Below, one piece after another: positions 1 through 64,000 of a DNA stretch of 64,000 nucleotides. The stretch lies in IMG/VR virus record IMGVR_UViG_3300033120_000711; one strand, written 5' to 3'. The stretch's first letter is position 1. Each line of letters begins with the position of its first letter. The notes beneath the pieces are model-generated. The model did not search any database, was not told the DNA's origin, and saw nothing but the letters and a program-made list of their open reading frames with translations. A program made the translations under genes and the position numbers. Origin of the DNA: an uncultured virus (IMG/VR IMGVR_UViG_3300033120_000711). Taxonomy: Duplodnaviria; Heunggongvirae; Uroviricota; Caudoviricetes.

Positions 1-78
1 TTGGGATTACAATCTGTCGGTAAAGACGGTCTTAGATCGGAAACCCGTAGAAGCCCCGTCCTGAAGGGCGGGGAGTAG
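1..78 (+). CDS. tnpB: TnpB C-terminal fragment (5' part outside window)
   Basis: Frame 1 reads LGLQSVGKDGLRSETRRSPVLKGGE*, resembling TnpB C-termini that overlap the right-end hairpin. Confidence 0.6.
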   Translation: MGLQSVGKDGLRSETRRSPVLKGGE

Positions 79-82
79 TCAC
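1..82 (+). mobile_element. Right end of IS200/IS605-family (tnpB) element
   Basis: Subterminal hairpin CCCCGTCC-TGAA-GGGCGGGG (54-73) followed by AGTAG-TCAC (TCAC 79-82), the typical IS605/IS1341 right end. Confidence 0.75.
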
Positions 83-126
83 GCCTATCATCTTAGACTA
101 ATCTATTTTAAAGAGGGTGTTATAAA

Positions 127-513
127 GTGAAAAATATAGAGGATTGGTCTCTTTTTGAATCTCAAGAGAAAGAAATTTCTATAATTAATGATGAACTATA
201 TCAACTTCGAAAACAAAAGTATCCCGAGTATGGGGATTCCTACTATCGATACTATAACGAATTTGGTATGAGAGGAATGATTGGAGATCTTTATAGAAAA
301 TTCGATAGATTAAAGATTATGTCAGAGAATTACTCTGAGGAAGATATAGTTTCTAAAGAAAAAGAAATTACTGACCAGTTTTACGATATTATTTCTTATT
401 GTCAGTTACAGTTGTATTGGTTGAGGAACGAGAAGTGGGGCGCGTCCGTAGAAGTATCTCGCGCAAATTGTGTAGATTTAGATGGTCCTATAGTCCACGT
501 AAGAGGAGTTTAA
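127..513 (+). CDS. DUF1599-like / MazG-like helical nucleotide-associated protein
   Basis: Pattern K..YGD...G....L..KFDRL...D...D...Y typical of this phage family. Confidence 0.5.
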   Translation: MKNIEDWSLFESQEKEISIINDELYQLRKQKYPEYGDSYYRYYNEFGMRGMIGDLYRKFDRLKIMSENYSEEDIVSKEKEITDQFYDIISYCQLQLYWLRNEKWGASVEVSRANCVDLDGPIVHVRGV

Positions 514-518
514 AAAAA

Positions 519-1172
519 ATGTCTCCCAACGTTATTTCCCCATCTCAAATTAATACATATCGTAATTGTCCTAGAAATTACTATTTAAAATATGTGCTTT
601 ATCTTAAGTCTCCAATAGAATCTCCTCAACTGGTATTTGGTTCTAAAATACATTCTATGATTTCTAAAAGAAATTTTGTATCTGAGGACCCAAGAGAACA
701 ACAGATGTTAACTCGTGCTCAGAAATTCTTAGAAACTATGCCGCCTGGAGGACTAATTGAGACTTCTTATCAAGATAAATCTAATCCAGCAAAGTTTTTT
801 GGAGATATTCATGGTCAAAGAGCTACTGCGGTATTCGATCAGTTGTGGGAACCGGACGATTGTACGGGTTTAGATTGGAAAACCGGGTCTTTACATACTT
901 CTTATGTAGATCAATATGAAATCCAGGGCTACTTTTTGTCTGAGCTTTATAAACAAAAATATGACGTGCCAATGAAAAGGCTTCCATTTAAGTTTCTTGC
1001 AGATGATAAAACTTATGAAGTTAAGCTTTTGGAAGATGAAAAATCATATAAAAAAGCAGAGCGAGCGGTAAAAAATGTCCTGAAAAATATAGAAAATGAG
1101 AAATTTGATAAAAAATGTGGAGGGCTTTGCTCTTTTTGCGATAATTCAATGTTTTGTCCAATGGACTTGTGA
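519..1172 (+). CDS. Cas4/RecB-like PD-(D/E)XK exonuclease with Fe-S cysteines
   Basis: SPSQINTYRNCPR at N-terminus, G..IH, DWKTG, Q...Y, C-terminal C..C.....C. Likely start ATG 519. Confidence 0.8.
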   Translation: MSPNVISPSQINTYRNCPRNYYLKYVLYLKSPIESPQLVFGSKIHSMISKRNFVSEDPREQQMLTRAQKFLETMPPGGLIETSYQDKSNPAKFFGDIHGQRATAVFDQLWEPDDCTGLDWKTGSLHTSYVDQYEIQGYFLSELYKQKYDVPMKRLPFKFLADDKTYEVKLLEDEKSYKKAERAVKNVLKNIENEKFDKKCGGLCSFCDNSMFCPMDL

Positions 1173-1178
1173 GGGATC

Positions 1179-1466
1179 ATGAAACAAACTACTCTTTTTA
1201 AGGACGATAAAGTTTATTGTCCTCGTTGGTCCGCAGTATTTGGAGAAAAAACTCAATGTTTAAAGGAAAATTGCACCAATTTTATACCTTCTCAAGAGAT
1301 AAATGGTGAATTTTTTGAAGGTTTTTGTCTAAAACATGGTATTTTTGACTGTTTAAGTGCAATAATGGTATCTTTAGGTGTAATTTCTGGTCAAATGGCC
1401 CTACAACCATCAGAAGATGTTGAAAATGACCAAAAAATAGAGGAAGAGGGGCCTCAATATGGGTGA
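1179..1466 (+). CDS. Hypothetical Cys-rich protein
   Basis: ORF with GAGGG RBS; CP...C....C pattern. Confidence 0.5.
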   Translation: MKQTTLFKDDKVYCPRWSAVFGEKTQCLKENCTNFIPSQEINGEFFEGFCLKHGIFDCLSAIMVSLGVISGQMALQPSEDVENDQKIEEEGPQYG

Positions 1467-1472
1467 TAAAAA

Positions 1473-2009
1473 ATGAGAAGAATCGCGGTTGATGTAGATG
1501 GAGTACTTAGTGACGTTGCGGGCCACATTTTACCTATTTTAAATGAAAAATATGGAACAAATTATAAATATGATGATGTAAATTGCTGGGACTTTCTTAT
1601 AAATGGAGTTTCAATTGGAAAATATATGAAAGAATACTTTTTTAACCAGGATTTTCTTCTTACAACTCCTGAAATTGATGGCGCAAAGGAAGCAATTGAA
1701 GAAATTTCTAAAGAAAATAGAATAGTGATTGCCACTGGAAGGCCAGAATATACTCGCGGGTATACGCATTTATGGCTAAATGGGCGTTTTGTTTTTGATA
1801 AAGTTGTATTTACCAATAAAAAGACCGTACAATCTACTGGATGCGATATTCTTATTGATGATTATTCTAAATATATAAATGATTTTTCAGATTCAGGGGG
1901 AAAAACTATTCAATTGTTACAGCCTTGGAATAAGGACTATATCTCTGAAAAAGCAGACTATGTAGCTACAAAATGGAATGAAATTCCGGGTTTAATTAAT
2001 TCTATTTAG
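1473..2009 (+). CDS. 5'(3')-deoxyribonucleotidase (HAD, NT5C-like)
   Basis: DVDGVL motif I, ATGR motif II, K...D.LIDD motif III/IV, PWN. Confidence 0.85.
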   Translation: MRRIAVDVDGVLSDVAGHILPILNEKYGTNYKYDDVNCWDFLINGVSIGKYMKEYFFNQDFLLTTPEIDGAKEAIEEISKENRIVIATGRPEYTRGYTHLWLNGRFVFDKVVFTNKKTVQSTGCDILIDDYSKYINDFSDSGGKTIQLLQPWNKDYISEKADYVATKWNEIPGLINSI

Positions 2010-2018
2010 TTTTTATGA

Positions 2019-2034
2019 TAGAAACCCTTAAATA
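2019..2034 (+). promoter_or_regulatory. Archaeal BRE-TATA promoter (similar copies at ~22795-22810 and ~31865-31880)
   Basis: TAGAAA-NNN-TTAAATA about 23-27 nt upstream of ATGs at 2057, 22837 and 31906, consistent with leaderless transcripts. Confidence 0.55.
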
Positions 2035-2056
2035 ATATATAAAATATACTTAAATT

Positions 2057-2524
2057 ATGCCTTTTAAATCGAAAAGTAAGAGAAGAAAATATAATAAAGA
2101 TTGGAGAAAGAGAAATAAGGCAAAGCAAAAAGAATATAGCGCAAAATGGAAGGCAAAACTAAAAGAATGGTATGTTAATTATAAAAAATCTTCTCCGTGT
2201 CCGATTTGTGACGAATCAAGACCTTCTGTTTTAGAAGCACACCATGTTTATCCAGAACATAAGTCTTTTAGTATGCATGAAGGAGTAAAAATCGGAATTT
2301 CTATTCGGAGATTAGAGATAGAAGCTTCAAAATGCGTAATAGTTTGTTGCCGATGTCACAGATTATATCATACGAACTCTTTTAATGATGAAGAATTAAA
2401 AATTTGGAATGAGTTAATTAGAAAATTTGATGAAAATAGCGGTACACATTTCTTTGGACAACCTAAAATTAAAGAAAAACTTAAAAGAAAGGGAAATTTA
2501 CATGTTAAATTGTTGGATGAATAA
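2057..2524 (+). CDS. HNH endonuclease
   Basis: Basic N-terminus, CPIC...LEAHH...C..CHR..H. Confidence 0.75.
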   Translation: MPFKSKSKRRKYNKDWRKRNKAKQKEYSAKWKAKLKEWYVNYKKSSPCPICDESRPSVLEAHHVYPEHKSFSMHEGVKIGISIRRLEIEASKCVIVCCRCHRLYHTNSFNDEELKIWNELIRKFDENSGTHFFGQPKIKEKLKRKGNLHVKLLDE

Positions 2525-2679
2525 GTATTTATGTTGTAATAGGTATAAATTATTGAATATGAAGATCCCTTGGATTAATTTTGAAGGATGGTCTACTGCT
2601 GGATTTAAAATATTTTCTTGGAATAGGTTTTATTTATTTGGATATCTGTGGACTCCACTAATATTAGGAAGGAAAAGGT

Positions 2680-3132
2680 ATGGTTAAACCGATAAACACC
2701 TTGAGTGTAACTAAAAAAGATGGTTATGAGATTCGAAAAGAAGAATATTCAAACGAGGATTTCGGAGGAAAAGGTACGTTGATTATGGAAATGGCGTATA
2801 CTCCTTCTGGAGATTTTATTGGAAATCCTAAAGATGCAAAATTTTTGGTTGAAAAATTAGGAATTTCTCCAGAAAAAGCGGACCCATCTCATTCTATCTG
2901 CTCTATTGGTTGGGCCGAATTAAGTCAAAAATTTTTTGGCTGGTCACACAGAGCAATTCATGGATTTAAAATTGGAGATGTTGTAAAAGAGGGAGATTTA
3001 ACTGCCATTCCAAAAGGAGTTTCCCTTGATGATAGTCCAGATGTTAGATATGGATTACCAGTTGGATTTGTTGCAAAGACCAAAGAAGATTGTAGAAGAA
3101 TGGCAATAGCGTTTGCAAGATCCGTGTCGTAA
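2680..3132 (+). CDS. Hypothetical phage protein
   Basis: Clean ORF with CSIGW...FGWSHRA motif; function unknown. Confidence 0.55.
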   Translation: MVKPINTLSVTKKDGYEIRKEEYSNEDFGGKGTLIMEMAYTPSGDFIGNPKDAKFLVEKLGISPEKADPSHSICSIGWAELSQKFFGWSHRAIHGFKIGDVVKEGDLTAIPKGVSLDDSPDVRYGLPVGFVAKTKEDCRRMAIAFARSVS

Positions 3133-3141
3133 ATAATTATA

Positions 3142-3162
3142 TTTAATTCATTTTTTTAAAAT
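3142..3162 (+). promoter_or_regulatory. Conserved 21-bp late-gene motif, copy 1
   Basis: TTTAATTCATTTTTTTAAAAT; ATG 3196 lies 34 nt from motif end. Confidence 0.75.
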
Positions 3163-3195
3163 AACACTTATTAACTTTTGGGTCACATTCTTTTA

Positions 3196-4785
3196 ATGCA
3201 TTTCGCTGGAAGCTTTCCAAAAGAAAATATTACTTACGAAAATAGTGTATCTGCTGATGCCCTTAAAGTTGTTGTTCTAGCCGTGGTTCCCGATACAGAG
3301 CTTCCTTTGAGAGATAGTGAAGGTAATGTGATTGCCACGGTTAGAGCGACTGAAGATCTTATTCGTGGTGCAGTTTCTACTTTTAAGGGTGGAATATTTA
3401 ATGTGGACCATATGGGTATTCCAGAAACTATGATAGGTGTTTTTGACTCTGCAATTTATGATGAAGGATTTAAGGTTTCTGGATCTATATTATGTCCACA
3501 ATGGAAAGAAAAAATTCAATCTGGTAATTTTTCCGGTGTGTCAATTGAGGGCGATATCTTCGGTGAAATATCAAATCCAGATTCAATAGAGATAAAAGCG
3601 ATTTCATTTCTTTCGCACGAAAGAAATCCTGCTGGCGGAGCTTGCCCACTCAAAGATTTGGAAGGAAAGTCTGTTTGTAACGTGGAAATTATTGAAGACG
3701 ATGGATCTATTGAGGCCGCTTGGGATGGCAGCGCCGCCGAAAAACAGATTTGGGGCTACGCTACAGATGAAAGCGGGACCGTTATACCATCTAAAGCAAA
3801 GAAATGCTTTTTAAAAGTTGAGGGAGACCCCACTAAAAAAGGGTCATATTCTTATCCATATGTTACAATTGTTAGTGGAAAGCCCGTTCCAAATCGCGAA
3901 GGTCTTGTTGCTGCGTTAAAATTTGCTTCTGGAGCAATGGGAGCAACAAAAGACCAGACTTTAATTCGCAAGATTAAAACGATTATGAGCAGGAATGGGA
4001 TGGATCTACCGCCATCTCTTCAAGCCCGTTTAGAACAAAAATCTACGATTGAAAATGGGCAACATGTTATAGTTGCTTCTGTTTTAGATCCAGCTACGGA
4101 TGAAATTCTTGATTCTCAAAAAATTATTGTTATTAATGATTCTACTATTCAAGGTGAACAAATGACTGAAATTAATGAACCCGGTACTCCTCCCGATAAA
4201 GTATTGGATTGGAGTTTAGTGTCTAAAGAACTCGGTATTAGTTCTAAAGATGAGTTTATGACGATAAAAGCTTCTGCTGATAAAGTTCCTTCTCTTGAGA
4301 AGCAGATTGGAGAAATTATCGAGGAAAATAAAACTCTTAAGGCAGCAAATGCTTCTCCTGAGAAGGTTTTAGATTGGGATCTGGTGTCGCAGGAGATTGG
4401 GATTAAATCTAAGGATGAATTTACTTCTATTAAGGATATAGCGGATAAGGTTCCATCTTTAGAACAAAAGATTGGCGATATTCTTAAGGAAACCGAGTCT
4501 TTGAAGTCTTTTAAGGTTGAGACCGAGAAGAAATGGTTAGCAGATACATATCCGCCTGCTGTTACTAAGGATATTGCTGCTACTCACGCCGAGTTTGTTA
4601 AAGATCCGGCAGGTTTTGTTCAGAAATACGCAGAAGATGCTGTTAAATTTGCTGCTTCTAAGTCTGTTAAACTTCAAGGCTCCGCTGCTGAGTCGGAGTT
4701 AACCGAGGAAGCTAAGAAAATGAAAGCCCGAATAGAAAAGCGGGACGGATTTCTTAAGTCCACTGGTGGACCAGTTATAAGATGA
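3196..4785 (+). CDS. Prohead protease-scaffold fusion
   Basis: NVDH...G.F...FSGVSIEG...ISF...PA protease-like N-terminus; coiled-coil C-terminus with a duplicated ~54-aa repeat; sits upstream of decoration and capsid genes. Confidence 0.7.
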   Translation: MHFAGSFPKENITYENSVSADALKVVVLAVVPDTELPLRDSEGNVIATVRATEDLIRGAVSTFKGGIFNVDHMGIPETMIGVFDSAIYDEGFKVSGSILCPQWKEKIQSGNFSGVSIEGDIFGEISNPDSIEIKAISFLSHERNPAGGACPLKDLEGKSVCNVEIIEDDGSIEAAWDGSAAEKQIWGYATDESGTVIPSKAKKCFLKVEGDPTKKGSYSYPYVTIVSGKPVPNREGLVAALKFASGAMGATKDQTLIRKIKTIMSRNGMDLPPSLQARLEQKSTIENGQHVIVASVLDPATDEILDSQKIIVINDSTIQGEQMTEINEPGTPPDKVLDWSLVSKELGISSKDEFMTIKASADKVPSLEKQIGEIIEENKTLKAANASPEKVLDWDLVSQEIGIKSKDEFTSIKDIADKVPSLEQKIGDILKETESLKSFKVETEKKWLADTYPPAVTKDIAATHAEFVKDPAGFVQKYAEDAVKFAASKSVKLQGSAAESELTEEAKKMKARIEKRDGFLKSTGGPVIR

Positions 4786-4805
4786 TTTATATAGGTGATT
4801 AATAA

Positions 4806-5450
4806 ATGGCAACTATTTATGATTGTATGGCGCTCAAGACTGTAACTAATCAGTCCCAGACCGCCGTTAACGGACCAATTATTTTAGATTGTTGGTTCGA
4901 GGAAGGAGATATTACGGTTTCTTCTGCAAAGTCGCATTCTCTTGGTGGAGTAATGCTTGATAGACCCCTTTATACTTGGGGATCTCAAGTAACTTATGCA
5001 GATAACCCGCAGGCACCAGATTTTGTTTCTCCTGCTCCGACTAATGCGGAATACACTTATCTGAAGTTACAAGGAAAGCCAATCCTTGTTCTAGCAAGTG
5101 CTATTTCATCTGGAACAACTCCCATCGTGGGAGTTCTTGGAAACGATCTTCTCGGACCAGTATGTATCCCGTCAACTTCCGCCGCTGCGGATTCGGTTGC
5201 TGAGAGGGTAGCTGGGAAGTTCCTTAGACATGGACAGGTAACTCTCTTTGGAATGGCTTATTATCCTGTTGCGGTTGATGCAACCACAGATATCGATGTC
5301 GGTGTTCATCTTGTTTATGACAAGAGTTCTGGATTATTTAAGTATCAGTCTGCCGGAACATCTCCTGTAATTGCTATGCACGCTGCTACAGATGCAAGTG
5401 GCCAGTATGTTGGTGCGTTGTTCTATGGATGTCCCGAGGCTGAAACTTAA
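4806..5450 (+). CDS. Capsid decoration/cement-like protein
   Basis: Between scaffold and MCP; beta-rich, small-residue composition. Confidence 0.5.
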   Translation: MATIYDCMALKTVTNQSQTAVNGPIILDCWFEEGDITVSSAKSHSLGGVMLDRPLYTWGSQVTYADNPQAPDFVSPAPTNAEYTYLKLQGKPILVLASAISSGTTPIVGVLGNDLLGPVCIPSTSAAADSVAERVAGKFLRHGQVTLFGMAYYPVAVDATTDIDVGVHLVYDKSSGLFKYQSAGTSPVIAMHAATDASGQYVGALFYGCPEAET

Positions 5451-5465
5451 GGAGTTTGATTAAAA

Positions 5466-6428
5466 ATGGCAAGCAGACCTAATACCGATCTTTACCAGGA
5501 CCGTGAATATATCAGTGATTTAATTCGCGAATTCATGGTTCCTAACATGCCTATGCTTTTTAAATATCCATTTAAGGAGATAAGTACTCAGGCAATTATC
5601 GCAAAGCGTAAAAATTATACCGCAGATACAGAACCAAAGAAGATTGAGCCTTCTGTTGGCGGAACTCGCGAGACTGCCTGGAACAACGTATCTATCACAT
5701 TGGGTGAAGCGGTTCCTATTAATACCGCCATTAGAAAGGCTGGCACCGCTTTTAAGAAGGCCGACCTTAACAACCCTACATTCCAGTCTGATGTGAGAGA
5801 TGTTTATACTGAAATGGGATGGGTTATTGCTGACCAGATTAATACCGATATCTTTACTCAGCTCATTGCTGGTAATGATGCTTCTACGACTAACATAACC
5901 GCAAAAGCTGGCGGAGCTTGGTCTGGTGCGGCTGATCCTCTTGGGGATATTAGGGCAATTGCTCAGGATATTCGGGCAAATCGCGGGTTTAAACTTGATA
6001 CGGTAGTTGTAAATGCAACTAACTATTTTGAGTTCTTCGATCACGTAGAGACAAACGATCAAGACATGGACTACGCTCGTGAGAAGGTTGCGGACCAGAG
6101 AAAGTTTTACGAGATGATCACTTATATTAAGAATATTGGATGTACTCTCATTGGTGTTGATGAAGGTATTTCTGAATCCAACATTCTTGGTATAGGCACT
6201 TATATGGGATCTCCCTGTTATGAGACCTTTTCTTACCACGATCCAGATTACAATGTCCAGCCTATTGCTGACGGTAGTAATCAGGGTGTTGGATCGGCCA
6301 ATATCCCTCTTAACATAAATACGTTTGATTCTACCGATGGATTCGAGCACAATGTTTATGCTTGGGTAGATTCTATTACTCACGTAGCTAGACCGAAGGG
6401 TATTTTATATAAGACCGGCGTAATCTAA
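5466..6428 (+). CDS. Major capsid protein (HK97 fold)
   Basis: 320 aa, position, W....DPLGDI...DTVVVN...ARPKGIL pattern; followed by a hairpin. Confidence 0.75.
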   Translation: MASRPNTDLYQDREYISDLIREFMVPNMPMLFKYPFKEISTQAIIAKRKNYTADTEPKKIEPSVGGTRETAWNNVSITLGEAVPINTAIRKAGTAFKKADLNNPTFQSDVRDVYTEMGWVIADQINTDIFTQLIAGNDASTTNITAKAGGAWSGAADPLGDIRAIAQDIRANRGFKLDTVVVNATNYFEFFDHVETNDQDMDYAREKVADQRKFYEMITYIKNIGCTLIGVDEGISESNILGIGTYMGSPCYETFSYHDPDYNVQPIADGSNQGVGSANIPLNINTFDSTDGFEHNVYAWVDSITHVARPKGILYKTGVI

Positions 6429-6441
6429 ACGCCGGTCTTTT
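6411..6441 (+). terminator. Hairpin overlapping MCP stop codon
   Basis: AAGACCGGCGT (6411-6421) / ACGCCGGTCTT (6429-6439), followed by Ts. Confidence 0.6.
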
Positions 6442-6455
6442 GGAGGATTTATTTT

Positions 6456-6902
6456 ATGTATGAAAGAAAGAAGAAAGAGGATGTTACAGAGGGCCTTGTT
6501 AATAAAGATGTTATTGGCAAGGGCGAAGTAAATACTGTTAAGAAGGACGTTATCGTTGATAAAGTTGAAGTAAACACTGGAAATTATATTCTTAGACTCG
6601 ACGGACTTGTATCTCAAATTCAAAAGGAGTTAGAAAAGGTTCCCGCTGGAGATATTCCTGTAAAAGTTCTTCATGAAGCAGCCGATATTCGTACTTTTGG
6701 TAAGCAGACCTATTTATTCTTCATGGAAAAATCTAAGAATCCTAGTGAAAAGATTTTACTGATTGATGCTGTTGGGCTTGAGGATTTAAGTAGAAAAGTT
6801 AAAGAAATTTATGGAAAATATAGGCTTATTGATGTTGTATCACAGGCCATAAATAAGAGACCTCAAAGCAAGAAGATTTACCTTGCTATATTTGTTGGAT
6901 AA
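6456..6902 (+). CDS. Hypothetical protein
   Basis: GGAGG RBS; 148-aa ORF. Confidence 0.6.
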   Translation: MYERKKKEDVTEGLVNKDVIGKGEVNTVKKDVIVDKVEVNTGNYILRLDGLVSQIQKELEKVPAGDIPVKVLHEAADIRTFGKQTYLFFMEKSKNPSEKILLIDAVGLEDLSRKVKEIYGKYRLIDVVSQAINKRPQSKKIYLAIFVG

Positions 6903-7097
6903 GGTTATTTTATGAAGGTTTCGAATCGCGATCTCAATTTGGAAAAATATCAAATTAAGAAGGATACACTCATATCGGATGGCAAATTATCGTCCGTTAT
7001 TAAAAAGATATTGCTACATTGAGGTTACATGATCGCGATTCTGTTGGTATTAATGCCGCTAATGGGTGCCCGGATGGTGGGCTAGGATCGATGTTCC

Positions 7098-7271
7098 ATG
7101 ATCCTCTTTTTGCTGCTGATGCTGCTAATGAGTGGAGGGATGGCGGAGCCTGCCACTGTCGCGGATGTGCATGTATCCACTTGCATCTGCCCGCCAGAAA
7201 TAGAAAATAATTCAACTGCTTGTAAAATGTGGTGCGAATCGGGGAATTGTACGTGGCTAACGTCAAAATAG
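7098..7271 (+). CDS. Small secreted Cys-rich peptide (57 aa)
   Basis: Translates MILFLLLMLLMSGGMAEPATVADVHVSTCICPPEIENNSTACKMWCESGNCTWLTSK: signal-peptide-like N-terminus plus 5 Cys; below the ORF-track cutoff. Confidence 0.4.
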   Translation: MILFLLLMLLMSGGMAEPATVADVHVSTCICPPEIENNSTACKMWCESGNCTWLTSK

Positions 7272-7789
7272 TCGGTGCAGGCACATTAGTAGGAACGGGC
7301 GAAATTGTGGGATACGATCGATATTCGCCTTATGTTGCATTATATTCAGGTACTCTCAAGACTATCAACGTGCAAGGATATCCCATCAACAACGGCAATA
7401 TTAAAGTTGCGATTTACTCAAATAATGCCGGAAGTCCGGGAACCGTATTGGCACAGGTGGGCAGCACGCCCATCGTAAAATCACAAGTAACTACGATAAG
7501 CATCGCAGACGTTGAGTTGGCGAAAGACACGACATATTGGTTAGCTCATATAGTTGATACCGATGACAGTGTTGTAGAAAAGGACGGTAGCGGTCCAGCA
7601 TCGAAACGTGGAGGGATAAAAACATATTCGACCTTCACTTTTCAAAACAACCCATCAATTGCATATACATATCCAGCACGAGAGTGGGGGTGTTCTGGAT
7701 GGGGTACTGTGCTAGGCGGCGTCGGCTTCGTTGGCGATGGCCTGGTGGGTGAGCAAGTGTTTTTCGGCCCAGAGAAGTTTTTCGGATGA
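7253..7789 (+). CDS. Virion-associated beta-sandwich protein
   Basis: KVAIYSNNAGSPGTVLA...L....TYWLA motif common in virion accessory proteins; GC-richer than flanks. Confidence 0.55.
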   Translation: MANVKIVGAGTLVGTGEIVGYDRYSPYVALYSGTLKTINVQGYPINNGNIKVAIYSNNAGSPGTVLAQVGSTPIVKSQVTTISIADVELAKDTTYWLAHIVDTDDSVVEKDGSGPASKRGGIKTYSTFTFQNNPSIAYTYPAREWGCSGWGTVLGGVGFVGDGLVGEQVFFGPEKFFG

Positions 7790-7795
7790 GGTATC

Positions 7796-8713
7796 ATGAT
7801 CAATCTAGGAGATTTCCCAAGCCAACAGACCGTCTACCTCATGACGAATGCCCACAAGGGCGACGGCACGCCGATAGACGGGGCGGGCGGGCTGGCGGTA
7901 TCTGTCTATAAGGATGACAATACCACAGAATACGCATCAGGAACCGACATCACTCTCACCGGGCCGTTCGATTCCCGAACCGGATTCATCAGTGTAAAGG
8001 TGGTCACCACCAATGCCTTTTTCGCTGCCGGGCACGACTATTTCATAGTAGTCACTACCGGCACGGTGGATAGTATCTCAGTGGTCTCCTACGTGCTAGC
8101 GGCCTTCAGCATCGAGAACCGGGCAGCACCCACACTGGCAAGCATAGTTGCGGGCATCTGGGGGGCTCTCCTGACTGCAATCTCTACCACAGGAAGCATC
8201 GGAAAGCTCATCAAGGACTATCTGGACGCTGCCATCTCCTCCCGCTCTACCTATGCGGGCGGGGCAGTGGCATCGGTAACGGCTGGCGTCACGGTAGCCA
8301 CCAATAACGACAAGGGCGGATATTCACTATCTACCGCACCGCCAACCGCAGCCGACATCAAGACGGCCATCGAGGGTTCCGAAGTTCTGGCGAAGGTCGC
8401 TGATCTACCGGGTGAGGCTCCCACCGTGGAAGCCATAGACGCTCAGCTCTCGGGCGTGCACGGCTCGGGCGCTTGGGGCGCGAGTGGCGCGGGCTCCTCT
8501 TCTCTTGATGTAACGGTTACATCTTCAGGAGAGCCTGTTGAAGGGATAATGGTTGAAGTTTACACATCTTCCGCAAAAACAGGATTTATTAGAAAAACAA
8601 CAACCAATGGGTCAGGTTTAGCTCATTTTGATATAAATCCCGGAACATATTATGTTTGGGTGCTTCACAGTGATTATACTGGAACCAATCCAACTGAGGT
8701 GACAGTAACATGA
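7796..8713 (+). CDS. Putative minor structural protein with C-terminal Ig/prealbumin-like domain
   Basis: Ala/Gly/Thr-rich; C-terminal TT...G.A.F...PGTYYV motif. Confidence 0.55.
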   Translation: MINLGDFPSQQTVYLMTNAHKGDGTPIDGAGGLAVSVYKDDNTTEYASGTDITLTGPFDSRTGFISVKVVTTNAFFAAGHDYFIVVTTGTVDSISVVSYVLAAFSIENRAAPTLASIVAGIWGALLTAISTTGSIGKLIKDYLDAAISSRSTYAGGAVASVTAGVTVATNNDKGGYSLSTAPPTAADIKTAIEGSEVLAKVADLPGEAPTVEAIDAQLSGVHGSGAWGASGAGSSSLDVTVTSSGEPVEGIMVEVYTSSAKTGFIRKTTTNGSGLAHFDINPGTYYVWVLHSDYTGTNPTEVTVT

Positions 8714-9288
8714 CTTCTGTAACAATTCCAGTAGCTCCAGTTGTTGTATCGTCAATTGATAGTTATATATCTGCATACTGGATGGGTCTTAGAGACTCTT
8801 TAGATGCTATAAATCCATCTTTGTATACTGATTTGGTTTCTAATGCCGCAGCCACTATTGAACTTTTTGATTATTCATTTTTAACTGCTGCACAAATTAA
8901 TCAAGCACAAGCTCTTTTGGTTTGTATAGATGCTGCGGAGTTTTCTAGTGTAGCTGGAAATTCTCAAGATAAATATTATGCCACCTTAAAAATTTATGAT
9001 CGTACAATGAAAAAAGATGTTGGTCTTGATTCTTTTACTGGGTCTTTTTGTAGACTTCTGAAAATAACATTAAAAGAATTTAATAGTAAGGTAGCAACCG
9101 CTAGAAGTTCAATTTATACCAAAACTAGGAGCAATAGTGTGTATATTGCTCCTGATATGGATCAAAGAGGAAGAGTATTTAAAGATTATGATCTTGAAGA
9201 TGTAGTTTCAGATCGTAAATCTTTTCCTCTAGATAATAGATATAATAGAAATTTTACTAGGTCAAATATTGTTCAACAAGGATTTTAA
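8710..9288 (+). CDS. Putative head-tail adaptor
   Basis: Helical ~190 aa ORF downstream of the capsid genes; call based on position only. Confidence 0.35.
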   Translation: MTSVTIPVAPVVVSSIDSYISAYWMGLRDSLDAINPSLYTDLVSNAAATIELFDYSFLTAAQINQAQALLVCIDAAEFSSVAGNSQDKYYATLKIYDRTMKKDVGLDSFTGSFCRLLKITLKEFNSKVATARSSIYTKTRSNSVYIAPDMDQRGRVFKDYDLEDVVSDRKSFPLDNRYNRNFTRSNIVQQGF

Positions 9289-9309
9289 TTTAATTCATTT
9301 TTTTAAATT
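9289..9309 (+). promoter_or_regulatory. Conserved late-gene motif, copy 2
   Basis: TTTAATTCATTTTTTTAAATT; ATG 9343 lies 34 nt from motif end. Confidence 0.7.
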
Positions 9310-9342
9310 TTATATTTAATATTAATGCAACGAACTACTCAT

Positions 9343-10164
9343 ATGATTTCTCCATTTGAACAGACGTTATTTAAAAGACCTTCTACTAAGCGGGCGGTAA
9401 GTAGAGGTCCCACTAAAACTGCCATTTGCATTGGAATAAATAAATATCCCTCTGGATATGCATCTTTAACGAAATGTGTAGATGATGCAAAAGCGTGGCA
9501 ATCTTTATTAACGTCTCAGGGGTTTACATGTATAATGCTTTTGGATAAGTCAGCAACGAAAGCAAATATTTTATCCACGATTTCTTCTATTATATCGAGG
9601 AATCGGGAATCCGGTTCATTAATTGTTATTACTGATTCTTCTCATGGATCTCAAGTGAGAGATATGTCTGGCGACGAAAGAGATGGTTGGGATGAGGTTA
9701 TATGTCCTTGTGATTGGCCTAATTATGTAAGCGACGATGATTTACGGGGAATTTTTCAAAATTTGGCTCCTGGAGTTATGCTTACTGTTTTTCTAGATTG
9801 TTGTCATTCGGGAACCGGAACAAGATCTATGGAGAAATTGCCAGAAGGAGTTCTTTCTATTCGTTCTTTACCTCCGCTATTTGAAGATAGAGTCAATAAA
9901 AAAGTAAATACAAAGATTAAAGGTTTTGTTGAAACTCCTACATTAAATCACGTCCTTTTTGCAGGATGCAAAGATTCAGAGGTTTCTTATGAATTAAATG
10001 TTGGTGGAGCGTTTACTTATTTTGCCATTAAAGCTGTAAAACTTGGATATAATAGACAACAAATGATTGATTATATACAGAAGAAAATTTCTGGATTAGG
10101 CTTATCTCAAACACCTCAACTTGAGTGTACTAGAGAAGAAAGTTTACATCTTCCGTTCTTGTGA
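9343..10164 (+). CDS. Caspase-family (peptidase C14, metacaspase-like) protease
   Basis: AICIGINKY...L..CVDDA, SSHGSQ (catalytic His), DE.DG.DE.I.P.D, DCCHSG (catalytic Cys), GAFT, Q.PQL. Confidence 0.9.
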   Translation: MISPFEQTLFKRPSTKRAVSRGPTKTAICIGINKYPSGYASLTKCVDDAKAWQSLLTSQGFTCIMLLDKSATKANILSTISSIISRNRESGSLIVITDSSHGSQVRDMSGDERDGWDEVICPCDWPNYVSDDDLRGIFQNLAPGVMLTVFLDCCHSGTGTRSMEKLPEGVLSIRSLPPLFEDRVNKKVNTKIKGFVETPTLNHVLFAGCKDSEVSYELNVGGAFTYFAIKAVKLGYNRQQMIDYIQKKISGLGLSQTPQLECTREESLHLPFL

Positions 10165-10173
10165 GGTTGTTTT

Positions 10174-10560
10174 ATGGATGATGAATTTATTTATGCTGAG
10201 TTGAGAAATATTTCGTCTAAATTAAGTAGTACGGAATCTCTTGTAACTGAGTTAAAGGAGGATATGGGAAGAATATGTGAATGGAAAGACAACGTTCTTC
10301 CAACTCTTCAGACCTGTAAAGATTATATGGAAAAGAGGGCGGATCTTCCTGATAAAATATCAAATCAAGAAAAAGAGATTGAAAAAATAAGAGAGGAACT
10401 AAAAGTAGAAAAAGAAACCAATGCCGAGTCTAGAAAAAAAACTGAGTTTTTAATGGTTTGGTTTTGGAAAATATCTGGAGCCGTTTTATTACTTGGAATT
10501 ATAAATATACTTTTAGTAGCGTTAGGAAGATTTATTGATATTGAATATGTTTTAAAATAG
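10174..10560 (+). CDS. Coiled-coil protein with C-terminal TM helix (holin-like)
   Basis: Heptad-rich body plus hydrophobic WFWKISGAVLLLGIINILLVAL. Confidence 0.5.
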   Translation: MDDEFIYAELRNISSKLSSTESLVTELKEDMGRICEWKDNVLPTLQTCKDYMEKRADLPDKISNQEKEIEKIREELKVEKETNAESRKKTEFLMVWFWKISGAVLLLGIINILLVALGRFIDIEYVLK

Positions 10561-10565
10561 GTGAG

Positions 10566-10931
10566 ATGATGGATATTTACTCAATAATTATTTTTGGATT
10601 GTCTTCAATTGCGTTAATTCTTGTCATTTGGGCTTTTTTGACAGGTAGAAAACTTTATAATGTTCATTTCGTTAGAATACTTATTATATTTTGTTTATTT
10701 TCTCCTGTTTTTGCTCAAGAAGAAGAGGAAGACATTACTGTTATAGGAGATAAACCTATTATTTCTTCAGATGGAATTATTGAGGGAACAGAAATATTAA
10801 ATAATGAAGCTAGGATAGTAGTTGATTATCTTTTTGAAGATGATATGTGGAGACAGTCTGCATATATGTTTTTATATGGATCGAATAACACCACTGTTAA
10901 ATTACATGGTCCAAAAGAAATAATTATTTAA
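10566..10931 (+). CDS. Membrane protein (two hydrophobic segments)
   Basis: Two TM-like stretches; the second ends VFA-Q like a signal peptide. Confidence 0.55.
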   Translation: MMDIYSIIIFGLSSIALILVIWAFLTGRKLYNVHFVRILIIFCLFSPVFAQEEEEDITVIGDKPIISSDGIIEGTEILNNEARIVVDYLFEDDMWRQSAYMFLYGSNNTTVKLHGPKEIII

Positions 10932-10947
10932 TTCATAATTTTAAAAT
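10927..10947 (+). promoter_or_regulatory. Conserved late-gene motif, copy 3
   Basis: TTTAATTCATAATTTTAAAAT; ATG 10981 lies 34 nt from motif end. Confidence 0.75.
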
Positions 10948-10980
10948 ATCATTTCTTAATTACTTTATCTAATTAAATTA

Positions 10981-11568
10981 ATGATCGGCTCTGAAAGCTT
11001 TACTGTTTCTCGTCCTAATACTTATTTGGTTTCTTCTGGTCCTTGCGTAGACAAAGTTCCTACTGCACAACCACCAAGCAATGGATGTTATATTCGAGCC
11101 GAGGGAACTGGCGCTGTGGGAACCGTAGTAATTACTGGTACGGTTGGAGGAGTAACTACGGTTGAAACTATTTCTATTTTTGATTCAGAAAAAGTTGGAT
11201 TTGGAACTCTTAAGTTTACAGCAATATCGAAAGTTACTATTACAGGTTTTACTAATTTGATTTTATATCCTGCGTCAGAGTCTGGAGAACGAATAAAACT
11301 AAATTCTTATACAACTTTTAATATTATTGCAGATTGTTATGATAGATTTTTAAGTGAATTTTCTGGAAGATATAATGATTATGCTGGCCAAAAAGATAGG
11401 ACTTACAAGACTCTTATGTACGATGGTCGGTTTATTTTACAAAGAGACGATTTGGTTACTATTGATGGATTACAACTTACTATTGATGGATTACAACTTA
11501 CTGTTGTGGATATTAGCTCCCAACACGGTTTGTGGTCTGCTCTTTTAGTGTCTACGAGAGGTAAATAA
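10981..11568 (+). CDS. Putative head-closure/neck protein with inserted beta module
   Basis: C-terminal L...D.V.IDG...V..I head-closure-like pattern; directly upstream of the gp10-like gene. Confidence 0.45.
   Translation: MIGSESFTVSRPNTYLVSSGPCVDKVPTAQPPSNGCYIRAEGTGAVGTVVITGTVGGVTTVETISIFDSEKVGFGTLKFTAISKVTITGFTNLILYPASESGERIKLNSYTTFNIIADCYDRFLSEFSGRYNDYAGQKDRTYKTLMYDGRFILQRDDLVTIDGLQLTIDGLQLTVVDISSQHGLWSALLVSTRGK
11456..11502 (+). repeat. Exact 21-bp tandem duplication
   Basis: TTACTATTGATGGATTACAAC x2 plus TTACT, encoding TIDGLQL twice. Confidence 0.9.
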
Positions 11569-11569
11569 A

Positions 11570-11965
11570 ATGGGTAATGCTGCTCAAGTTGCCGCTGAAA
11601 TGGAAATGTTTGCTTTAAAGAAATGGGCTCAGACGGAATTATATGTTAGACAATTTTCGAATCAGGCGGAAGATCGCTCTAGATTACTCGCGCCAGGACC
11701 GGATACAGGAACGCTCGATCGAAGCATAAAATATAAGGAAAAATCTCTTGGAGTTTTTAATTTAGAAGTGACTTCAGAGATTGAACCGAATGAAAATCCT
11801 GATACTGGGTTTACTGCTGATGTTTATGGAAAGTACCTCAACGATGGTCACTTTAATGTATTTACTAGACAATCAGTTCCTCCGATACTGTTTATGGAGA
11901 CGGGGGCTGAAGAATGCTATGTTGAACTAATGAGTAAGTTGTCTGGCATTTGGGGAGGAATTTAA
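11570..11965 (+). CDS. HK97 gp10-like neck/tail completion protein
   Basis: AP..DTGTL.RSI...Y..YL..G...P..FM motif. Confidence 0.7.
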   Translation: MGNAAQVAAEMEMFALKKWAQTELYVRQFSNQAEDRSRLLAPGPDTGTLDRSIKYKEKSLGVFNLEVTSEIEPNENPDTGFTADVYGKYLNDGHFNVFTRQSVPPILFMETGAEECYVELMSKLSGIWGGI

Positions 11966-11969
11966 AGGA

Positions 11970-12392
11970 ATGGTTTTTCTTGAACCTATTCCCGCAATGG
12001 TAAAAAAAGCAAGACTTAACTCTACATTACTTGCTTTACTTCCTGCCTCTAAAATTCACGAAGGATTTATGCCTAACGCTCCAACTATCCCTGGAGTTTA
12101 TGTTCATGGTGGCAGATCCCCATTACGTCAAATTGTAAGTTCCGCAAATCAATCTAATCGCGTAATGACTGGTGACGCGAGATGGCAAGTGGATGCTTTG
12201 TCTTCGGAAAGTTCTAGCGATGCAAATAAACTGGCAAGAACGTGTTGTGAGGCTTTAATGCCGTCGATTCCAACAGCGGGTTTATTTGTAATTAATTATG
12301 AGGAAAGAGATACTAATTGGGATACTGGATATCTTTGTTATCGTAGTACTTTTAGAATAGAATGTCCATATAGAGAATGGATAACCGGGTAA
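11970..12392 (+). CDS. Tail terminator-like protein
   Basis: Size, position after the gp10-like gene, P.V...RWQVD pattern. Confidence 0.55.
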   Translation: MVFLEPIPAMVKKARLNSTLLALLPASKIHEGFMPNAPTIPGVYVHGGRSPLRQIVSSANQSNRVMTGDARWQVDALSSESSSDANKLARTCCEALMPSIPTAGLFVINYEERDTNWDTGYLCYRSTFRIECPYREWITG

Positions 12393-12398
12393 TTTATA

Positions 12399-12419
12399 TT
12401 TAATTCATATTTTTAAAAT
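12399..12419 (+). promoter_or_regulatory. Conserved late-gene motif, copy 4
   Basis: TTTAATTCATATTTTTAAAAT. Confidence 0.7.
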
Positions 12420-12465
12420 TAATCTTACCTCGTGTGGGAACTTTCTCATTATAATTGGTGGTAAC

Positions 12466-13365
12466 ATGAATAAAAAAGTTTCCGAAATGACTCTTGAAGA
12501 AGCGGAATTACAAAGAAAATATTTTAGAGAATGGTCAAGAAATAAGAAGCTGAAATTAACGGATGAAGAGTTAAAATTAATAAAGGAGAAAAAGAGGGAA
12601 TATGATAAACAGTATAGATTTAAAAATAATCAAAAAATAAAGAAAGATAAAAAGGAGTATTATGAAGAAAATAAAGAAACCTTATATAATAAGAAAAAAG
12701 AGTGGGTAAAAAAGAATCAAGAGACTGTGAGAAAAAAAAGGAAAGAACTATATTGGAAAGATCAAATGGAAAATATAAAAAAAACACAAAAGTATTATAT
12801 ACAGAATAGAAATGAGATTATTCAAAAGAGAAGGGAAATAAATTTTAATTTGAAGGAAGAAATGTTTAGCGTTATTGGAAATAAATGTTGTGAATGTGGA
12901 GAGACAAATAAACTTTTTCTTACATTGGATCATAAAAATGGTGGAGGGAGAAAAGAATGTAAAGAAAAAGGCGGTCTAATCGGAATTATAAAGTATCTTA
13001 AGGGATTAGGTTGGCCTGAAGGTTATATTGAAGAAAATTATCAAATTCTTTGTTATAATCATAATTGTGGTAAAAGGAGAAAATATTTAGTTGCTCCGCT
13101 AGAAAGTTTAAACTATAATCAGAAAAAAGCGAAAGAATTGTGGCAAGAAGCCTTTGATTTCTTCGGACCTTGTGAGAAATGTGGAATATCCGATTTGAGA
13201 TTTTTAACTATTGATCACAAAAATGGGAATGGGACAAAAGAAAGATTAGGCGGAGGAAATTTTGGGGTTGGATTAATCAAAGAATTTAAAAAGGCCGGTT
13301 GGCCTGAATCCTTAAAAGAGGATTACCGGCTTCTTTGTTATAATCATAATTGTTCAAAACATTAA
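12466..13365 (+). CDS. HNH-like homing endonuclease with two tandem HNH domains
   Basis: Lys/Glu-rich N-terminus; twice C..CG....FLT.DH.NG.G...L.CYNHNC. Confidence 0.75.
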   Translation: MNKKVSEMTLEEAELQRKYFREWSRNKKLKLTDEELKLIKEKKREYDKQYRFKNNQKIKKDKKEYYEENKETLYNKKKEWVKKNQETVRKKRKELYWKDQMENIKKTQKYYIQNRNEIIQKRREINFNLKEEMFSVIGNKCCECGETNKLFLTLDHKNGGGRKECKEKGGLIGIIKYLKGLGWPEGYIEENYQILCYNHNCGKRRKYLVAPLESLNYNQKKAKELWQEAFDFFGPCEKCGISDLRFLTIDHKNGNGTKERLGGGNFGVGLIKEFKKAGWPESLKEDYRLLCYNHNCSKH

Positions 13366-13371
13366 TTAATA

Positions 13372-13392
13372 TTTAATTCATTTTTTTAAAAT
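13372..13392 (+). promoter_or_regulatory. Conserved late-gene motif, copy 5
   Basis: TTTAATTCATTTTTTTAAAAT upstream of the tape measure gene. Confidence 0.75.
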
Positions 13393-13432
13393 CAGTATTT
13401 AAACCTTTTTTGTAAAATAAATACGATTTTCC

Positions 13433-16400
13433 ATGTCTGGTTCTTTTTATTATACGACTTTCTCGTTTAAAGCTACGGGGCTTTCTCAAATACTTTCTGA
13501 GTTCAAATCCGTTGCAGCTCAGATAGATGCTCAAGCAGCCAGCATAGGAAAATTAAATTTTACTGGCATGAATGCGGCTCTACCAGTTTTAAAAAATATA
13601 GATAATACACTCCTTTTAATGGCGGAACATGCCAATCTCCTTTCTTCTTCTGGAGCTAAACTTGGAAATGTCTTCACTCCAATGTCCGCAGGGGCCACTA
13701 AAGCTTCTACTGCTACTAAGTCCGTAGCAACTTCCATGACTCAGCTACAAGCTGTTTCGGGACAGGTTTCTTCTGCTACCACAAAAGCGACAAGTTCAAT
13801 GTCTGCTTTAGGTGCGGCAGGAAAAGCGGCACTTGGAGGGGTTATAAGTTCAGGAGAGCGAGCTATAGCCACAATGAGTGGTCTTTCTGCTGCTATGATG
13901 TCCGTTGGAAGATCTGCTGCACGTATGGGCACTTTAGCTGCTATTCCAATGGCCGGAATGAGGGGTCTAAGCGGAGCGGTTACGGGTTCTTTACTTGCTT
14001 CATCTGCGGCGATGTTGCTGAATCCATTTAACGCTGCTCCTTTAGCTGCTGGATACGGTGCCTACACTGGGATGAATATTGAAAAGTGGGCATCTGAAGC
14101 AGCAGCTAAATCTTGGAAGCCCGGAATGTCTAAAGCGGATTCAGACCTTATTAAACAATATGTTCAACAATTGGCTCGATCTCAAGTGGGCACCTCTGTT
14201 TATAGCCCTACGGACCTTTCTCAAGCGATTGCGGAATATGCTGGTATGGGAGGAAATGTAACTCCTGGCACAACAAATGCCCTTAATGAATCCATGCTTA
14301 AAGGGTTTTCTCAATATGCTCAAGCTATAAATGCTGAGAGTATTGGAAATGCTTTGAATACCCTTATTTCTCAAAGTTTAACTTGGAATGGTCTTGAGGG
14401 TGCCTTTACAGAAAAGAATCTTAAGTACACAGAAAATTTAATGGCATCTTTAGTTGCTACTACAAAAGCTAAAGATTCCGATCTCGCTCCATTATTAAAA
14501 GATGTTTCTTCTGTAGCTAAAACATATGGCAGGTCTCAAACTGAAACCTACGCAATGACTGCAAGCCTATATCAGCTTGGATTGCAACCTCAACAGGCTG
14601 GTATGGCATATAGAAGGATTTTACTTCGTGGTACGCCGAACGTTAATGATTTACAAAAACAAGAAGCATATGATTTAGGTATTACTAATGAGAAAGGTCA
14701 AATAATTGATCCTGAAACGGGAAAGGCTATTGGTCTTTCTAATGTTAATAAAGCATTAAATGAATTAGGTGTGACTTGGAAAGATATCAATCCCGAAACT
14801 TACGGCGAGATGGGGAGTTTAGGGGTTATTAATAAAATTACCGAAGAGTTTAAGAAGAAAGGTTATTCTGATTTAGATAAACAAGCATGGATTAAAACGG
14901 TTTATGGATTACAGGGTACAACTCCGTTTGCGATGTTAGAGCAAAATCCAGATCTTGCAAAAGAGTATTTTAAAATTTTTAGTGATTCTCAAAAAGGTCT
15001 TGGTGCATCTGCCGAAATGTCTGCAATTCAAGTAGACAATCTGGAAGGGTCATTAAAATTTTTAAAAACTTCCCTTCAAGGTACTGCGGCAGGAATTTCT
15101 GATTATGTTAATCCTTCTTTAAGAAAGTTTGCTGACTTTTTAAGAGAATCTGCGATTCCTCAGCTTAATAATCTTGGTTCCGCTCTTGCTTCTGGAGATT
15201 GGGAAGGGGTAGCCGATATTGTTGGCTCATCTCTTGATTTTCTTGGAGAAAAATTCCTTAATTCTGATGAAACTTTAACCTCTTGGATTAATAATGGAAT
15301 AGATGGATTAGACGAGTTTTCTCAAAGATTTCTTGATTTTACATCTGGCGGAGGGGTGGGAGATTTATTTAGTAATCTTGGTCAGTGGGCTCAAAATATT
15401 TGGGACGGGATAGACTGGAGTCAAGTAGGAGATATTACTTCTAATTTATCTACTGCTTTTAATGCTGCTTGGGACCAATCGGTAGAATGGTTGAGGACTT
15501 CTCTTGAAAATGTTGATTGGTCCGAATTAGGAACTCGTGCAGGAGAAGCTTTAGAGGGCGCCGGTCTTTGGATACTTAATAAAATAGGGGATTTACCTTG
15601 GTCAGAATTAACAACTGCCGCGACTAATGCTTTAACTGGAATTGTCCTAAATATTGATTGGGTATCTGCCGTTTCCACGATTATGAGAATTGGAGATGAT
15701 ATTGGAGCAGCACTTTATAATGGAGTAGCATCTTCAAACTTAGGAATTCTGTTTCAGAATTGGGCAATCGAGTTTCAAAATTCAATGGGCATGGCAATTG
15801 CTAGTATAGCAGGACATTTAGCTGCACTTATGGCTCAAGTGGGGTTTTCTGTAGCTACTATACAAGGTGCAGCGGATACTGTGATAGGAACGGGGGAAGG
15901 AATTGTAAAGAATTTAAAACAAACTAATTTTGAAGATATTTATAAGTGGGGCGTGTATGATCTTACTCATAGCACTAATACTCAAGGAGAATATACTGGA
16001 AAGGGAGACTTTTTATATCTTAATAATGGGACCTTAACTTTAAAGAATCCGTTTGAAACTGTTCCCGCTGGAAGTAACGCACAATCCTTAGTTTTAGCTG
16101 GAACGAAGAATCAACAAAAAGTGTCAGAAAAGTTTGGTGTTGATATAGACACTGCCAGAGCGATAGAACCATATGCAAATTTAAGGGCCGATAATAGTTT
16201 ATATGGTGTTACGTTTGGAATTAGCGGAAATACTTATGGTCCGATTGGAATGGATGAGGGTGTATCTGCATCGGAGGCATTAAATCAATTTAAACAAGAT
16301 CTTCCAGCTATAGAATGGATGCAAAATTCAATAATGAAAGCAAAAACTCCAACAAAAGCATATGTTGATGGGATATATACATGTGCTAATTTTGTTGATG

Positions 16401-18799
16401 ATACCATAAAAGAGATTCAGTTGGCAGAGGATTCTGATTTAGAAAACGCAATCAAGTCTGGTAATTCTAGGGAAGTTGAACAACAAAAGCTTGAACAGCA
16501 ATGGTCTCATCAACTTGGAATGGCAACTGTTCCATATTCATCGGATATGCGTCATGCACAGTTAGCTATGACCGCTTCTGGAGGTATGAGTGCTGAAGAC
16601 ATATCTTTGTTCGAAGTTACAAATGGAAATGATCTTGGTTATAAAGGTCAAGTTAGAAGTGTAAAAGATCTACCATATCCTAATCAGGATTTTGTAGATT
16701 TTTTAAAAGACTATTATATGGTCGGAACTCAACCAAAAGCTGGTAATAACCAGTCGTCGATTAAGGAGTTTATTACTAAAAAAACCGGGCTAGAATTTGG
16801 ATTACAGCCTGGACAAACTTTAGGTTCTGTTAGTGATGTTAAAATTGCAGGGGTAGGCGGCACAGAAGAGAAATCATATCCAGGAATAGAAAGAAGTCCT
16901 CGTGTAGGACAGGATGTGGTTGATGCAACATATAAAGCCGCAAGCGGTAACGCAGATTCTATTAAGATTTCAGATAAAGATCATTCTGAAAACCATAAAA
17001 AATCTTCATCTTCATCCTCATCTTCTAGCGAAACATCTTCTGATGAAACGTCTTCTGCGAGATCCCTTATAAATACTGAAAGTATTTTACAAGGATGGCT
17101 TAGTTATTGGAATGATCCCAAAAACAAATTTAAATATGAAGGTTCGGCCTTAGAGACATTTTTGAATAATCCAGAGAAGTCTTTAGGTAGTTCTATAAAC
17201 CCCTCAACAATAAAAAGTGTTCAAGTTACGGATGAACAAATATCCGCAATCAGTCAACAGACTTCTATTACAGATAAACAAACTTCCTCGATCAGTCAGC
17301 AAACTTCTGTTACAGATAAACAAACATCTGCTACCGGACAGCAAACCTCTGCTACGGATCAATTAACTTCTGCTACTTCTTCTTTAACTGGGGAATTTGC
17401 CGCCTTTGCGGATTTAATTAATTCTGGTGATTATGAAGGTATCTCTAAATTACTTAAAGAAAAATATGCTTATGATAACCCACTTACACCAAAGACGGAT
17501 GAGCGCGAGAACATATGGAGTGCAGAGACCTTAAAAAATATAGACACCTATACTGAGGATAAAAGCGATATAGATTCTGCTTTATTGTCATATATAAAAT
17601 TTTTGAAAGCAACCCAAGGCTTGTATCCTTCAAATAATGCAACAGAATCACTGGAAGAAACCGCTAAAAATACAAAGAAAATTGCTGGTTTTTCAGATCC
17701 TATGGCAGTATTTAAAACGATTACAGATGCATTTAGTGGTTCTGTTATAAGCAGCAATAATGGGGTTTCAGATGCCGTTCAAACTGGATTTGAAAAAACT
17801 TTAGATCAAGGAACAGCAAATCAGGCGTTACAGAAGAATTTATATTCAACTATTTGTGATATTGAAGGTTTTCTTACGCCTGAAAGCGTTTCTCCTCTTG
17901 GAACTTTTACTTCTCCTCAAGGTGGTAATCTTGTTCGCGTCGGAGATACCTGGATGACGAAAGAGGAATATGAAGCCACTATGGGAATTTCTCTTTCGGA
18001 ACAACAAATGAATGCTGCCGCAACTGTTGGCAAGGTTCCATTCTATGGAACAATTACACCAGAAGATATTCCTGGAATTTTAGCAGATTATGAAACTAGA
18101 TCTCCTTGGTCACAAGAAAATATTAAACAGGCTCTTAAAAAGTATCAGTCTATGTATGAGTATGATTTAGGTCTTCCTGATGAATGGGGCGTGGCATCTA
18201 AACCATATAATACGGTAATTGGAGGACAATCTAGAAAACCAGATATTGCTTCAGTATTACTTGGTTCTCTTGCTGATAACGATGTTATGGAAATACCTGT
18301 TGATCCAGTTGTTAATACAGAACCAATTGATAGTTTTAAGGCGGGTTTGGGAGAAGGAACCTCTTTTAAAGTAGACGTTTCTGCGCCAAATGCGAATGCT
18401 GTTTCTGGACAACTCCAAGGGCTTGGAGGTTGGACGACCTTTACGGTTTATATTGATACTGTGTCTAGAAATTATGCTAATAATTTAACGGGTGTTAACT
18501 ACGGAGATAAAATACCCGGTCTCCCTAATCTTTTAGGAACGCCAAATATGGACCTAGATGACATTCCCGCTTTTGCTGAAGGAGGGTATACTGGAGATTA
18601 TGAAGGTGGCGCGACCGTTCATCCCCATGAGCTTATTCTTAATGAAGCGCAGCAAAGAAATGTAGCTTCAGCAATGGGGTCTTCCGGTAAATCTGTTTCT
18701 ATTAATATCGATGCTCGTGGAGCTATAATAGCTGGTGATGGTATGGACGTGCTTGTTGAAAAAATTAAGAACGCTATGCAAGATGAGATGTATAGATGA
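13433..18799 (+). CDS. Tail tape measure protein
   Basis: 1788 aa; TMP core (AG.AYR..L.R; DNLEGS), Trp-spaced DW repeats, C-terminal PAFAEGG...H..E.IL. Confidence 0.9.
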   Translation: MSGSFYYTTFSFKATGLSQILSEFKSVAAQIDAQAASIGKLNFTGMNAALPVLKNIDNTLLLMAEHANLLSSSGAKLGNVFTPMSAGATKASTATKSVATSMTQLQAVSGQVSSATTKATSSMSALGAAGKAALGGVISSGERAIATMSGLSAAMMSVGRSAARMGTLAAIPMAGMRGLSGAVTGSLLASSAAMLLNPFNAAPLAAGYGAYTGMNIEKWASEAAAKSWKPGMSKADSDLIKQYVQQLARSQVGTSVYSPTDLSQAIAEYAGMGGNVTPGTTNALNESMLKGFSQYAQAINAESIGNALNTLISQSLTWNGLEGAFTEKNLKYTENLMASLVATTKAKDSDLAPLLKDVSSVAKTYGRSQTETYAMTASLYQLGLQPQQAGMAYRRILLRGTPNVNDLQKQEAYDLGITNEKGQIIDPETGKAIGLSNVNKALNELGVTWKDINPETYGEMGSLGVINKITEEFKKKGYSDLDKQAWIKTVYGLQGTTPFAMLEQNPDLAKEYFKIFSDSQKGLGASAEMSAIQVDNLEGSLKFLKTSLQGTAAGISDYVNPSLRKFADFLRESAIPQLNNLGSALASGDWEGVADIVGSSLDFLGEKFLNSDETLTSWINNGIDGLDEFSQRFLDFTSGGGVGDLFSNLGQWAQNIWDGIDWSQVGDITSNLSTAFNAAWDQSVEWLRTSLENVDWSELGTRAGEALEGAGLWILNKIGDLPWSELTTAATNALTGIVLNIDWVSAVSTIMRIGDDIGAALYNGVASSNLGILFQNWAIEFQNSMGMAIASIAGHLAALMAQVGFSVATIQGAADTVIGTGEGIVKNLKQTNFEDIYKWGVYDLTHSTNTQGEYTGKGDFLYLNNGTLTLKNPFETVPAGSNAQSLVLAGTKNQQKVSEKFGVDIDTARAIEPYANLRADNSLYGVTFGISGNTYGPIGMDEGVSASEALNQFKQDLPAIEWMQNSIMKAKTPTKAYVDGIYTCANFVDDTIKEIQLAEDSDLENAIKSGNSREVEQQKLEQQWSHQLGMATVPYSSDMRHAQLAMTASGGMSAEDISLFEVTNGNDLGYKGQVRSVKDLPYPNQDFVDFLKDYYMVGTQPKAGNNQSSIKEFITKKTGLEFGLQPGQTLGSVSDVKIAGVGGTEEKSYPGIERSPRVGQDVVDATYKAASGNADSIKISDKDHSENHKKSSSSSSSSSETSSDETSSARSLINTESILQGWLSYWNDPKNKFKYEGSALETFLNNPEKSLGSSINPSTIKSVQVTDEQISAISQQTSITDKQTSSISQQTSVTDKQTSATGQQTSATDQLTSATSSLTGEFAAFADLINSGDYEGISKLLKEKYAYDNPLTPKTDERENIWSAETLKNIDTYTEDKSDIDSALLSYIKFLKATQGLYPSNNATESLEETAKNTKKIAGFSDPMAVFKTITDAFSGSVISSNNGVSDAVQTGFEKTLDQGTANQALQKNLYSTICDIEGFLTPESVSPLGTFTSPQGGNLVRVGDTWMTKEEYEATMGISLSEQQMNAAATVGKVPFYGTITPEDIPGILADYETRSPWSQENIKQALKKYQSMYEYDLGLPDEWGVASKPYNTVIGGQSRKPDIASVLLGSLADNDVMEIPVDPVVNTEPIDSFKAGLGEGTSFKVDVSAPNANAVSGQLQGLGGWTTFTVYIDTVSRNYANNLTGVNYGDKIPGLPNLLGTPNMDLDDIPAFAEGGYTGDYEGGATVHPHELILNEAQQRNVASAMGSSGKSVSINIDARGAIIAGDGMDVLVEKIKNAMQDEMYR

Positions 18800-21700
18800 C
18801 TTTTAATTCTAGCAAATATGGCAGTTCTGTTTTTAACCGTGGATCAGGATTATATGTTACATCATCGATTTTATCTAAGTGGAATGATATATCATATGTT
18901 GAAGATAGTTTAAATTTTATTTATAATAATATTAATTATATAGAATATTTAGATTTATTTAAGTGGAATTCGTTAATCGAAACTGAAGAATTTTCTAGTA
19001 TTAAAAAATGGATAAATTTTGAATATTTAGATGAGATTAAAGCGACTAAATGGAATAATATCTCATATACTACAGAAGATACTATTATTAACTGGGGAAT
19101 AAGAAGCTATTTTAGAAATCTAAGATTTAATCAAGAAAAATATAATAAATCTTCATTTAATCGTGGAACATTCTATGTTTCTTCTTCTAGTATTGCTAAA
19201 TGGAAAAACAGGATGTTTACCGATGATTTCAAGATTATTAGATGGAACAATAAAATATTTACTGATGAATATTTTTCTACTATTAATTGGTTGAATCAGA
19301 TATTTTTATCTGGATCTTGTGACTTTAAATGGAATAATTTAACTTTTGTTTCTGAGGTTTTAAATTATTTCAAGTGGAATGGATCTTTTTATAATGAATC
19401 TTTTAATGTTTTCAAGTGGCCTAATTTAATGTTTTTATCAAATGCCTCTTCTGCAAAGTGGAACGGAGCATCTTATTTTACTATACAAAATATTTTAAAT
19501 TGGAATAATATATCTGGAGTAGTTTTTCCTCTTAACGATTATTTAAGTGTTAAAACTATACAAGATAAATATATATATCCTAATATAATTAATGGGAAGA
19601 TTTCTTTTAAAAAAGGATCAATAGGAGAGGCAAACTTTGAATTAGCAGAACCTATCCCGGAAGATTCGCGGTGTACTTTTTATCTTAAGGGTAATGCGAG
19701 AATGTTTGATGGAGTTTCTAGACGTTGTGTGAGAAACTCCAGTGGGACATATGACACTGCGATTCAAGAATATAGTGAAATATTAAAACCGGAAAGCGGT
19801 AAGGGCGGGGTTTATCTCGTAAAGAATAATTGGCATAATATTAAATTAGAAAATCTGATTTCCAGCTTAAAGCCTTCCGATAATAACGGAGAAATTGGAC
19901 TCATTTATATGGCTTTTTCTGCGATTCATAACTCATTTTTTAAAGAATATGATGCAAGTAATAATATTTTTGTTTTTGAATATTCTGGAATACCTTATAA
20001 TATAACCGAAGTGTTTGAGGATTCTAATGTATTGCCTCAACGAAGCAACATAGATTCATTAAAAGATACTACATTAACTACTGGGTTAGATCTTAATGGT
20101 TCTGAAACTTCTGTTTATGTCAATACTACTGTTGGATTTGCGTCTAGTGGATCTATTTATATAGGTAGTGAACAGATAAGTTACGCCTCCAAGACCGCGA
20201 GTCAATTTATTGGATGTGTTCGTGGTGTTGGAGGGACCGCAAAGAACGCTCATGCGTCTGGAGATGTTGTAGACTTAAAATCTCAAGCGTCGTGTTTATT
20301 AACATCTGCCCTTGCTCGTAATGGTTCTGAAACAGTAGTATATGTTAATAATACGAATAATTTTAGTTCAAGCGGATCGTTTTTTATTGGAGGAGAAGAG
20401 ATAGCTTATACTAGTAAAACATCGACGAGTTTTGTAGGTTGTTCCAGAAATTATTCTGGATCATTAGGATATTGGTCTGCGGGAGAACACTCTATAGGAA
20501 GTGTTGTCAATCATAATTCGAAGTTTCGTGGTTGGTACCATGATTCTGAGAATAAGGCTCTTTATATTCGATGCTCTGATGATACGTCTCCGTATTATCA
20601 TGTAATTTCCGTGCCATACATTTGGGATTTTAAGGTTCCAATTAGAATTGGAAATATTAATAGCGCGGTTTCCCAATCTTCACCAATAACAATATACTCT
20701 GGATCATCTGGAACCAATAAAATCCCGACTTCTCAACCACCCAGCATAGGCTGTTATCTTCAAATTATGGGAACTGGTACACCAGGAAGCGTTATAATTA
20801 CGGGTGTTGCGACAGATTCTAGTACGACTGAAACCATAAGCGTGTCTGATTTTGATGTCACAAAAATGGCTATTAGTGCTAAAAAATGGATTTCTATTTC
20901 TAATTTAAATATATCTACTTGGAATTCTGTTATAATAAAGTCATCTCCTCCAATTATAACGTTTTGGGAAACGGCAAATGGAGATGTTCCGCTTGATAAT
21001 ATAGAATTGTTGCTTACGGCTCTAGATTTAGAATATGAATTTATTTTTAGAAATGGAGTTTGTTATATAGATATTTCTAGTAAAATTGGAAATGGAATTT
21101 CCGGTTCTCCTGCAAATCATTATATTGAAAAAATAAATATAAATTCAGTTTCTGAAATTGACATGTCAGATTCTCGTAATATGATTAATGGGGTTATTTT
21201 TACTGGATATGGGAGCGGGGCGGCAGGAGTGAAGTCAGGGAAGCATATTAATATGGGTCGTGGAGGAAGATTTGTTTTATTAGACGATTCTACGGTTCAT
21301 AGTCAGTTTATTGCGGATAATTTTGTTGTTAAATATCTAAATGAACATTATTTACCCGCGAGAAGTCTTAAATTTACCTCTTCGTTACTTGTTGGAGATG
21401 TTATTGACCAACGAAGAATTGGGGATACTGCACATATTTCTATCCCATCAGAATTTATAGAACAGGACTTAAGAGTCAAAGAAATATTTATAAAATTAAA
21501 GCCGCTGTCTCAGACTTTGACTTTTGGAGATAAATTAATTTCTTATGACGATCAAATAAAAGCAATGAGATCCGCCTCAGAAAGATACAGAAAACATCTC
21601 CAAGATGAAATTGAAGAATTTTCATGGTCTTGGTCAGAGAATGTTGATTCTTCTGCGGCAAGGGCGAATACATTTGAAATAACAAGTGACATATTAAAAG

Positions 21701-22797
21701 TTCAAAAATTAGAGTTAACTTGTAGTACTAGTTTTCACGTTACGGATACAAATTTGGGATCTGGTATAGGTGGAGGCGGAGGCGGCGGCGGCGGATCTAC
21801 TGGGAATGAGGAAGGAACGGTTTCTACACATCATCATCAGGTTGTTGGAGTAACTGATGTGCCAAGTGCTACTGTAGAGGTTTCAGCAAAAGGGCATACT
21901 CATACATACTCTTCGGTTTCTGGAGTTCCAAGTGCTACTGTAGAGGTTTCAGCAAAAGGGCATACTCATACACATTCTACTACCTCTGATGAGCCATCTG
22001 ATTTTGTTTATGTGATAACCGATATTCCAAATGTGGAAGTAACCCTTAATCCAAATGTAGCTTGTTGTACCGCAGTTGGTTGTGGTAAGGCATTCTTAAC
22101 TTCTGCTACTACCGTTACGGGTGGAATTGGAGTTCCCACTACAACGGCGGTAGCAGGCTATAAACATACACATTCAATTGAAGGAATTACATCCGGTGAT
22201 GATAGTTGGAGAACCGTTCCCACTTCTGACCATACACATTCAGTTAATGGAACTACATCTGGCGATGACAGTTACCGTACCGTTTCTACGTTTGACCATA
22301 CACATCAGATCAATTTTCAAACTTCTGATGCAGAGGAAGGTTCCGCATTGTTTACGTCTTCAGATTATATTACTCAGTTTGTTTACAAAGATCAAGGTGG
22401 AATTCTTACGAATATAGTAACCGGAAGGCCATATGGTGAAGGAGATCCCATTTATGAAACTTATAGAAGTGACCCAGATTATAGATTTAAGGCTACTGAT
22501 ATTTATACGTTGTTTAGGGGCGGAGGTAATCCAGATTTAGATCCTGAAATGCTACTTACTATAATGATAAGTGGTCCGGGAATAGTTGGGTCTCAAGAGA
22601 TTACTGGATCTCCATTTATTGTTAAAGTTTCAGATGATATTGGAAGTGTTTTAATAGATAATTTAGTTAAACAGAGTGGAACTTATACGGTTAATGTTGG
22701 AGTTCAACACTACCCTAGCTCTAGTGAAAAGGTTCAACTTCGATTTAGTATGCAAATTTCTGGACAAATTTTTGTTGATACAATTTTGAAAGAGTAG
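18796..22797 (+). CDS. Large tail tip/hub protein with fibre-like HxH repeats
   Basis: Follows TMP; N-terminal KWN repeats, central hub-like region, Gly run, C-terminal HTH(T/S) repeats. Confidence 0.65.
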   Translation: MTFNSSKYGSSVFNRGSGLYVTSSILSKWNDISYVEDSLNFIYNNINYIEYLDLFKWNSLIETEEFSSIKKWINFEYLDEIKATKWNNISYTTEDTIINWGIRSYFRNLRFNQEKYNKSSFNRGTFYVSSSSIAKWKNRMFTDDFKIIRWNNKIFTDEYFSTINWLNQIFLSGSCDFKWNNLTFVSEVLNYFKWNGSFYNESFNVFKWPNLMFLSNASSAKWNGASYFTIQNILNWNNISGVVFPLNDYLSVKTIQDKYIYPNIINGKISFKKGSIGEANFELAEPIPEDSRCTFYLKGNARMFDGVSRRCVRNSSGTYDTAIQEYSEILKPESGKGGVYLVKNNWHNIKLENLISSLKPSDNNGEIGLIYMAFSAIHNSFFKEYDASNNIFVFEYSGIPYNITEVFEDSNVLPQRSNIDSLKDTTLTTGLDLNGSETSVYVNTTVGFASSGSIYIGSEQISYASKTASQFIGCVRGVGGTAKNAHASGDVVDLKSQASCLLTSALARNGSETVVYVNNTNNFSSSGSFFIGGEEIAYTSKTSTSFVGCSRNYSGSLGYWSAGEHSIGSVVNHNSKFRGWYHDSENKALYIRCSDDTSPYYHVISVPYIWDFKVPIRIGNINSAVSQSSPITIYSGSSGTNKIPTSQPPSIGCYLQIMGTGTPGSVIITGVATDSSTTETISVSDFDVTKMAISAKKWISISNLNISTWNSVIIKSSPPIITFWETANGDVPLDNIELLLTALDLEYEFIFRNGVCYIDISSKIGNGISGSPANHYIEKININSVSEIDMSDSRNMINGVIFTGYGSGAAGVKSGKHINMGRGGRFVLLDDSTVHSQFIADNFVVKYLNEHYLPARSLKFTSSLLVGDVIDQRRIGDTAHISIPSEFIEQDLRVKEIFIKLKPLSQTLTFGDKLISYDDQIKAMRSASERYRKHLQDEIEEFSWSWSENVDSSAARANTFEITSDILKVQKLELTCSTSFHVTDTNLGSGIGGGGGGGGGSTGNEEGTVSTHHHQVVGVTDVPSATVEVSAKGHTHTYSSVSGVPSATVEVSAKGHTHTHSTTSDEPSDFVYVITDIPNVEVTLNPNVACCTAVGCGKAFLTSATTVTGGIGVPTTTAVAGYKHTHSIEGITSGDDSWRTVPTSDHTHSVNGTTSGDDSYRTVSTFDHTHQINFQTSDAEEGSALFTSSDYITQFVYKDQGGILTNIVTGRPYGEGDPIYETYRSDPDYRFKATDIYTLFRGGGNPDLDPEMLLTIMISGPGIVGSQEITGSPFIVKVSDDIGSVLIDNLVKQSGTYTVNVGVQHYPSSSEKVQLRFSMQISGQIFVDTILKE

Positions 22798-22836
22798 AAA
22801 AATTTAAATACAATAAAATATAATAGTAAGGTTAAA

Positions 22837-23178
22837 ATGGACGAAGAAACTAAGATTATAGAACTCTCCACTGGAGAAAAAATTAATATATTTTGTATGA
22901 AACAATTTGACGATTTAACTCTTAATATGGAAGTTATTTGGGATATATTAGAAGTTGTGACTGGATTATCTCGTTTAAATATAACAAGAAATGAGTCTGG
23001 TGATATAAAAGACGTAGAACTTTGTATCCCAAAAGTAGACGAAAATTTAGTTTTATTTGCGTTAAGAAATTTTATTGAATTCCAAAAGATGAGAAATGGT
23101 GAAGGTATTTCTGCCGAATCAATTTTAGAACTGCGTCGCGTTAAAATTAAGAAATATATAGAAGGTATTAATGACTAA
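22837..23178 (+). CDS. Hypothetical protein
   Basis: ORF with its own BRE-TATA upstream. Confidence 0.55.
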   Translation: MDEETKIIELSTGEKINIFCMKQFDDLTLNMEVIWDILEVVTGLSRLNITRNESGDIKDVELCIPKVDENLVLFALRNFIEFQKMRNGEGISAESILELRRVKIKKYIEGIND

Positions 23179-24301
23179 TATTTTTTACTTAAATTCGTTA
23201 GAATTAAGTCCGGTAAATAATATTTATATAACAGACTCTGTTTCATTTGACCCTTCTTCTACTTTTGAAACAGAATCATTTTGGCACGGGACAATTGTTA
23301 ATGTTACTGATATTCAACCCAAGACCACTAAAGTAATATTAAGGGGATATTGTTCTACTGAGTTGGCGTTACAAAGTTTAGCGTATTATCATATCACTAA
23401 TTATAATTGGAATGAAGATTCAGAAAATGTGTATTTAATTAAAGATCTTTCACGTAGATGGAAAGTTAAATCTTTAGAATTTTCTTATGAACATTCCTAT
23501 CCCAGTATGCCATATTCATTTAGTATTATTGTAATTTTATCTGAAGTTGGATCTGAAGGATATGTCCAATCTTCAAAGTCGGGATCGTCAAATTCTTCTC
23601 CTGTATCTATAACCTCTATTTTAAACTCGGGAGATCAAATTAGCTTATATGAATCATTAAAAATAACAGGAAGTTATTATAATGGAACCAATCTTACATC
23701 TCCTGTTATAGAACAAGATACTGTTGGATATAATATTGTAATTTCAGATGTTTTGTTAGATTCGGCAGAATTTGAGTTCTATAATAATTATACTGCTAAA
23801 CATACTTACATAGATTCATTTTTGGATTCTAATAAATTTACATATAATAGTAGTTCCTCTGTTAATGTAACTTTTTCCACTAATCATTTATCTATTGCTG
23901 CTAATGGGTCTTTGGTTTATAGGTTTCGATTGGGTCATCCTCTTTTAGAAGATCCCGTTTTAACTATGACAATTTCATCTTTGGTGGGATCTCCAAAATT
24001 GGAAGTGTCTACAGATAATGTTAATTGGTGGGAATGTGAAAAAAACCTTGTCGCCGGTAGTTTAACGGGGTATAACCTAACTAAGATATCCGGTAGTAAT
24101 GATTTTTATTTTAGAATAACTACAAATTCTAGTTCTACTTTAAATATTTATTATATGAAATTAGTCTCGTGGCATAATTATAGTGGTCAAAGACCCATTC
24201 CATATTTAAGGTCCAATAGTGTTGAGGAAAAATTGAATTTAACGTTTTCTGCGGGAGCAATAGCGTATGATGTAAGATATAGAGATAAATGGTCTGTATA
24301 A
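23171..24301 (+). CDS. Putative distal tail (Dit-like) protein
   Basis: Beta-rich, N.GD motif, tail-region context. Confidence 0.45.
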   Translation: MTNIFYLNSLELSPVNNIYITDSVSFDPSSTFETESFWHGTIVNVTDIQPKTTKVILRGYCSTELALQSLAYYHITNYNWNEDSENVYLIKDLSRRWKVKSLEFSYEHSYPSMPYSFSIIVILSEVGSEGYVQSSKSGSSNSSPVSITSILNSGDQISLYESLKITGSYYNGTNLTSPVIEQDTVGYNIVISDVLLDSAEFEFYNNYTAKHTYIDSFLDSNKFTYNSSSSVNVTFSTNHLSIAANGSLVYRFRLGHPLLEDPVLTMTISSLVGSPKLEVSTDNVNWWECEKNLVAGSLTGYNLTKISGSNDFYFRITTNSSSTLNIYYMKLVSWHNYSGQRPIPYLRSNSVEEKLNLTFSAGAIAYDVRYRDKWSV

Positions 24302-24306
24302 TATTA

Positions 24307-24327
24307 TATAATTCATAATTTTAAAAT
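24307..24327 (+). promoter_or_regulatory. Conserved late-gene motif, copy 6
   Basis: TATAATTCATAATTTTAAAAT; ATG 24362 lies 35 nt from motif end. Confidence 0.7.
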
Positions 24328-24361
24328 ATGTATAGTGTTTTGTTTAATAGTTGGAGGTTTT

Positions 24362-25099
24362 ATGCCTATAGTTCCTACTGATATAAAAATTTATGAGTCT
24401 AAATCATCTGCTTCTGCTGATGGGGAATCTGGAGGAGATGGACTTGGAGGATACCGCTCATCTGATGAAATCGTAACGGATACTGACGAGAACCTTTTTG
24501 ACAATGTTTCTGCGGCAGAGTCGGAAACTGGAGATACCGAATACAGGGCATTTTTTGTTATGAATACCCATGCAACTTTATCATTTACTAATGCTAAAGT
24601 ATATATATCTCCAACAGGAACTCTTCCGATGTCTTTGTTAACGACACAACTTGAAAATGGAGGTTCCGAAACAACCGTTGATGTCGCAGACGCTTCTGAT
24701 TTCCCAACATCGGGTGCTTTTTTTGTTGAAGATGAAGAAATTACTTATACTGGAAAAACAGGAAATCAGTTTACTGGCTGCTCTCGTGGTGCGAATGGAA
24801 CTTCTAAGGTTTTACATACTACAGCAAAGAGAATTGAACATAATCAAGTAAGATTTTATGTTGAAGAACCTAGCAATAAGTCTAGTGGATATATTGCTAC
24901 TATTGCAGATGAGAGTACGGAACCCGCAGGGTCTCCTACTTGGCTTAATCCATATACGTTTGCAACGGGCGCTTCAATTGGAACACTTGCTCCTGGAGAG
25001 TTTTATGGTGTTTGGGTCAGAAGAAAAATTCCCGTTGGGTGTAAAGCGAAAACCGGGATATCATATGTTTTTGCTAAAAAGGGAGAAACTGCGGAGTGA
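24362..25099 (+). CDS. Minor tail protein
   Basis: GGAGG RBS; NLFDNVS..ES..GD.EYR..F..N...GVWVRR motif of phage tail proteins. Confidence 0.65.
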   Translation: MPIVPTDIKIYESKSSASADGESGGDGLGGYRSSDEIVTDTDENLFDNVSAAESETGDTEYRAFFVMNTHATLSFTNAKVYISPTGTLPMSLLTTQLENGGSETTVDVADASDFPTSGAFFVEDEEITYTGKTGNQFTGCSRGANGTSKVLHTTAKRIEHNQVRFYVEEPSNKSSGYIATIADESTEPAGSPTWLNPYTFATGASIGTLAPGEFYGVWVRRKIPVGCKAKTGISYVFAKKGETAE

Positions 25100-25104
25100 A
25101 TTAG

Positions 25105-26529
25105 GTGACGAAAAATTGGTCTCGTTTTCCTCTAGCAGAACCAACGGGCGAGGATTTATCTAATTTTTCTGCTTATCGTTTATATGAGAGATCTGTAATT
25201 GCCGGATATGGAGTTTTAAGTGGATGTGTCGTTACTAGGGTTAGTTCTACTGAGCTATCGATATCTAGTGGAGTTTTTACGGTATCTGGTGTAAAAAGTA
25301 CGTTTGCGGGTGCAAGTTTAACAAGTATTTCTGCTGCGTCATCTGGCTATCATAGGTATGATCTAGTTTATATTGATGGATCGGATTTAACCTCAAAACT
25401 AGAAGCAGGGGTGGAAGAAATTCCAGATAGTTCTATTGACTTTCTGGAAAATTATCATCCTCGTCCAGCCGAACCAACCGATACAGACTGGATTGTTTTA
25501 GCTGTTGTTAGAGTTACTGAAGACGGAATTGAAGATGCAGACTTTGGAACCGTAATATATGCTCAAGATAGCATAGCAGACATGCGGTTGTCTCCTCCAT
25601 TTGCGGTAGATGATGTGACCCTTCAAGTTATTGATGGAGTGGCTTCTGTTAAATCTGCTGCGGGACATGCATCCTCACATAAGATTGGAGGGTCAGATTC
25701 AATTAAGTTGGATGAATTTGCAGATCCTGAAGATAATACGAAGCTTAATGTTTCTGCACTTGCTCACGGATTATGTCCTAAAATTCCCAATAATACAACA
25801 ACCTTTTTAAGAGGAGATGGTTCATATGCGGTTCCATCCGTGTCTGCTCATGCCTCTACTCACACTTCTGGTCAATCCGATGCTATAAAAATTGATGATC
25901 TAGCTGCCGGAGACGATAATACTGATTTAAACGTAAGTACGTCTAAACACGGTCTTTGTCCAAAACTCTCTAATACTGCAACACAAGCCCTGCTTGGTAA
26001 CGGAACTTATGGAAATCCCGCTCCAGCTACTCATTCTACTAGTCATAAATCGGGTGGATCGGATTCAATAAAATTAGACGAATTGGCTGCGCCAACTGAT
26101 GTAATCACCTTAAATGTTTCAACTTCTGTTCATGGTCTTTGTCCGAAAGCCCCGGCTGTTGTGACTCAGTTTTTGAACGGGTTAAGTGGCGGATGGACGG
26201 TTCCCAATGTTTCTGTTTATGGTCCATATAGAATTACTCACGATGGAGGAGCGTCGCAGGCTATTTTAACGACTTCTGCTCTTTGTGAGATTGACGAGAT
26301 TGTGGTTAAATGTCAACAGGCAGGAGCATCTCGGACGGTGGACATTGGATGGGCGGCAGACACAAATGCTTTAATGGCTGACAGTGAGGTTCCCCATACA
26401 TTAAACGGGACTAAGTTCATTCGAGATCCTATTACTGAAATTACTTCTGCTACGGCCTTGATTGCTACTGTTGGCGGATCTGGAGATGGAGAATGGGATA
26501 TATGGTTAAAAATTTCGAGGTATGAGTAA
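25105..26529 (+). CDS. Tail fibre-like protein with three His-containing repeats
   Basis: Three copies of H...H..G.SD.IK.D....D...LNVS...HGLCPK. Confidence 0.6.
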   Translation: MTKNWSRFPLAEPTGEDLSNFSAYRLYERSVIAGYGVLSGCVVTRVSSTELSISSGVFTVSGVKSTFAGASLTSISAASSGYHRYDLVYIDGSDLTSKLEAGVEEIPDSSIDFLENYHPRPAEPTDTDWIVLAVVRVTEDGIEDADFGTVIYAQDSIADMRLSPPFAVDDVTLQVIDGVASVKSAAGHASSHKIGGSDSIKLDEFADPEDNTKLNVSALAHGLCPKIPNNTTTFLRGDGSYAVPSVSAHASTHTSGQSDAIKIDDLAAGDDNTDLNVSTSKHGLCPKLSNTATQALLGNGTYGNPAPATHSTSHKSGGSDSIKLDELAAPTDVITLNVSTSVHGLCPKAPAVVTQFLNGLSGGWTVPNVSVYGPYRITHDGGASQAILTTSALCEIDEIVVKCQQAGASRTVDIGWAADTNALMADSEVPHTLNGTKFIRDPITEITSATALIATVGGSGDGEWDIWLKISRYE

Positions 26530-28173
26530 ATGAAATTTATTAATGTTGTTTTTACGATATTTATATTAATATTTATTGTTGGAAGCGGACTAGCCGCGAA
26601 AAGCGGACCTATTGAGATGCGGACCGGGGCAAACATAACCCTTGATGGCGGAAAGGTTCTTGCGTCACCAAACGGCACAGCGGCTACTGATCTGTGGACC
26701 GTTCAGCAGAGTTGGGACAAAATAAACAAATCTGGCGACACGATGCAAGGGGTGCTGAATGTCGTCAACGGCACCGGGCAAGCAGCGGCGAGCTATGCGC
26801 AACTCCACGCAGGGGCTACCGCCGTAACGGTGGGGTTTGCGGATACGGATTATATCGTTTCTGGAACGGCTGTAGATGAAATTCAGGCAGCCGTTGATCA
26901 TCAGTATGTGCATGGTGGGGGGGATGTGATCCTTGCGCCAGGAAATTATTCTGGATTCGGAAGCTCGGAATTTATCTTGAAAAGAGGGGTACGTTTAATT
27001 GGGAGCGGCGCGTGGTATTCTTCAAACGCTACAAGCACGCATATTAACGCCGTTACCACGTTTACCGTTACTGGTTCAACTTATCCGGCGATAAAAGTTG
27101 AGGGTGGTATGTGGACTGTCCAAAATATCAGGGCATGGTATCCGAATCAGGTCAGAACAAACGTCACCATGACGGTTTATCCCGAGTTCATTTCAGATAC
27201 CAATCATTATGATGCTACTGGATTCGTTATCCGATATGTAAATTTTGGAAATGCTTACGCGGCAGTAAAATTTGATGCCAGTTGCGGTCCCGGAGAAATA
27301 AAAGATTGTACCGGATTTCCGAGAAATGGGATCTACCTAGATAATGCGTGGGATTCGATTACGATCTCCGATGTGCACTTTCACCCGCTCTGGATGGGGC
27401 TAATAGACCCCGATCAGTCCACGGTCGCAGGGTTGCCCGCAGTAATTGGACAAATCCAACGATACGGGACTGCTTTTAAGGTGCTACGGAATGACGGCGG
27501 ATCGATGACCCGCTGCTTTGGTATTTATTACCATGAAGGAATAAATATCACGTATCCCGCAGGAGACATGTCGCTATCGCAGTGCATGATGGATGGCACG
27601 CCACATGGGTTTGTTTTGCTTGGGTCAACGCACGTAAAATTATCTCAATGTCTCGCATATGCCAGTACCGCCTACCCGACACCGCAGGTATTCGCAACCG
27701 ATGATTGTGGATTCCTGATCCAGGGAGTCGCGGCAAATGGCCATATTGGATACAATAGCCTCACGGATTGCGATGTTGGCCGGTCAGGCGGCGATGCCTT
27801 CACAATTTTGTCATCATCGCACAATGTGATTCAGGGCGGGACGGCTACCGGGTGGAATCAAGCATCAGCAACCGCATATAAATCAGCGGTATCCGTGACA
27901 CCTGCGGATTGGACTGCCGTAGCAAATGGCATCCACAATGGAATTTATCGGGCTAGTAATGTCACCGGGACGCGAGGCATTACATCTACCGCGATGTACA
28001 CCCAGATAAGCGGAATCAATGTGCTGGAATGCAACAATTATTCGATCTACTTGGGATCTGGCGGATATTACAATATCGTATCGGGCAGTACTGTCATTTC
28101 GGCCACGGTGAACTCCAGGGATCTGAGCACAGGCAGCGACAAGAGCCATAACATTGGTCTAACCTTTTCGTGA
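26530..28173 (+). CDS. Parallel beta-helix (pectin lyase-like) adhesin/tailspike with N-terminal signal-like peptide
   Basis: EIQAAVD....GGG.V.L.PG.Y...V.L.GSG beta-helix entry motif; hydrophobic N-terminus. Confidence 0.7.
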   Translation: MKFINVVFTIFILIFIVGSGLAAKSGPIEMRTGANITLDGGKVLASPNGTAATDLWTVQQSWDKINKSGDTMQGVLNVVNGTGQAAASYAQLHAGATAVTVGFADTDYIVSGTAVDEIQAAVDHQYVHGGGDVILAPGNYSGFGSSEFILKRGVRLIGSGAWYSSNATSTHINAVTTFTVTGSTYPAIKVEGGMWTVQNIRAWYPNQVRTNVTMTVYPEFISDTNHYDATGFVIRYVNFGNAYAAVKFDASCGPGEIKDCTGFPRNGIYLDNAWDSITISDVHFHPLWMGLIDPDQSTVAGLPAVIGQIQRYGTAFKVLRNDGGSMTRCFGIYYHEGINITYPAGDMSLSQCMMDGTPHGFVLLGSTHVKLSQCLAYASTAYPTPQVFATDDCGFLIQGVAANGHIGYNSLTDCDVGRSGGDAFTILSSSHNVIQGGTATGWNQASATAYKSAVSVTPADWTAVANGIHNGIYRASNVTGTRGITSTAMYTQISGINVLECNNYSIYLGSGGYYNIVSGSTVISATVNSRDLSTGSDKSHNIGLTFS

Positions 28174-28175
28174 TA

Positions 28176-28340
28176 TCATAGGTGGAGTATCCGGCCCATG
28201 CAAACCTCTTCGTGTGGCCGGGTTGTTTTTGTCATGCTTCTAACCTTGGATATGTGCTTGCAATCAGAATTATGCTTGATGCAAGCCAATCCAAACCCTT
28301 TGCAGGTGCAAGTAAAGATGTCACCGGGCGCGTGTAGACA
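28176..28340 (-). pseudogene. 5'-truncated SWIM zinc-finger gene remnant
   Basis: Minus frame reads ...GDIFTCTCKGF...DCKHISKV...* (CxC..CxH), with no start codon before the sequence turns AT-rich. Confidence 0.55.
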
Positions 28341-28410
28341 TAATATATTAGTAGCTTGATTTTTTATATGTGAAAATATAATTTAATTAGGATAGAAATT
28401 AATATATATA

Positions 28411-28431
28411 TTTAATTCATTTTTTTAAAAT
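28411..28431 (+). promoter_or_regulatory. Conserved late-gene motif, copy 7
   Basis: TTTAATTCATTTTTTTAAAAT. Confidence 0.75.
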
Positions 28432-28489
28432 ATCCTTTAATTCTTTTTATTGCTCTGTTTATTGATATCCAATTAATTGGTGCATATTA

Positions 28490-29578
28490 ATGAAGAAATC
28501 CATAATTACTATTCTGAGCGTTATATTAATAACGCTATTATTTGGTATAGCCCTTGCAGATCCGTGGGAAACTTATAAGAATACTGCGTATTCTAGATCC
28601 GATGTTGTAATCGGTCCTACATTTGATTTTACCACATCTGCTACAGGAACAACAACTTTTACTAACGGCGCTACTATTCCTTCCGGAGAAGTTCTTGCTG
28701 GTGATGTTACTGGCACTGCTTCGAGAATTGCTGTTGGCAGCTTCATTGATACTGCATACGGTTTGAAGAACTCTACGGCAAATAAGGTGCAGATGAATAT
28801 TACTGCTGATAAAGGTCTCGAATTTGGAATTGGTGCAGCAACAGGATCTTTACAGGTGGAAGCTGGTAATGGTATTAAGTTATCCTCGTCTGGTGTTGCG
28901 GTAGAGCCTACCGATATAATAAGTACCTCTTATGGTCTCATGGATAGTTCCGATGATATTAGAATAAATTTAACCCCTAATGCGGGCTTAGAATTTAGCG
29001 CTGTAGCCGCGACTTTAGGTAGTCTCGGCATTAATTTGGATGGCTATAGTTTAGCTCTTGGGGCATCTGGCGTTAAGGTTAACAATACCGACACTATAGA
29101 AGTTGCTGGAATAGTTGCTTCTAGTACGAGTTATTTGAACGATACCACCGTGGGATCTGGCGATGCATTAAGTGTTACTACTGCCGATAAGCTTACTGTA
29201 GCTACCGTTATTGTTCCAGTTTATGAAACATTTTCTTTCCCAATTACGAATCAATCTGTAGATGAGTATGCATTTATTGCTGATGATGCTTGGTGGTTAG
29301 TTAAAGCAGAAGAGGTCCATAGTGTTGCAGGAACGGCAACCGCTCCAACCGCCGCTAACTTGACAATTAGAATATGTGATGACAATGAGGCTCCAAATGC
29401 CGGTATTAATGCTACTACTGCGGTAATTCCCCTGAACGATGCTGTCAACAATATTAATACCGCAAGTTTAAATAACACGAATTCTTTAATTGCTAATGGC
29501 GATATGATTGCTTTTGATTACGCTGGCGATTTGGCGGCAGTTCGAGGAGTTGTAACTTTGACTTTAAGAAGGATGTAA
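28490..29578 (+). CDS. Signal-peptide-bearing fibre-like protein
   Basis: MKK-hydrophobic-ALA signal; repeated GLEF/G.L beta-shaft-like motifs; C-terminal beta-sandwich. Confidence 0.6.
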   Translation: MKKSIITILSVILITLLFGIALADPWETYKNTAYSRSDVVIGPTFDFTTSATGTTTFTNGATIPSGEVLAGDVTGTASRIAVGSFIDTAYGLKNSTANKVQMNITADKGLEFGIGAATGSLQVEAGNGIKLSSSGVAVEPTDIISTSYGLMDSSDDIRINLTPNAGLEFSAVAATLGSLGINLDGYSLALGASGVKVNNTDTIEVAGIVASSTSYLNDTTVGSGDALSVTTADKLTVATVIVPVYETFSFPITNQSVDEYAFIADDAWWLVKAEEVHSVAGTATAPTAANLTIRICDDNEAPNAGINATTAVIPLNDAVNNINTASLNNTNSLIANGDMIAFDYAGDLAAVRGVVTLTLRRM

Positions 29579-29758
29579 GAAAAATCCTTCTTTTAGGTGT
29601 TTTATGAGATTTAAATGGATTGGGCCTGAAAATTGGTTTGTTGGGGATTGTGGCGGAGAGGGAATTAGAATGAGCACTTTATCCAATGGTTATGAATGTT
29701 TAGAATTTAAAGGAAAAATTAAGGGTTGGAAAAAGCGTGGATGGATTAAGGTGATTAA

Positions 29759-29995
29759 ATGAGTATTTGTGATGCAAATACTAGGTTCCGACTTACTCTT
29801 GCTATGTTGGGATCGGTTTTATTTATGGTTGTAGTTGTTATGTTTTTAAGTGCTTTTGGAAAACCTGTCCCGGATTTTGTTAGTGGTGTGGTTCTCGCGG
29901 GATTCATGATTATGTTAAAGGATGCATATGCGAGTTATTTTAAGGCTCGGGAAGATCTTCAAGCTGCAAAAATATTACAGGACACTTCAAGGTGA
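29759..29995 (+). CDS. Two-TM small membrane protein (holin-like)
   Basis: Two hydrophobic helices and a charged C-terminus. Confidence 0.5.
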   Translation: MSICDANTRFRLTLAMLGSVLFMVVVVMFLSAFGKPVPDFVSGVVLAGFMIMLKDAYASYFKAREDLQAAKILQDTSR

Positions 29996-30003
29996 TTATT
30001 TAA

Positions 30004-31836
30004 ATGACTACGTTTGAAAATCCAACTTCTATTGAGTCTCGTGTCGGGATAGCTGTCGAGACCACCGAAGGAACCGCTATGACGGAGCCTTCAATTGAAT
30101 TATTTATGAATGCTGGGTCTGCACCGGATTTAAATTTGGTTGTAGATAATAAAATAAAAATGAAGGCTTTCAATGAGCCGTATAAGAGAAATGAAATTAG
30201 AGGTTATTGGCATACTGAAGGTAATTTACCGGGTCTTAAATTTTCTCCTACAAATGGTATCCCTGAGTTTTTAGGAGTCGGATTTGGAAATCCTTGGTAT
30301 AATAAGCAGGTTTATACTCTCACGTTAGAAGCAGCAGGCGGGCTTCTTTTTAAAAGAGGGGATAAAATATTTGGAAAAACTTCTCTTGCAAGGGCAGAGG
30401 TTGCTAGAGTCGTGGGAGATGTTCTTTGGCTTATTGGCGTTCAGGGTACTTTTGATTCTGGTGGAAATGAAGATCTTTTAACTTGTCCCGGAGGAACCGA
30501 CTGGAATACGGATACTTTAGTTACAACTCCCGGATTTGCTGCCGTTTCTGGTTATTATTGTCATAAAATGGATGCGGTAAGGAATACTTCTAACGCAGGA
30601 GTAGTTGGGGTTCACACCACTGCAACTCAGGCGTGCCTTATGGATCAAATGCAGGATTTTTCTGAGTTTGGCGTATCTACTGGAAAGAAAAAGGTTTTTG
30701 TAACTGTAAAAGATGCCACTTCTGGAACTCCCATTCCGATATCTGGTTGGATGGGCGCTCCTATAATGGGTATTAAATTTAAAACCGGAACCGCTACGTT
30801 TACGGTTGGAGCAAAATTATCCGCTAAAACAGGTGGCGGGTCTGCTGTAGTTATAGGAGATATTATTGGATTCCGTGTCGATACTGGAACTTGGGCATCT
30901 GATGCCGCAGGAATCGTATTTGTTACGATGGATACAACTGCTCGCGCAGTTGTTGATGCCGATGTTCTTACTGATGATCATGCTGTAACCCCCGGTGCGG
31001 CTGTTGCAGATCAGGCGGCTATTCCGGCATATCTTAGTAATGCGGTAAAAATTTATAATAACGCCGATACATCTGGTTCAGCTCAGTCTTGGAATGGAGA
31101 TGTTACGACCTTTGACGAGACCGATACTTTAACTTATACTGCAATTCAGAGGACGTTCGATCAGAAGTCTCTTTCAGTGTTTGTTAAGGACGCAGGAGAT
31201 AATACTAAGGTTGGATACGGAACTAAGGTTAAAGAAATTAGCTTTGATATAACTGCCGATTCGTTTGCTTATACCGTTGGTCTACTTGGAAGAAATCTTC
31301 AATATCCGACAACCGAGCCTGCGTATCCGGGTGGCTTAACCGATTCTTCTCCGTTTGGTGCATCTTCCAGAACCTTTGAAATTGATGGGTCCTCTTCTGG
31401 TCAGGCGGCTCAGGTAAATAAAGCTAGAGCAAGCTTCACTTGGGACTTTGCTCCTGGAAAGGGAGTTGTAATTTCTGAGAATTATCCAACTACCTTACAG
31501 CCGACAACATATAATATTGTTGGAACTCTTGATGTTCAGTGGAAAAATAATGCTTTAATGAAGGCATTTTGGAATAATCCTTCTGGAAATGTTCCCGCTG
31601 CTGGTACTTTAATTTCAAAAAGACTATCTTTTATCTTAGACAGTGGAGATGTAGTTGCTACAGGATATAACAAGATTCTCTCCATTGAGCTTCTTGGTAC
31701 TATTGATTCTGCAACTCTTAACAGAGATCAAGACGGCTACATACAGCCTACTACAATTGAGGGTTACATGAACGATAGTACTTATGTTTGGGGTCCCGCA
31801 AGATTCTATGTGTTTGATGCAACTGCCACACACTAG
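30004..31836 (+). CDS. Major tail (tube) protein with inserted domains
   Basis: N-terminal GIAVETTEGTA motif of tube proteins; C-terminal tube-like beta strands; followed by a hairpin and T-run, then chaperone genes. Confidence 0.7.
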   Translation: MTTFENPTSIESRVGIAVETTEGTAMTEPSIELFMNAGSAPDLNLVVDNKIKMKAFNEPYKRNEIRGYWHTEGNLPGLKFSPTNGIPEFLGVGFGNPWYNKQVYTLTLEAAGGLLFKRGDKIFGKTSLARAEVARVVGDVLWLIGVQGTFDSGGNEDLLTCPGGTDWNTDTLVTTPGFAAVSGYYCHKMDAVRNTSNAGVVGVHTTATQACLMDQMQDFSEFGVSTGKKKVFVTVKDATSGTPIPISGWMGAPIMGIKFKTGTATFTVGAKLSAKTGGGSAVVIGDIIGFRVDTGTWASDAAGIVFVTMDTTARAVVDADVLTDDHAVTPGAAVADQAAIPAYLSNAVKIYNNADTSGSAQSWNGDVTTFDETDTLTYTAIQRTFDQKSLSVFVKDAGDNTKVGYGTKVKEISFDITADSFAYTVGLLGRNLQYPTTEPAYPGGLTDSSPFGASSRTFEIDGSSSGQAAQVNKARASFTWDFAPGKGVVISENYPTTLQPTTYNIVGTLDVQWKNNALMKAFWNNPSGNVPAAGTLISKRLSFILDSGDVVATGYNKILSIELLGTIDSATLNRDQDGYIQPTTIEGYMNDSTYVWGPARFYVFDATATH

Positions 31837-31860
31837 GCTAAAGTCTAGTGTCGTTTTTTT
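31830..31860 (+). terminator. Hairpin plus T-run after tail tube gene
   Basis: ACACTAGGC / GTCTAGTGT followed by CG and T7. Confidence 0.55.
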
Positions 31861-31905
31861 CTAATAGAAATATTTAAATATTATAACGTTAATTCTTAAT
31901 AAAAT

Positions 31906-32472
31906 ATGTTTTCTTTTCGGAGGATGTTTATGAAGACAAGTAGGATGCTTTTTTCGCAAAAAGAAGATCTTCAGTTGAATGAGGATACGAAAATAATTCT
32001 GATGAAGCCGGGACAGGATTTATATCTTAGATTTGCGCCGAAACTTGAAAAGGTAATGAAAATTTTGTTTGGAAAGAAAGAGGGAGATTCTATTTTACCC
32101 TGGACCGAGAACGAAGAGGAATATAATTATGTTAATAGTGTAATTAAACCTATTCTGATTTATTCTATAAGAAATCCGAACGATTATAAGAAGAGACTTC
32201 TTGTAGATAGTAACCAAATTCCCGGACCAGATCAAGAATATTATGACGATTTTAATCCTGTTCTTGACGCTAAAATCCTTGAAAGTCAGGGATTTTATAA
32301 GAATGCAGACGAAAACACAAGAATTTTTACTCCACAACTAACCCTATTCTTTATTGTGCTTCGTAAATCTGGGTGGATGTCTGCGGACGAAGATACGGAC
32401 GTTAAAGATGTAGAAACCTTTCCTAAAAAGCCCAATGGGAACGAAGAAACTGTTAATAGCGAAGCTGTATGA
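31906..32472 (+). CDS. Tail assembly chaperone (G-like)
   Basis: Directly after the tube gene; overlaps a +1-frame ORF at ACC-TTT-CCT. Confidence 0.6.
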   Translation: MFSFRRMFMKTSRMLFSQKEDLQLNEDTKIILMKPGQDLYLRFAPKLEKVMKILFGKKEGDSILPWTENEEEYNYVNSVIKPILIYSIRNPNDYKKRLLVDSNQIPGPDQEYYDDFNPVLDAKILESQGFYKNADENTRIFTPQLTLFFIVLRKSGWMSADEDTDVKDVETFPKKPNGNEETVNSEAV

Positions 32473-32722
32473 TTTAAGACCTTCAGAGGTTATTGATCCT
32501 TTTTATGAATGCTCCTTATTGATAAGGGATGAAATTGACATCTCATATAAAGTTATTCATGAAAAAAGAATTATAAGTATTCTTAAGGGTGAAACTTCAG
32601 TAACTGGAGAAAAGCCAATTCCAAAAGATCCATATCCGAGGCCACAACATTGCGACTCAAGTATTTTGACGAAGGGAAGCAAATTCCTGAAGAAGATGGC
32701 CCGCGATGCGGGATGGATTTAG
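32420..32722 (+). CDS. Tail assembly chaperone frameshift extension (T-like)
   Basis: The +1 frame opens at 32414; AK.Y..RPSE motif typical of chaperone extensions. Confidence 0.55.
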   Translation, partial: FLKSPMGTKKLLIAKLYDLRPSEVIDPFYECSLLIRDEIDISYKVIHEKRIISILKGETSVTGEKPIPKDPYPRPQHCDSSILTKGSKFLKKMARDAGWI

Positions 32723-34431
32723 TTAAATCTGTTGATAAAGTTATCAACGATGAAACGATGGATGCAGCTACTCGATTGTATGAGGAAACTTATAATTCAT
32801 TTTATCTTTTTGTAGAGAAAATTTTTTCTTTGGCTATTAAGGAAAAATACGGTAAGTATGTAGGCGGAGAATATATAAAAAGAAGTTGTGATTTTTTACA
32901 AAATAATAAGAGAACGATGTATTGTGGACCCAGATTGCATTACAAAAGTTTGAGATTTTATTGCTACATTGCTTGGCTTGTTTGGAAAAATAAGAAGGAT
33001 AAAAAGAATTTAGATATTGCATATATTTCATATAATCAGGATTTATCTGGATCTCACGTAGGAAAATTAAAAGAATTGATAAGTAACTCATTTTTCTTTG
33101 CCGAGGGATTATATGATGAATACTCTACGGCTACGTCTAAAGCTGAATATAGGTGGAAAGATTCAAATGAAAAGTCTTTAGAACAATCTCCGCATATTAG
33201 TATAAACTGTTATAGTATTATGGGGGCTATAAGAGGTTTACATCCTACTCATATCTTAGTAGATGATTTTTATACGGATGAAGATAGACAAAATGTGGTT
33301 TCTGTCGAGCCAGAAATCATCAAAAAGATAAATAGATTGTTTAGAAAAGTTGTTCTTCCTATGCCTCTGCCGGGTGTTGGGGAACTACATCTAATAGGAA
33401 CTCCCCAGTCTTACGCCGATCTTTGGTATCAAAAAGAATTTTATAAGACGAGTGAAGATGATGAAGAGTCGGTAAGATTCAACGTAAGATTAGAACCCGC
33501 GATTACTTCATACGACTGGGAAACTAGGACTTTCAGACCCGGAGAAGAAAAGAAGGCTCTTTGGCCCGAAATGTTTTCTTTAAAGTATCTGGAAGAACAA
33601 GGAACCATTATGGCTCCTCAAGAGTGGGCACAGGAATTTTTAGTGTGTCCGAGGTCGATCTCAGATTCATTCTTTGAAGAAGATAGAATTGATGATAGCA
33701 TCAGATTTGGGAGAGAAAGTGGGTTGGTTAATTATGCTGATCCTTCAAGATATAATACTTTTAATATCAATGATTGGTTTGGTTACAAAATATATGGTGC
33801 ATATGATCCTGCAAAAAGTCGCGATCCAGCACATTTTACGGTTTTTGCGTATAATAATGGAGTTTTAACACAATTAGTAAGTAAATGGTTCGATAAATGT
33901 GATTATAGCTTTACAATGGTAGGCAAACCTTCCCAGTTTAAATATATAAAAGATGCAGTAGAGCATTTTAATATTCAAAGAATATGGGGAGATAACACTA
34001 ATTCAGTATTAACAACTGCTATTGAACAAGGAGAAATTCCAGGGCTTACTGAAGTTAAGATTTCTCATAGTTTAAAGGGAAAATTAGCAATATCTTTACA
34101 AAAACATTTAGGGAAGCCAAGTTTATTATTATTAGATGATGACAGGCAAAAAAGAGGGTTTCTTGCGATTCAGAATAATGGATTAAAGGCAATCCACAGT
34201 AAAGATGGGCATGGTGAACCCCTAACGAGTTCTGGGCTAGTCACGGTTAACGTCTTGGACGCAGGGAATGGAGACAGCGTAAGACGTATAAAAATAAAAA
34301 CAGACCGCGATAAGATACCTAAGTATTATCGCGGATACTTTTTAAATCGCGGAGCATCCGTTTCTCAAAGGACAGATTTACCATTTAATAATTTTAGGAC
34401 TAAGAGAAATCTGATGAGCAGGTTGATGTAA
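32713..34431 (+). CDS. terL: Terminase large subunit
   Basis: Walker A-like PRLHYKS, IRG.HP..ILVDD Walker B, IGTP coupling motif, QEF, YDPA nuclease motif. Confidence 0.9.
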   Translation: MDLVKSVDKVINDETMDAATRLYEETYNSFYLFVEKIFSLAIKEKYGKYVGGEYIKRSCDFLQNNKRTMYCGPRLHYKSLRFYCYIAWLVWKNKKDKKNLDIAYISYNQDLSGSHVGKLKELISNSFFFAEGLYDEYSTATSKAEYRWKDSNEKSLEQSPHISINCYSIMGAIRGLHPTHILVDDFYTDEDRQNVVSVEPEIIKKINRLFRKVVLPMPLPGVGELHLIGTPQSYADLWYQKEFYKTSEDDEESVRFNVRLEPAITSYDWETRTFRPGEEKKALWPEMFSLKYLEEQGTIMAPQEWAQEFLVCPRSISDSFFEEDRIDDSIRFGRESGLVNYADPSRYNTFNINDWFGYKIYGAYDPAKSRDPAHFTVFAYNNGVLTQLVSKWFDKCDYSFTMVGKPSQFKYIKDAVEHFNIQRIWGDNTNSVLTTAIEQGEIPGLTEVKISHSLKGKLAISLQKHLGKPSLLLLDDDRQKRGFLAIQNNGLKAIHSKDGHGEPLTSSGLVTVNVLDAGNGDSVRRIKIKTDRDKIPKYYRGYFLNRGASVSQRTDLPFNNFRTKRNLMSRLM

Positions 34432-34461
34432 CGGTTTTATTTCCACGAGAACAATTACAGT

Positions 34462-34490
34462 TGAACTATTAGTTAAACTCTAATAGTTCA
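34462..34490. terminator. Inverted repeat between convergent genes
   Basis: TGAACTATTAG (34462-34472) / CTAATAGTTCA (34480-34490). Confidence 0.5.
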
Positions 34491-34937
34491 CGCCTCAGCA
34501 GCTTCCGTTCCTGCATCAAAAATTATTTGTTCTTCTTCTGTTAAAACTTCTCCTGCGGCCACCTTTGCAGCAATCATTTCGAATTTCTTCTTCCTTTTTT
34601 CGTCTTCAACTTTTGATTCTGCGGAATATTTTTTTACAATCTTGGCAAATAAACCTTCTTCGGTTTTTCCTGCTTCTTTCTTGTTTCTTATCTGTTCGTA
34701 AGTTGCTAAAATTTTATTTAGATTTCCATATTGAAGCATTTTTTTATGTTGAATCTCAAAGTTATTTTCATCTGTATCTAAATCATGACCAATGTTTAGT
34801 GTTCTCCAAACCATATCTATATATAATATTTCAGATATATCTATATTTTTGTCTTCTTTTTTGAGAATACCTAATTTAATACCGCGTTCCTTTGTTCTTT
34901 CTATATTTTGAAAAATTATGTTATCTAATACTGGCAA
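34488..34937 (-). CDS. Hypothetical helical protein
   Basis: 149-aa ORF with GGAGTGA RBS. Confidence 0.55.
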   Translation of the reverse strand: MPVLDNIIFQNIERTKERGIKLGILKKEDKNIDISEILYIDMVWRTLNIGHDLDTDENNFEIQHKKMLQYGNLNKILATYEQIRNKKEAGKTEEGLFAKIVKKYSAESKVEDEKRKKKFEMIAAKVAAGEVLTEEEQIIFDAGTEAAEA

Positions 34938-34942
34938 TCATA

Positions 34943-35317
34943 TCACTCCTTTATTCTTAACATAAAATCTTTATAAGAAAATTGTTTTTTTCTTTTTGTT
35001 TTAGTTGAAAATCTTCCAGGATATTTTATATCTAATGATTTATAATATCCGGTAGAATCCCAATATCTTTTTTCTCCATAACTTTTAGCATACGATTCTG
35101 GATATGCATCCTCGTATTTTATTTCAAAATAAGAAGATAAGATGTAATCGATTAACGCAGATCTTTTATTTTCTGGGACTATTTTTGAAATTTCTTCTAT
35201 AAGTACATTATTCAATGTTAACGTTTTGGGGCCTTTTCTTTTGGGTTTAGATTTGGATGGATTTGCTCTTGAAGGAGATATCCATCCATTTTTAGCTATA
35301 CAATCTTTAAACTTCAT
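34943..35317 (-). CDS. Ribbon-helix-helix-like DNA-binding protein
   Basis: KTLTLN...EI....NKRSALIDYIL; GGAGG RBS before ATG 35317. Confidence 0.5.
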   Translation of the reverse strand: MKFKDCIAKNGWISPSRANPSKSKPKRKGPKTLTLNNVLIEEISKIVPENKRSALIDYILSSYFEIKYEDAYPESYAKSYGEKRYWDSTGYYKSLDIKYPGRFSTKTKRKKQFSYKDFMLRIKE

Positions 35318-35495
35318 TTTCCTCCAGATTCCATTTATTTGGTCCCGTATAATTAGGATACGCATCTTCATAATTTATTCCAAAATAATTAGATAATACT
35401 TTATCGGCGTAAGCATTAAAGTCTGTAGTATTATTTAATTTTTCTTGGACTAAAAAATTAAGATGAACGGTAATTTGTTTAGTATATTCAGACAT
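35307..35495 (-). CDS. Ribbon-helix-helix-like protein
   Basis: KQITVHL...FNAYADKVL; shares YF.I.YEDAYP with its neighbour. Confidence 0.45.
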   Translation of the reverse strand: MSEYTKQITVHLNFLVQEKLNNTTDFNAYADKVLSNYFGINYEDAYPNYTGPNKWNLEENEV

Positions 35496-35540
35496 TAAAT
35501 TAGTAATGAATATAATAATATATAAACATTGCGCTTTTTA

Positions 35541-35561
35541 TTTAATTCATAATTTTAAAAT
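35541..35561 (+). promoter_or_regulatory. Conserved late-gene motif, copy 8
   Basis: TTTAATTCATAATTTTAAAAT; ATG 35595 lies 34 nt from motif end. Confidence 0.75.
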
Positions 35562-35594
35562 ATAGTTTGTTCTAATCTGTTTCTTTTCTATGGC

Positions 35595-35825
35595 ATGAGG
35601 AAGATTATTAAGGTTCGATGGCCCAAAAAGAGGAATTTAAATAGTTCTATTTTAAAAACTTTTAGAAACTATATAATTTGTAAAAATAATCCTGGAACAA
35701 AATGGTGGTTTAACGAGGTAATAATTGGAGAAGCGGAGCAGAGCCTCGATCTCCAAGAAGCAAATCGAGGATTAATTTTTACTAATTGGGATTTTTATGT
35801 CTCTACAAAAGGGTGGATGGTATAG
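35595..35825 (+). CDS. Hypothetical protein
   Basis: ORF at the standard distance from the late motif. Confidence 0.45.
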   Translation: MRKIIKVRWPKKRNLNSSILKTFRNYIICKNNPGTKWWFNEVIIGEAEQSLDLQEANRGLIFTNWDFYVSTKGWMV

Positions 35826-36005
35826 GGGAGGAGTTAGCCGTTGGAGAAGCGAGATTTTTGTTAATGAAGAAGGGAAATTAGAAGAGATTAACTTTGTCGA
35901 GGTTTTAGATTTTGATTCGATATATTATAAGGAGTATTTGGAGTGGTGGTCTAAATTGGCAATTGAAGCTGAAATGTACGAAGTTTTGAGTGGGATATAA
36001 TTATA

Positions 36006-36026
36006 TTTAATTCATAATTTTAAAAT
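36006..36026 (+). promoter_or_regulatory. Conserved late-gene motif, copy 9
   Basis: TTTAATTCATAATTTTAAAAT; portal ATG lies 35 nt from motif end. Confidence 0.75.
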
Positions 36027-36060
36027 ACGTATTTAATTGTTATGAGAGTTTGGAGGAAAG

Positions 36061-37365
36061 ATGTCTAATTTTAAAGGAAAGAATGAGAGCAAATTAGAAA
36101 CCAGAGTTCTTAACCAAACCGTAAGCGATAGAGATCTTATTCTTGCTTCTTTTAATCCTCTTGTGGAAGCCCTTTGTAATACAACAGTTCAAATGATTTT
36201 TTCTAAGCCTTTTTATCATGTTGTGAGAGGAAAAGATAAAAAGATAGATAGAGAATTAAGTGAGCAAGTTGGAGATATTTTTGATAATATTAATTATATA
36301 GAACATGCAATGGTAGCCACTGGAGACGCATTTGATTATGGTCCAGGGCAATTTGAATTATCTATGAGTCAAAACCCTGAGACGAAATGGGTCGAATTTG
36401 ATGCTGCCTCTCGTAGGCCCGCAGATACTTTTAAGCATCCCAAAAACTCTAAAATTGTTTCTACGAGCCAAAGATGGAAAGGAATTTATGAAGTTGATGG
36501 GATAAAATACTTCGACCAGACCATTGATGGAACAAAAGTAGTTTCTTTAGATCCTAAAAGAATGTTTCACATGACTCCAAATGGAGCTAAATTTCCAGAC
36601 GGACCAGGACTCACAGAAATGTTAATTCCATTCCTTGATGGTTGCCAATTTGCGTACAATATGAGTTTTGTAGTCATGGCAGAACAATTAAACCCAAAAG
36701 AATTACAAATAACTGATGAAAATTTACCTGGTACAGGAGAAATAGTTTCTAATATATTAACTTCAAATAATGGAATAGAAAAATATCCGTTACCTCCTAA
36801 TGTTACTATGAATTATCCTCAATATAAAGACCGAGAGGATGTTCATAAATTTTTCAAATTTTATGAACAAATTATGTATCGGATAGTGTATCCCATAGCT
36901 TGCCTAACGTCTTCTGACGGCGGCGGCGGGATTTTGGACAACTCAAGTAATATTGTGAAATCTCAAATTTTTTATGATCACATCTCCTCATGGCGATCTA
37001 AGGTTGCTAGGGGAACCAATCCTCTTGGAAATTATTTATTAGATACCAATGGTTGGAAGAAAAAGGGGTATAAATACGAGCTAATCCCAGCCCCAATAGC
37101 TGCCCGTGATATCGAAATTGAGGGTAAAATTATGGAATCCGCTGTAACAAATGGCAAAGTAAGTACTACAGAATATCGTGCTTGGCTAAATTCTGTAGTT
37201 CAAGGTTTGCGTTTAGAGTCAGAGGATTTTGAAGAACAAATTCAAGAAGGAAAAAAAGTTCAAGCTCCAATAAGTGAAAACATAAAAAACAAAATGCAAA
37301 AAATAGAAAAAGGAGCAGATCCGAGTTCTACTATTGAGGAAGTAATTGCTCGGAGAGTTGCTTAG
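36061..37365 (+). CDS. Portal protein
   Basis: 434 aa; A..YG...FE, P.G.GL, G.....E.R.WL portal-like patterns; near terL; no other portal candidate in the window. Confidence 0.7.
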   Translation: MSNFKGKNESKLETRVLNQTVSDRDLILASFNPLVEALCNTTVQMIFSKPFYHVVRGKDKKIDRELSEQVGDIFDNINYIEHAMVATGDAFDYGPGQFELSMSQNPETKWVEFDAASRRPADTFKHPKNSKIVSTSQRWKGIYEVDGIKYFDQTIDGTKVVSLDPKRMFHMTPNGAKFPDGPGLTEMLIPFLDGCQFAYNMSFVVMAEQLNPKELQITDENLPGTGEIVSNILTSNNGIEKYPLPPNVTMNYPQYKDREDVHKFFKFYEQIMYRIVYPIACLTSSDGGGGILDNSSNIVKSQIFYDHISSWRSKVARGTNPLGNYLLDTNGWKKKGYKYELIPAPIAARDIEIEGKIMESAVTNGKVSTTEYRAWLNSVVQGLRLESEDFEEQIQEGKKVQAPISENIKNKMQKIEKGADPSSTIEEVIARRVA

Positions 37366-37690
37366 GATATAGACATTTAAAGAAGTCTTTTATGTTTTGT
37401 TTTATCTTTCTTGTTTTGTTAAATTGTCTGTAATTACAATCATAACAAAGAAAACGATAAGATCTTTTTCTGTCCTTGTAAGCTCCAATGACGTATCCAA
37501 ATCTACTGTATTGTAACTTCAATTCAACATTCCATTTTTTTACATCTAGCTCTCTCTCATATTCATATTCATCTTCTAATCTTGGATTATATTCCTCTTC
37601 ATACTCTTCTAAGTGTTCACAATTTCCACAAGGATGATATTCTGGAAGCCAGAAAGTTTTACCAGAACGTACATTTGTTATAAATGAAAT
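37331..37690 (-). CDS. Zinc-finger protein (CGNC...CYDC), probable ATT start
   Basis: Frame open from ATT 37690, 5 nt after AGGTGA, with an in-frame TAG immediately upstream. Confidence 0.5.
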   Translation of the reverse strand: MSFITNVRSGKTFWLPEYHPCGNCEHLEEYEEEYNPRLEDEYEYERELDVKKWNVELKLQYSRFGYVIGAYKDRKRSYRFLCYDCNYRQFNKTRKIKQNIKDFFKCLYPKQLSEQLLPQ

Positions 37691-37857
37691 CTAAATCACC
37701 TTTTAATTTTAAAATCTATTTTGCTCGTCAATTTCTTTTTCCATTTCTCTTTCTACCGCTTCTAAATCTTCACCTAAGTTTATAAGAGCAAGTTTTGCTA
37801 ATTCTCTTATATACTTCTCGTTATCATATGGATGATAAGCGATAAGATAAAGAATTT

Positions 37858-38274
37858 CTATTGCGTTCGTATCTCTCCCCTCTTGATCATTTTATCGTGT
37901 ACTTTACAAGCCGCCTTACAGTGAAGTGGAACGGTGAACGTATTACTCTCAATTGGTTCTGAGCTTAAGAACGGATGAAGCCTGCAAACTTCTGGACGGG
38001 CATCGTAGATCTTACATCTCTTGTTTTTAAGATCATAAAACTTACAAGGTCTATCGTGCTTAATAATTAGTGTTCTTCTGTTTGCAGGATTAATTTTACA
38101 ATGTCTTTTTGCGGCGACTTTCAATGATTTACCAAAATAGTCCGCGATTCTTTTTAGGTCCTCCATAGTAACATCTATAGGAGCACATTGAGTGCAACAG
38201 TTTCCGCAATTAGTACATTCAAATTCTTCTTGAGCCTTTAATCTGGCCGCGTAAGTAGCATTTACATAGTACAT
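37858..38274 (-). CDS. YkgJ-family CxxCxxCC Fe-S/zinc cluster protein
   Basis: CTNCGNCC...PCKF...CKIY..RP.VCR..PF. Confidence 0.85.
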   Translation of the reverse strand: MYYVNATYAARLKAQEEFECTNCGNCCTQCAPIDVTMEDLKRIADYFGKSLKVAAKRHCKINPANRRTLIIKHDRPCKFYDLKNKRCKIYDARPEVCRLHPFLSSEPIESNTFTVPLHCKAACKVHDKMIKRGEIRTQ

Positions 38275-38277
38275 AAG

Positions 38278-38592
38278 TTACCTCAAAATCTTCCTTATCT
38301 TTTCTATTCTTTTTCTGAACTTCTCTCTAGCTTCTTTTGAACGCTTATGCGAATTTTCTATTTCAGTTAAATCTTTTTCCAACATTTTAGTTATTCTTTC
38401 GTTGTTTAATCTTTGTCTTTCTTTCTCAAGGTCTTCTATTTGATTTTCTATTTCTGTTGGAATTTCGTTCCAGGAAATTAATACTCTATCTAATGTTTGG
38501 GATCTCCAAATAAGAGGATGAATGTCGATAATTTCATCTCGGATTGAAGGGGCAAGAAATCCACCTACGTATGATATATGATATTTAGTCAT
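38278..38592 (-). CDS. Hypothetical protein
   Basis: Translationally coupled ORF with a coiled-coil C-terminus. Confidence 0.55.
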   Translation of the reverse strand: MTKYHISYVGGFLAPSIRDEIIDIHPLIWRSQTLDRVLISWNEIPTEIENQIEDLEKERQRLNNERITKMLEKDLTEIENSHKRSKEAREKFRKRIEKIRKILR

Positions 38593-39020
38593 TTTAATTC
38601 CTCTATAATATTATCAATATCATTCGTTATTAGATCTGCAAATCCATACATAGTTTCAAATTCACCATTAACAAAACTATTAGGATAATAAATTATGGTT
38701 TTCTTCCCCTTTCCCGCTGCATATCCAAGTTCTAAATGTGACGATCTACCGCAAGGCATTATCATTATTACGACATCTGCCAAATCAATTTTTTTCTTAT
38801 CTTGTTGAAAGGCTTTTTGAGTTCTCCAATCTTTAAGAAACGTTTTTGCGTTTAAATTTAATAGGATTTCTTGTGGTAGTTCTGTCCAACTGAATACGAA
38901 TCTTCCATTAGATGGGTCAGTAAAATTATCTACTTCGTGGCCGATATTAGATAACTCTTCTGCTACCATATTTATAATATTCCTATTCTTCCAAGAAGAA
39001 GCTAAATAAATTTTGGTCAT
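38589..39020 (-). CDS. Nucleoside 2-deoxyribosyltransferase-like protein
   Basis: KIYLASSW...D...I..AD......P.G.S.H.E.GYA.G.GK. Confidence 0.75.
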   Translation of the reverse strand: MTKIYLASSWKNRNIINMVAEELSNIGHEVDNFTDPSNGRFVFSWTELPQEILLNLNAKTFLKDWRTQKAFQQDKKKIDLADVVIMIMPCGRSSHLELGYAAGKGKKTIIYYPNSFVNGEFETMYGFADLITNDIDNIIEELK

Positions 39021-39385
39021 TTATATAACCTTAAATTTCCCGTAATTTTATTTATGTTCTCGTTAAGATCTGGTCCAATTCCTATGCAGGTAAGAGTATT
39101 TGGTTCGAGTTCCGTAAGGCCGAAATCATAAACAACATATGATGGAATTCCAAGTTTTATACATTTTTCTTCTAATAGTAATATGTTTTCTTTTGTGCTT
39201 TTAAGTACTATCTTTCTAAAGCCCTCATTAAACCAATTTTCTAAGGTTGCTTTAGGAAGATATCCTTTAGATCCATGTATAGATCCTACGCTTGCGTGAG
39301 CTACCTGAACGGCTAATTTTCCGGGCGACATTTCAAGGTCTTCTCGAACAACAATTACTTGTTTATATAGAAACTTAGAAGTCAT
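39017..39385 (-). CDS. pth2: Peptidyl-tRNA hydrolase Pth2
   Basis: KQVIVVR.DL.MS.GKLA.QVAHAS...W...G..KIVL...D.GLTE......T..GIGP...ITG.L.L. Confidence 0.95.
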   Translation of the reverse strand: MTSKFLYKQVIVVREDLEMSPGKLAVQVAHASVGSIHGSKGYLPKATLENWFNEGFRKIVLKSTKENILLLEEKCIKLGIPSYVVYDFGLTELEPNTLTCIGIGPDLNENINKITGNLRLYK

Positions 39386-39438
39386 GTTTTCTTCCTCAAT
39401 TAGTATTTGTAATTCCCCGTATCTCTTTTTCAGATTCT

Positions 39439-39873
39439 TTAGTCATATTCATAACTCAGTCTCTCTATTTCATCTATAATGTTATTAGTGGTTTTATTCC
39501 TTAGCGTATTTATTCTTTCTAATGCGCTTGTTAAATCTAGTAATTTTTTAATATTCTCTGGAGGAACTTTTTTACATTCTGGACATAAGTAAAACCAAGC
39601 AATTCTATAATCATCTGACTGAGGCGTAGTTCCACCATATGTATCTTCATCTCCGCGAACTCCTACCTCAAATTCGAGGATATCTTTATGTCCACAACAA
39701 GAATGTTTTCCACATCCAATACATTCTATTAACTTATGTCGAACTTTATTTCCACAGGTATCACAGATATAGTATTTAACTGGTACATCACAAATTACAG
39801 TCTCTGTTACTGCCGGAATCAAAGGTTGAATTACTTTTAATTTTTCTCTCTTTTCTATAACGGTTTCAATAAT
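39439..39873 (-). CDS. Zinc-finger protein, probable ATT start
   Basis: CDTC..C..CG...CC..H...CPEC; GGAGG 7 nt upstream of ATT 39873. Confidence 0.5.
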   Translation of the reverse strand: MIETVIEKREKLKVIQPLIPAVTETVICDVPVKYYICDTCGNKVRHKLIECIGCGKHSCCGHKDILEFEVGVRGDEDTYGGTTPQSDDYRIAWFYLCPECKKVPPENIKKLLDLTSALERINTLRNKTTNNIIDEIERLSYEYD

Positions 39874-40029
39874 AGGTATTCCTCCTATCTAAATTTTTTT
39901 ACAGATTCCAAAATATCTAAATATTTCATCTTCGACCTTTAACCTATTAAACCTAGAAATAAAACAAAAATTAGAATAGTAGGGATTCCAACCACTACTT
40001 TCCCAGTCTGACAAACATAATGCTTCAAA

Positions 40030-40491
40030 TTACTCATTCTTTCTAATCTCCTCTCTTACTTGCATTAAAAGTTTTCCAAGCGTATTTTGACTTCCTGGAA
40101 GTGCTCCGCCCCAGAACATATCGGTAGGAGAGTTTTCTATGAGAATTGCGTCACCAGTCCAAAGAAGAAGATATTTAAGGGTATCATTTCTTAGAAACTT
40201 GTCTTTAAGACCATCTAGCATAACTGCAATTCTTCTCGTTTCCCAATCGGAAACCATATCTTTTTCTTGAAGTGATCTCCCTGCTTTCATAGCTAACCAT
40301 GCAGATGGCGCGGTTCTGATCCACTCTCTAATTTTAGAATCTTTTGCTTTTTGAGATTGATAGTAGTGTTCGTTTGTCGGATAACTTAGATTACTTCCCA
40401 TAATATCTTGGTGATATTGTATGTTTCTCCAAAAATTAGATAGAAATCCATACGGCGCTTCTCTTATGTAAAATCTTATTTCTTCGGGCAT
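40030..40491 (-). CDS. NADAR family protein
   Basis: PYGFLSNF...YPT.EHYYQ.QK...W......VM..GL..KF...LL.TG...L.E.SP.D.FWG...N.LGKLLM.VR. Confidence 0.92.
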   Translation of the reverse strand: MPEEIRFYIREAPYGFLSNFWRNIQYHQDIMGSNLSYPTNEHYYQSQKAKDSKIREWIRTAPSAWLAMKAGRSLQEKDMVSDWETRRIAVMLDGLKDKFLRNDTLKYLLLWTGDAILIENSPTDMFWGGALPGSQNTLGKLLMQVREEIRKNE

Positions 40492-40560
40492 CTTGTGTTT
40501 TCCTCCTCTTATACACTGTAATATACAAATTTGATAATGATTGTGTTCGGAAAGGGGAAA

Positions 40561-41085
40561 TCAATCCCCTGGAAAATTAAGACAACAAAATTTGCCAAAG
40601 AATTCTTTAGCGGCTTTGTCATACGCGCGGGCCGCGTCTTCTTCGGAGTCGAAACGACCTAAAAATATTCGTCGTTTATTGATTTGAATTCGAACCTTCC
40701 ATTTGGAACTAGATTTTTCCCAATCAACCCCTTTATATCGACTTGTTTTTGCCACATTATTGGTTCTGCGATTATATTGGTTTTCACCAAAACTAACAAG
40801 ACGCAAATTATGCCTCCTATTATCTAAACAATCGTGGTTGATATGGTCTACGCATTTATATTCTTCAATAGGATGACCTAATATTCTCTCCATGATGACA
40901 CTATGTAAATTAAGGGTTTTTTGTGCTTTCCTCCCTTTTCGCTCCGATGGTAACTGTCTAGAAACGTACCACAAGTCTTGGTTGTATCCACTTTTTCTGA
41001 CATACCAATTTTTAATAGTTAAGTCTACATCTTCGTCGTCCACCAAGGCTATTTTCCCTTGAGTTAATTTTATTTCACAAACCAT
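40561..41085 (-). CDS. HNH-AP2 homing endonuclease
   Basis: VDHINH..LDNRR.NLR plus SRYKGV.W....W...I......LG.F..EEDAARAYD.AA. Confidence 0.92.
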   Translation of the reverse strand: MVCEIKLTQGKIALVDDEDVDLTIKNWYVRKSGYNQDLWYVSRQLPSERKGRKAQKTLNLHSVIMERILGHPIEEYKCVDHINHDCLDNRRHNLRLVSFGENQYNRRTNNVAKTSRYKGVDWEKSSSKWKVRIQINKRRIFLGRFDSEEDAARAYDKAAKEFFGKFCCLNFPGD

Positions 41086-41088
41086 CTT

Positions 41089-44000
41089 TTACTCCCCATT
41101 CCAGAATGTCCCTTTCGCGGTCACATTCCATTTTCCGCGAATTACTGATCCATACATGGGTAAAATCCCTCCGCGGTCCATAATGGCACCATATGTTATT
41201 TGCCCCACGTTATTTACACACTCAATCGAGGCGAATCCGTTCCCCGCTTTAGAGGTCCCATAACTTACATTTGTAACCAAGAATTCTCTAAGTCCTAAGG
41301 TCTCTATGTCGCCTTCCAATCCTCTCAGTACGTTTTTAGACATTTCATCTTCTACATTACCCATCCACAGTATTTGTAGTTTTCCCTCTCTAACTTCTAT
41401 ATGGCCCCTGTTCATATAAAATGGGTGGAGACAAAACACCAATGGATTCTTTTGTTCTCCTTTAATTATCGCGTCCACAATTTCCTTATGCCTCCTCGCG
41501 ACTACTGCGGACAAGTTTAAGGTAACTCTCGATGTTCCATCTTCATGATTGAGAACATACGAAGTGTTGCCATTGGTACTAAACGCTTTATGATCATAGA
41601 CCCACCCCACAGAGAGAAATGCTTTATTTTCTACGGACTCAGATTTGAGATAATTTAAAGGTTTTCTATACTGATCCCACGGAGTTTTAGGCAACTCTTC
41701 GTATGATCTAGGCCAAGGGAGGGATTTTCTGAGCCTGAACATCTTTTCTTCCTCTGACCAATCGTCGCTTGTATTCGGTTCTGAGGACCATGCCCATAAA
41801 GTGTTCTTAGTGAGTTCCTTGCCACTTAATAATTGCTTGCGATTAGACTCTACTGAATCTAAATAACCCACCTCTACGAGCGTTTGGTAGACATTCTTTT
41901 TAATTTTCTTTATCTTGTTAAAGTCGTTTCCTGCGGCAATAACTTTTTTTATCTCTTCAGGACCAATTCCTTTTACTTTGTTTAATCCTAAATAAATTAT
42001 ATTTTTATCTTTGTTAAATGTAGTTAATTCTGAAGGAGATTCTATACTTGGAGGTTTAATTTCTACTCCTGAATCTAAAGCTTCTTTTACGAAGGCTAAA
42101 GACTGGGTTTCGTCGGATTCTACATTAATTAAAGATGTATAGAAGGCTAGTGGGTGATACAGTTTTAACCATGCTGTCCAATAACCGAGGATGGAATATT
42201 CAATAGAATGACTTAAGTTGAAGGAATAGCGTCCAAACTCAAGAATCTTAGTAAATAAATTATCAAATTGTTGTTTTGTAAAATCATTTACCAAAGCACC
42301 CAAACAAAATTGCTCTTCTTTTTCTTTTAAGGCATCTCTTCCTTTACTCTTAGCGATTAATTTCATAAATTTTTCAGATTCAACCATTGAAAAATTACCA
42401 ATCTGATTTGCAACTTCCATTATTTGCTCTTGATAGCAAATAATACCATATGTATTCTTAGTAATTGATTCTAATTTGGGATGGTCGTAAGTCCAGTCCT
42501 TTCCTCCTTTTCTGTCCACATAATCAAAAGACATTCCAGAGTTAAGAGGACCTGGACGACATAATGCATTGGTTGCTACTAGATCGCTGAATTTATCAGG
42601 ATTTAAATGTCTTAAATAATCGGTTACTAATTGAGACCCAAACTGAAAAATTCCGGCAGTTTTACTTGACTTAAGAAGTTCAAATATCTTTGGATCTGCG
42701 TAATCCTCTGGTAAATTATTCCAATCTAATCCAGAAGATTTAAGTGCTCCATCTATTATATCTAATACGGAAATTCCTAAAACGTCGAATTTAATTATAC
42801 CTAAACTCTCTAACATGTCTTTTTCATAAGAAGTTGCTAGACAATTTTTAATATCTCCTTTATCGTATGTTTCAGTTGGAATGGTGTTTTCTAAGTCCTT
42901 ACAAATTACCACTCCTGCTGCATGAAGTCCTACATGTCTAATTTTTCCTTTCAATTTAACGGCAGCATCTATTACGTCTGGATACTTTTTTGCGAACTCT
43001 GCGGCGGTTTCTGATGTAAGAATTATATCCTCTATTTTGAGATTTTCTGCTGTTTTAGTGGAGAGTTCTTTGTTAAATTTATTTACTTCAGAAAGAGGTA
43101 CATCGTAGATTCTGGCTACATCTTTAATTGCAGACTTATCAGACCACTCGCTGAATGTCATAATATAGGATACGTTTGTTGGTCCATATTCAAGTCTAAG
43201 GCTTCCAATTATACTTTCTCTTTTCTTGGCACTAAAATCCATGTCAATATCAGGAGTCCTCGTTGGGCTTAAGAACCTCTCCCATAAAGTATTAAATCTA
43301 AGGGGATCTACTTTTGTGATTCCCAATAGATATGCAAGTAAAGATCCTCCTACTGAACCTCTTCCCGGACCTCTTGGGATGTTATGAGAATCTGCATAAT
43401 CAACCATATACATTACTTTATCAAAGTAGTTGAAGAATTTTCTGGAAGTAAGTAGATCTACCTCTTTTGTTATTCTTTCGTTTACTGTTTGAGGGTCATA
43501 TCCATTTTTTTCAATATAACCCTTAATATCAATTCTATCTAATATCTTTTGTCTGGCTTCCTCTTCATTTCCGGGCAAAGTATCATATAGATTTGACGGT
43601 AATTCAAAAGTACACTTGTCTGCTACTTCTAAAGTATTCGCGAATAGCTCTTCCATAATGGGATAAATTTTAGGGTGATTGGATTTTAAAAGAGATTCTA
43701 TTTGGTTGCAAGTCAGATTACAAAACGTATCATCTGAAAATCCAATCTTATCCGTAATCTTTTTTCTCCATTCGTTTGCTTTTACCAGATCGTGATAATG
43801 TTTATCTTCTGGAGAATTGTAATGAGAATCGGTAGTGATTATAGGTTTAATATTATATTTTCTAGCAATATTAATTATATATTCATTGAATCTAACTTGC
43901 TCGTCTAATCTGTTCGGCATTATTTCAATGTAGAGATTTTCTCCGAATGCTGCTTGGAGTTTTTGAATTATTGGTTCAGGATTATCTCCTCTCTTCCACC

Positions 44001-45054
44001 TTTGGGCTATTGTGCCACTAACGCAAGCTGTACTGCAAATTAATCCTTCGGAATGTTTACAAACTTCGTCTAGTGGAATTTTTTGAAACACCTTATTAAA
44101 TACTTTATGAGTATGCTCTTTTGCAATTGTATGAAGTTTTAGAAGATTTTTATAGCCTGTTTCGTTTTTAACAAGTAGAACAAGGTGACTCTGTTTTCTT
44201 TCAGACTCTTCTATGTAAGCTTCTAGTCCGATAATAGGTTTAATTCCTTTTTTCTTTAAGGCGTTTTGAAAATAGGGAAGACCAGAAAGAGACCCGTGAT
44301 CTGTTATAGCACACGCTTTAAAACCTTTTTTAGATAGGTCTTCTGCCATTTCATCTTGAGTCCTGAAAACATCTCCAACACTTCCATGTTCAGAATGAGT
44401 ATGCAGCAGGACATACCTTTGTTCTTCTGATGGACCACTTGGTAACGTATTATCTGGTTTTAAAAGGTTGGGTTGTAGGTTCCCGATAGTGGCTTCCCTG
44501 CCTTTACCCACTTGTCCATCCCCAAGAAAAAAGTTTACACGCTCGAAGGATTTTATATAGTCCTCAATTTTTACGGCTCCGCGCAAGCAGTAGCTTGGAT
44601 GGTATAATCCAATAAACCTTCTACCGTTATTGTCTTTTAGGGTATGGCCTATGCTTTCTGAAATCTTCCTATCGGGGAAGAAAAAATTCAAGGCCGTAGC
44701 TCCGAGGCACACAACAAGTTCCGGATTTAATAGATCTAATTGTTGCTCCAACCAGGGCTTACAAGCCGCAACCTCTTCTGATGTTGGTTTTCTGTTTTCG
44801 GGTGGCCTGCATTTTAGAATATTAAGGATGCAAAAATCTTTGATACCATTTTCCGCTATGCAGCGATCTAGTAGCAACCCCGATCTCCCAACGAAGGGCT
44901 TCCCCGCTACGTCTTCTTCGGCTCCAGGGGCTTCTCCTATTATGACTATTTTTGGAGTCTGTGAACCTCTACCGACAACGACATTTTTTCGAGTTTCGCA
45001 GAGTCCACATTTTTTACAGGTTTTAATTTCTTGAGATAGTGTTTTGAGATCCAA
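41089..45054 (-). CDS. dnaE: Family-4 uracil-DNA glycosylase fused to DNA polymerase III alpha (family C)
   Basis: N-terminal C..C.LC, GEAPG, PFVG.SG, KCRPP.NR, HPS; then PHP domain (HTHS, DH, DSH), GPGRGS.GGSL, RF, PDIDMD, HAAG, KFDVLG, YQEQ.M, Y.FN.SH. Confidence 0.93.
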   Translation of the reverse strand: MDLKTLSQEIKTCKKCGLCETRKNVVVGRGSQTPKIVIIGEAPGAEEDVAGKPFVGRSGLLLDRCIAENGIKDFCILNILKCRPPENRKPTSEEVAACKPWLEQQLDLLNPELVVCLGATALNFFFPDRKISESIGHTLKDNNGRRFIGLYHPSYCLRGAVKIEDYIKSFERVNFFLGDGQVGKGREATIGNLQPNLLKPDNTLPSGPSEEQRYVLLHTHSEHGSVGDVFRTQDEMAEDLSKKGFKACAITDHGSLSGLPYFQNALKKKGIKPIIGLEAYIEESERKQSHLVLLVKNETGYKNLLKLHTIAKEHTHKVFNKVFQKIPLDEVCKHSEGLICSTACVSGTIAQRWKRGDNPEPIIQKLQAAFGENLYIEIMPNRLDEQVRFNEYIINIARKYNIKPIITTDSHYNSPEDKHYHDLVKANEWRKKITDKIGFSDDTFCNLTCNQIESLLKSNHPKIYPIMEELFANTLEVADKCTFELPSNLYDTLPGNEEEARQKILDRIDIKGYIEKNGYDPQTVNERITKEVDLLTSRKFFNYFDKVMYMVDYADSHNIPRGPGRGSVGGSLLAYLLGITKVDPLRFNTLWERFLSPTRTPDIDMDFSAKKRESIIGSLRLEYGPTNVSYIMTFSEWSDKSAIKDVARIYDVPLSEVNKFNKELSTKTAENLKIEDIILTSETAAEFAKKYPDVIDAAVKLKGKIRHVGLHAAGVVICKDLENTIPTETYDKGDIKNCLATSYEKDMLESLGIIKFDVLGISVLDIIDGALKSSGLDWNNLPEDYADPKIFELLKSSKTAGIFQFGSQLVTDYLRHLNPDKFSDLVATNALCRPGPLNSGMSFDYVDRKGGKDWTYDHPKLESITKNTYGIICYQEQIMEVANQIGNFSMVESEKFMKLIAKSKGRDALKEKEEQFCLGALVNDFTKQQFDNLFTKILEFGRYSFNLSHSIEYSILGYWTAWLKLYHPLAFYTSLINVESDETQSLAFVKEALDSGVEIKPPSIESPSELTTFNKDKNIIYLGLNKVKGIGPEEIKKVIAAGNDFNKIKKIKKNVYQTLVEVGYLDSVESNRKQLLSGKELTKNTLWAWSSEPNTSDDWSEEEKMFRLRKSLPWPRSYEELPKTPWDQYRKPLNYLKSESVENKAFLSVGWVYDHKAFSTNGNTSYVLNHEDGTSRVTLNLSAVVARRHKEIVDAIIKGEQKNPLVFCLHPFYMNRGHIEVREGKLQILWMGNVEDEMSKNVLRGLEGDIETLGLREFLVTNVSYGTSKAGNGFASIECVNNVGQITYGAIMDRGGILPMYGSVIRGKWNVTAKGTFWNGE

Positions 45055-45059
45055 TTAAA

Positions 45060-45584
45060 TCACCCAGATTCTCCATATTCAAAACGAGCAGACCGCGCGC
45101 GGTTGATAGCATCCTCTGTAAAACAAGATATGTTTCCTGCGGCAATTTCAAAACATTGTAGCGCAAATCCTGAAGATGTGATTAACCATTTTCCTAGTTT
45201 TTGCGGATGCTCGATATCACTGTACCATCCGTTATTACCAGATCTATGGCACCAAAAGGTTTCTTGATCGCCAGGAACTCCTATAAACATCTTGCAAGAG
45301 TGATTTGTTAGTTTGGACAATCTTTTAATCTTTTCAAATTCAATTTCTTCTGGCATTGAGCCTTTAATCTCTACGAAGTTGCCAGGATTTTTATATTCTT
45401 TATGCCAATTAATTGATACAAAAAAATCAGGTAAATAATATCCAAGTTCTTCAAGATCATAACCTTCAGGTTCATATTGCCATTTAGCTCCAATAGCATC
45501 AAAATATACTGCCCATCTAGCTTCTAAGCGCGATCTAAAACGATAACCTTTGTAATGGGTTTCAATAGCTTTAATCTCTTTCAT
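45060..45584 (-). CDS. PD-(D/E)XK nuclease-like phage protein
   Basis: FRSRLEARWA..FD....W.YEPEG...YLPDF...VEIKG. Confidence 0.75.
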   Translation of the reverse strand: MKEIKAIETHYKGYRFRSRLEARWAVYFDAIGAKWQYEPEGYDLEELGYYLPDFFVSINWHKEYKNPGNFVEIKGSMPEEIEFEKIKRLSKLTNHSCKMFIGVPGDQETFWCHRSGNNGWYSDIEHPQKLGKWLITSSGFALQCFEIAAGNISCFTEDAINRARSARFEYGESG

Positions 45585-45617
45585 TTATTCTCCCCTGCTT
45601 CGTTTCTTAATAATAGT

Positions 45618-45627
45618 ATAAATAGTT
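45618..45627 (-). promoter_or_regulatory. Early-type TATA promoter AACTATTTAT (also 51944-51953, 54040-54049; variant 54214-54223)
   Basis: The same 10-mer occurs on the minus strand upstream of several gene starts. Confidence 0.5.
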
Positions 45628-46726
45628 ATTCCTCTCTATTTCCTCGCGAGCAGTTACAATTGAAACATTCTAAACAGAATTTTTTTTTGAGAGATTCGGG
45701 CCAGCCTTGGGCACGGAACCATGCCAATAGTGCAGACCCTTTCTTCTCCCCCTTTTTTCTTCGCTCAGCTCCGTCATTATGAATATGAGAAATTGTGAGG
45801 AATTTTAGTTCCGAAATTCCGCAATGGCACGGACCGAAGAAGGCAAAAGCTTCTTTCCAAAGTTTGGCCTGTCTACGTTGGTCGCGTGTTTGGTCTTTTC
45901 TTGGTAAATCTAAATATCCTCTAGATCTGGAACAATTATGGTTATAGCAAAGAACTCTTAAATTATTTAATTTTTCTTCCTTTATCGTTCCTTTGACTAT
46001 TGCTCGATACATCGTTGATGCATATAAACCATTTTTTTTATCTAAATAACCAGAAGAATCTATGTGATCAATAGTTAAAAAGTTTAAATTGGTTACTCCA
46101 CATATTTTACATATACATCCTCCTAATACTTCTAATGCCTGTCTTTTTTCTTTTTTTGCACGAACTTTTTGTAATTCAGATATTTTTTCTTTATTCCTTT
46201 TTCTATAAGATTTAGAAATAGCAGAAGATCTTTCTCTGTTGCTTTCTCTCCATTTTCGCGTCCTATTAAGTGCCCTTTCTTTATTATTTTCATACCATCG
46301 CTTTATTGACTCTTTAACCTTCTCTTTATTATTTTCTCTATATATTTTATGTCGAGCCTTATCCTTTATTTTTATTTTTTCTCTATTCTTCTCTCTATAT
46401 ATCTTTGCGTTTGTTTTTATTTTTTTTGCATTAATTACATATCTTTCATGGTCTCTTTCTGCTAATTTTTTTTTATTTTTATCTCTATATTCTAAATTAT
46501 ATGCTTTCTTTTGCGCTTTATTTTTTTCTTTATTTTTATCCAAATATTCCCTCCTTTTGGTCCGCTGGACATCTATATTGAACCAATAACTTATTGTTCT
46601 ATCGCTCACCCCACATTCCTTCGCTACTTGAGCCTGCGTCTTTCCCAGCGCATTTATCTGCTCGTCAAGCCACGCCTTGTCTTTATAAGGTTTTAAATCA
46701 CCTGCTCCGCTAACCAAAATAAACAT
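45626..46726 (-). CDS. HTH plus tandem HNH-like endonuclease
   Basis: N-terminal TQAQVAKECGVS..TISYW HTH; two HNH-like repeats homologous to ORF 12466. Confidence 0.7.
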   Translation of the reverse strand: MFILVSGAGDLKPYKDKAWLDEQINALGKTQAQVAKECGVSDRTISYWFNIDVQRTKRREYLDKNKEKNKAQKKAYNLEYRDKNKKKLAERDHERYVINAKKIKTNAKIYREKNREKIKIKDKARHKIYRENNKEKVKESIKRWYENNKERALNRTRKWRESNRERSSAISKSYRKRNKEKISELQKVRAKKEKRQALEVLGGCICKICGVTNLNFLTIDHIDSSGYLDKKNGLYASTMYRAIVKGTIKEEKLNNLRVLCYNHNCSRSRGYLDLPRKDQTRDQRRQAKLWKEAFAFFGPCHCGISELKFLTISHIHNDGAERRKKGEKKGSALLAWFRAQGWPESLKKKFCLECFNCNCSRGNREE

Positions 46727-46763
46727 CCTCCAAAAAAAATTAAGTTACTGTAAAATTTTAGGT

Positions 46764-47066
46764 CTAATTGTCTAATCCCAAAAGTTCTTTAATATAATCC
46801 GCGTCTGGATGAAATTCTCGAATCAGCATATTAATTTGTTTTTGTTGCTTCGCAATAAGATCTTCGTTCTTTTTAATTCTATTTTCTATTTTTTTTCTTA
46901 ATTCATCCCTACTGGTCACTAAATCGTTTATGGCTACAATAAGTCTAAACAATTTCTCTTCTAGATCTATCTCATTCCAGTCTATTCCATTTATTCTACG
47001 AGATTCAAATATTCTTATTTGTTGCTTCTTCCAATTTTCGTAAAACATTTCTTCGGGTCCGTTCAT
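46764..47066 (-). CDS. Hypothetical coiled-coil protein
   Basis: AGGTGA RBS; 100-aa ORF. Confidence 0.55.
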   Translation of the reverse strand: MNGPEEMFYENWKKQQIRIFESRRINGIDWNEIDLEEKLFRLIVAINDLVTSRDELRKKIENRIKKNEDLIAKQQKQINMLIREFHPDADYIKELLGLDN

Positions 47067-47100
47067 ATTTAAATCACCTTAAGCATATATTCTGGAAATT

Positions 47101-48522
47101 CTATTTACATCCACCAAAAATTCTCTCTTCTGCCATCTTCACATACTCAGGATTTAAATCTATTCCTACAAAATTTCGGCCCAACTTTCTAGCTACTAAT
47201 CCAGTTGTTCCTGATCCCATAAATGGATCTAACACTAGCGCAGGAACCACTTCTTGACATCCACAATTGCAGGACGGCTCCCAACCAATAGTTTTGCTTT
47301 CCGCAGGAGATATCATGGTTCCACTTGATTGAGTCCTGCCAAATTCACCCATTTGAGACATTCTATCGGTCTTTCTAATTACCATTGGCTTCTTTTCAAC
47401 TTTTCTAACATAGGGCGCTCCACAATTAAGACAACAACCCCTTTCGGAGGTTGAAGCTTTTATGGGATTGAGGATAAGTTCTTGGGAGAAGGTAGCAAAA
47501 TGGGCGGCTTTGAAGGGTTTAGTTCCTATAGTCCAAACTGAACGGAGATTGCGTTTAGAGCTATCGGTGTTTCTAGGCTCTCCACCATGATGCATTTCTT
47601 TTGGTCTACCATCAATATCCCACGCACCTTTAGATGTGTAAGGTCTTCTTGGGTCTTTTGTTACCGAATCTTCCTTTACTGCTTCATTATCGTAAAAATA
47701 CCTTTTACTCTTTGTGAGCATAAATAAGTATTCATGACTCTTTGAAGGTCTATCTGCCACTGATTCGGGCATTGAGTTTCCTACATATAATCCAAGGCTC
47801 TCAATTAAAGCTTCTATTTTGTTCTGCTCAATTCCAATTTCTATGCCAGCATCATAAATTTGAGAAGTTAATTCTTTTTGCCCGCTCACTCCTTTTGCCC
47901 AGATAATATCAGACCTAAGCCACCAACCATCATCTCTTAAGGCGAATGCCACTTTCCAAGGGATTCCAATTAGGTCTTTGGGTTTGATATTTGGTAATTT
48001 GTAACTACTTGCTGGTCGATCTCTTCTATTATCCCATCCACCTCGAGGAAGATAGTCACAATTCTTTTCTCTCTGGTGAGATGGTGAATTATCTAATTCT
48101 GGTCTATGGCCCGAATTTCCCCATGAGCCAGCATAACTATCCCCTAGATTTAACCATAAAATACCGTCATCTCTTAAGGTCCGTTTAACTTCTCTAAAAA
48201 CCTCTACTAAATTAGTTACATATTCATCTGGAGTTGCTTCTAAACCAATTTGCTTATCAATTCTTTTTGCGCCACATAATTTACACGTAGAAGCATCGCA
48301 TCCAGGTCTAACTCCAGAGGCAATAGCTCCTTTAGCTTTATTATCTTGAACTTGATTCCCTACTACATGGTTACAATTAGAATCTCCTCCTTCCCATTTT
48401 TCAGTTCCATAAGATCGCAGGCCAAAATACGGCGGGCTCGTGATACAACAATGAAAGATTTTATCTGGAAAGGTTTTTAAAATATCTAAAGAATTTCCAC
48501 AATAAATTTTATTTATGCCCAA
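47101..48522 (-). CDS. DNA N6-adenine/N4-cytosine methyltransferase (beta class)
   Basis: TSPPY motif IV at N-terminus, HFATF, DPFMGSGTT motif I at C-terminus. Confidence 0.92.
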   Translation of the reverse strand: MGINKIYCGNSLDILKTFPDKIFHCCITSPPYFGLRSYGTEKWEGGDSNCNHVVGNQVQDNKAKGAIASGVRPGCDASTCKLCGAKRIDKQIGLEATPDEYVTNLVEVFREVKRTLRDDGILWLNLGDSYAGSWGNSGHRPELDNSPSHQREKNCDYLPRGGWDNRRDRPASSYKLPNIKPKDLIGIPWKVAFALRDDGWWLRSDIIWAKGVSGQKELTSQIYDAGIEIGIEQNKIEALIESLGLYVGNSMPESVADRPSKSHEYLFMLTKSKRYFYDNEAVKEDSVTKDPRRPYTSKGAWDIDGRPKEMHHGGEPRNTDSSKRNLRSVWTIGTKPFKAAHFATFSQELILNPIKASTSERGCCLNCGAPYVRKVEKKPMVIRKTDRMSQMGEFGRTQSSGTMISPAESKTIGWEPSCNCGCQEVVPALVLDPFMGSGTTGLVARKLGRNFVGIDLNPEYVKMAEERIFGGCK

Positions 48523-48527
48523 TAAAA

Positions 48528-48743
48528 TCACCTACGTTTTATATAATATATCGGCCCCAAAATCAATTGATCAAGAAAAATTCCTGCAATGCAGCACAAG
48601 GTGAACCCCGCAGTAATTTTGATCCAAGGAAGATTAAATAATAATATTTTATTAACCAAAAATCCAATAAAGAAAGTAACTACTATCAATAAAGTTAAAA
48701 AAGAAGATAAATTTTTCATATACGGAAAAGGAACCGAAGTCAT
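48528..48743 (-). CDS. Small membrane protein
   Basis: Two hydrophobic helices. Confidence 0.5.
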   Translation of the reverse strand: MTSVPFPYMKNLSSFLTLLIVVTFFIGFLVNKILLFNLPWIKITAGFTLCCIAGIFLDQLILGPIYYIKRR

Positions 48744-49264
48744 TATTTTCCCAACCCCATCCTCTTTGCTTTATTGTATACTGAAGATCTCGATTTATTT
48801 AGTTTCTTCTCAATTATGTTATCCGAGATAATTTTATAATTATCTCTTAGATATTCTTCTTCGTCAACAGACCACGTACCGCGACGTTCTCTAGGTATTG
48901 ACCTTTTTAATTTAAGAGAACTTGCCTTGGTCATGATATTTTCTTTTTTTCTTCCTAATTTAGAAATAAGATCTTTCCAGGAAGCGTAAGCATAATTTTC
49001 TTTTAGATAAATTATTTCTTCTTGACTATAGTGGTTAAGATACTTTAAATCACTTTTTTCTAGGTTTAATTCTTTAATTCTATTCTTTATTTGACCTTCC
49101 GATCTTCCCCACAATCTACTTTGCAGAGAGTCTCTTCTCGGATTTCTTCTAATTTGTATTTTACCATAAAACTCTTTTATAATAGAGTCTTCTTCGGTAG
49201 TAAATGGATTAGGCATAAAGTCCTCAATGACCATATCTGGTTTGTAAAATTCTTTCAAGGGCAA
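48743..49264 (-). CDS. Myb/SANT-like repeat DNA-binding protein
   Basis: Three (W/F/Y)(S/T).EE...L...Y...L.R....V..KA..L.L repeats. Confidence 0.65.
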   Translation of the reverse strand: MPLKEFYKPDMVIEDFMPNPFTTEEDSIIKEFYGKIQIRRNPRRDSLQSRLWGRSEGQIKNRIKELNLEKSDLKYLNHYSQEEIIYLKENYAYASWKDLISKLGRKKENIMTKASSLKLKRSIPRERRGTWSVDEEEYLRDNYKIISDNIIEKKLNKSRSSVYNKAKRMGLGK

Positions 49265-49384
49265 TAGCTATTCTTTCAAAAGACTCACAATTAGTCCTCA
49301 TTATACAACTTTTAAGTTTTGGAATGTAAGCTACACATTTTTCAAGCTTACATTCATCATTAATAATTGGGCAGAACAGGGAAC

Positions 49385-49771
49385 TCACCTCAGTTCCTCT
49401 ATTCTATCTAGATAATATCCTTTTATTTCTTCTGTAGATTCATTTAATGTTGTTTCAAGTATATCAGACAGTTCTTCAGGCGTTACTACCTGAACCAACA
49501 TATTTTTCCTGCCACAATCATTTGTAGTACAAGTTGTTCTAGACTTATTTCCAACATACCATTGAAGTCCCTCACACTTTGGACATTTAATAAGTCTTGC
49601 TTTAATGTCTTGCTCTGGTATTTCTTGGGGAACAACATTTGCTTTACATTTAGAGCATGTGGTAATCTTTGATCCTTTATACCAAGTCCTCCAAAACCAA
49701 GTTCCTTTACACTTTGGACATTGAACAAACTTTGGTTTGGGAAGTAAAATAGGATTATTTGGAATCATCAT
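49385..49771 (-). CDS. Double zinc-ribbon protein
   Basis: CPKC...W.Y.G....TC..C repeated twice. Confidence 0.65.
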   Translation of the reverse strand: MMIPNNPILLPKPKFVQCPKCKGTWFWRTWYKGSKITTCSKCKANVVPQEIPEQDIKARLIKCPKCEGLQWYVGNKSRTTCTTNDCGRKNMLVQVVTPEELSDILETTLNESTEEIKGYYLDRIEELR

Positions 49772-50629
49772 TTAATTCTACCCCTGTGGATACCAATATA
49801 ATTTTATCTTCTGAAATTAATAGATGCATGTTTTCTGGAATATCGGTCATATTCGATGTTTTAAAGAAAGACAATTTAGAAATCTTTTCTTTTTCGTCTT
49901 TTGTCAATCCTATTATTTCAGTTCCACGTTCATAAAATTGGAAAATTCTTCCTATAACAGAAAAATTCTGAGTTGATATACAAACAATAGTTCCTATTTC
50001 GAATGCCATTTTTCTATTCTCCTATTCCAGCAAAAGTATTAAGTTCCTGAGCAATCGCTTTTCGAGACTTATTCAAATCTCTCTTTCCAGATCCAACAAG
50101 TTCTAGGTATCCTTCAATGGAAACTATCTTCTTAGCAATGTCTTTATCTGACTCATTAGCGGTCATAGTCTGTGACACATCATAAAGCATCTGCGCAGTG
50201 TTTTTCAACTTTTCGGCACAAGCTTTAATATCATCAATAAATACTGGGTCTAACATAGTTACTCATCTTCAAATCCTAAATAATTTCTCCATCCTTCAGT
50301 TCCAAAAAAGTCCTTTTCATCTAATTTATCTAATGACCGAATAATTGACTTAAGATATCTCTTTACTGCAATTTCAGTCATGTCGTCTACAATATCTACA
50401 GATAACATTTTAATCGTAATTCCTTTTCTTGGTCTATTACATCCTGATAGGTGTTTCCTACTAGATCTGTGATAGGATCTATAGAAGCTATTCCTTCTTC
50501 TGCCGTTTCTAAAAGAGTCTTTTTATCCCATGAGAGAATCTTTTTTACTCTTCCATTTTCAAAACGAACTTTAAAAAGTGTCATTTTAATCATAAAAATG
50601 CCTCCAAAAAAAGATAATACGGAGATTTT

Positions 50630-51901
50630 TTACCAAGCTTCGTCAGAAGATTGGGTGGGTCCCTCGTTAATCTTAATTGGTTCCGCAGGCATTCCAGAGG
50701 TAATATCCTTTATTGCGTAGACTCTAATTCCAGGCATGTCTCTCTCTTTATTGATAAACACCTTTCCAATTACCTGAACGATTCCAGCAAGATTTCCTTT
50801 GGGATTTGTAACAGAATCAAATATAGATGCATCTCCAATGATATTAATTGAATTTGCACTCATATCCGAGATTGTGGTATATCCAATCTTTGTACCCTTT
50901 TCTGGATTCTGTTTAATTTCTACAATGGCATCTCCAAACATAGGTTGGAGCTTAACAAACTTGCCTGCGTATTCACGAATACCGTTTAGATCTGCAATAA
51001 TATCACAGGTCATTCTGTCATCTATTTCTATCTTTTCGTTGGAGGTATTAGGCTTACTATTAAGGTTCCAGTAGGGGCCGTTCTCTCTAATAACACCTTT
51101 ATAGGTTGCTCCGAAATCTATCTTAAAATCCATCCATTCATCAAATACCGTAGAAATGGTCTTGGCGGATGTAGTTCCATCCTTATTGAGAACGAGGATC
51201 TCCATTGATCGAGACATAAGGGGATTTGCGGAAATTTGCCCATCTTTATTCTTTTTATAAATTGCCTCTTTTTGAATCTTTCCGTTTTCGTCCTTTACAA
51301 CCTGTCCATCAGAATCTTTCACGTTTCTCATTACAGGCTTTGCGTCATAAGCTACGAGAACTCTAAACGGAACTCCCTGTGCTATTTCTGGAACTGTAAA
51401 AGTCCTTTCTGTGGTTCCGATGTCGTTTATTCCGTAGTTTGTGAACCCATCTCTTATGGACTTATTAAGCCTTCCTCTATAGAACCCTGGCCTAAAGGAC
51501 TTATTGTTCCAGTGAGTAGCTCGGATTCTTACACATCCATCTGTCTGTTGCTCGGCGTGGAACATGTCCTTGTTGTTTCCAACTGGAACGATAATATATA
51601 GATTTGAAAATGCTTTATTATTCTTGGTAAGCTTTGCGTCATCCTGAGATTCGAGGTAGAACAAAACCTCCACGTCTCCCTTAGATGCAGCCTTCTCACA
51701 AGAAATAACTTGATTAATTGCCATCTCCTCTACGGAAAGGATCTTTGCAACTCCTCCAATATTCAGGTTAAATGGCTTTGTTCCTGCATCTTGTAGGGTT
51801 TTAAGTTTTGCTACATACTTATCTTTAAAGACATCCTTTCCAAGTCCGGTTGCTTCCATTCCACGCTGAATAGCGCCATCCAAATCAAATTTCTCTGTCA
51901 T
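50630..51901 (-). CDS. Putative RPA/SSB-like OB-fold protein
   Basis: Beta-rich OB-like segments (TISD.S..I.I), acidic aromatic C-terminus SSDEAW, replication context. Confidence 0.45.
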   Translation of the reverse strand: MTEKFDLDGAIQRGMEATGLGKDVFKDKYVAKLKTLQDAGTKPFNLNIGGVAKILSVEEMAINQVISCEKAASKGDVEVLFYLESQDDAKLTKNNKAFSNLYIIVPVGNNKDMFHAEQQTDGCVRIRATHWNNKSFRPGFYRGRLNKSIRDGFTNYGINDIGTTERTFTVPEIAQGVPFRVLVAYDAKPVMRNVKDSDGQVVKDENGKIQKEAIYKKNKDGQISANPLMSRSMEILVLNKDGTTSAKTISTVFDEWMDFKIDFGATYKGVIRENGPYWNLNSKPNTSNEKIEIDDRMTCDIIADLNGIREYAGKFVKLQPMFGDAIVEIKQNPEKGTKIGYTTISDMSANSINIIGDASIFDSVTNPKGNLAGIVQVIGKVFINKERDMPGIRVYAIKDITSGMPAEPIKINEGPTQSSDEAW

Positions 51902-51952
51902 AAAAGGGAACTCCTCTTGATACTTAAGTAATAACCTAATAGAATAAATAGT

Positions 51953-52219
51953 TTACGGCCTACCACATAATCCTTCATAATTACCCCAACCGTTTTCGGG
52001 GTTAAACTGTTTATGCTTCTCGGGATTAGATAGCAGCTCATTTAGACCTGATGTTAACGGTTCGATCAACTCTTTTGCAGTCTTAATTCCGATTTCTTCA
52101 GGTCTCCAGATATACTTGTAAATTCCTGCTACGTTTGCTATCTGATTTAAATTATGTGTTATATTAGCTGAATATACAAGATCTCCTTCTATGGTTTCTA
52201 AATATACGTCTAGTGACAT
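51953..52219 (-). CDS. Conserved hypothetical phage protein
   Basis: MSLDV.L...NITHNL...W.PEE...NP.NGWG.Y motif. Confidence 0.6.
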   Translation of the reverse strand: MSLDVYLETIEGDLVYSANITHNLNQIANVAGIYKYIWRPEEIGIKTAKELIEPLTSGLNELLSNPEKHKQFNPENGWGNYEGLCGRP

Positions 52220-52229
52220 TTTTTTACTC

Positions 52230-52928
52230 CTACAAGTATTTCTCCAGTCCCTCATTATATATTTCTTCGTGGTCTCCTAAATATTGACCAGGTTTCTTAT
52301 CTGCTCTTACGTATTTTGCCATAAAATCAAGTCGTCCTTCTCTTTCAACTCTATAAACTGCTCCTTCCGCTAATTCTAAGGCTCCATGATGACCAAACTC
52401 TCCTATAAGTTTATCTACCTCTTGAATAGTTATGGGACCTCCCTCGTGAAGAAGATAGGGTCTTGGGAAGAAAGAAGGAACAATGGAATTAAAAACATCT
52501 AATGTTTTAGCTCCACCGGGGCCTAATAGGTCAAATGCTACAAAAGGTTCATGTTGAAGTTTGTATTTTGTTCCATGAGCCTGGGCCATCCATTCTCCAC
52601 ACAATCTTTGATTATTTTCCAAGAACTCGAATTCATTTTGATTTTTATAAAACCAATCAGAAAAGAGACGATGTTGTTTATATTTTGATGTATTTGCTTG
52701 CCATCCTTTACGGGTAACTGGTACTAAAATTTCATTAATTCGTGCTACCGCACAAGAGCTGCCATCTAATTTCTCTTGGATAATTATTTTATCGTTTTTG
52801 TCGCGCATCTTGCGAGTACAAATTTTATCCATTCCTTCATTCACAAAGAAGTCTCCTTTTTCGGCGTGAGACCCAAGTAGATGAGGAATTCTGTGATAAG
52901 CTTTGCGATCTAGGATTTTGGTTGGAAT
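52230..52928 (-). CDS. RNA ligase family nucleotidyltransferase, probable ATT start
   Basis: Y.RIPHL.GS, EKLDGS (motif I), GEW, FD, EG.V.R, AKYVR. Confidence 0.8.
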   Translation of the reverse strand: MPTKILDRKAYHRIPHLLGSHAEKGDFFVNEGMDKICTRKMRDKNDKIIIQEKLDGSSCAVARINEILVPVTRKGWQANTSKYKQHRLFSDWFYKNQNEFEFLENNQRLCGEWMAQAHGTKYKLQHEPFVAFDLLGPGGAKTLDVFNSIVPSFFPRPYLLHEGGPITIQEVDKLIGEFGHHGALELAEGAVYRVEREGRLDFMAKYVRADKKPGQYLGDHEEIYNEGLEKYL

Positions 52929-52932
52929 AGGA

Positions 52933-54018
52933 TCACCTCTTAAATTTTAAATCAAAATATTCTTTTGCGATTTCAGGATATTTAATTTCAAAATTCCTCA
53001 TTGTTCTATATGCAATATGTTTCTCGCCATGCGCCTTACAAAACTCTCTAAAAGACATTCTTTTGAAAAGTGCGGGCTGATTACACCATCTTGAGACATG
53101 AGTATATAATTTTTCAAATTTGCTTCCTTTAAAAGAATTATAGCGCATTATATAGGGTTCACATTTATAGTTAATTAATAATTTTATTCTAAGGAGCATG
53201 TTTTCTATATCTTTTAAATCTTGTGATTCATGGGCAACTAAAACATATAGTTTTGTATTTTTATTTGTAATTTGTTTCCACATTTGTAATTTAGATTCAA
53301 TTAAACTATAGTCTTTAATGTTATCAAAAGCAAATATAAAATCACCATCATACTTACATGAAGCTAATATTTGTGCGGTTTTCTCATTTAGTAGTCTTAG
53401 ATCTAATCCTTGTTTAAATTGAAACTTTTTCTTTGTTGAAATTAAACTTTGTAGAATATCTGTATAATTATGGTATCCAAGGAAATTATCATCTAATAGA
53501 CATATTAACTTTCTTTTTTGATCTATAAATTCGTTAATCGGAGAATGAAGCTCTACCTTATTATAATTTTTATTTACACAAAAATCACAATGTCTAAAAC
53601 ATCCTCGCGTAGTAAATCCTATTGAATAGTCAGTGTAATACTTTATTTTTTTTAAAGAAATTCCTGACTTAATTTGTTGTTCTATCCAATTATTATATAA
53701 TGAATAATCGGGAAAGGAATGCTCTATTTTTTGTTCAAGCGGCACGGCATTTTCTAAGAAGAATCCAGTTCCGCCATATTCTAAATTGTGAATTTTATTT
53801 AAATCTATAGGTATTTTAGCGTCGGTAAATGCGCTGGATAGAAAAATCTTATCATATTTTTCTAGATTATTATAATTTAAGAGTAAACCTGTATTATAAC
53901 CTCTTGTTTTATAATATGAACTAATTTTCATTAAAGCTAGATTAGGAAACCTATGATTTTTTCGGCCTAGAAGGTCAGCATCTATAAGTCCAATTCTCTT
54001 CGAAATAAAATCACCCAT
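52933..54018 (-). CDS. Radical SAM protein (phage type with N-terminal B12-binding-like domain)
   Basis: FPNLALMKIS, GGTG, TRGCFRHCDFC (CX3CX2C), LLDDN, QGLD.R. Confidence 0.8.
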   Translation of the reverse strand: MGDFISKRIGLIDADLLGRKNHRFPNLALMKISSYYKTRGYNTGLLLNYNNLEKYDKIFLSSAFTDAKIPIDLNKIHNLEYGGTGFFLENAVPLEQKIEHSFPDYSLYNNWIEQQIKSGISLKKIKYYTDYSIGFTTRGCFRHCDFCVNKNYNKVELHSPINEFIDQKRKLICLLDDNFLGYHNYTDILQSLISTKKKFQFKQGLDLRLLNEKTAQILASCKYDGDFIFAFDNIKDYSLIESKLQMWKQITNKNTKLYVLVAHESQDLKDIENMLLRIKLLINYKCEPYIMRYNSFKGSKFEKLYTHVSRWCNQPALFKRMSFREFCKAHGEKHIAYRTMRNFEIKYPEIAKEYFDLKFKR

Positions 54019-54061
54019 GTAGGGTTTAACGTTTATAGAATAAATAGTTATTGGTTAACTA

Positions 54062-54190
54062 AAATAGGGAGAGATCCCAAGGGGAGAATTATTGAGTCCG
54101 AGAGGAGCAGCGGACTCCGCGTCGGAAGAGAGGCAGAACGACGCGAGGGAAGGTAGCGAACGATGGATATAAAATATTCCCTTGGGACAA
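54062..54190 (-). ncRNA. Candidate structured ncRNA
   Basis: GC-rich intergenic element with a 9-bp closing stem and two 7-bp hairpins; own TATA-like box about 25 nt upstream. Confidence 0.55.
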
Positions 54191-54232
54191 ACTAATTCTA
54201 TTTTCTTAATAGTATAAATAGATTGCGCTTGT

Positions 54233-54634
54233 TTAAAGGGGATTCTCAGTGAAAATGTCATAATCTAGATCGCGACCCACGTTTTGAATTCGTCCAAATT
54301 CATCCCCGTAATACCATGCCTGTTTTCGAAGATCTGCTTTCTGCGCTTGTCGTCTTCTAGATCTTAATCTGTGATCTTTGCAATATTTACAGTGACCGCG
54401 ACATGTCTGACGATATGGGTGGTAATCGCTCCAGAATGGTTCCGATGGTTGAGGGTTATTTAAATTTATATGTCTTCTTTTATCTAAATCAAATATTTCT
54501 GATTTGGTAGTATATTTTTGATATTTTATAGGAAATCTTCCAGTTTCTGTAGTAATCCATCCCTTAAATCCGGGTCCGCCTTCAGTGGGCTTCTTGTTGT
54601 AAGCCCTTCGTGTCCTAGTCAATTTTTTCACCAA
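54233..54634 (-). CDS. Hypothetical basic protein
   Basis: 133-aa ORF with C.GHC..C. Confidence 0.5.
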   Translation of the reverse strand: MVKKLTRTRRAYNKKPTEGGPGFKGWITTETGRFPIKYQKYTTKSEIFDLDKRRHINLNNPQPSEPFWSDYHPYRQTCRGHCKYCKDHRLRSRRRQAQKADLRKQAWYYGDEFGRIQNVGRDLDYDIFTENPL

Positions 54635-54853
54635 ATCCCGTGTTCTATAAGTATTCTTTCAATTTCTTCCGATGTTTTACCTATTTTAATAAGAAGCTCT
54701 ATTACTTTTTGTGTATCTTTTTCCATCCTATCCATTTGACGGTAATAAGATTCAGGTGTTGATTTTTTTTATGCTTGCCAGAGCCGTCTTTATATCTTCT
54801 AATGGATTGACATCTTTTTCTTCTTCCCATTGGTTGTTGGGCATAATCATCAC

Positions 54854-55336
54854 CTATGAAAAATCCTCAAGATTATCAAGGTCTGGTTTGCCATCTTCAA
54901 ATACCAGCTTAATTTTCTTAAAATCTTTAAGACTCCCACATAAAAGATAATCTAAAATCGACTCTACACAATCTTTCAACATTTTCCAGCATTCAATTTC
55001 AGTTACTTCTCGATTGATGCTCATTCCTCGGCCCAGGTATTTATACCAGGAAACTTCTATATCTTTATATTTGAAATTAAATGGTTGAATTTTGTCCTCA
55101 TCCCAATTATAAGCATTAACTTCAAAAACTTTATTTGACCACTGCCATCCTGTATTTCTAAATGGGTTTTCTACTGAGATATCTTTATTATAAAAGAAGG
55201 ACTCAGCTAAGTACTCTAGGGCGGCTTCAACATAGGTTGGACATTCTAATTCTTGAGAAGGTTGTCCAAAACACATCTGTCCAAGTTCTGGTTCATATTC
55301 TGTCCTTTTATTAGACCCCTCGCGACATCTACCCAT
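54854..55336 (-). CDS. Conserved hypothetical phage protein
   Basis: Y.W......NF.Y....V.WYKYLGRGM..N motif. Confidence 0.55.
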   Translation of the reverse strand: MGRCREGSNKRTEYEPELGQMCFGQPSQELECPTYVEAALEYLAESFFYNKDISVENPFRNTGWQWSNKVFEVNAYNWDEDKIQPFNFKYKDIEVSWYKYLGRGMSINREVTEIECWKMLKDCVESILDYLLCGSLKDFKKIKLVFEDGKPDLDNLEDFS

Positions 55337-55360
55337 TCGTAATCCCTCATTACTCTTTAG

Positions 55361-56098
55361 TTAAACCGAGATGTACTTTGTGTAATTCGAATCAAATATC
55401 TCTATGATTCCATTTTCTATTGTAGCATATCTGAATCTTGTTTTATCAAATCCTATTTTACAATATGGATCAATCATATAGAAATCCTTTATTGGTCTAC
55501 ACCATACAGGAGGAGTATGACCTACTATTTGTATAATATTTGGATGAGGCTTAATCCCCTCTCCCGGACGATACCATAATACGTTATCACCAGACCAAAG
55601 GTCAATTAAAGGAGTTTTATTCAATTCATCTTTAATGAGTTCAATGTTGTTCTCTCCTTTAAAATACACCTCAGATAATCCTGCATGGGTAATTAATACA
55701 TTATCGTGAATTGCGGCGACTTTAAATTCTTTTTGGATTTCAAGAATCTTTTCCTGCTCATCAAAATTTACCATATTCTGAGGCCAGATCTGTTTATTAA
55801 GAATAATGGCTGCATCGTGATTACCAATTAACAATTCTGCACCATTCTTTTTTAATATATTTATACAATCTATTGCATTAAATCCAATATCCACCAGGTC
55901 TCCGGTAAAGATCAATCTGTCAACTTCCTTATCGTATTTAGAATGTCTAAGGACATTGGTAATGAGATGGGGTGATCCATGACAGTCAGATAAAACTATG
56001 CATCGTGACGAAGGAATCCTCCTTCCACAAAAATCTTCAACCATTCTCCTGTGATTTTCACGTTGATAAGGGGGTAAACCGTTTCTAATAATAATCAC
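55361..56098 (-). CDS. Calcineurin-like metallophosphoesterase
   Basis: SDCHG, GDLVD.G, GNHD, HAG, GHTP. Confidence 0.88.
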   Translation of the reverse strand: MIIIRNGLPPYQRENHRRMVEDFCGRRIPSSRCIVLSDCHGSPHLITNVLRHSKYDKEVDRLIFTGDLVDIGFNAIDCINILKKNGAELLIGNHDAAIILNKQIWPQNMVNFDEQEKILEIQKEFKVAAIHDNVLITHAGLSEVYFKGENNIELIKDELNKTPLIDLWSGDNVLWYRPGEGIKPHPNIIQIVGHTPPVWCRPIKDFYMIDPYCKIGFDKTRFRYATIENGIIEIFDSNYTKYISV

Positions 56099-56457
56099 TA
56101 CTCTAAATTTATATTTTTAATTTCCTCTTTTTTAAATCTTTCCCAAGATTCTTTTCTCTGCCTTAAGAATCTTTTAATTTGCCAGTATAAACACCCAGGA
56201 CAGGCGTTGAATTTATTGAGTCGGGAATGGTACATTTTCATATACTTTTCCAACTTTTATTATGTTTGCTTCCTTATCAAATAGAATATAGTCCTCTGGT
56301 ATTCCATCATTTAGAAAACTATGAACCGCTCCAGCGATAATAAATGATTTATCCTTTCTTGGTTGGGAAATCGTAAAATATAAATTTCCTGGACACGTTT
56401 TATGGAACTTTCTTCGAGCGGCCATCACGTTTTTACTTCTATAATATTTTTTCATTT

Positions 56458-56742
56458 TCAGTCCTCATAGAATTTCATAACTTCGTGTTCATATTTTTCT
56501 TCTATTTCTCTTTCTTTAGAGGGATTCTGTTCTCTCTTTATCCACATTTTTCTTAACATCGTATTTTTGATTTCGTCTCGTTCTAGATAATATTTAATAT
56601 CTATTTCTTGTAAATCTTTAATTAATTTTGGAAGCGATTTAAGATCTAGGGATATTCCACCGTCATCTCCAGAATCTATAATTATTTTTTCTCCTACATA
56701 TGGTCCATAGTTATGTATATAAACTTTAACATCTTCACTCAT
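56458..56742 (-). CDS. Hypothetical protein
   Basis: ORF with RBS. Confidence 0.5.
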   Translation of the reverse strand: MSEDVKVYIHNYGPYVGEKIIIDSGDDGGISLDLKSLPKLIKDLQEIDIKYYLERDEIKNTMLRKMWIKREQNPSKEREIEEKYEHEVMKFYED

Positions 56743-56764
56743 AAAATATCCATCCTTAAAAAAT

Positions 56765-57511
56765 TTAAAGAGGGTTCGGAACCCTCGTACTATATATCTT
56801 CTTTAGTGGTCTAATTTGTGGCTCATCCTTCTCGAACGCAAGTCTCAGATATATGGTCGTGGCTGGCTCATCATAATCAAGAGTTTCAACTTCATCGAAC
56901 TTCTGATTGCTTTCTCCAGATAGTCCAGTTCCTCCACCAATGAGATTCCTTGACGCACAAAGAGATCCTAAGTCCGTATTTGAAGAAACCGAAATCTCCG
57001 AGGTTGAAACATTACCATAAGAATTGCCGCTATATGTCATGGAATTCCAATCAGAAACCGCATAAGCGTAGACTCCCGGCATTCTCCAAGGCTTTTCTGG
57101 CTCTTTTGGAGTGTAAGGCCAAGGGTTAGCATCTGGAAGCGTAATTGTGTGGTTGATAGAATATTTTTTAGTTCCCGGTCTAAATATCGCCCGGATTAAT
57201 CCCATAGAGGAATTGTTTTCTATTTGTGCTTCTTTGGCCTCTTTAGAATCTATTCTATAGGCAGTAAATCTTTGGTTAGAATACTCTGGCCTTTCAAGAA
57301 CTATATTCTTCCCGGATTCAATTCTATAAGATCCACAAAATTCGTTATCAATGTAGACTTCTACATCGCAAGGTTTTCCGTGATTATTCTCTTTGTGATG
57401 ATTAGAGAGTCTTAATGAATATTGTTGTCCATGTCTCATTATGACATAATTCTCTGAAGTTTCGGAAAGACATTCAGGAACCCTTACTGAAAATCCATTT
57501 AGGCTTGCCAT
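56765..57511 (-). CDS. Uncharacterised beta-sandwich protein with low-complexity linker
   Basis: YSLRL.N...V.ID...G.I...F core and GTG.SG.S.Q.F C-terminal motif. Confidence 0.55.
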   Translation of the reverse strand: MASLNGFSVRVPECLSETSENYVIMRHGQQYSLRLSNHHKENNHGKPCDVEVYIDNEFCGSYRIESGKNIVLERPEYSNQRFTAYRIDSKEAKEAQIENNSSMGLIRAIFRPGTKKYSINHTITLPDANPWPYTPKEPEKPWRMPGVYAYAVSDWNSMTYSGNSYGNVSTSEISVSSNTDLGSLCASRNLIGGGTGLSGESNQKFDEVETLDYDEPATTIYLRLAFEKDEPQIRPLKKIYSTRVPNPL

Positions 57512-57549
57512 TTTATTTGTCTCCTTTACATCCTAAATTTAGGATGGGA

Positions 57550-57679
57550 TGCTGTATTCCCGATTCGAACGGGAGTCTATCGGAATGGTCCGACCGCCCT
57601 GCTTTCAGCCTAATATCCAAGTTCATCTGGTAGCTTTTCTTTTTACCGGCCTACTTGCATACCATTAGACCAATACAGC
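57550..57679 (-). ncRNA. tRNA-like RNA (130 nt) with no canonical anticodon arm
   Basis: Acceptor GCTGTAT/ATACAGC-A, perfect T-arm TCCCG-TTCGAAT-CGGGA, long structured middle section. Confidence 0.65.
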
Positions 57680-57683
57680 AAAA

Positions 57684-57758
57684 TCCGCATTACAGGAATC
57701 GAACCTGCCTAAATATTCGGTCTACAGCCGAACGCTTGTGCCAATCAGCCAAATGCGG
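57684..57758 (-). tRNA. tRNA-Tyr(GTA), archaeal type
   Basis: CCGCATT/AATGCGG-A acceptor (C1:G72), anticodon arm TTCGG-CTGTAGA-CCGAA, short variable loop, no encoded CCA. Confidence 0.9.
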
Positions 57759-57808
57759 GCTTTATTTACTTGAATAGGTTTCGTTTTCGTAATAATCATC
57801 AGGTAGAT

Positions 57809-58039
57809 CTAAACTATCAAATTCAAAAGTCCTTGTCTTTTATATTCGCTTAATTCTTTTCTTAAATATTTAATCTCTTCTAACGCAGCTCCATATCCCC
57901 AAGTGGAGAAAATTAGATCTGATAATTCATAAGGTAAAAGATTCCCATCTTTTATCCACTTTTCAAACCTATTTGATAGATCCTCTGCTTTGTTCGCATC
58001 AAACTCTACCATTTCTCCCATTAAATTTTTGATCATCAA
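57809..58039 (-). CDS. Hypothetical protein within the tRNA cluster
   Basis: 76-aa ORF with AGGAG RBS. Confidence 0.45.
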   Translation of the reverse strand: MMIKNLMGEMVEFDANKAEDLSNRFEKWIKDGNLLPYELSDLIFSTWGYGAALEEIKYLRKELSEYKRQGLLNLIV

Positions 58040-58054
58040 AATCTCCTGATTATA

Positions 58055-58128
58055 TGGACGGTGGTGGGGCTCGAACCCACAGCTTCTACCATGCCAAGGT
58101 AGCGGTCTTCCAATTGGCCTACACGCCC
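58055..58128 (-). tRNA. tRNA-Ala(GGC)
   Basis: CTACC-TTGGCAT-GGTAG anticodon arm, G3:U70 pair, T-arm GTGGG-TTCGAGC-CCCAC; one bulged C in the acceptor stem. Confidence 0.85.
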
Positions 58129-58131
58129 AAA

Positions 58132-58215
58132 TGCCACCTGTCGGATTTGAACCGACGAACCCCTACGGGAAAGGATCTTAAGTCCCTCGCGTTTTCCTGA
58201 CTTCGCTAAGATGGC
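58132..58215 (-). tRNA. tRNA-Leu(TAA)
   Basis: GCCATCT/AGGTGGC-A acceptor, AGGGA-CTTAAGA-TCCTT anticodon arm, long variable arm. Confidence 0.9.
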
Positions 58216-58242
58216 ACAATACTATTAATGTCAAAATAGTAT

Positions 58243-58602
58243 TTATAGTTTTTGGTCTTGTAGCCACTTAATTGCTTTTAAGTAAGTATCTAAAAATGCC
58301 TCTGCAATTTTGTATTTACCAAAGGATCTAAAGTTTTTATCCGAATAGCACTCAAATGGAATAGTAATTGTTACATAATGAGTATTATGAAATTTTTCCG
58401 CGATCCAATACCATTTCCTTCTCTCTATTTCTCTTTGGATACACCCCTGAATATAGTCTGACTCGGGAGGACTGTCATCGTAATTTTGTGCCCAACGGTC
58501 GTAATTTCCATTATATTCTCCTCCAATGTAACCAAACTCTGAAATTTCCGTCCACAACTTAAAATCTACGGATTTAAGTTCTTTAAGTTTTTCTACTAAC
58601 AT
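58243..58602 (-). CDS. Hypothetical protein (paralog of 60144-60506)
   Basis: QGCIQR.I.RRKW.W...A.LD.Y shared with ORF 60144. Confidence 0.55.
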   Translation of the reverse strand: MLVEKLKELKSVDFKLWTEISEFGYIGGEYNGNYDRWAQNYDDSPPESDYIQGCIQREIERRKWYWIAEKFHNTHYVTITIPFECYSDKNFRSFGKYKIAEAFLDTYLKAIKWLQDQKL

Positions 58603-58883
58603 AAAAGTTCCTCAATAACTTTATCTATAAAATCATTTGTACAATGGTCGTCATATTTAAAACATTTTACCCATCGTCCGTCTATAGATTCCCATTTTTC
58701 TTTAATAGCTCCAACGTCAATCCCATGACAAATTCCGTGCCAAACATCTTCTTTACTTAATTCGGTTAATGTTACTAAACCAGAAAAATAAGGTAATGGA
58801 TAATGTCTACAGGCAACTAATACTTTTAGGTTCCGAGGAAGTAAGTCCCATTTTTCCTGGTTAAAGTTTCCCTTCATTTCCAT
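58596..58883 (-). CDS. Hypothetical protein, possibly winged helix
   Basis: Translationally coupled ORF. Confidence 0.45.
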   Translation of the reverse strand: MEMKGNFNQEKWDLLPRNLKVLVACRHYPLPYFSGLVTLTELSKEDVWHGICHGIDVGAIKEKWESIDGRWVKCFKYDDHCTNDFIDKVIEELLC

Positions 58884-59884
58884 TCCTCCTCGTCGTGACT
58901 ACTTAATCCTACAATACTCCAATCTGTGACTCCATAGGACATTACATTCCCTCCAGAACAGCCTCTATATCTACGAGGTCCAGTCATTGCCTCATCTACG
59001 ATTTTATTGAATTTTGATACGACATCTTCTTTTTTAGGAGAAACCTTTTCTACAGGAGCAATACTTGGCGTCATTTCTTCTGTTATAGGATATCTAATAC
59101 AATTTCTGCAAGATTTGTGCCAAACATTTGGTCCGAATCTAATTTCTTTAAACTCGTTCTCCCAAATATCCTTTAAAGATCTCTCAAAGAGATTTCCCTG
59201 GACTGAAACAGAACCAGAAGTTCTTTCGCTTAGACACGGAACAACGTCTCCATCTGCTGTAATTCCACAGGAAACCATTCCCGCAGAACAGGTGTGTTGA
59301 TCTTGCAAATTATCAGCAAGTATGTATTTCATTCCTTTCAAGTCTCTAATTTTCTTTTTGAGATAAGAAATACCAGTAGGGTTTAATAAGAGATCTGACC
59401 CAGTATTCAACTGAATTTGCCAGGACTTAAATGATTGAGCAATTTCAGCTAATTTATCAAATTCCCAAATGTTGTGAGTTCCAAAATTTGTAACCATTAC
59501 TACATCTCTATATGGTACTTTAGAAATATATGTTGGCTTAAGAAAATCATCGGGGTAATTCACAGATAATCCAATTATATTTAATCTACTAATCGCCTTA
59601 GATTTTCCGAGTAATTTTCCATTTGTTATGGCTCGAACGTCGCAATGATATAAAATTTTTAAATCATTAATTATAGATGCCAAATCGTTATCGTCAATTT
59701 CTCCTGGTTCTCCTCCGGACAAAGTAACTACTTCAACTCCATAAGACCCAATTTCTTTTGCGATATGAAGCATACGATCTATAGGTGGATTTGTACTTCT
59801 AAGTTCATTTTTAGATCCGCAGTAGTTACAATGTTTTCCACATTTAAGTGTGATTTCCCAAATAATGTCTTTTAGTTTAAGCAT
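58874..59884 (-). CDS. Radical SAM/SPASM-twitch enzyme
   Basis: WEITLKCGKHCNYCGS, SGGEP, ITNG, CSAG...GITADG.V.PC, GNL.ERSL.DIW, C..C. Confidence 0.9.
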   Translation of the reverse strand: MLKLKDIIWEITLKCGKHCNYCGSKNELRSTNPPIDRMLHIAKEIGSYGVEVVTLSGGEPGEIDDNDLASIINDLKILYHCDVRAITNGKLLGKSKAISRLNIIGLSVNYPDDFLKPTYISKVPYRDVVMVTNFGTHNIWEFDKLAEIAQSFKSWQIQLNTGSDLLLNPTGISYLKKKIRDLKGMKYILADNLQDQHTCSAGMVSCGITADGDVVPCLSERTSGSVSVQGNLFERSLKDIWENEFKEIRFGPNVWHKSCRNCIRYPITEEMTPSIAPVEKVSPKKEDVVSKFNKIVDEAMTGPRRYRGCSGGNVMSYGVTDWSIVGLSSHDEEEWK

Positions 59885-60131
59885 CTTTTTTGATCTCCTT
59901 TATTGCTTCGTAGTTTCTTGAAATTAAACCCGCAACATATTCTCTTGCTTCAGGGTTAAACATTTCATATTTATCAAAATCTGCTAAAACTTTGCTTTTT
60001 ATCTTCTGTTTCTTTTCTAAATCTTTTATAGCGGTCTCTTTTTTCATTCCAACTCCATAGTTTCCCGGAGATTCAGTATCAAAAGCATAGTAAATCTTCT
60101 CTTTGCGAGGTTTAATAACTGTTATTACTAT
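59877..60131 (-). CDS. Hypothetical protein, probable ATA start
   Basis: 84 open codons filling the gap and coupled to the rSAM start; GGAGATGA RBS, in-frame TGA just upstream. Confidence 0.45.
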   Translation of the reverse strand: MVITVIKPRKEKIYYAFDTESPGNYGVGMKKETAIKDLEKKQKIKSKVLADFDKYEMFNPEAREYVAGLISRNYEAIKEIKKDA

Positions 60132-60143
60132 TCAAATCATCTC

Positions 60144-60506
60144 CTATAACCTTTTCTCTAGAATTTTAACTGTCTCGTTATAAGCATCTAATAATGCAAT
60201 TGCAGGATCGTTCCTAGAAATAGTTGTAGTGACTTCATCAGAAATAAGTTCTCCGATGGAAACCTCATAACCAATTAATCTTTCCAGTAAGCCCGTAAAT
60301 GGATTATACAACCCTGTTTGAGTTATTTTCCAGAACCACTTTCTTTTTGTTATTGCTCTTTGGAGACATCCCTGTAACACATCTTTTTCTACTATTGGGT
60401 CAATACCCATTTTCTCGTCCATCGTAGCCAATATAATACTCTGCCATTCTTTATAGGTTTTTTCGTCCTGAAGTTTTAGGACTTCCAATGCGGTATCAAA
60501 TTCCAT
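60144..60506 (-). CDS. Hypothetical protein (paralog of 58243-58602)
   Basis: LQGCLQRAI.KRKWFW...ALLDAY. Confidence 0.55.
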   Translation of the reverse strand: MEFDTALEVLKLQDEKTYKEWQSIILATMDEKMGIDPIVEKDVLQGCLQRAITKRKWFWKITQTGLYNPFTGLLERLIGYEVSIGELISDEVTTTISRNDPAIALLDAYNETVKILEKRL

Positions 60507-60974
60507 ACTTTTTCCCCGTAATCTATTTATTCTATGAAAATATATTCTATTTTGTCTAGTAAAGTAGATAGACAACAGAATCGTGTTCTACAGAGCTAGA
60601 CCTCTTCTATTTCATTTCCTAAAAACCAAGTTATTTTATCTCTGACTTGGAGTATCATAACCTTTACTCGTGGATCATTAATATCATCCCTCTGATATTG
60701 TTCGTCAAGGTAATCCAGGGCTTTTTCTAAAAGAGAAAGGCCATTATCTGTAACTCTATATTCTATTCCCATCTTCCAAACCCCACGTCTTAATATCTTG
60801 TATTATATCCACTAATTTTTCATACTTAGAAAATATTGCTATTCCAGCAAGGGAAACATCAGGATTTTTAGACTCCATTGCTTTTCGGATGGTTTCAATA
60901 AGGTCTTTTTGAATTATTTCAAGATAAACACGGGTCACTGGAGGTTTCCCCGGACAACATCTATCTGTCATATT

Positions 60975-61985
60975 CTACACCTCGTACACTGGACAGGATC
61001 TGCAATTATTTAACAAGAGCTTTCTAAATGATTTAAATTCTGTGCTATACCAAACATTCTGAAGAAAATCTTCTGTCAAATTCAGGTTTCCAACAAAAGA
61101 GACTCCTTCGCAGAATGAACAAGGCCAAGCTTTTCCATTAACATCTATATAGATGCTAAATAAAGTAGACTCACACGGTTCTACATTCTGTTTTAGTCCT
61201 TTTAGCGCACCATACTTTGGGTTTCTATCTAAAAAATCTAAGAACTTTTTAGATGAGCACGAATCAAACCCAAATCTTATCCAGTTGTCTAGGCAATAGC
61301 TTGTGATAGTATCAAATTTTTCTTGATCTATCTTATTATAGTTTTCCCCGCGTCCCTTCTTCTTTAAAGAAAGAAATACTATTGCATTCAGATCCTTCAA
61401 TCTTGGGTCTGTCTCAATATCGTGTATGGTTTCCATACAATTTTCATAAGTTTCTTCTGCCACCAGTTGGTGAATATTGACCTGTTTTAGACCTGCTTCA
61501 GTCAGCTTTTGGACAGCATCATAACACACATTCTTGTTATCATATCGAGATACTGCTACAGCTCCGCAAACCTCAGCTAACTTAAAAGCCCATTCAGGAG
61601 TTAATCCCCATCCATTTATTGTAACATTAGGAACTACACCATTATCTCTGCAATACCAGAAAATATCTAGCATATTTGGATTAGAATTTAAATCCCCAAT
61701 TCCAAATGCAATTTGTAATATGGTATTTGGAAGATTACTAAAGACTTTTTTAAAAGTCTTAAGGTTCATATTCTTTCCGATGCTTGTATTGGATTTATAG
61801 CAGTGTGAGCAAGCCTTCCCTTCTATCCCATGACAAATTGTAGAGATTTCTATATCTGCAAGCTCTGGTCCTATTGGAGAATATTGTGGGTCATCATTAA
61901 ACGTTTTTCCCCATCTTCTAAACTTTCCAGTAACATCATCAAAATCATAGTTATAAAATGGGGTGCGAACTTCCTTAAAATCCAT
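60975..61985 (-). CDS. Radical SAM enzyme with CX7CX2C motif and twitch/SPASM domain
   Basis: PELADIEISTICHGIEGKACSHCY, T.NG, K..GRG, CES...YIDV.G...PCSFC, C..CP. Confidence 0.88.
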   Translation of the reverse strand: MDFKEVRTPFYNYDFDDVTGKFRRWGKTFNDDPQYSPIGPELADIEISTICHGIEGKACSHCYKSNTSIGKNMNLKTFKKVFSNLPNTILQIAFGIGDLNSNPNMLDIFWYCRDNGVVPNVTINGWGLTPEWAFKLAEVCGAVAVSRYDNKNVCYDAVQKLTEAGLKQVNIHQLVAEETYENCMETIHDIETDPRLKDLNAIVFLSLKKKGRGENYNKIDQEKFDTITSYCLDNWIRFGFDSCSSKKFLDFLDRNPKYGALKGLKQNVEPCESTLFSIYIDVNGKAWPCSFCEGVSFVGNLNLTEDFLQNVWYSTEFKSFRKLLLNNCRSCPVYEV

Positions 61986-62235
61986 CTTTTTCACCCATTA
62001 CGGTAAATTCATTTGTTAAATCGATCAAATCTTGGTCGTTTAATTCTTCAGCACGGACCTTAATTTTATCGAGCACGCTCTTTAATTGAAACACCATCTC
62101 TTTATCGAGTTTATATTGCTTACAATTTTTACTACACTCTTCAGATTCTAAAAATAGTAGATCCTCCTTTCCTCTAAATTTTACAATAAAGCTAGAAGAA
62201 CTACTATTGGAAACAAAGCCATTTCTAATCTTCAT
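61975..62235 (-). CDS. GFVSNSSS-tag protein 5
   Basis: MKIRNGFVSNSSSSSFIV. Confidence 0.75.
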   Translation of the reverse strand: MKIRNGFVSNSSSSSFIVKFRGKEDLLFLESEECSKNCKQYKLDKEMVFQLKSVLDKIKVRAEELNDQDLIDLTNEFTVMGEKDGF

Positions 62236-62590
62236 TTTGTAACCACCTTTTAAAACGATCATATGTCTTAAATTTTTCTTTAATTTCGTCCTTAGCGGTA
62301 TCGTAATTTATACCTCTAGATTTGAATATGTAAGATAAAATTTCGCCTTGGTCAAAAGCTAGAAGGTTACATACGGGACATAAAGTAGCCGGAACTTCTC
62401 CGTTCCACTCATCTATTTGTTTTCTAACTTCTGGAGAAAGACAAAATTCGTGAAATATATGTTCGTTCTCACATCTAATCATATTAAAATCAGAAAGACC
62501 AACCTCAAAACCCGCCTCTTCTCCACCGCAAATAGCACATATAAACGAGCTTGAACTCGAATTACTTACAAACCCTGTTCTAGTAATCAT
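62225..62590 (-). CDS. GFVSNSSS-tag protein 4 (zinc-finger body)
   Basis: MITRTGFVSNSSSSSF-ICAIC...C...H.FH..C...CP.C. Confidence 0.75.
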   Translation of the reverse strand: MITRTGFVSNSSSSSFICAICGGEEAGFEVGLSDFNMIRCENEHIFHEFCLSPEVRKQIDEWNGEVPATLCPVCNLLAFDQGEILSYIFKSRGINYDTAKDEIKEKFKTYDRFKRWLQNED

Positions 62591-62763
62591 TCGTAAACCC
62601 TCTCATACTTATTAATAATTTTAGCTTCAACCATCTTGTCCAGCATATTTTCCAATTTGTTTCGATATTCTTCAAATATTTCTAAGGTTATTTCTGTTCC
62701 TTTATATTTTACAATAAAAGAGGCAGAAGAGGAATTACTTACAAATCCTTCTCTAATCTTCAT
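62587..62763 (-). CDS. GFVSNSSS-tag protein 3
   Basis: MKIREGFVSNSSSASFIV; AGGTGA RBS. Confidence 0.75.
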   Translation of the reverse strand: MKIREGFVSNSSSASFIVKYKGTEITLEIFEEYRNKLENMLDKMVEAKIINKYERVYE

Positions 62764-62768
62764 TAAAA

Positions 62769-63203
62769 TCACCTGTTATAGAAATTAAATCTCCACTTAA
62801 ACCTCTTGGACTCTCCTCCGTCTCGAAGGATATAATCATAAATCTCCCCAAGAAGGGTTCCTTCTTCATCACCGAATTGAATCCCATTCTCTCCGGGTGC
62901 GAGGGATTTTGTTCTTTGCGGAGACCAAAACATCCCTTCTTTTTGTTCTTTTTCTCTAGCCTCGTGGCACATTAGATCTATTACCTCTTCAAGAGTTTGG
63001 CATTTAAACATTTTTCCACTATGATCTTGTCTAAACTCCTTTCCGATGATCCTAGTATCAAATTGTTCTTCAAATTCTTTTACTAATTGTGAATTTTCTT
63101 TTATAAATTCACAAAGATGAAGCCTCTCTTTAGTTTTATTCTCAATAATAAAGCTCGTTGAGCTGCTATTTGACACAAATCCATCTCTAGTTTTAATGTC
63201 CAT
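62769..63203 (-). CDS. GFVSNSSS-tag protein 2
   Basis: (MD)IKTRDGFVSNSSSTSFII; possible true start ATT 63197. Confidence 0.75.
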   Translation of the reverse strand: MDIKTRDGFVSNSSSTSFIIENKTKERLHLCEFIKENSQLVKEFEEQFDTRIIGKEFRQDHSGKMFKCQTLEEVIDLMCHEAREKEQKEGMFWSPQRTKSLAPGENGIQFGDEEGTLLGEIYDYILRDGGESKRFKWRFNFYNR

Positions 63204-63573
63204 TCCTCCTGCAATACTCTTTAAGGTCCTCTAAACTACTGAACTGCTCTTTAATTTCTCTTCTATACATATTTAAATCTGATGTAGAAAGGATATATCG
63301 AATTAATATATGTTCTGGAATAATTTCTAAGTTACAAATGGGACAGTACTTTTCTGGAATTTTATTAGGATTCTCTATTTCATCCAACTCTTCTATGGTA
63401 AGTCTCATCCCATCTGGAAGGCACCTAATATGAAATTCATGCCCTATTTCACAACAGAACATATCATTTTCAGTTGGATCTGCATCACCAATCATTTCAT
63501 TCTCTATTCCGCAGATTTGACAAAAAAACGAAGTTGAGGAGGAATTCGAAACAAAGCCAAATCTTCGTTTCAT
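63193..63573 (-). CDS. GFVSNSSS-tag protein 1 (zinc-finger body)
   Basis: MKRRFGFVSNSSSTSF-FCQIC...C...H.FH..C...CP.C. Confidence 0.75.
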   Translation of the reverse strand: MKRRFGFVSNSSSTSFFCQICGIENEMIGDADPTENDMFCCEIGHEFHIRCLPDGMRLTIEELDEIENPNKIPEKYCPICNLEIIPEHILIRYILSTSDLNMYRREIKEQFSSLEDLKEYCRRNGH

Positions 63574-63647
63574 CTATTCTCCCACCCAATTATGAGTCCA
63601 AATAGGAAAATCAGAACTATTTATTAAAGCAAATACTTCTTTCGAAT

Positions 63648-64000
63648 TCATTTTACCATCCACAGCATATCAATTGCAATTTCATACTTCTTTTCCATTC
63701 TTTCTCTTACATCATTAGGAAGATTTTTCATTCGTGGGATACTTGAATTGTGTCGAACATCTTCCCACTTAACATTTATTGCGACTTTTCCTGCGTTAAT
63801 AATTCTTCTAATGTAATCTTTGTATGGTTCATTTTTTAAATGGGTCAGAGCAACTAATGCCTTGGATTCTTCTTCTGTCAATTTAATTCTATTTACAAGA
63901 TCAGAAAGTTCTACTTGAGGACAGTCTTCAAGCACATCATGAAGAACCGCAACAATTCTTTCTGATTCAGTATCCATCTGTGTCATTACATGCAACGGAT
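63648..64000 (-). CDS. HD-domain (p)ppGpp hydrolase-like protein (5' end outside window)
   Basis: PLHVM...AVLHDVLED...V..LTH....Y..YI.R...VK..D..HN. Confidence 0.8.
   Translation of the reverse strand, partial: PLHVMTQMDTESERIVAVLHDVLEDCPQVELSDLVNRIKLTEEESKALVALTHLKNEPYKDYIRRIINAGKVAINVKWEDVRHNSSIPRMKNLPNDVRERMEKKYEIAIDMLWMVK

Follow-up and report, generated by a model that had tools for sequence, protein, structure and literature searches.

A family-4 uracil-DNA glycosylase fused to a DnaE-type polymerase in a large tailed virus, most likely of a methanogenic archaeon

We found that the window, the 64,000-nucleotide stretch of viral DNA analysed here, carries a single gene in which a family-4 Fe-S uracil-DNA glycosylase (UDG) is followed, from N to C terminus, by a linker, a PHP domain, the palm, thumb and fingers of a family-C polymerase, a helix-hairpin-helix (HhH) domain, a diverged OB fold and an extra beta-barrel (Table 1). 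Though unusual, the fusion is not new: the record of one cultured virus of methanogens already annotates it, and it occurs widely in metagenomes. In the reading that we favour, and consider rather probable, the enzyme is the replicative polymerase of a large tailed methanogen virus, and its UDG is catalytically live, scanning for uracil and excising it in step with replication.

The open reading frame and the fusion are confirmed. As described in the earlier note, which had been made from the letters of the DNA, the frame is uninterrupted (1321 aa, TTG start); a Shine-Dalgarno-like GGTGAT lies directly 5' of it, and in relatives the start falls at the same place, with MDLK as the opening residues. 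The complete Fe-S UDG-4 domain announced there was borne out as well: the Pfam UDG model matched residues 28-161 (E 8.7e-32), the NCBIfam model UDG_fam4 (TIGR00758) scored 147.6 bits, above its cut-off of 125.3, and family-4 structures were matched in the PDB (1L9G/1VK2, E 1e-41; 1UI0, E 1e-32), while the scores of the UdgX and Arch_udg equivalog models stayed below their cut-offs. The domain also matches the UDG-PolA proteins of phages. It displays GEAPG at 40-44, HPS at 152-154, F54, N78 and the 4Fe-4S site cysteines C13, C16, C82 and C98; GE[AG]PG (motif A), HP[SA] (motif B) and the four cysteines are what we take to be the catalytic and cluster motifs of family-4 UDGs. Residues G40, E41, G44, F54, G59, N78, H152 and P153 are invariant in the clade of DnaEs with an N-terminal UDG (N-UDG clade; 28/28) and in a second N-UDG clade (4/4), and the invariance of catalytic residues in all 28 across a deep divergence suggests selection on catalysis. 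The four cysteines are kept in 24 of the 28 and lost jointly in the other four, as expected of a real Fe-S cluster. The linker proved to be Pro/Gly-rich as claimed, if moderately so, and measures 4-304 aa among relatives.

The claims of an intact-looking PHP domain and of DnaE palm motifs also stood. The Pfam PHP match spans residues 217-379 (E 4.1e-35), and all the metal-site residues are present (H218, H220, D228, H253, E278, H290, C344, D409 and H411), these nine being invariant in 28/28 and 4/4 members of the two N-UDG clades; their mapping onto the published nine depends on alignment with the Taq enzyme, in which Asp228 is off by one column, and is tentative to that extent. Since nine conserved PHP metal positions have been linked to Zn-dependent proofreading (Timinskas et al., PMC3919608, accessible part), the PHP domain, with its complete metal site, probably gives the enzyme its own 3'-5' exonuclease for proofreading. 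In the polymerase core, Pfam DNA_pol3_alpha covers residues 520-760 (E 8.2e-63) and the finger model 772-921 (E 2.9e-43); the Taq Pol III alpha motifs PDIDTDF and KMDFLG are aligned with PDIDMDF (residue 601) and KFDVLG (residue 755) of the window enzyme, and the palm catalytic aspartates D602, D604 and D757 are again invariant (28/28 and 4/4). The PHP, DNA_pol3_alpha, finger and HHH_6 models all passed their Pfam cut-offs. Family C, DnaE type, is indicated by the NCBIfam superfamily model TIGR00594 (680.1 bits, cut-off 434.35), and every NCBIfam DnaE equivalog model missed its cut-off (NF004226, 660.9 bits against 1002).

Beyond the HhH domain, the conserved motif NRKQLLSGKELTKNTLWAW occupies a position corresponding to the internal clamp-binding motif site of bacterial DnaEs. 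The OB domain was not detected by Pfam; in the AlphaFold model (pLDDT 87, pTM 0.83) its best VIA superposition is on the OB fold of Mycobacterium tuberculosis DnaE1 (7pu7_A; Z 10.4, rmsd 2.8 A over 104 residues), and the Foldseek matches of this model are tandem-OB DNA binders. The second beta-barrel, whose tail bears a conserved G-T-F-W-x-G-E, stands in the model where bacterial DnaE has its tau-binding C-terminal domain. The diverged OB fold and this extra barrel were absent from the earlier note's description.

Table 1. Positions of the fused gene, its domains and other features in the window
Feature	Residues	Position	Strand	Basis or remark
Whole UDG4-linker-DnaE fusion gene		41089..45054	-	stop codon 41089-41091
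Family-4 uracil-DNA glycosylase domain	1-175	44530..45054	-	profiles, motifs, conservation
Linker, Gly/Pro-containing	176-212 (approx.)	44419..44529	-	poorly conserved
PHP domain	213-487	43594..44418	-	Pfam, Taq alignment, conservation
Pol III alpha core (palm, thumb, fingers)	519-995	42070..43500	-	Pfam, Taq alignment
Tandem helix-hairpin-helix domain	996-1075	41830..42069	-	Pfam HHH_6, E 3.4e-9
Conserved linear motif NRKQLLSGKELTKNTLWAW	1071-1089	41788..41844	-	flexible stretch
Diverged DnaE-type OB fold (predicted)	~1113-1232	41359..41718	-	structure superposition
Second small beta-barrel (predicted)	~1239-1321	41092..41340	-	AlphaFold model, Foldseek
HNH-AP2 homing-type endonuclease gene		40561..41085	-	adjoins the polymerase gene on its downstream side
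tRNA-Tyr(GUA), virus-encoded, 75 nt; host-domain marker		57684..57758	-	C1-G72, A73, 5-nt variable loop

The enzyme falls in a deep clade tied to viruses and mobile elements, outside the clade of cellular-type DnaEs (support 100). An N-terminal UDG was found in 32 of 133 DnaE rows, and in at least 42 of the best 150 representatives at 50% identity, while another 38 of the 150 carry the UDG at the C terminus instead; the C-terminal-UDG DnaEs form a separate clade of 18 rows (support 100) near that of the window. The branch of Methanobacterium virus PhiF1 is very long, and the grouping of all N-UDG DnaEs, PhiF1 among them, in one clade was not rejected (AU p = 0.595). As the trees are unrooted, they show neither a donor nor a direction for the cross-domain acquisition of DnaE that the earlier note had inferred. 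Among the 40 matches listed from annotated phages, only PhiF1 has a contiguous UDG and DnaE, so that such fusions do not appear to be common in the nearest bacteriophage relatives. The statement of the earlier note that characterised archaeal tailed viruses use PolB/PolD is not supported, since the PhiF1 record annotates a DnaE with an N-terminal UDG4.

Replication genes were sought in G001, a complete relative of 145 kb with direct terminal repeats that is collinear with the window and whose polymerase is 87% identical. This genome encodes a PrimPol-type primase, an SNF2 helicase, an ATP-dependent ligase, NrdD/NrdG, two DnaQ-like exonucleases and dNTP-metabolism genes, a profile that matches a self-replicating virus. 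Of the genes that the earlier note had suggested looking for, primase and helicase were found in this relative but clamp or PCNA was not: profiles for PolB, PolA, PCNA_N and the beta clamp gave no match in G001 at E<=1, a clamp loader was not detected there, and PF00476 (A-family polymerase) had no match in G001 or in a further relative, G002. The lack of a detected clamp and clamp loader in G001 would also suit a dedicated repair or translesion polymerase (DnaE2/ImuC-like or resembling the plasmid DnaE-UDG enzymes), with host PolB/PolD replicating the genome. The "error-prone DNA polymerase" subfamily NF004225 does match (412 bits, below the cut-off of 939), UDG, polymerase and ligase make up a parts list for base-excision repair, and the bacterial C-terminal-UDG DnaEs are additional polymerases, according to the accessible part of PMC3919608. 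We nevertheless hold this explanation to be improbable, because the enzyme is the sole polymerase of a 145-kb genome equipped as described, because its PHP metal site is complete while that of most DnaE2 and all DnaE3 is missing (PMC3919608, same part), and because its best NCBIfam matches are the replicative DnaE models.

Several genes point to a relative of Methanothrix, a methanogenic archaeon, as the most likely host. The tRNA-Tyr of the window, with C1-G72, A73, a class I structure and a short variable arm, is of the archaeal/eukaryal identity type under the domain rule for tRNA-Tyr (PMC5370408 and PMC1934993, each in its accessible part). In G001, rather than in the window itself, all 19 organism-named relatives of NrdD are Methanotrichaceae (methanogens) and all nine of TnpB are methanogens, at identities of only 57-63%. 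An archaeal-type PTH2 is a further signal, its nearest clusters being 83-100% Archaea. The archaeal host proposed in the earlier note is therefore supported, and these data do not show the host to be bacterial. If the virus instead infected a bacterium, perhaps an uncultured one, its DnaE would be unremarkable and the archaeal signals would be due to gene transfer. Several observations point that way: the NCBI label on a protein of the G001 contig ('MAG: Proteobacteria bacterium'), a bin label that counts for little on a viral contig of 145 kb; genes for Tad6 (anti-Thoeris), HNH-AP2 and Dam in the virus genome, all typical of bacteriophages; TerL, matched weakly and only by Bacteroides and Vibrio phages (16 records, 25-27% identity); a virus GC of 35-38%, in mismatch with the >50% of Methanothrix genomes; and Shine-Dalgarno motifs upstream of 39/67 genes, a usage that is common among methanogens too. 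In addition, the archaeal tRNA-Tyr identity is used by some CPR bacteria (PMC5370408, accessible part). With four independent archaeal signals (tRNA-Tyr, NrdD, TnpB and the PTH2 clusters) against it, and with the closest annotated virus, which is also the only one with the same fusion among the 40 matches listed, infecting Methanothermobacter, we regard the bacteriophage explanation as unlikely, the least probable of those considered.

Surveillance of the template for uracil is built into archaeal PolB/PolD and is absent from family-C enzymes. Under the favoured reading of a replicative enzyme with a live UDG, the latter would supply it in cis: one polypeptide would combine an intact-site UDG, the PHP domain, a family-C core with HhH and OB domains and the extra C-terminal barrel, the tethered UDG would inspect the template at the fork and remove uracil, and the viral ligase and nucleases could finish the repair. 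The architecture, the conserved catalytic residues, the lack of any other polymerase or clamp gene in the complete relative and the host signals were observed, while the activity of the UDG, its read-ahead role, proofreading by PHP and the means of processivity are inferred. Uracil scanning and excision is the most likely role of the UDG by parallel with the UDG-PolA enzymes of phages SPO1 (gp31), SP-15, YerA41 and phiLo, in which an active UDG searches the template for dU in front of the fork (Missoury et al. 2026, PMC13697223, accessible part). The earlier note had put forward the UDG as a possible substitute for the beta clamp, that is, mainly a DNA-binding processivity element in the style of poxvirus D4/A20 and not a repair enzyme. 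In poxviruses, D4 does confer processivity in partnership with A20 (Kazlauskas et al. 2016, PMC4889955, accessible part), no PCNA or beta-clamp gene was detected in the complete relative, a regex search of the polymerase recognised no beta-clamp-binding motif of the QL[SD]LF type, and the tau-binding domain appears, in the model, to be replaced. However, the invariance of the UDG catalytic residues and the retention of the Fe-S ligands in most clade members argue against a purely structural function, a linker of such variable length is ill-suited to a fixed clamp-like geometry, and in UDG-PolA it is the UDG that excises dU, other inserts being proposed as processivity elements (PMC13697223, same part). 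A clamp-substitute role is thus not favoured and we regard it as unlikely, if less so than the repair and bacteriophage explanations. The two roles of the UDG are not mutually exclusive.

Docking lends weak support to the recruitment of PCNA: the median ipSAE was 0.32 (runs 0.47, 0.00 and 0.32) against 0.00 for the best control, with runs agreeing in at least 0% of contacts and a partner pLDDT of at least 85, and a partner pLDDT as stated. Of 157 solved complexes, 116 reached the docking mark, as did 2 of 215 mismatched pairs, but at 0.60 or under it was reached by only 18 of the 157 and by both passing mismatches. Tentatively, a whole deep clade of tailed viruses of methanogens and other archaea might replicate by a family-C enzyme rebuilt for the archaeal cell, with UDG read-ahead and PHP proofreading in cis, and with the tau and clamp interfaces replaced by the beta-barrel and the NRKxLLxGKELTxNTLWAW motif, which would recruit host PCNA or give clamp independence.

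Family-C polymerases are the textbook bacterial replicases. Among viruses they were found confined to bacteriophages in a global survey (Kazlauskas et al. 2016, PMC4889955, accessible part), a view that an archaeal-virus family-C clade would, if true, overturn. A diverse UDG-DnaE clade on large viral genomes, at least some of which belong to methanogen viruses, blurs the split between bacterial and archaeo-eukaryotic replication in the virosphere, and would offer a natural experiment in which a C-family polymerase works without beta clamp, tau and epsilon inside an archaeal cell. The fusion is also a third independent weld of a UDG to a viral replicase, after PolA with an N-terminal and DnaE with a C-terminal UDG, and this repetition argues that viruses repeatedly need to have uracil removed in step with replication. 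Much methane comes from methanogens of the Methanothrix type, whose viruses have hardly been characterised. The PhiF1 precedent and the many metagenomic relatives reduce the value of this particular window.

The system most like the one described here is that of PhiF1 (GenBank MK994522, ORF58/ORF57; host Methanothermobacter), on whose polymerase our literature search found no paper. Like the window virus, most likely, it is a tailed virus of a methanogen, and its N-terminal UDG4 precedes PHP and DnaE in the same way; its genome also holds NrdD, a PD-(D/E)XK nuclease and a thymidylate-synthase-like gene. The two polymerases are about 34% identical over a match spanning query residues 3-1042, but the PhiF1 fusion is divided between two ORFs that overlap in different reading frames, whereas that of the window is a single ORF, and the virion genes are unrelated. 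The UDG-PolA enzymes resemble the window enzyme in having a UDG4-like domain at the N terminus of a viral replicase, and differ from it in polymerase family (A, not C) and in their bacterial hosts; their phages co-encode a ligase, according to the accessible part of PMC13697223, in which DnaE does not occur, and have hypermodified thymidine. A family-C polymerase joined to a UDG is also found in the DnaEX variant carried by Yersinia pestis and by Salmonella enterica, where a C-terminal archaeal-type UDG (PF03167) replaces the OB/CTD (Timinskas et al. 2014, PMC3919608, accessible part); there the UDG sits at the other terminus of a bacterial protein, while the window enzyme retains its OB fold. 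A bacterial DnaE1 whose PHP exonuclease is active (Taq/Tth, M. tuberculosis; PDB 2HPI, 5LEW, 7PU7) shares the PHP-palm-thumb-fingers-HhH-OB order, the three catalytic Asp and the residues of the PHP metal site, but it is cellular, has no UDG and bears a tau-binding CTD and beta-clamp motifs. The poxvirus polymerase belongs to family B, and D4 to another UDG family. In the D4-A20-E9 complex, as in the window enzyme, UDG and viral replicase are physically joined, but the link is non-covalent, through A20, and a processivity role is established there, whereas in the window enzyme it is UDG catalysis that is apparently under selection.

The polymerase is encoded by a single unbroken ORF of 1321 codons on the minus strand of the window, with a TTG start and, immediately 5' of it, a Shine-Dalgarno-like GGTGAT; its relatives have the same start position and MDLK as first residues. 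Pfam placed a UDG domain at residues 28-161 (E 8.7e-32), followed by PHP (217-379), DNA_pol3_alpha (520-760, E 8.2e-63), the finger domain (772-921) and HHH_6 (996-1075). With the NCBIfam models, the protein exceeded the curated thresholds of TIGR00594 (680 bits, cut-off 434) and of the family-4 UDG subfamily TIGR00758 (147.6 bits, cut-off 125.3), and scored below those of every DnaE equivalog and of the UdgX and Arch_udg models. The palm motifs pointed out in an earlier note made from the sequence alone were found as PDIDMDF at residue 601 and KFDVLG at residue 755; the motifs aligned to them in Taq Pol III alpha are PDIDTDF and KMDFLG. The ORF, both sets of profiles and these motifs confirm what that note had described, a UDG-DnaE fusion in one uninterrupted frame, and we regard this observation as solid. 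Residues 1083-1321, beyond the domains that the note had described, had no Pfam match, and a confident AlphaFold model of residues 1070-1321, built from a 16-row alignment, presented two beta-barrels (pLDDT 87.1, pTM 0.83). In a structural search against all representatives, the first match of this model was the OB domain of M. tuberculosis DnaE1 (7pu7_A residues 993-1099), which superposed on protein residues 1113-1232 with Z 10.4 and an rmsd of 2.8 A over 104 residues; Foldseek returned the tandem-OB DNA binders HIN-200, RPA70, LEF-3 and Teb1 with a probability of at least 0.9 and a TM of only about 0.2. Because of the OB superposition, the protein is, as modelled, a complete DnaE including the OB domain, and the second barrel is predicted to take the position of the tau-binding domain of bacterial DnaE. 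The DnaEs of the close relatives P0003 (1774 aa), P0010 (1778 aa), P0024, P0029 and P0032 carry inserted intein and LAGLIDADG domains (PF14890, PF14528); that of the window is intein-free, and a gene for an HNH-AP2 homing-type endonuclease lies directly downstream.

Catalytic sites were compared in an alignment of 28 members of the window clade (down to about 33% identity) plus four of a second clade with N-terminal UDG. The UDG residues G40, E41, G44, F54, G59, N78, H152 and P153, the PHP residues H218, H220, D228, H253, E278, H290, C344, D409 and H411, and the palm aspartates D602, D604 and D757 were invariant in 28/28 and 4/4. The Fe-S cysteines C13, C16, C82 and C98 were present in 24 of the 28 members, the other four (P0026, P0028, P0029 and P0119) being without all of them; these four make up one subclade that retains the UDG catalytic motifs, an example of a family-4-like UDG that naturally does without the cluster. 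In the accessible part of Timinskas et al. (PMC3919608), nine PHP metal-binding positions are described as conserved in PolC and most DnaE1, where they are linked to Zn-dependent proofreading, and as lost in DnaE3 and most DnaE2. The nine PHP residues of the window may map one to one onto those positions: when compared with Taq, eight of the nine align with identical residues, and Asp228 is one column off.

Among 50,697 annotated phage records, the best match of the polymerase was Methanobacterium virus PhiF1, whose record annotates ORF58 as a 'DnaE superfamily protein with N-terminal family 4 UDG domain' and has the remainder, ORF57, in another frame. The UDG-PHP part and the DnaE remainder of PhiF1 are overlapping ORFs, an arrangement that could reflect either a genuine split or a frameshift, whether programmed or accidental. 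Since this record already shows the layout, the window joins a kind that is known, though essentially unstudied. Among the best 40 of 1502 phage records matching the polymerase, the UDG part was covered in PhiF1 only. A blastp search of a 5.8-billion-protein collection disclosed UDG in 50 of 133 assembled DnaE rows, N-terminal in 32 (window included) and C-terminal in 18. When a library of 1.84 billion representatives was queried with residues 1-420, the 150 best matches comprised 42 proteins with UDG followed by PHP (linkers of 4-304 aa), 38 with PHP and a C-terminal UDG, 60 short stand-alone UDGs, seven with PHP only and three in which the UDG was on other long proteins. The C-terminal arrangement is noted for Yersinia and Salmonella in the accessible part of Timinskas et al. 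(PMC3919608), and this variant was not found again among plasmids: none of the 25 DnaE matches listed of 2305 records had the UDG part, and the 20 UDG matches listed of 562 were all stand-alone UdgX or UDG. In the two contigs examined of 11 human-gut contigs with UDG ('Bacteriophage sp.' records), the UDG was alone and had no DnaE downstream.

In an unrooted FastTree of 133 rows and 1147 columns, the window clade consisted of 29 rows (support 99), 27 of them with N-terminal UDG; of the other two, one was a fragment and one a call that may be truncated. All the UDG-linked DnaEs plus three viral DnaEs were on one side of a branch with support of 98, and 75 cellular-type or unfused rows on the other. 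An unrooted IQ-TREE of 47 rows supported a core clade with N-terminal UDG (99), one with C-terminal UDG (100) and a cellular-type clade (100), with a backbone that was not resolved and a PhiF1 branch of 1.8 substitutions per site. Constraining all 17 rows with N-terminal UDG, PhiF1 included, to one clade was not rejected (p-AU 0.595), the constrained tree being 6.5 log-likelihood units better. The trees show a lineage of DnaEs from viruses and mobile elements that is old and has diversified; neither tree gave a sign of recent capture from a particular bacterium and, being unrooted, they give no direction of transfer.

The window is part of a tailed-virus genome, with a tape-measure protein, a tail-repeat protein and TerL, and also encodes Tad6, HNH endonucleases, PTH2, NADAR, an RNA ligase, three radical-SAM/SPASM genes and three tRNAs; in the protein collection, its polymerase is carried by a 71,839-bp contig. 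A relative, the IMG/VR genome G001 (145,414 bp, with direct terminal repeats and rated 100% complete), is collinear with the window, which wraps around its termini, and has a polymerase of 87% identity. As the window spans the point that matches the terminal repeat, its contig is either circularly permuted or assembled through the repeat. Outside the coverage of the window, G001 encodes an 802-aa PrimPol/Zn-ribbon primase, an SNF2 helicase, an ATP-dependent DNA ligase and two DnaQ-like exonucleases, so that the primase and helicase which the earlier note had suggested looking for elsewhere in the genome do exist in this relative, together with NrdD and its activase, dCTP-deaminase-like and thymidylate-synthase-like genes, Dam and C5 methylases, a DHH phosphoesterase and TnpB. 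The PCNA_N, DNA_pol3_beta, DNA_pol_B and DNA_pol_A profiles had no match at E<=1 in G001 or in the 45%-complete related genome G002, and did match in control genomes; therefore, no replicative polymerase besides the fused DnaE is recognisable, and a clamp gene is absent.

Coordinates of features in the window and in related records
Record	Feature	Coordinates	Strand
Window	UDG-DnaE polymerase	41089-45054	-
Window	HNH-AP2 endonuclease	40561-41085	
Window	Tad6	2680-3132	+
Window	Caspase-family peptidase	9325-10164	+
Window	Possible hypermodification gene set	52933-54018, 58874-59884, 60975-61994 (-), 38589-39020 (-), 1473-2009 (+)	
Window	tRNA-Ala(GGC)	58056-58128	-
Window	Point matching G001 terminal repeat	~29991-30311	
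Window	TTAATTCAT(N2)TTTTTAAAAT sites	3143-3162, 10928-10947, 12400-12419, 13373-13392, 28412-28431, 35542-35561, 36007-36026	+
G001	Tad6	L022:12532-12996	
G001	TnpB (IS605 OrfB)	L020:11330-12487	+
G001	Possible hypermodification gene set	L018:16421-17176, L019:16532-17215	
PhiF1 (L001)	UDG-PHP part	6025-7368	
PhiF1 (L001)	DnaE remainder	7289-10819	

Several other genes are listed in the table. TnpB is inserted in the replication region of G001, and a caspase-family peptidase gene (Peptidase_C14, E 2.7e-21) lies within the virion-gene block of the window. Tad6, an inhibitor of type I Thoeris, was matched strongly (PF25188, E 1e-46); in a probable archaeal virus, this would imply that the methanogen host has a Thoeris-like defence or that the family has a different role. 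The three radical-SAM/SPASM genes, a nucleoside 2-deoxyribosyltransferase, a 5'-nucleotidase and the divergent thymidylate-synthase-like and dCTP-deaminase-like genes form a hypermodification-type set that could serve DNA base hypermodification, as in phages with UDG-PolA. The AT-rich motif TTAATTCAT(N2)TTTTTAAAAT was found 5' of virion-module operons, with seven matches, all on the plus strand, against 0.12 expected, and upstream of virion genes in G001 too. It is probably a virus-specific (late) promoter, the TATA-like core of which fits an archaeal TATA box (TATA/BRE type) as well as a T4-type late promoter. The tRNA-Ala(GGC) predicted by ARAGORN may be decaying or unusual: in the fold of that program its acceptor stem is irregular, pairs 3-4 being mismatched, and a shifted register yields G3:U70 at the cost of two mismatches at the stem base.

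Four lines, namely the identity of the tRNA-Tyr and the relatives of NrdD, TnpB and PTH2, make an archaeal host highly probable; for the Methanotrichales in particular the chances are about even. The window tRNA-Tyr(GUA), of 75 nt, has C1-G72, A73 and a variable loop of 5 nt. The TyrRS of archaea and eukaryotes require C1-G72, and the tRNA-Tyr of bacteria differs by its G1-C72 pair and long variable arm, a rule that two papers support (PMC1934993, PMC5370408); some CPR bacteria use the archaeal identity too (PMC5370408). The NrdD and TnpB signals derive from G001 and not from the window, which counts against an archaeal host. Among 120 relatives listed for NrdD, all 19 that bear an organism name are Methanothrix, Methanosaeta, Methanocrinis or Methanotrichaceae (57-60% identity), closer matches (65-85%) being listed without one; the nine named among 120 listed for TnpB are eight Methanotrichaceae and one Methanoregulaceae (60-63%). 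The Atlas clusters nearest to the window PTH2 are 83-100% archaeal, plus one viral cluster. Against an archaeal host count the NCBI label of the G001 contig, 'MAG: Proteobacteria bacterium', which is also the only organism label among the cluster members of 10 proteins, the phage-typical genes Tad6, HNH-AP2 and Dam, and virion genes without informative relatives. The GC content of the virus (35-38%) counts against it too, by contrast with Methanothrix, the genomes of which exceed 50% GC, although an AT-rich virus with a tRNA-Leu(UAA) would fit a GC-rich host. None of these points shows the host to be bacterial, and the archaeal virus of the earlier note stands as probable on the tRNA-Tyr, NrdD, TnpB and PTH2. 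In the accessible part of PMC11576556, 16 head-tailed (pro)viruses of Methanotrichales are cited from an earlier study.

Shine-Dalgarno sequences precede 39 of 67 genes against a background of 15.6%, which is real without discriminating the host domain, and in the Atlas the thymidylate-synthase-like gene had viral clusters only, without host signal. Neither 20 kb of the window (megablast) nor the tRNA-Tyr (blastn) matched phages, and a scan of genome contigs for proviruses found only three cellular Vulcanimicrobiota DnaEs of 29% identity without the UDG part. By tblastn against phages, TerL matched 16 records, Bacteroides and Vibrio phages at 25-27% identity, and a portal-like protein matched two over 8% of the query (Methanocaldococcus fervens tailed virus 1, E 4e-4), all of them too weak to place the virus. 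When five records of deeper clade members were typed, both records with an N-terminal UDG polymerase were without tRNA, and the only one with tRNAs, the related record G008 (Glu, Lys, Asn, Gln), had types uninformative on the host.

Regular expressions found no canonical PIP-box or beta-clamp motif in the polymerase, and one relaxed PIP-like match, at residue 507, is inside the fold. The inner 18 sequences conserve NRKxLLxGKELTxNTLWAW at the position of the internal clamp motif of bacterial DnaE, in a stretch of low pLDDT, and an aromatic FW/FF pair near the C-terminus. Residues 1070-1321 were docked against PCNA of Methanothrix thermoacetophila, in runs of 0.47, 0.00 and 0.32 (median 0.32, best control 0.00), with a contact agreement across runs of at least 0% and a partner pLDDT of at least 85. 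Of 157 solved complexes, 116 reach the docking mark, as do 2 of 215 mismatches, but at 0.60 or below only 18 of the 157 and both passing mismatches reach it. As the docking method itself states, a pass of this kind is wrong more often than not for any guess that was not already likely. PCNA binding by this modelled region may be taken as a weakly supported lead. The earlier note had proposed that the UDG could substitute for the bacterial clamp, an idea that the strict conservation of its catalytic residues and the analogy with UDG-PolA do not favour. We believe that replication-coupled uracil surveillance and excision is the most likely role of the window UDG, on account of that conservation and of the co-encoded ligase and nucleases. 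Archaeal PolB and PolD sense template uracil themselves, which C-family enzymes are not known to do; in an archaeal setting, the fused UDG would replace this missing sensing.

In the accessible part of Kazlauskas et al. 2016 (PMC4889955), C-family polymerases are 'exclusive to' or 'confined to' bacteriophages, and in a literature mostly without subscription journals and supplements we found no paper that discusses the polymerase of PhiF1, or a DnaE of any archaeal virus. UDG4-like domains are frequent on A-family phage polymerases (SPO1, CP-51, and Rhizobium, Serratia and Pseudomonas phages), and one is also on the A-family polymerase of a Methanomicrobiales-assigned virus. The closest studied analogue to the UDG-DnaE of the window is the SP15-like UDG-PolA. 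The accessible part of its description (Missoury et al. 2026, PMC13697223), where DnaE goes unmentioned, reports that the fused UDG is active: it detects dU in front of the fork and leaves abasic sites, which are bypassed with dA, base-excision repair being completed by co-encoded PolX and ligase.
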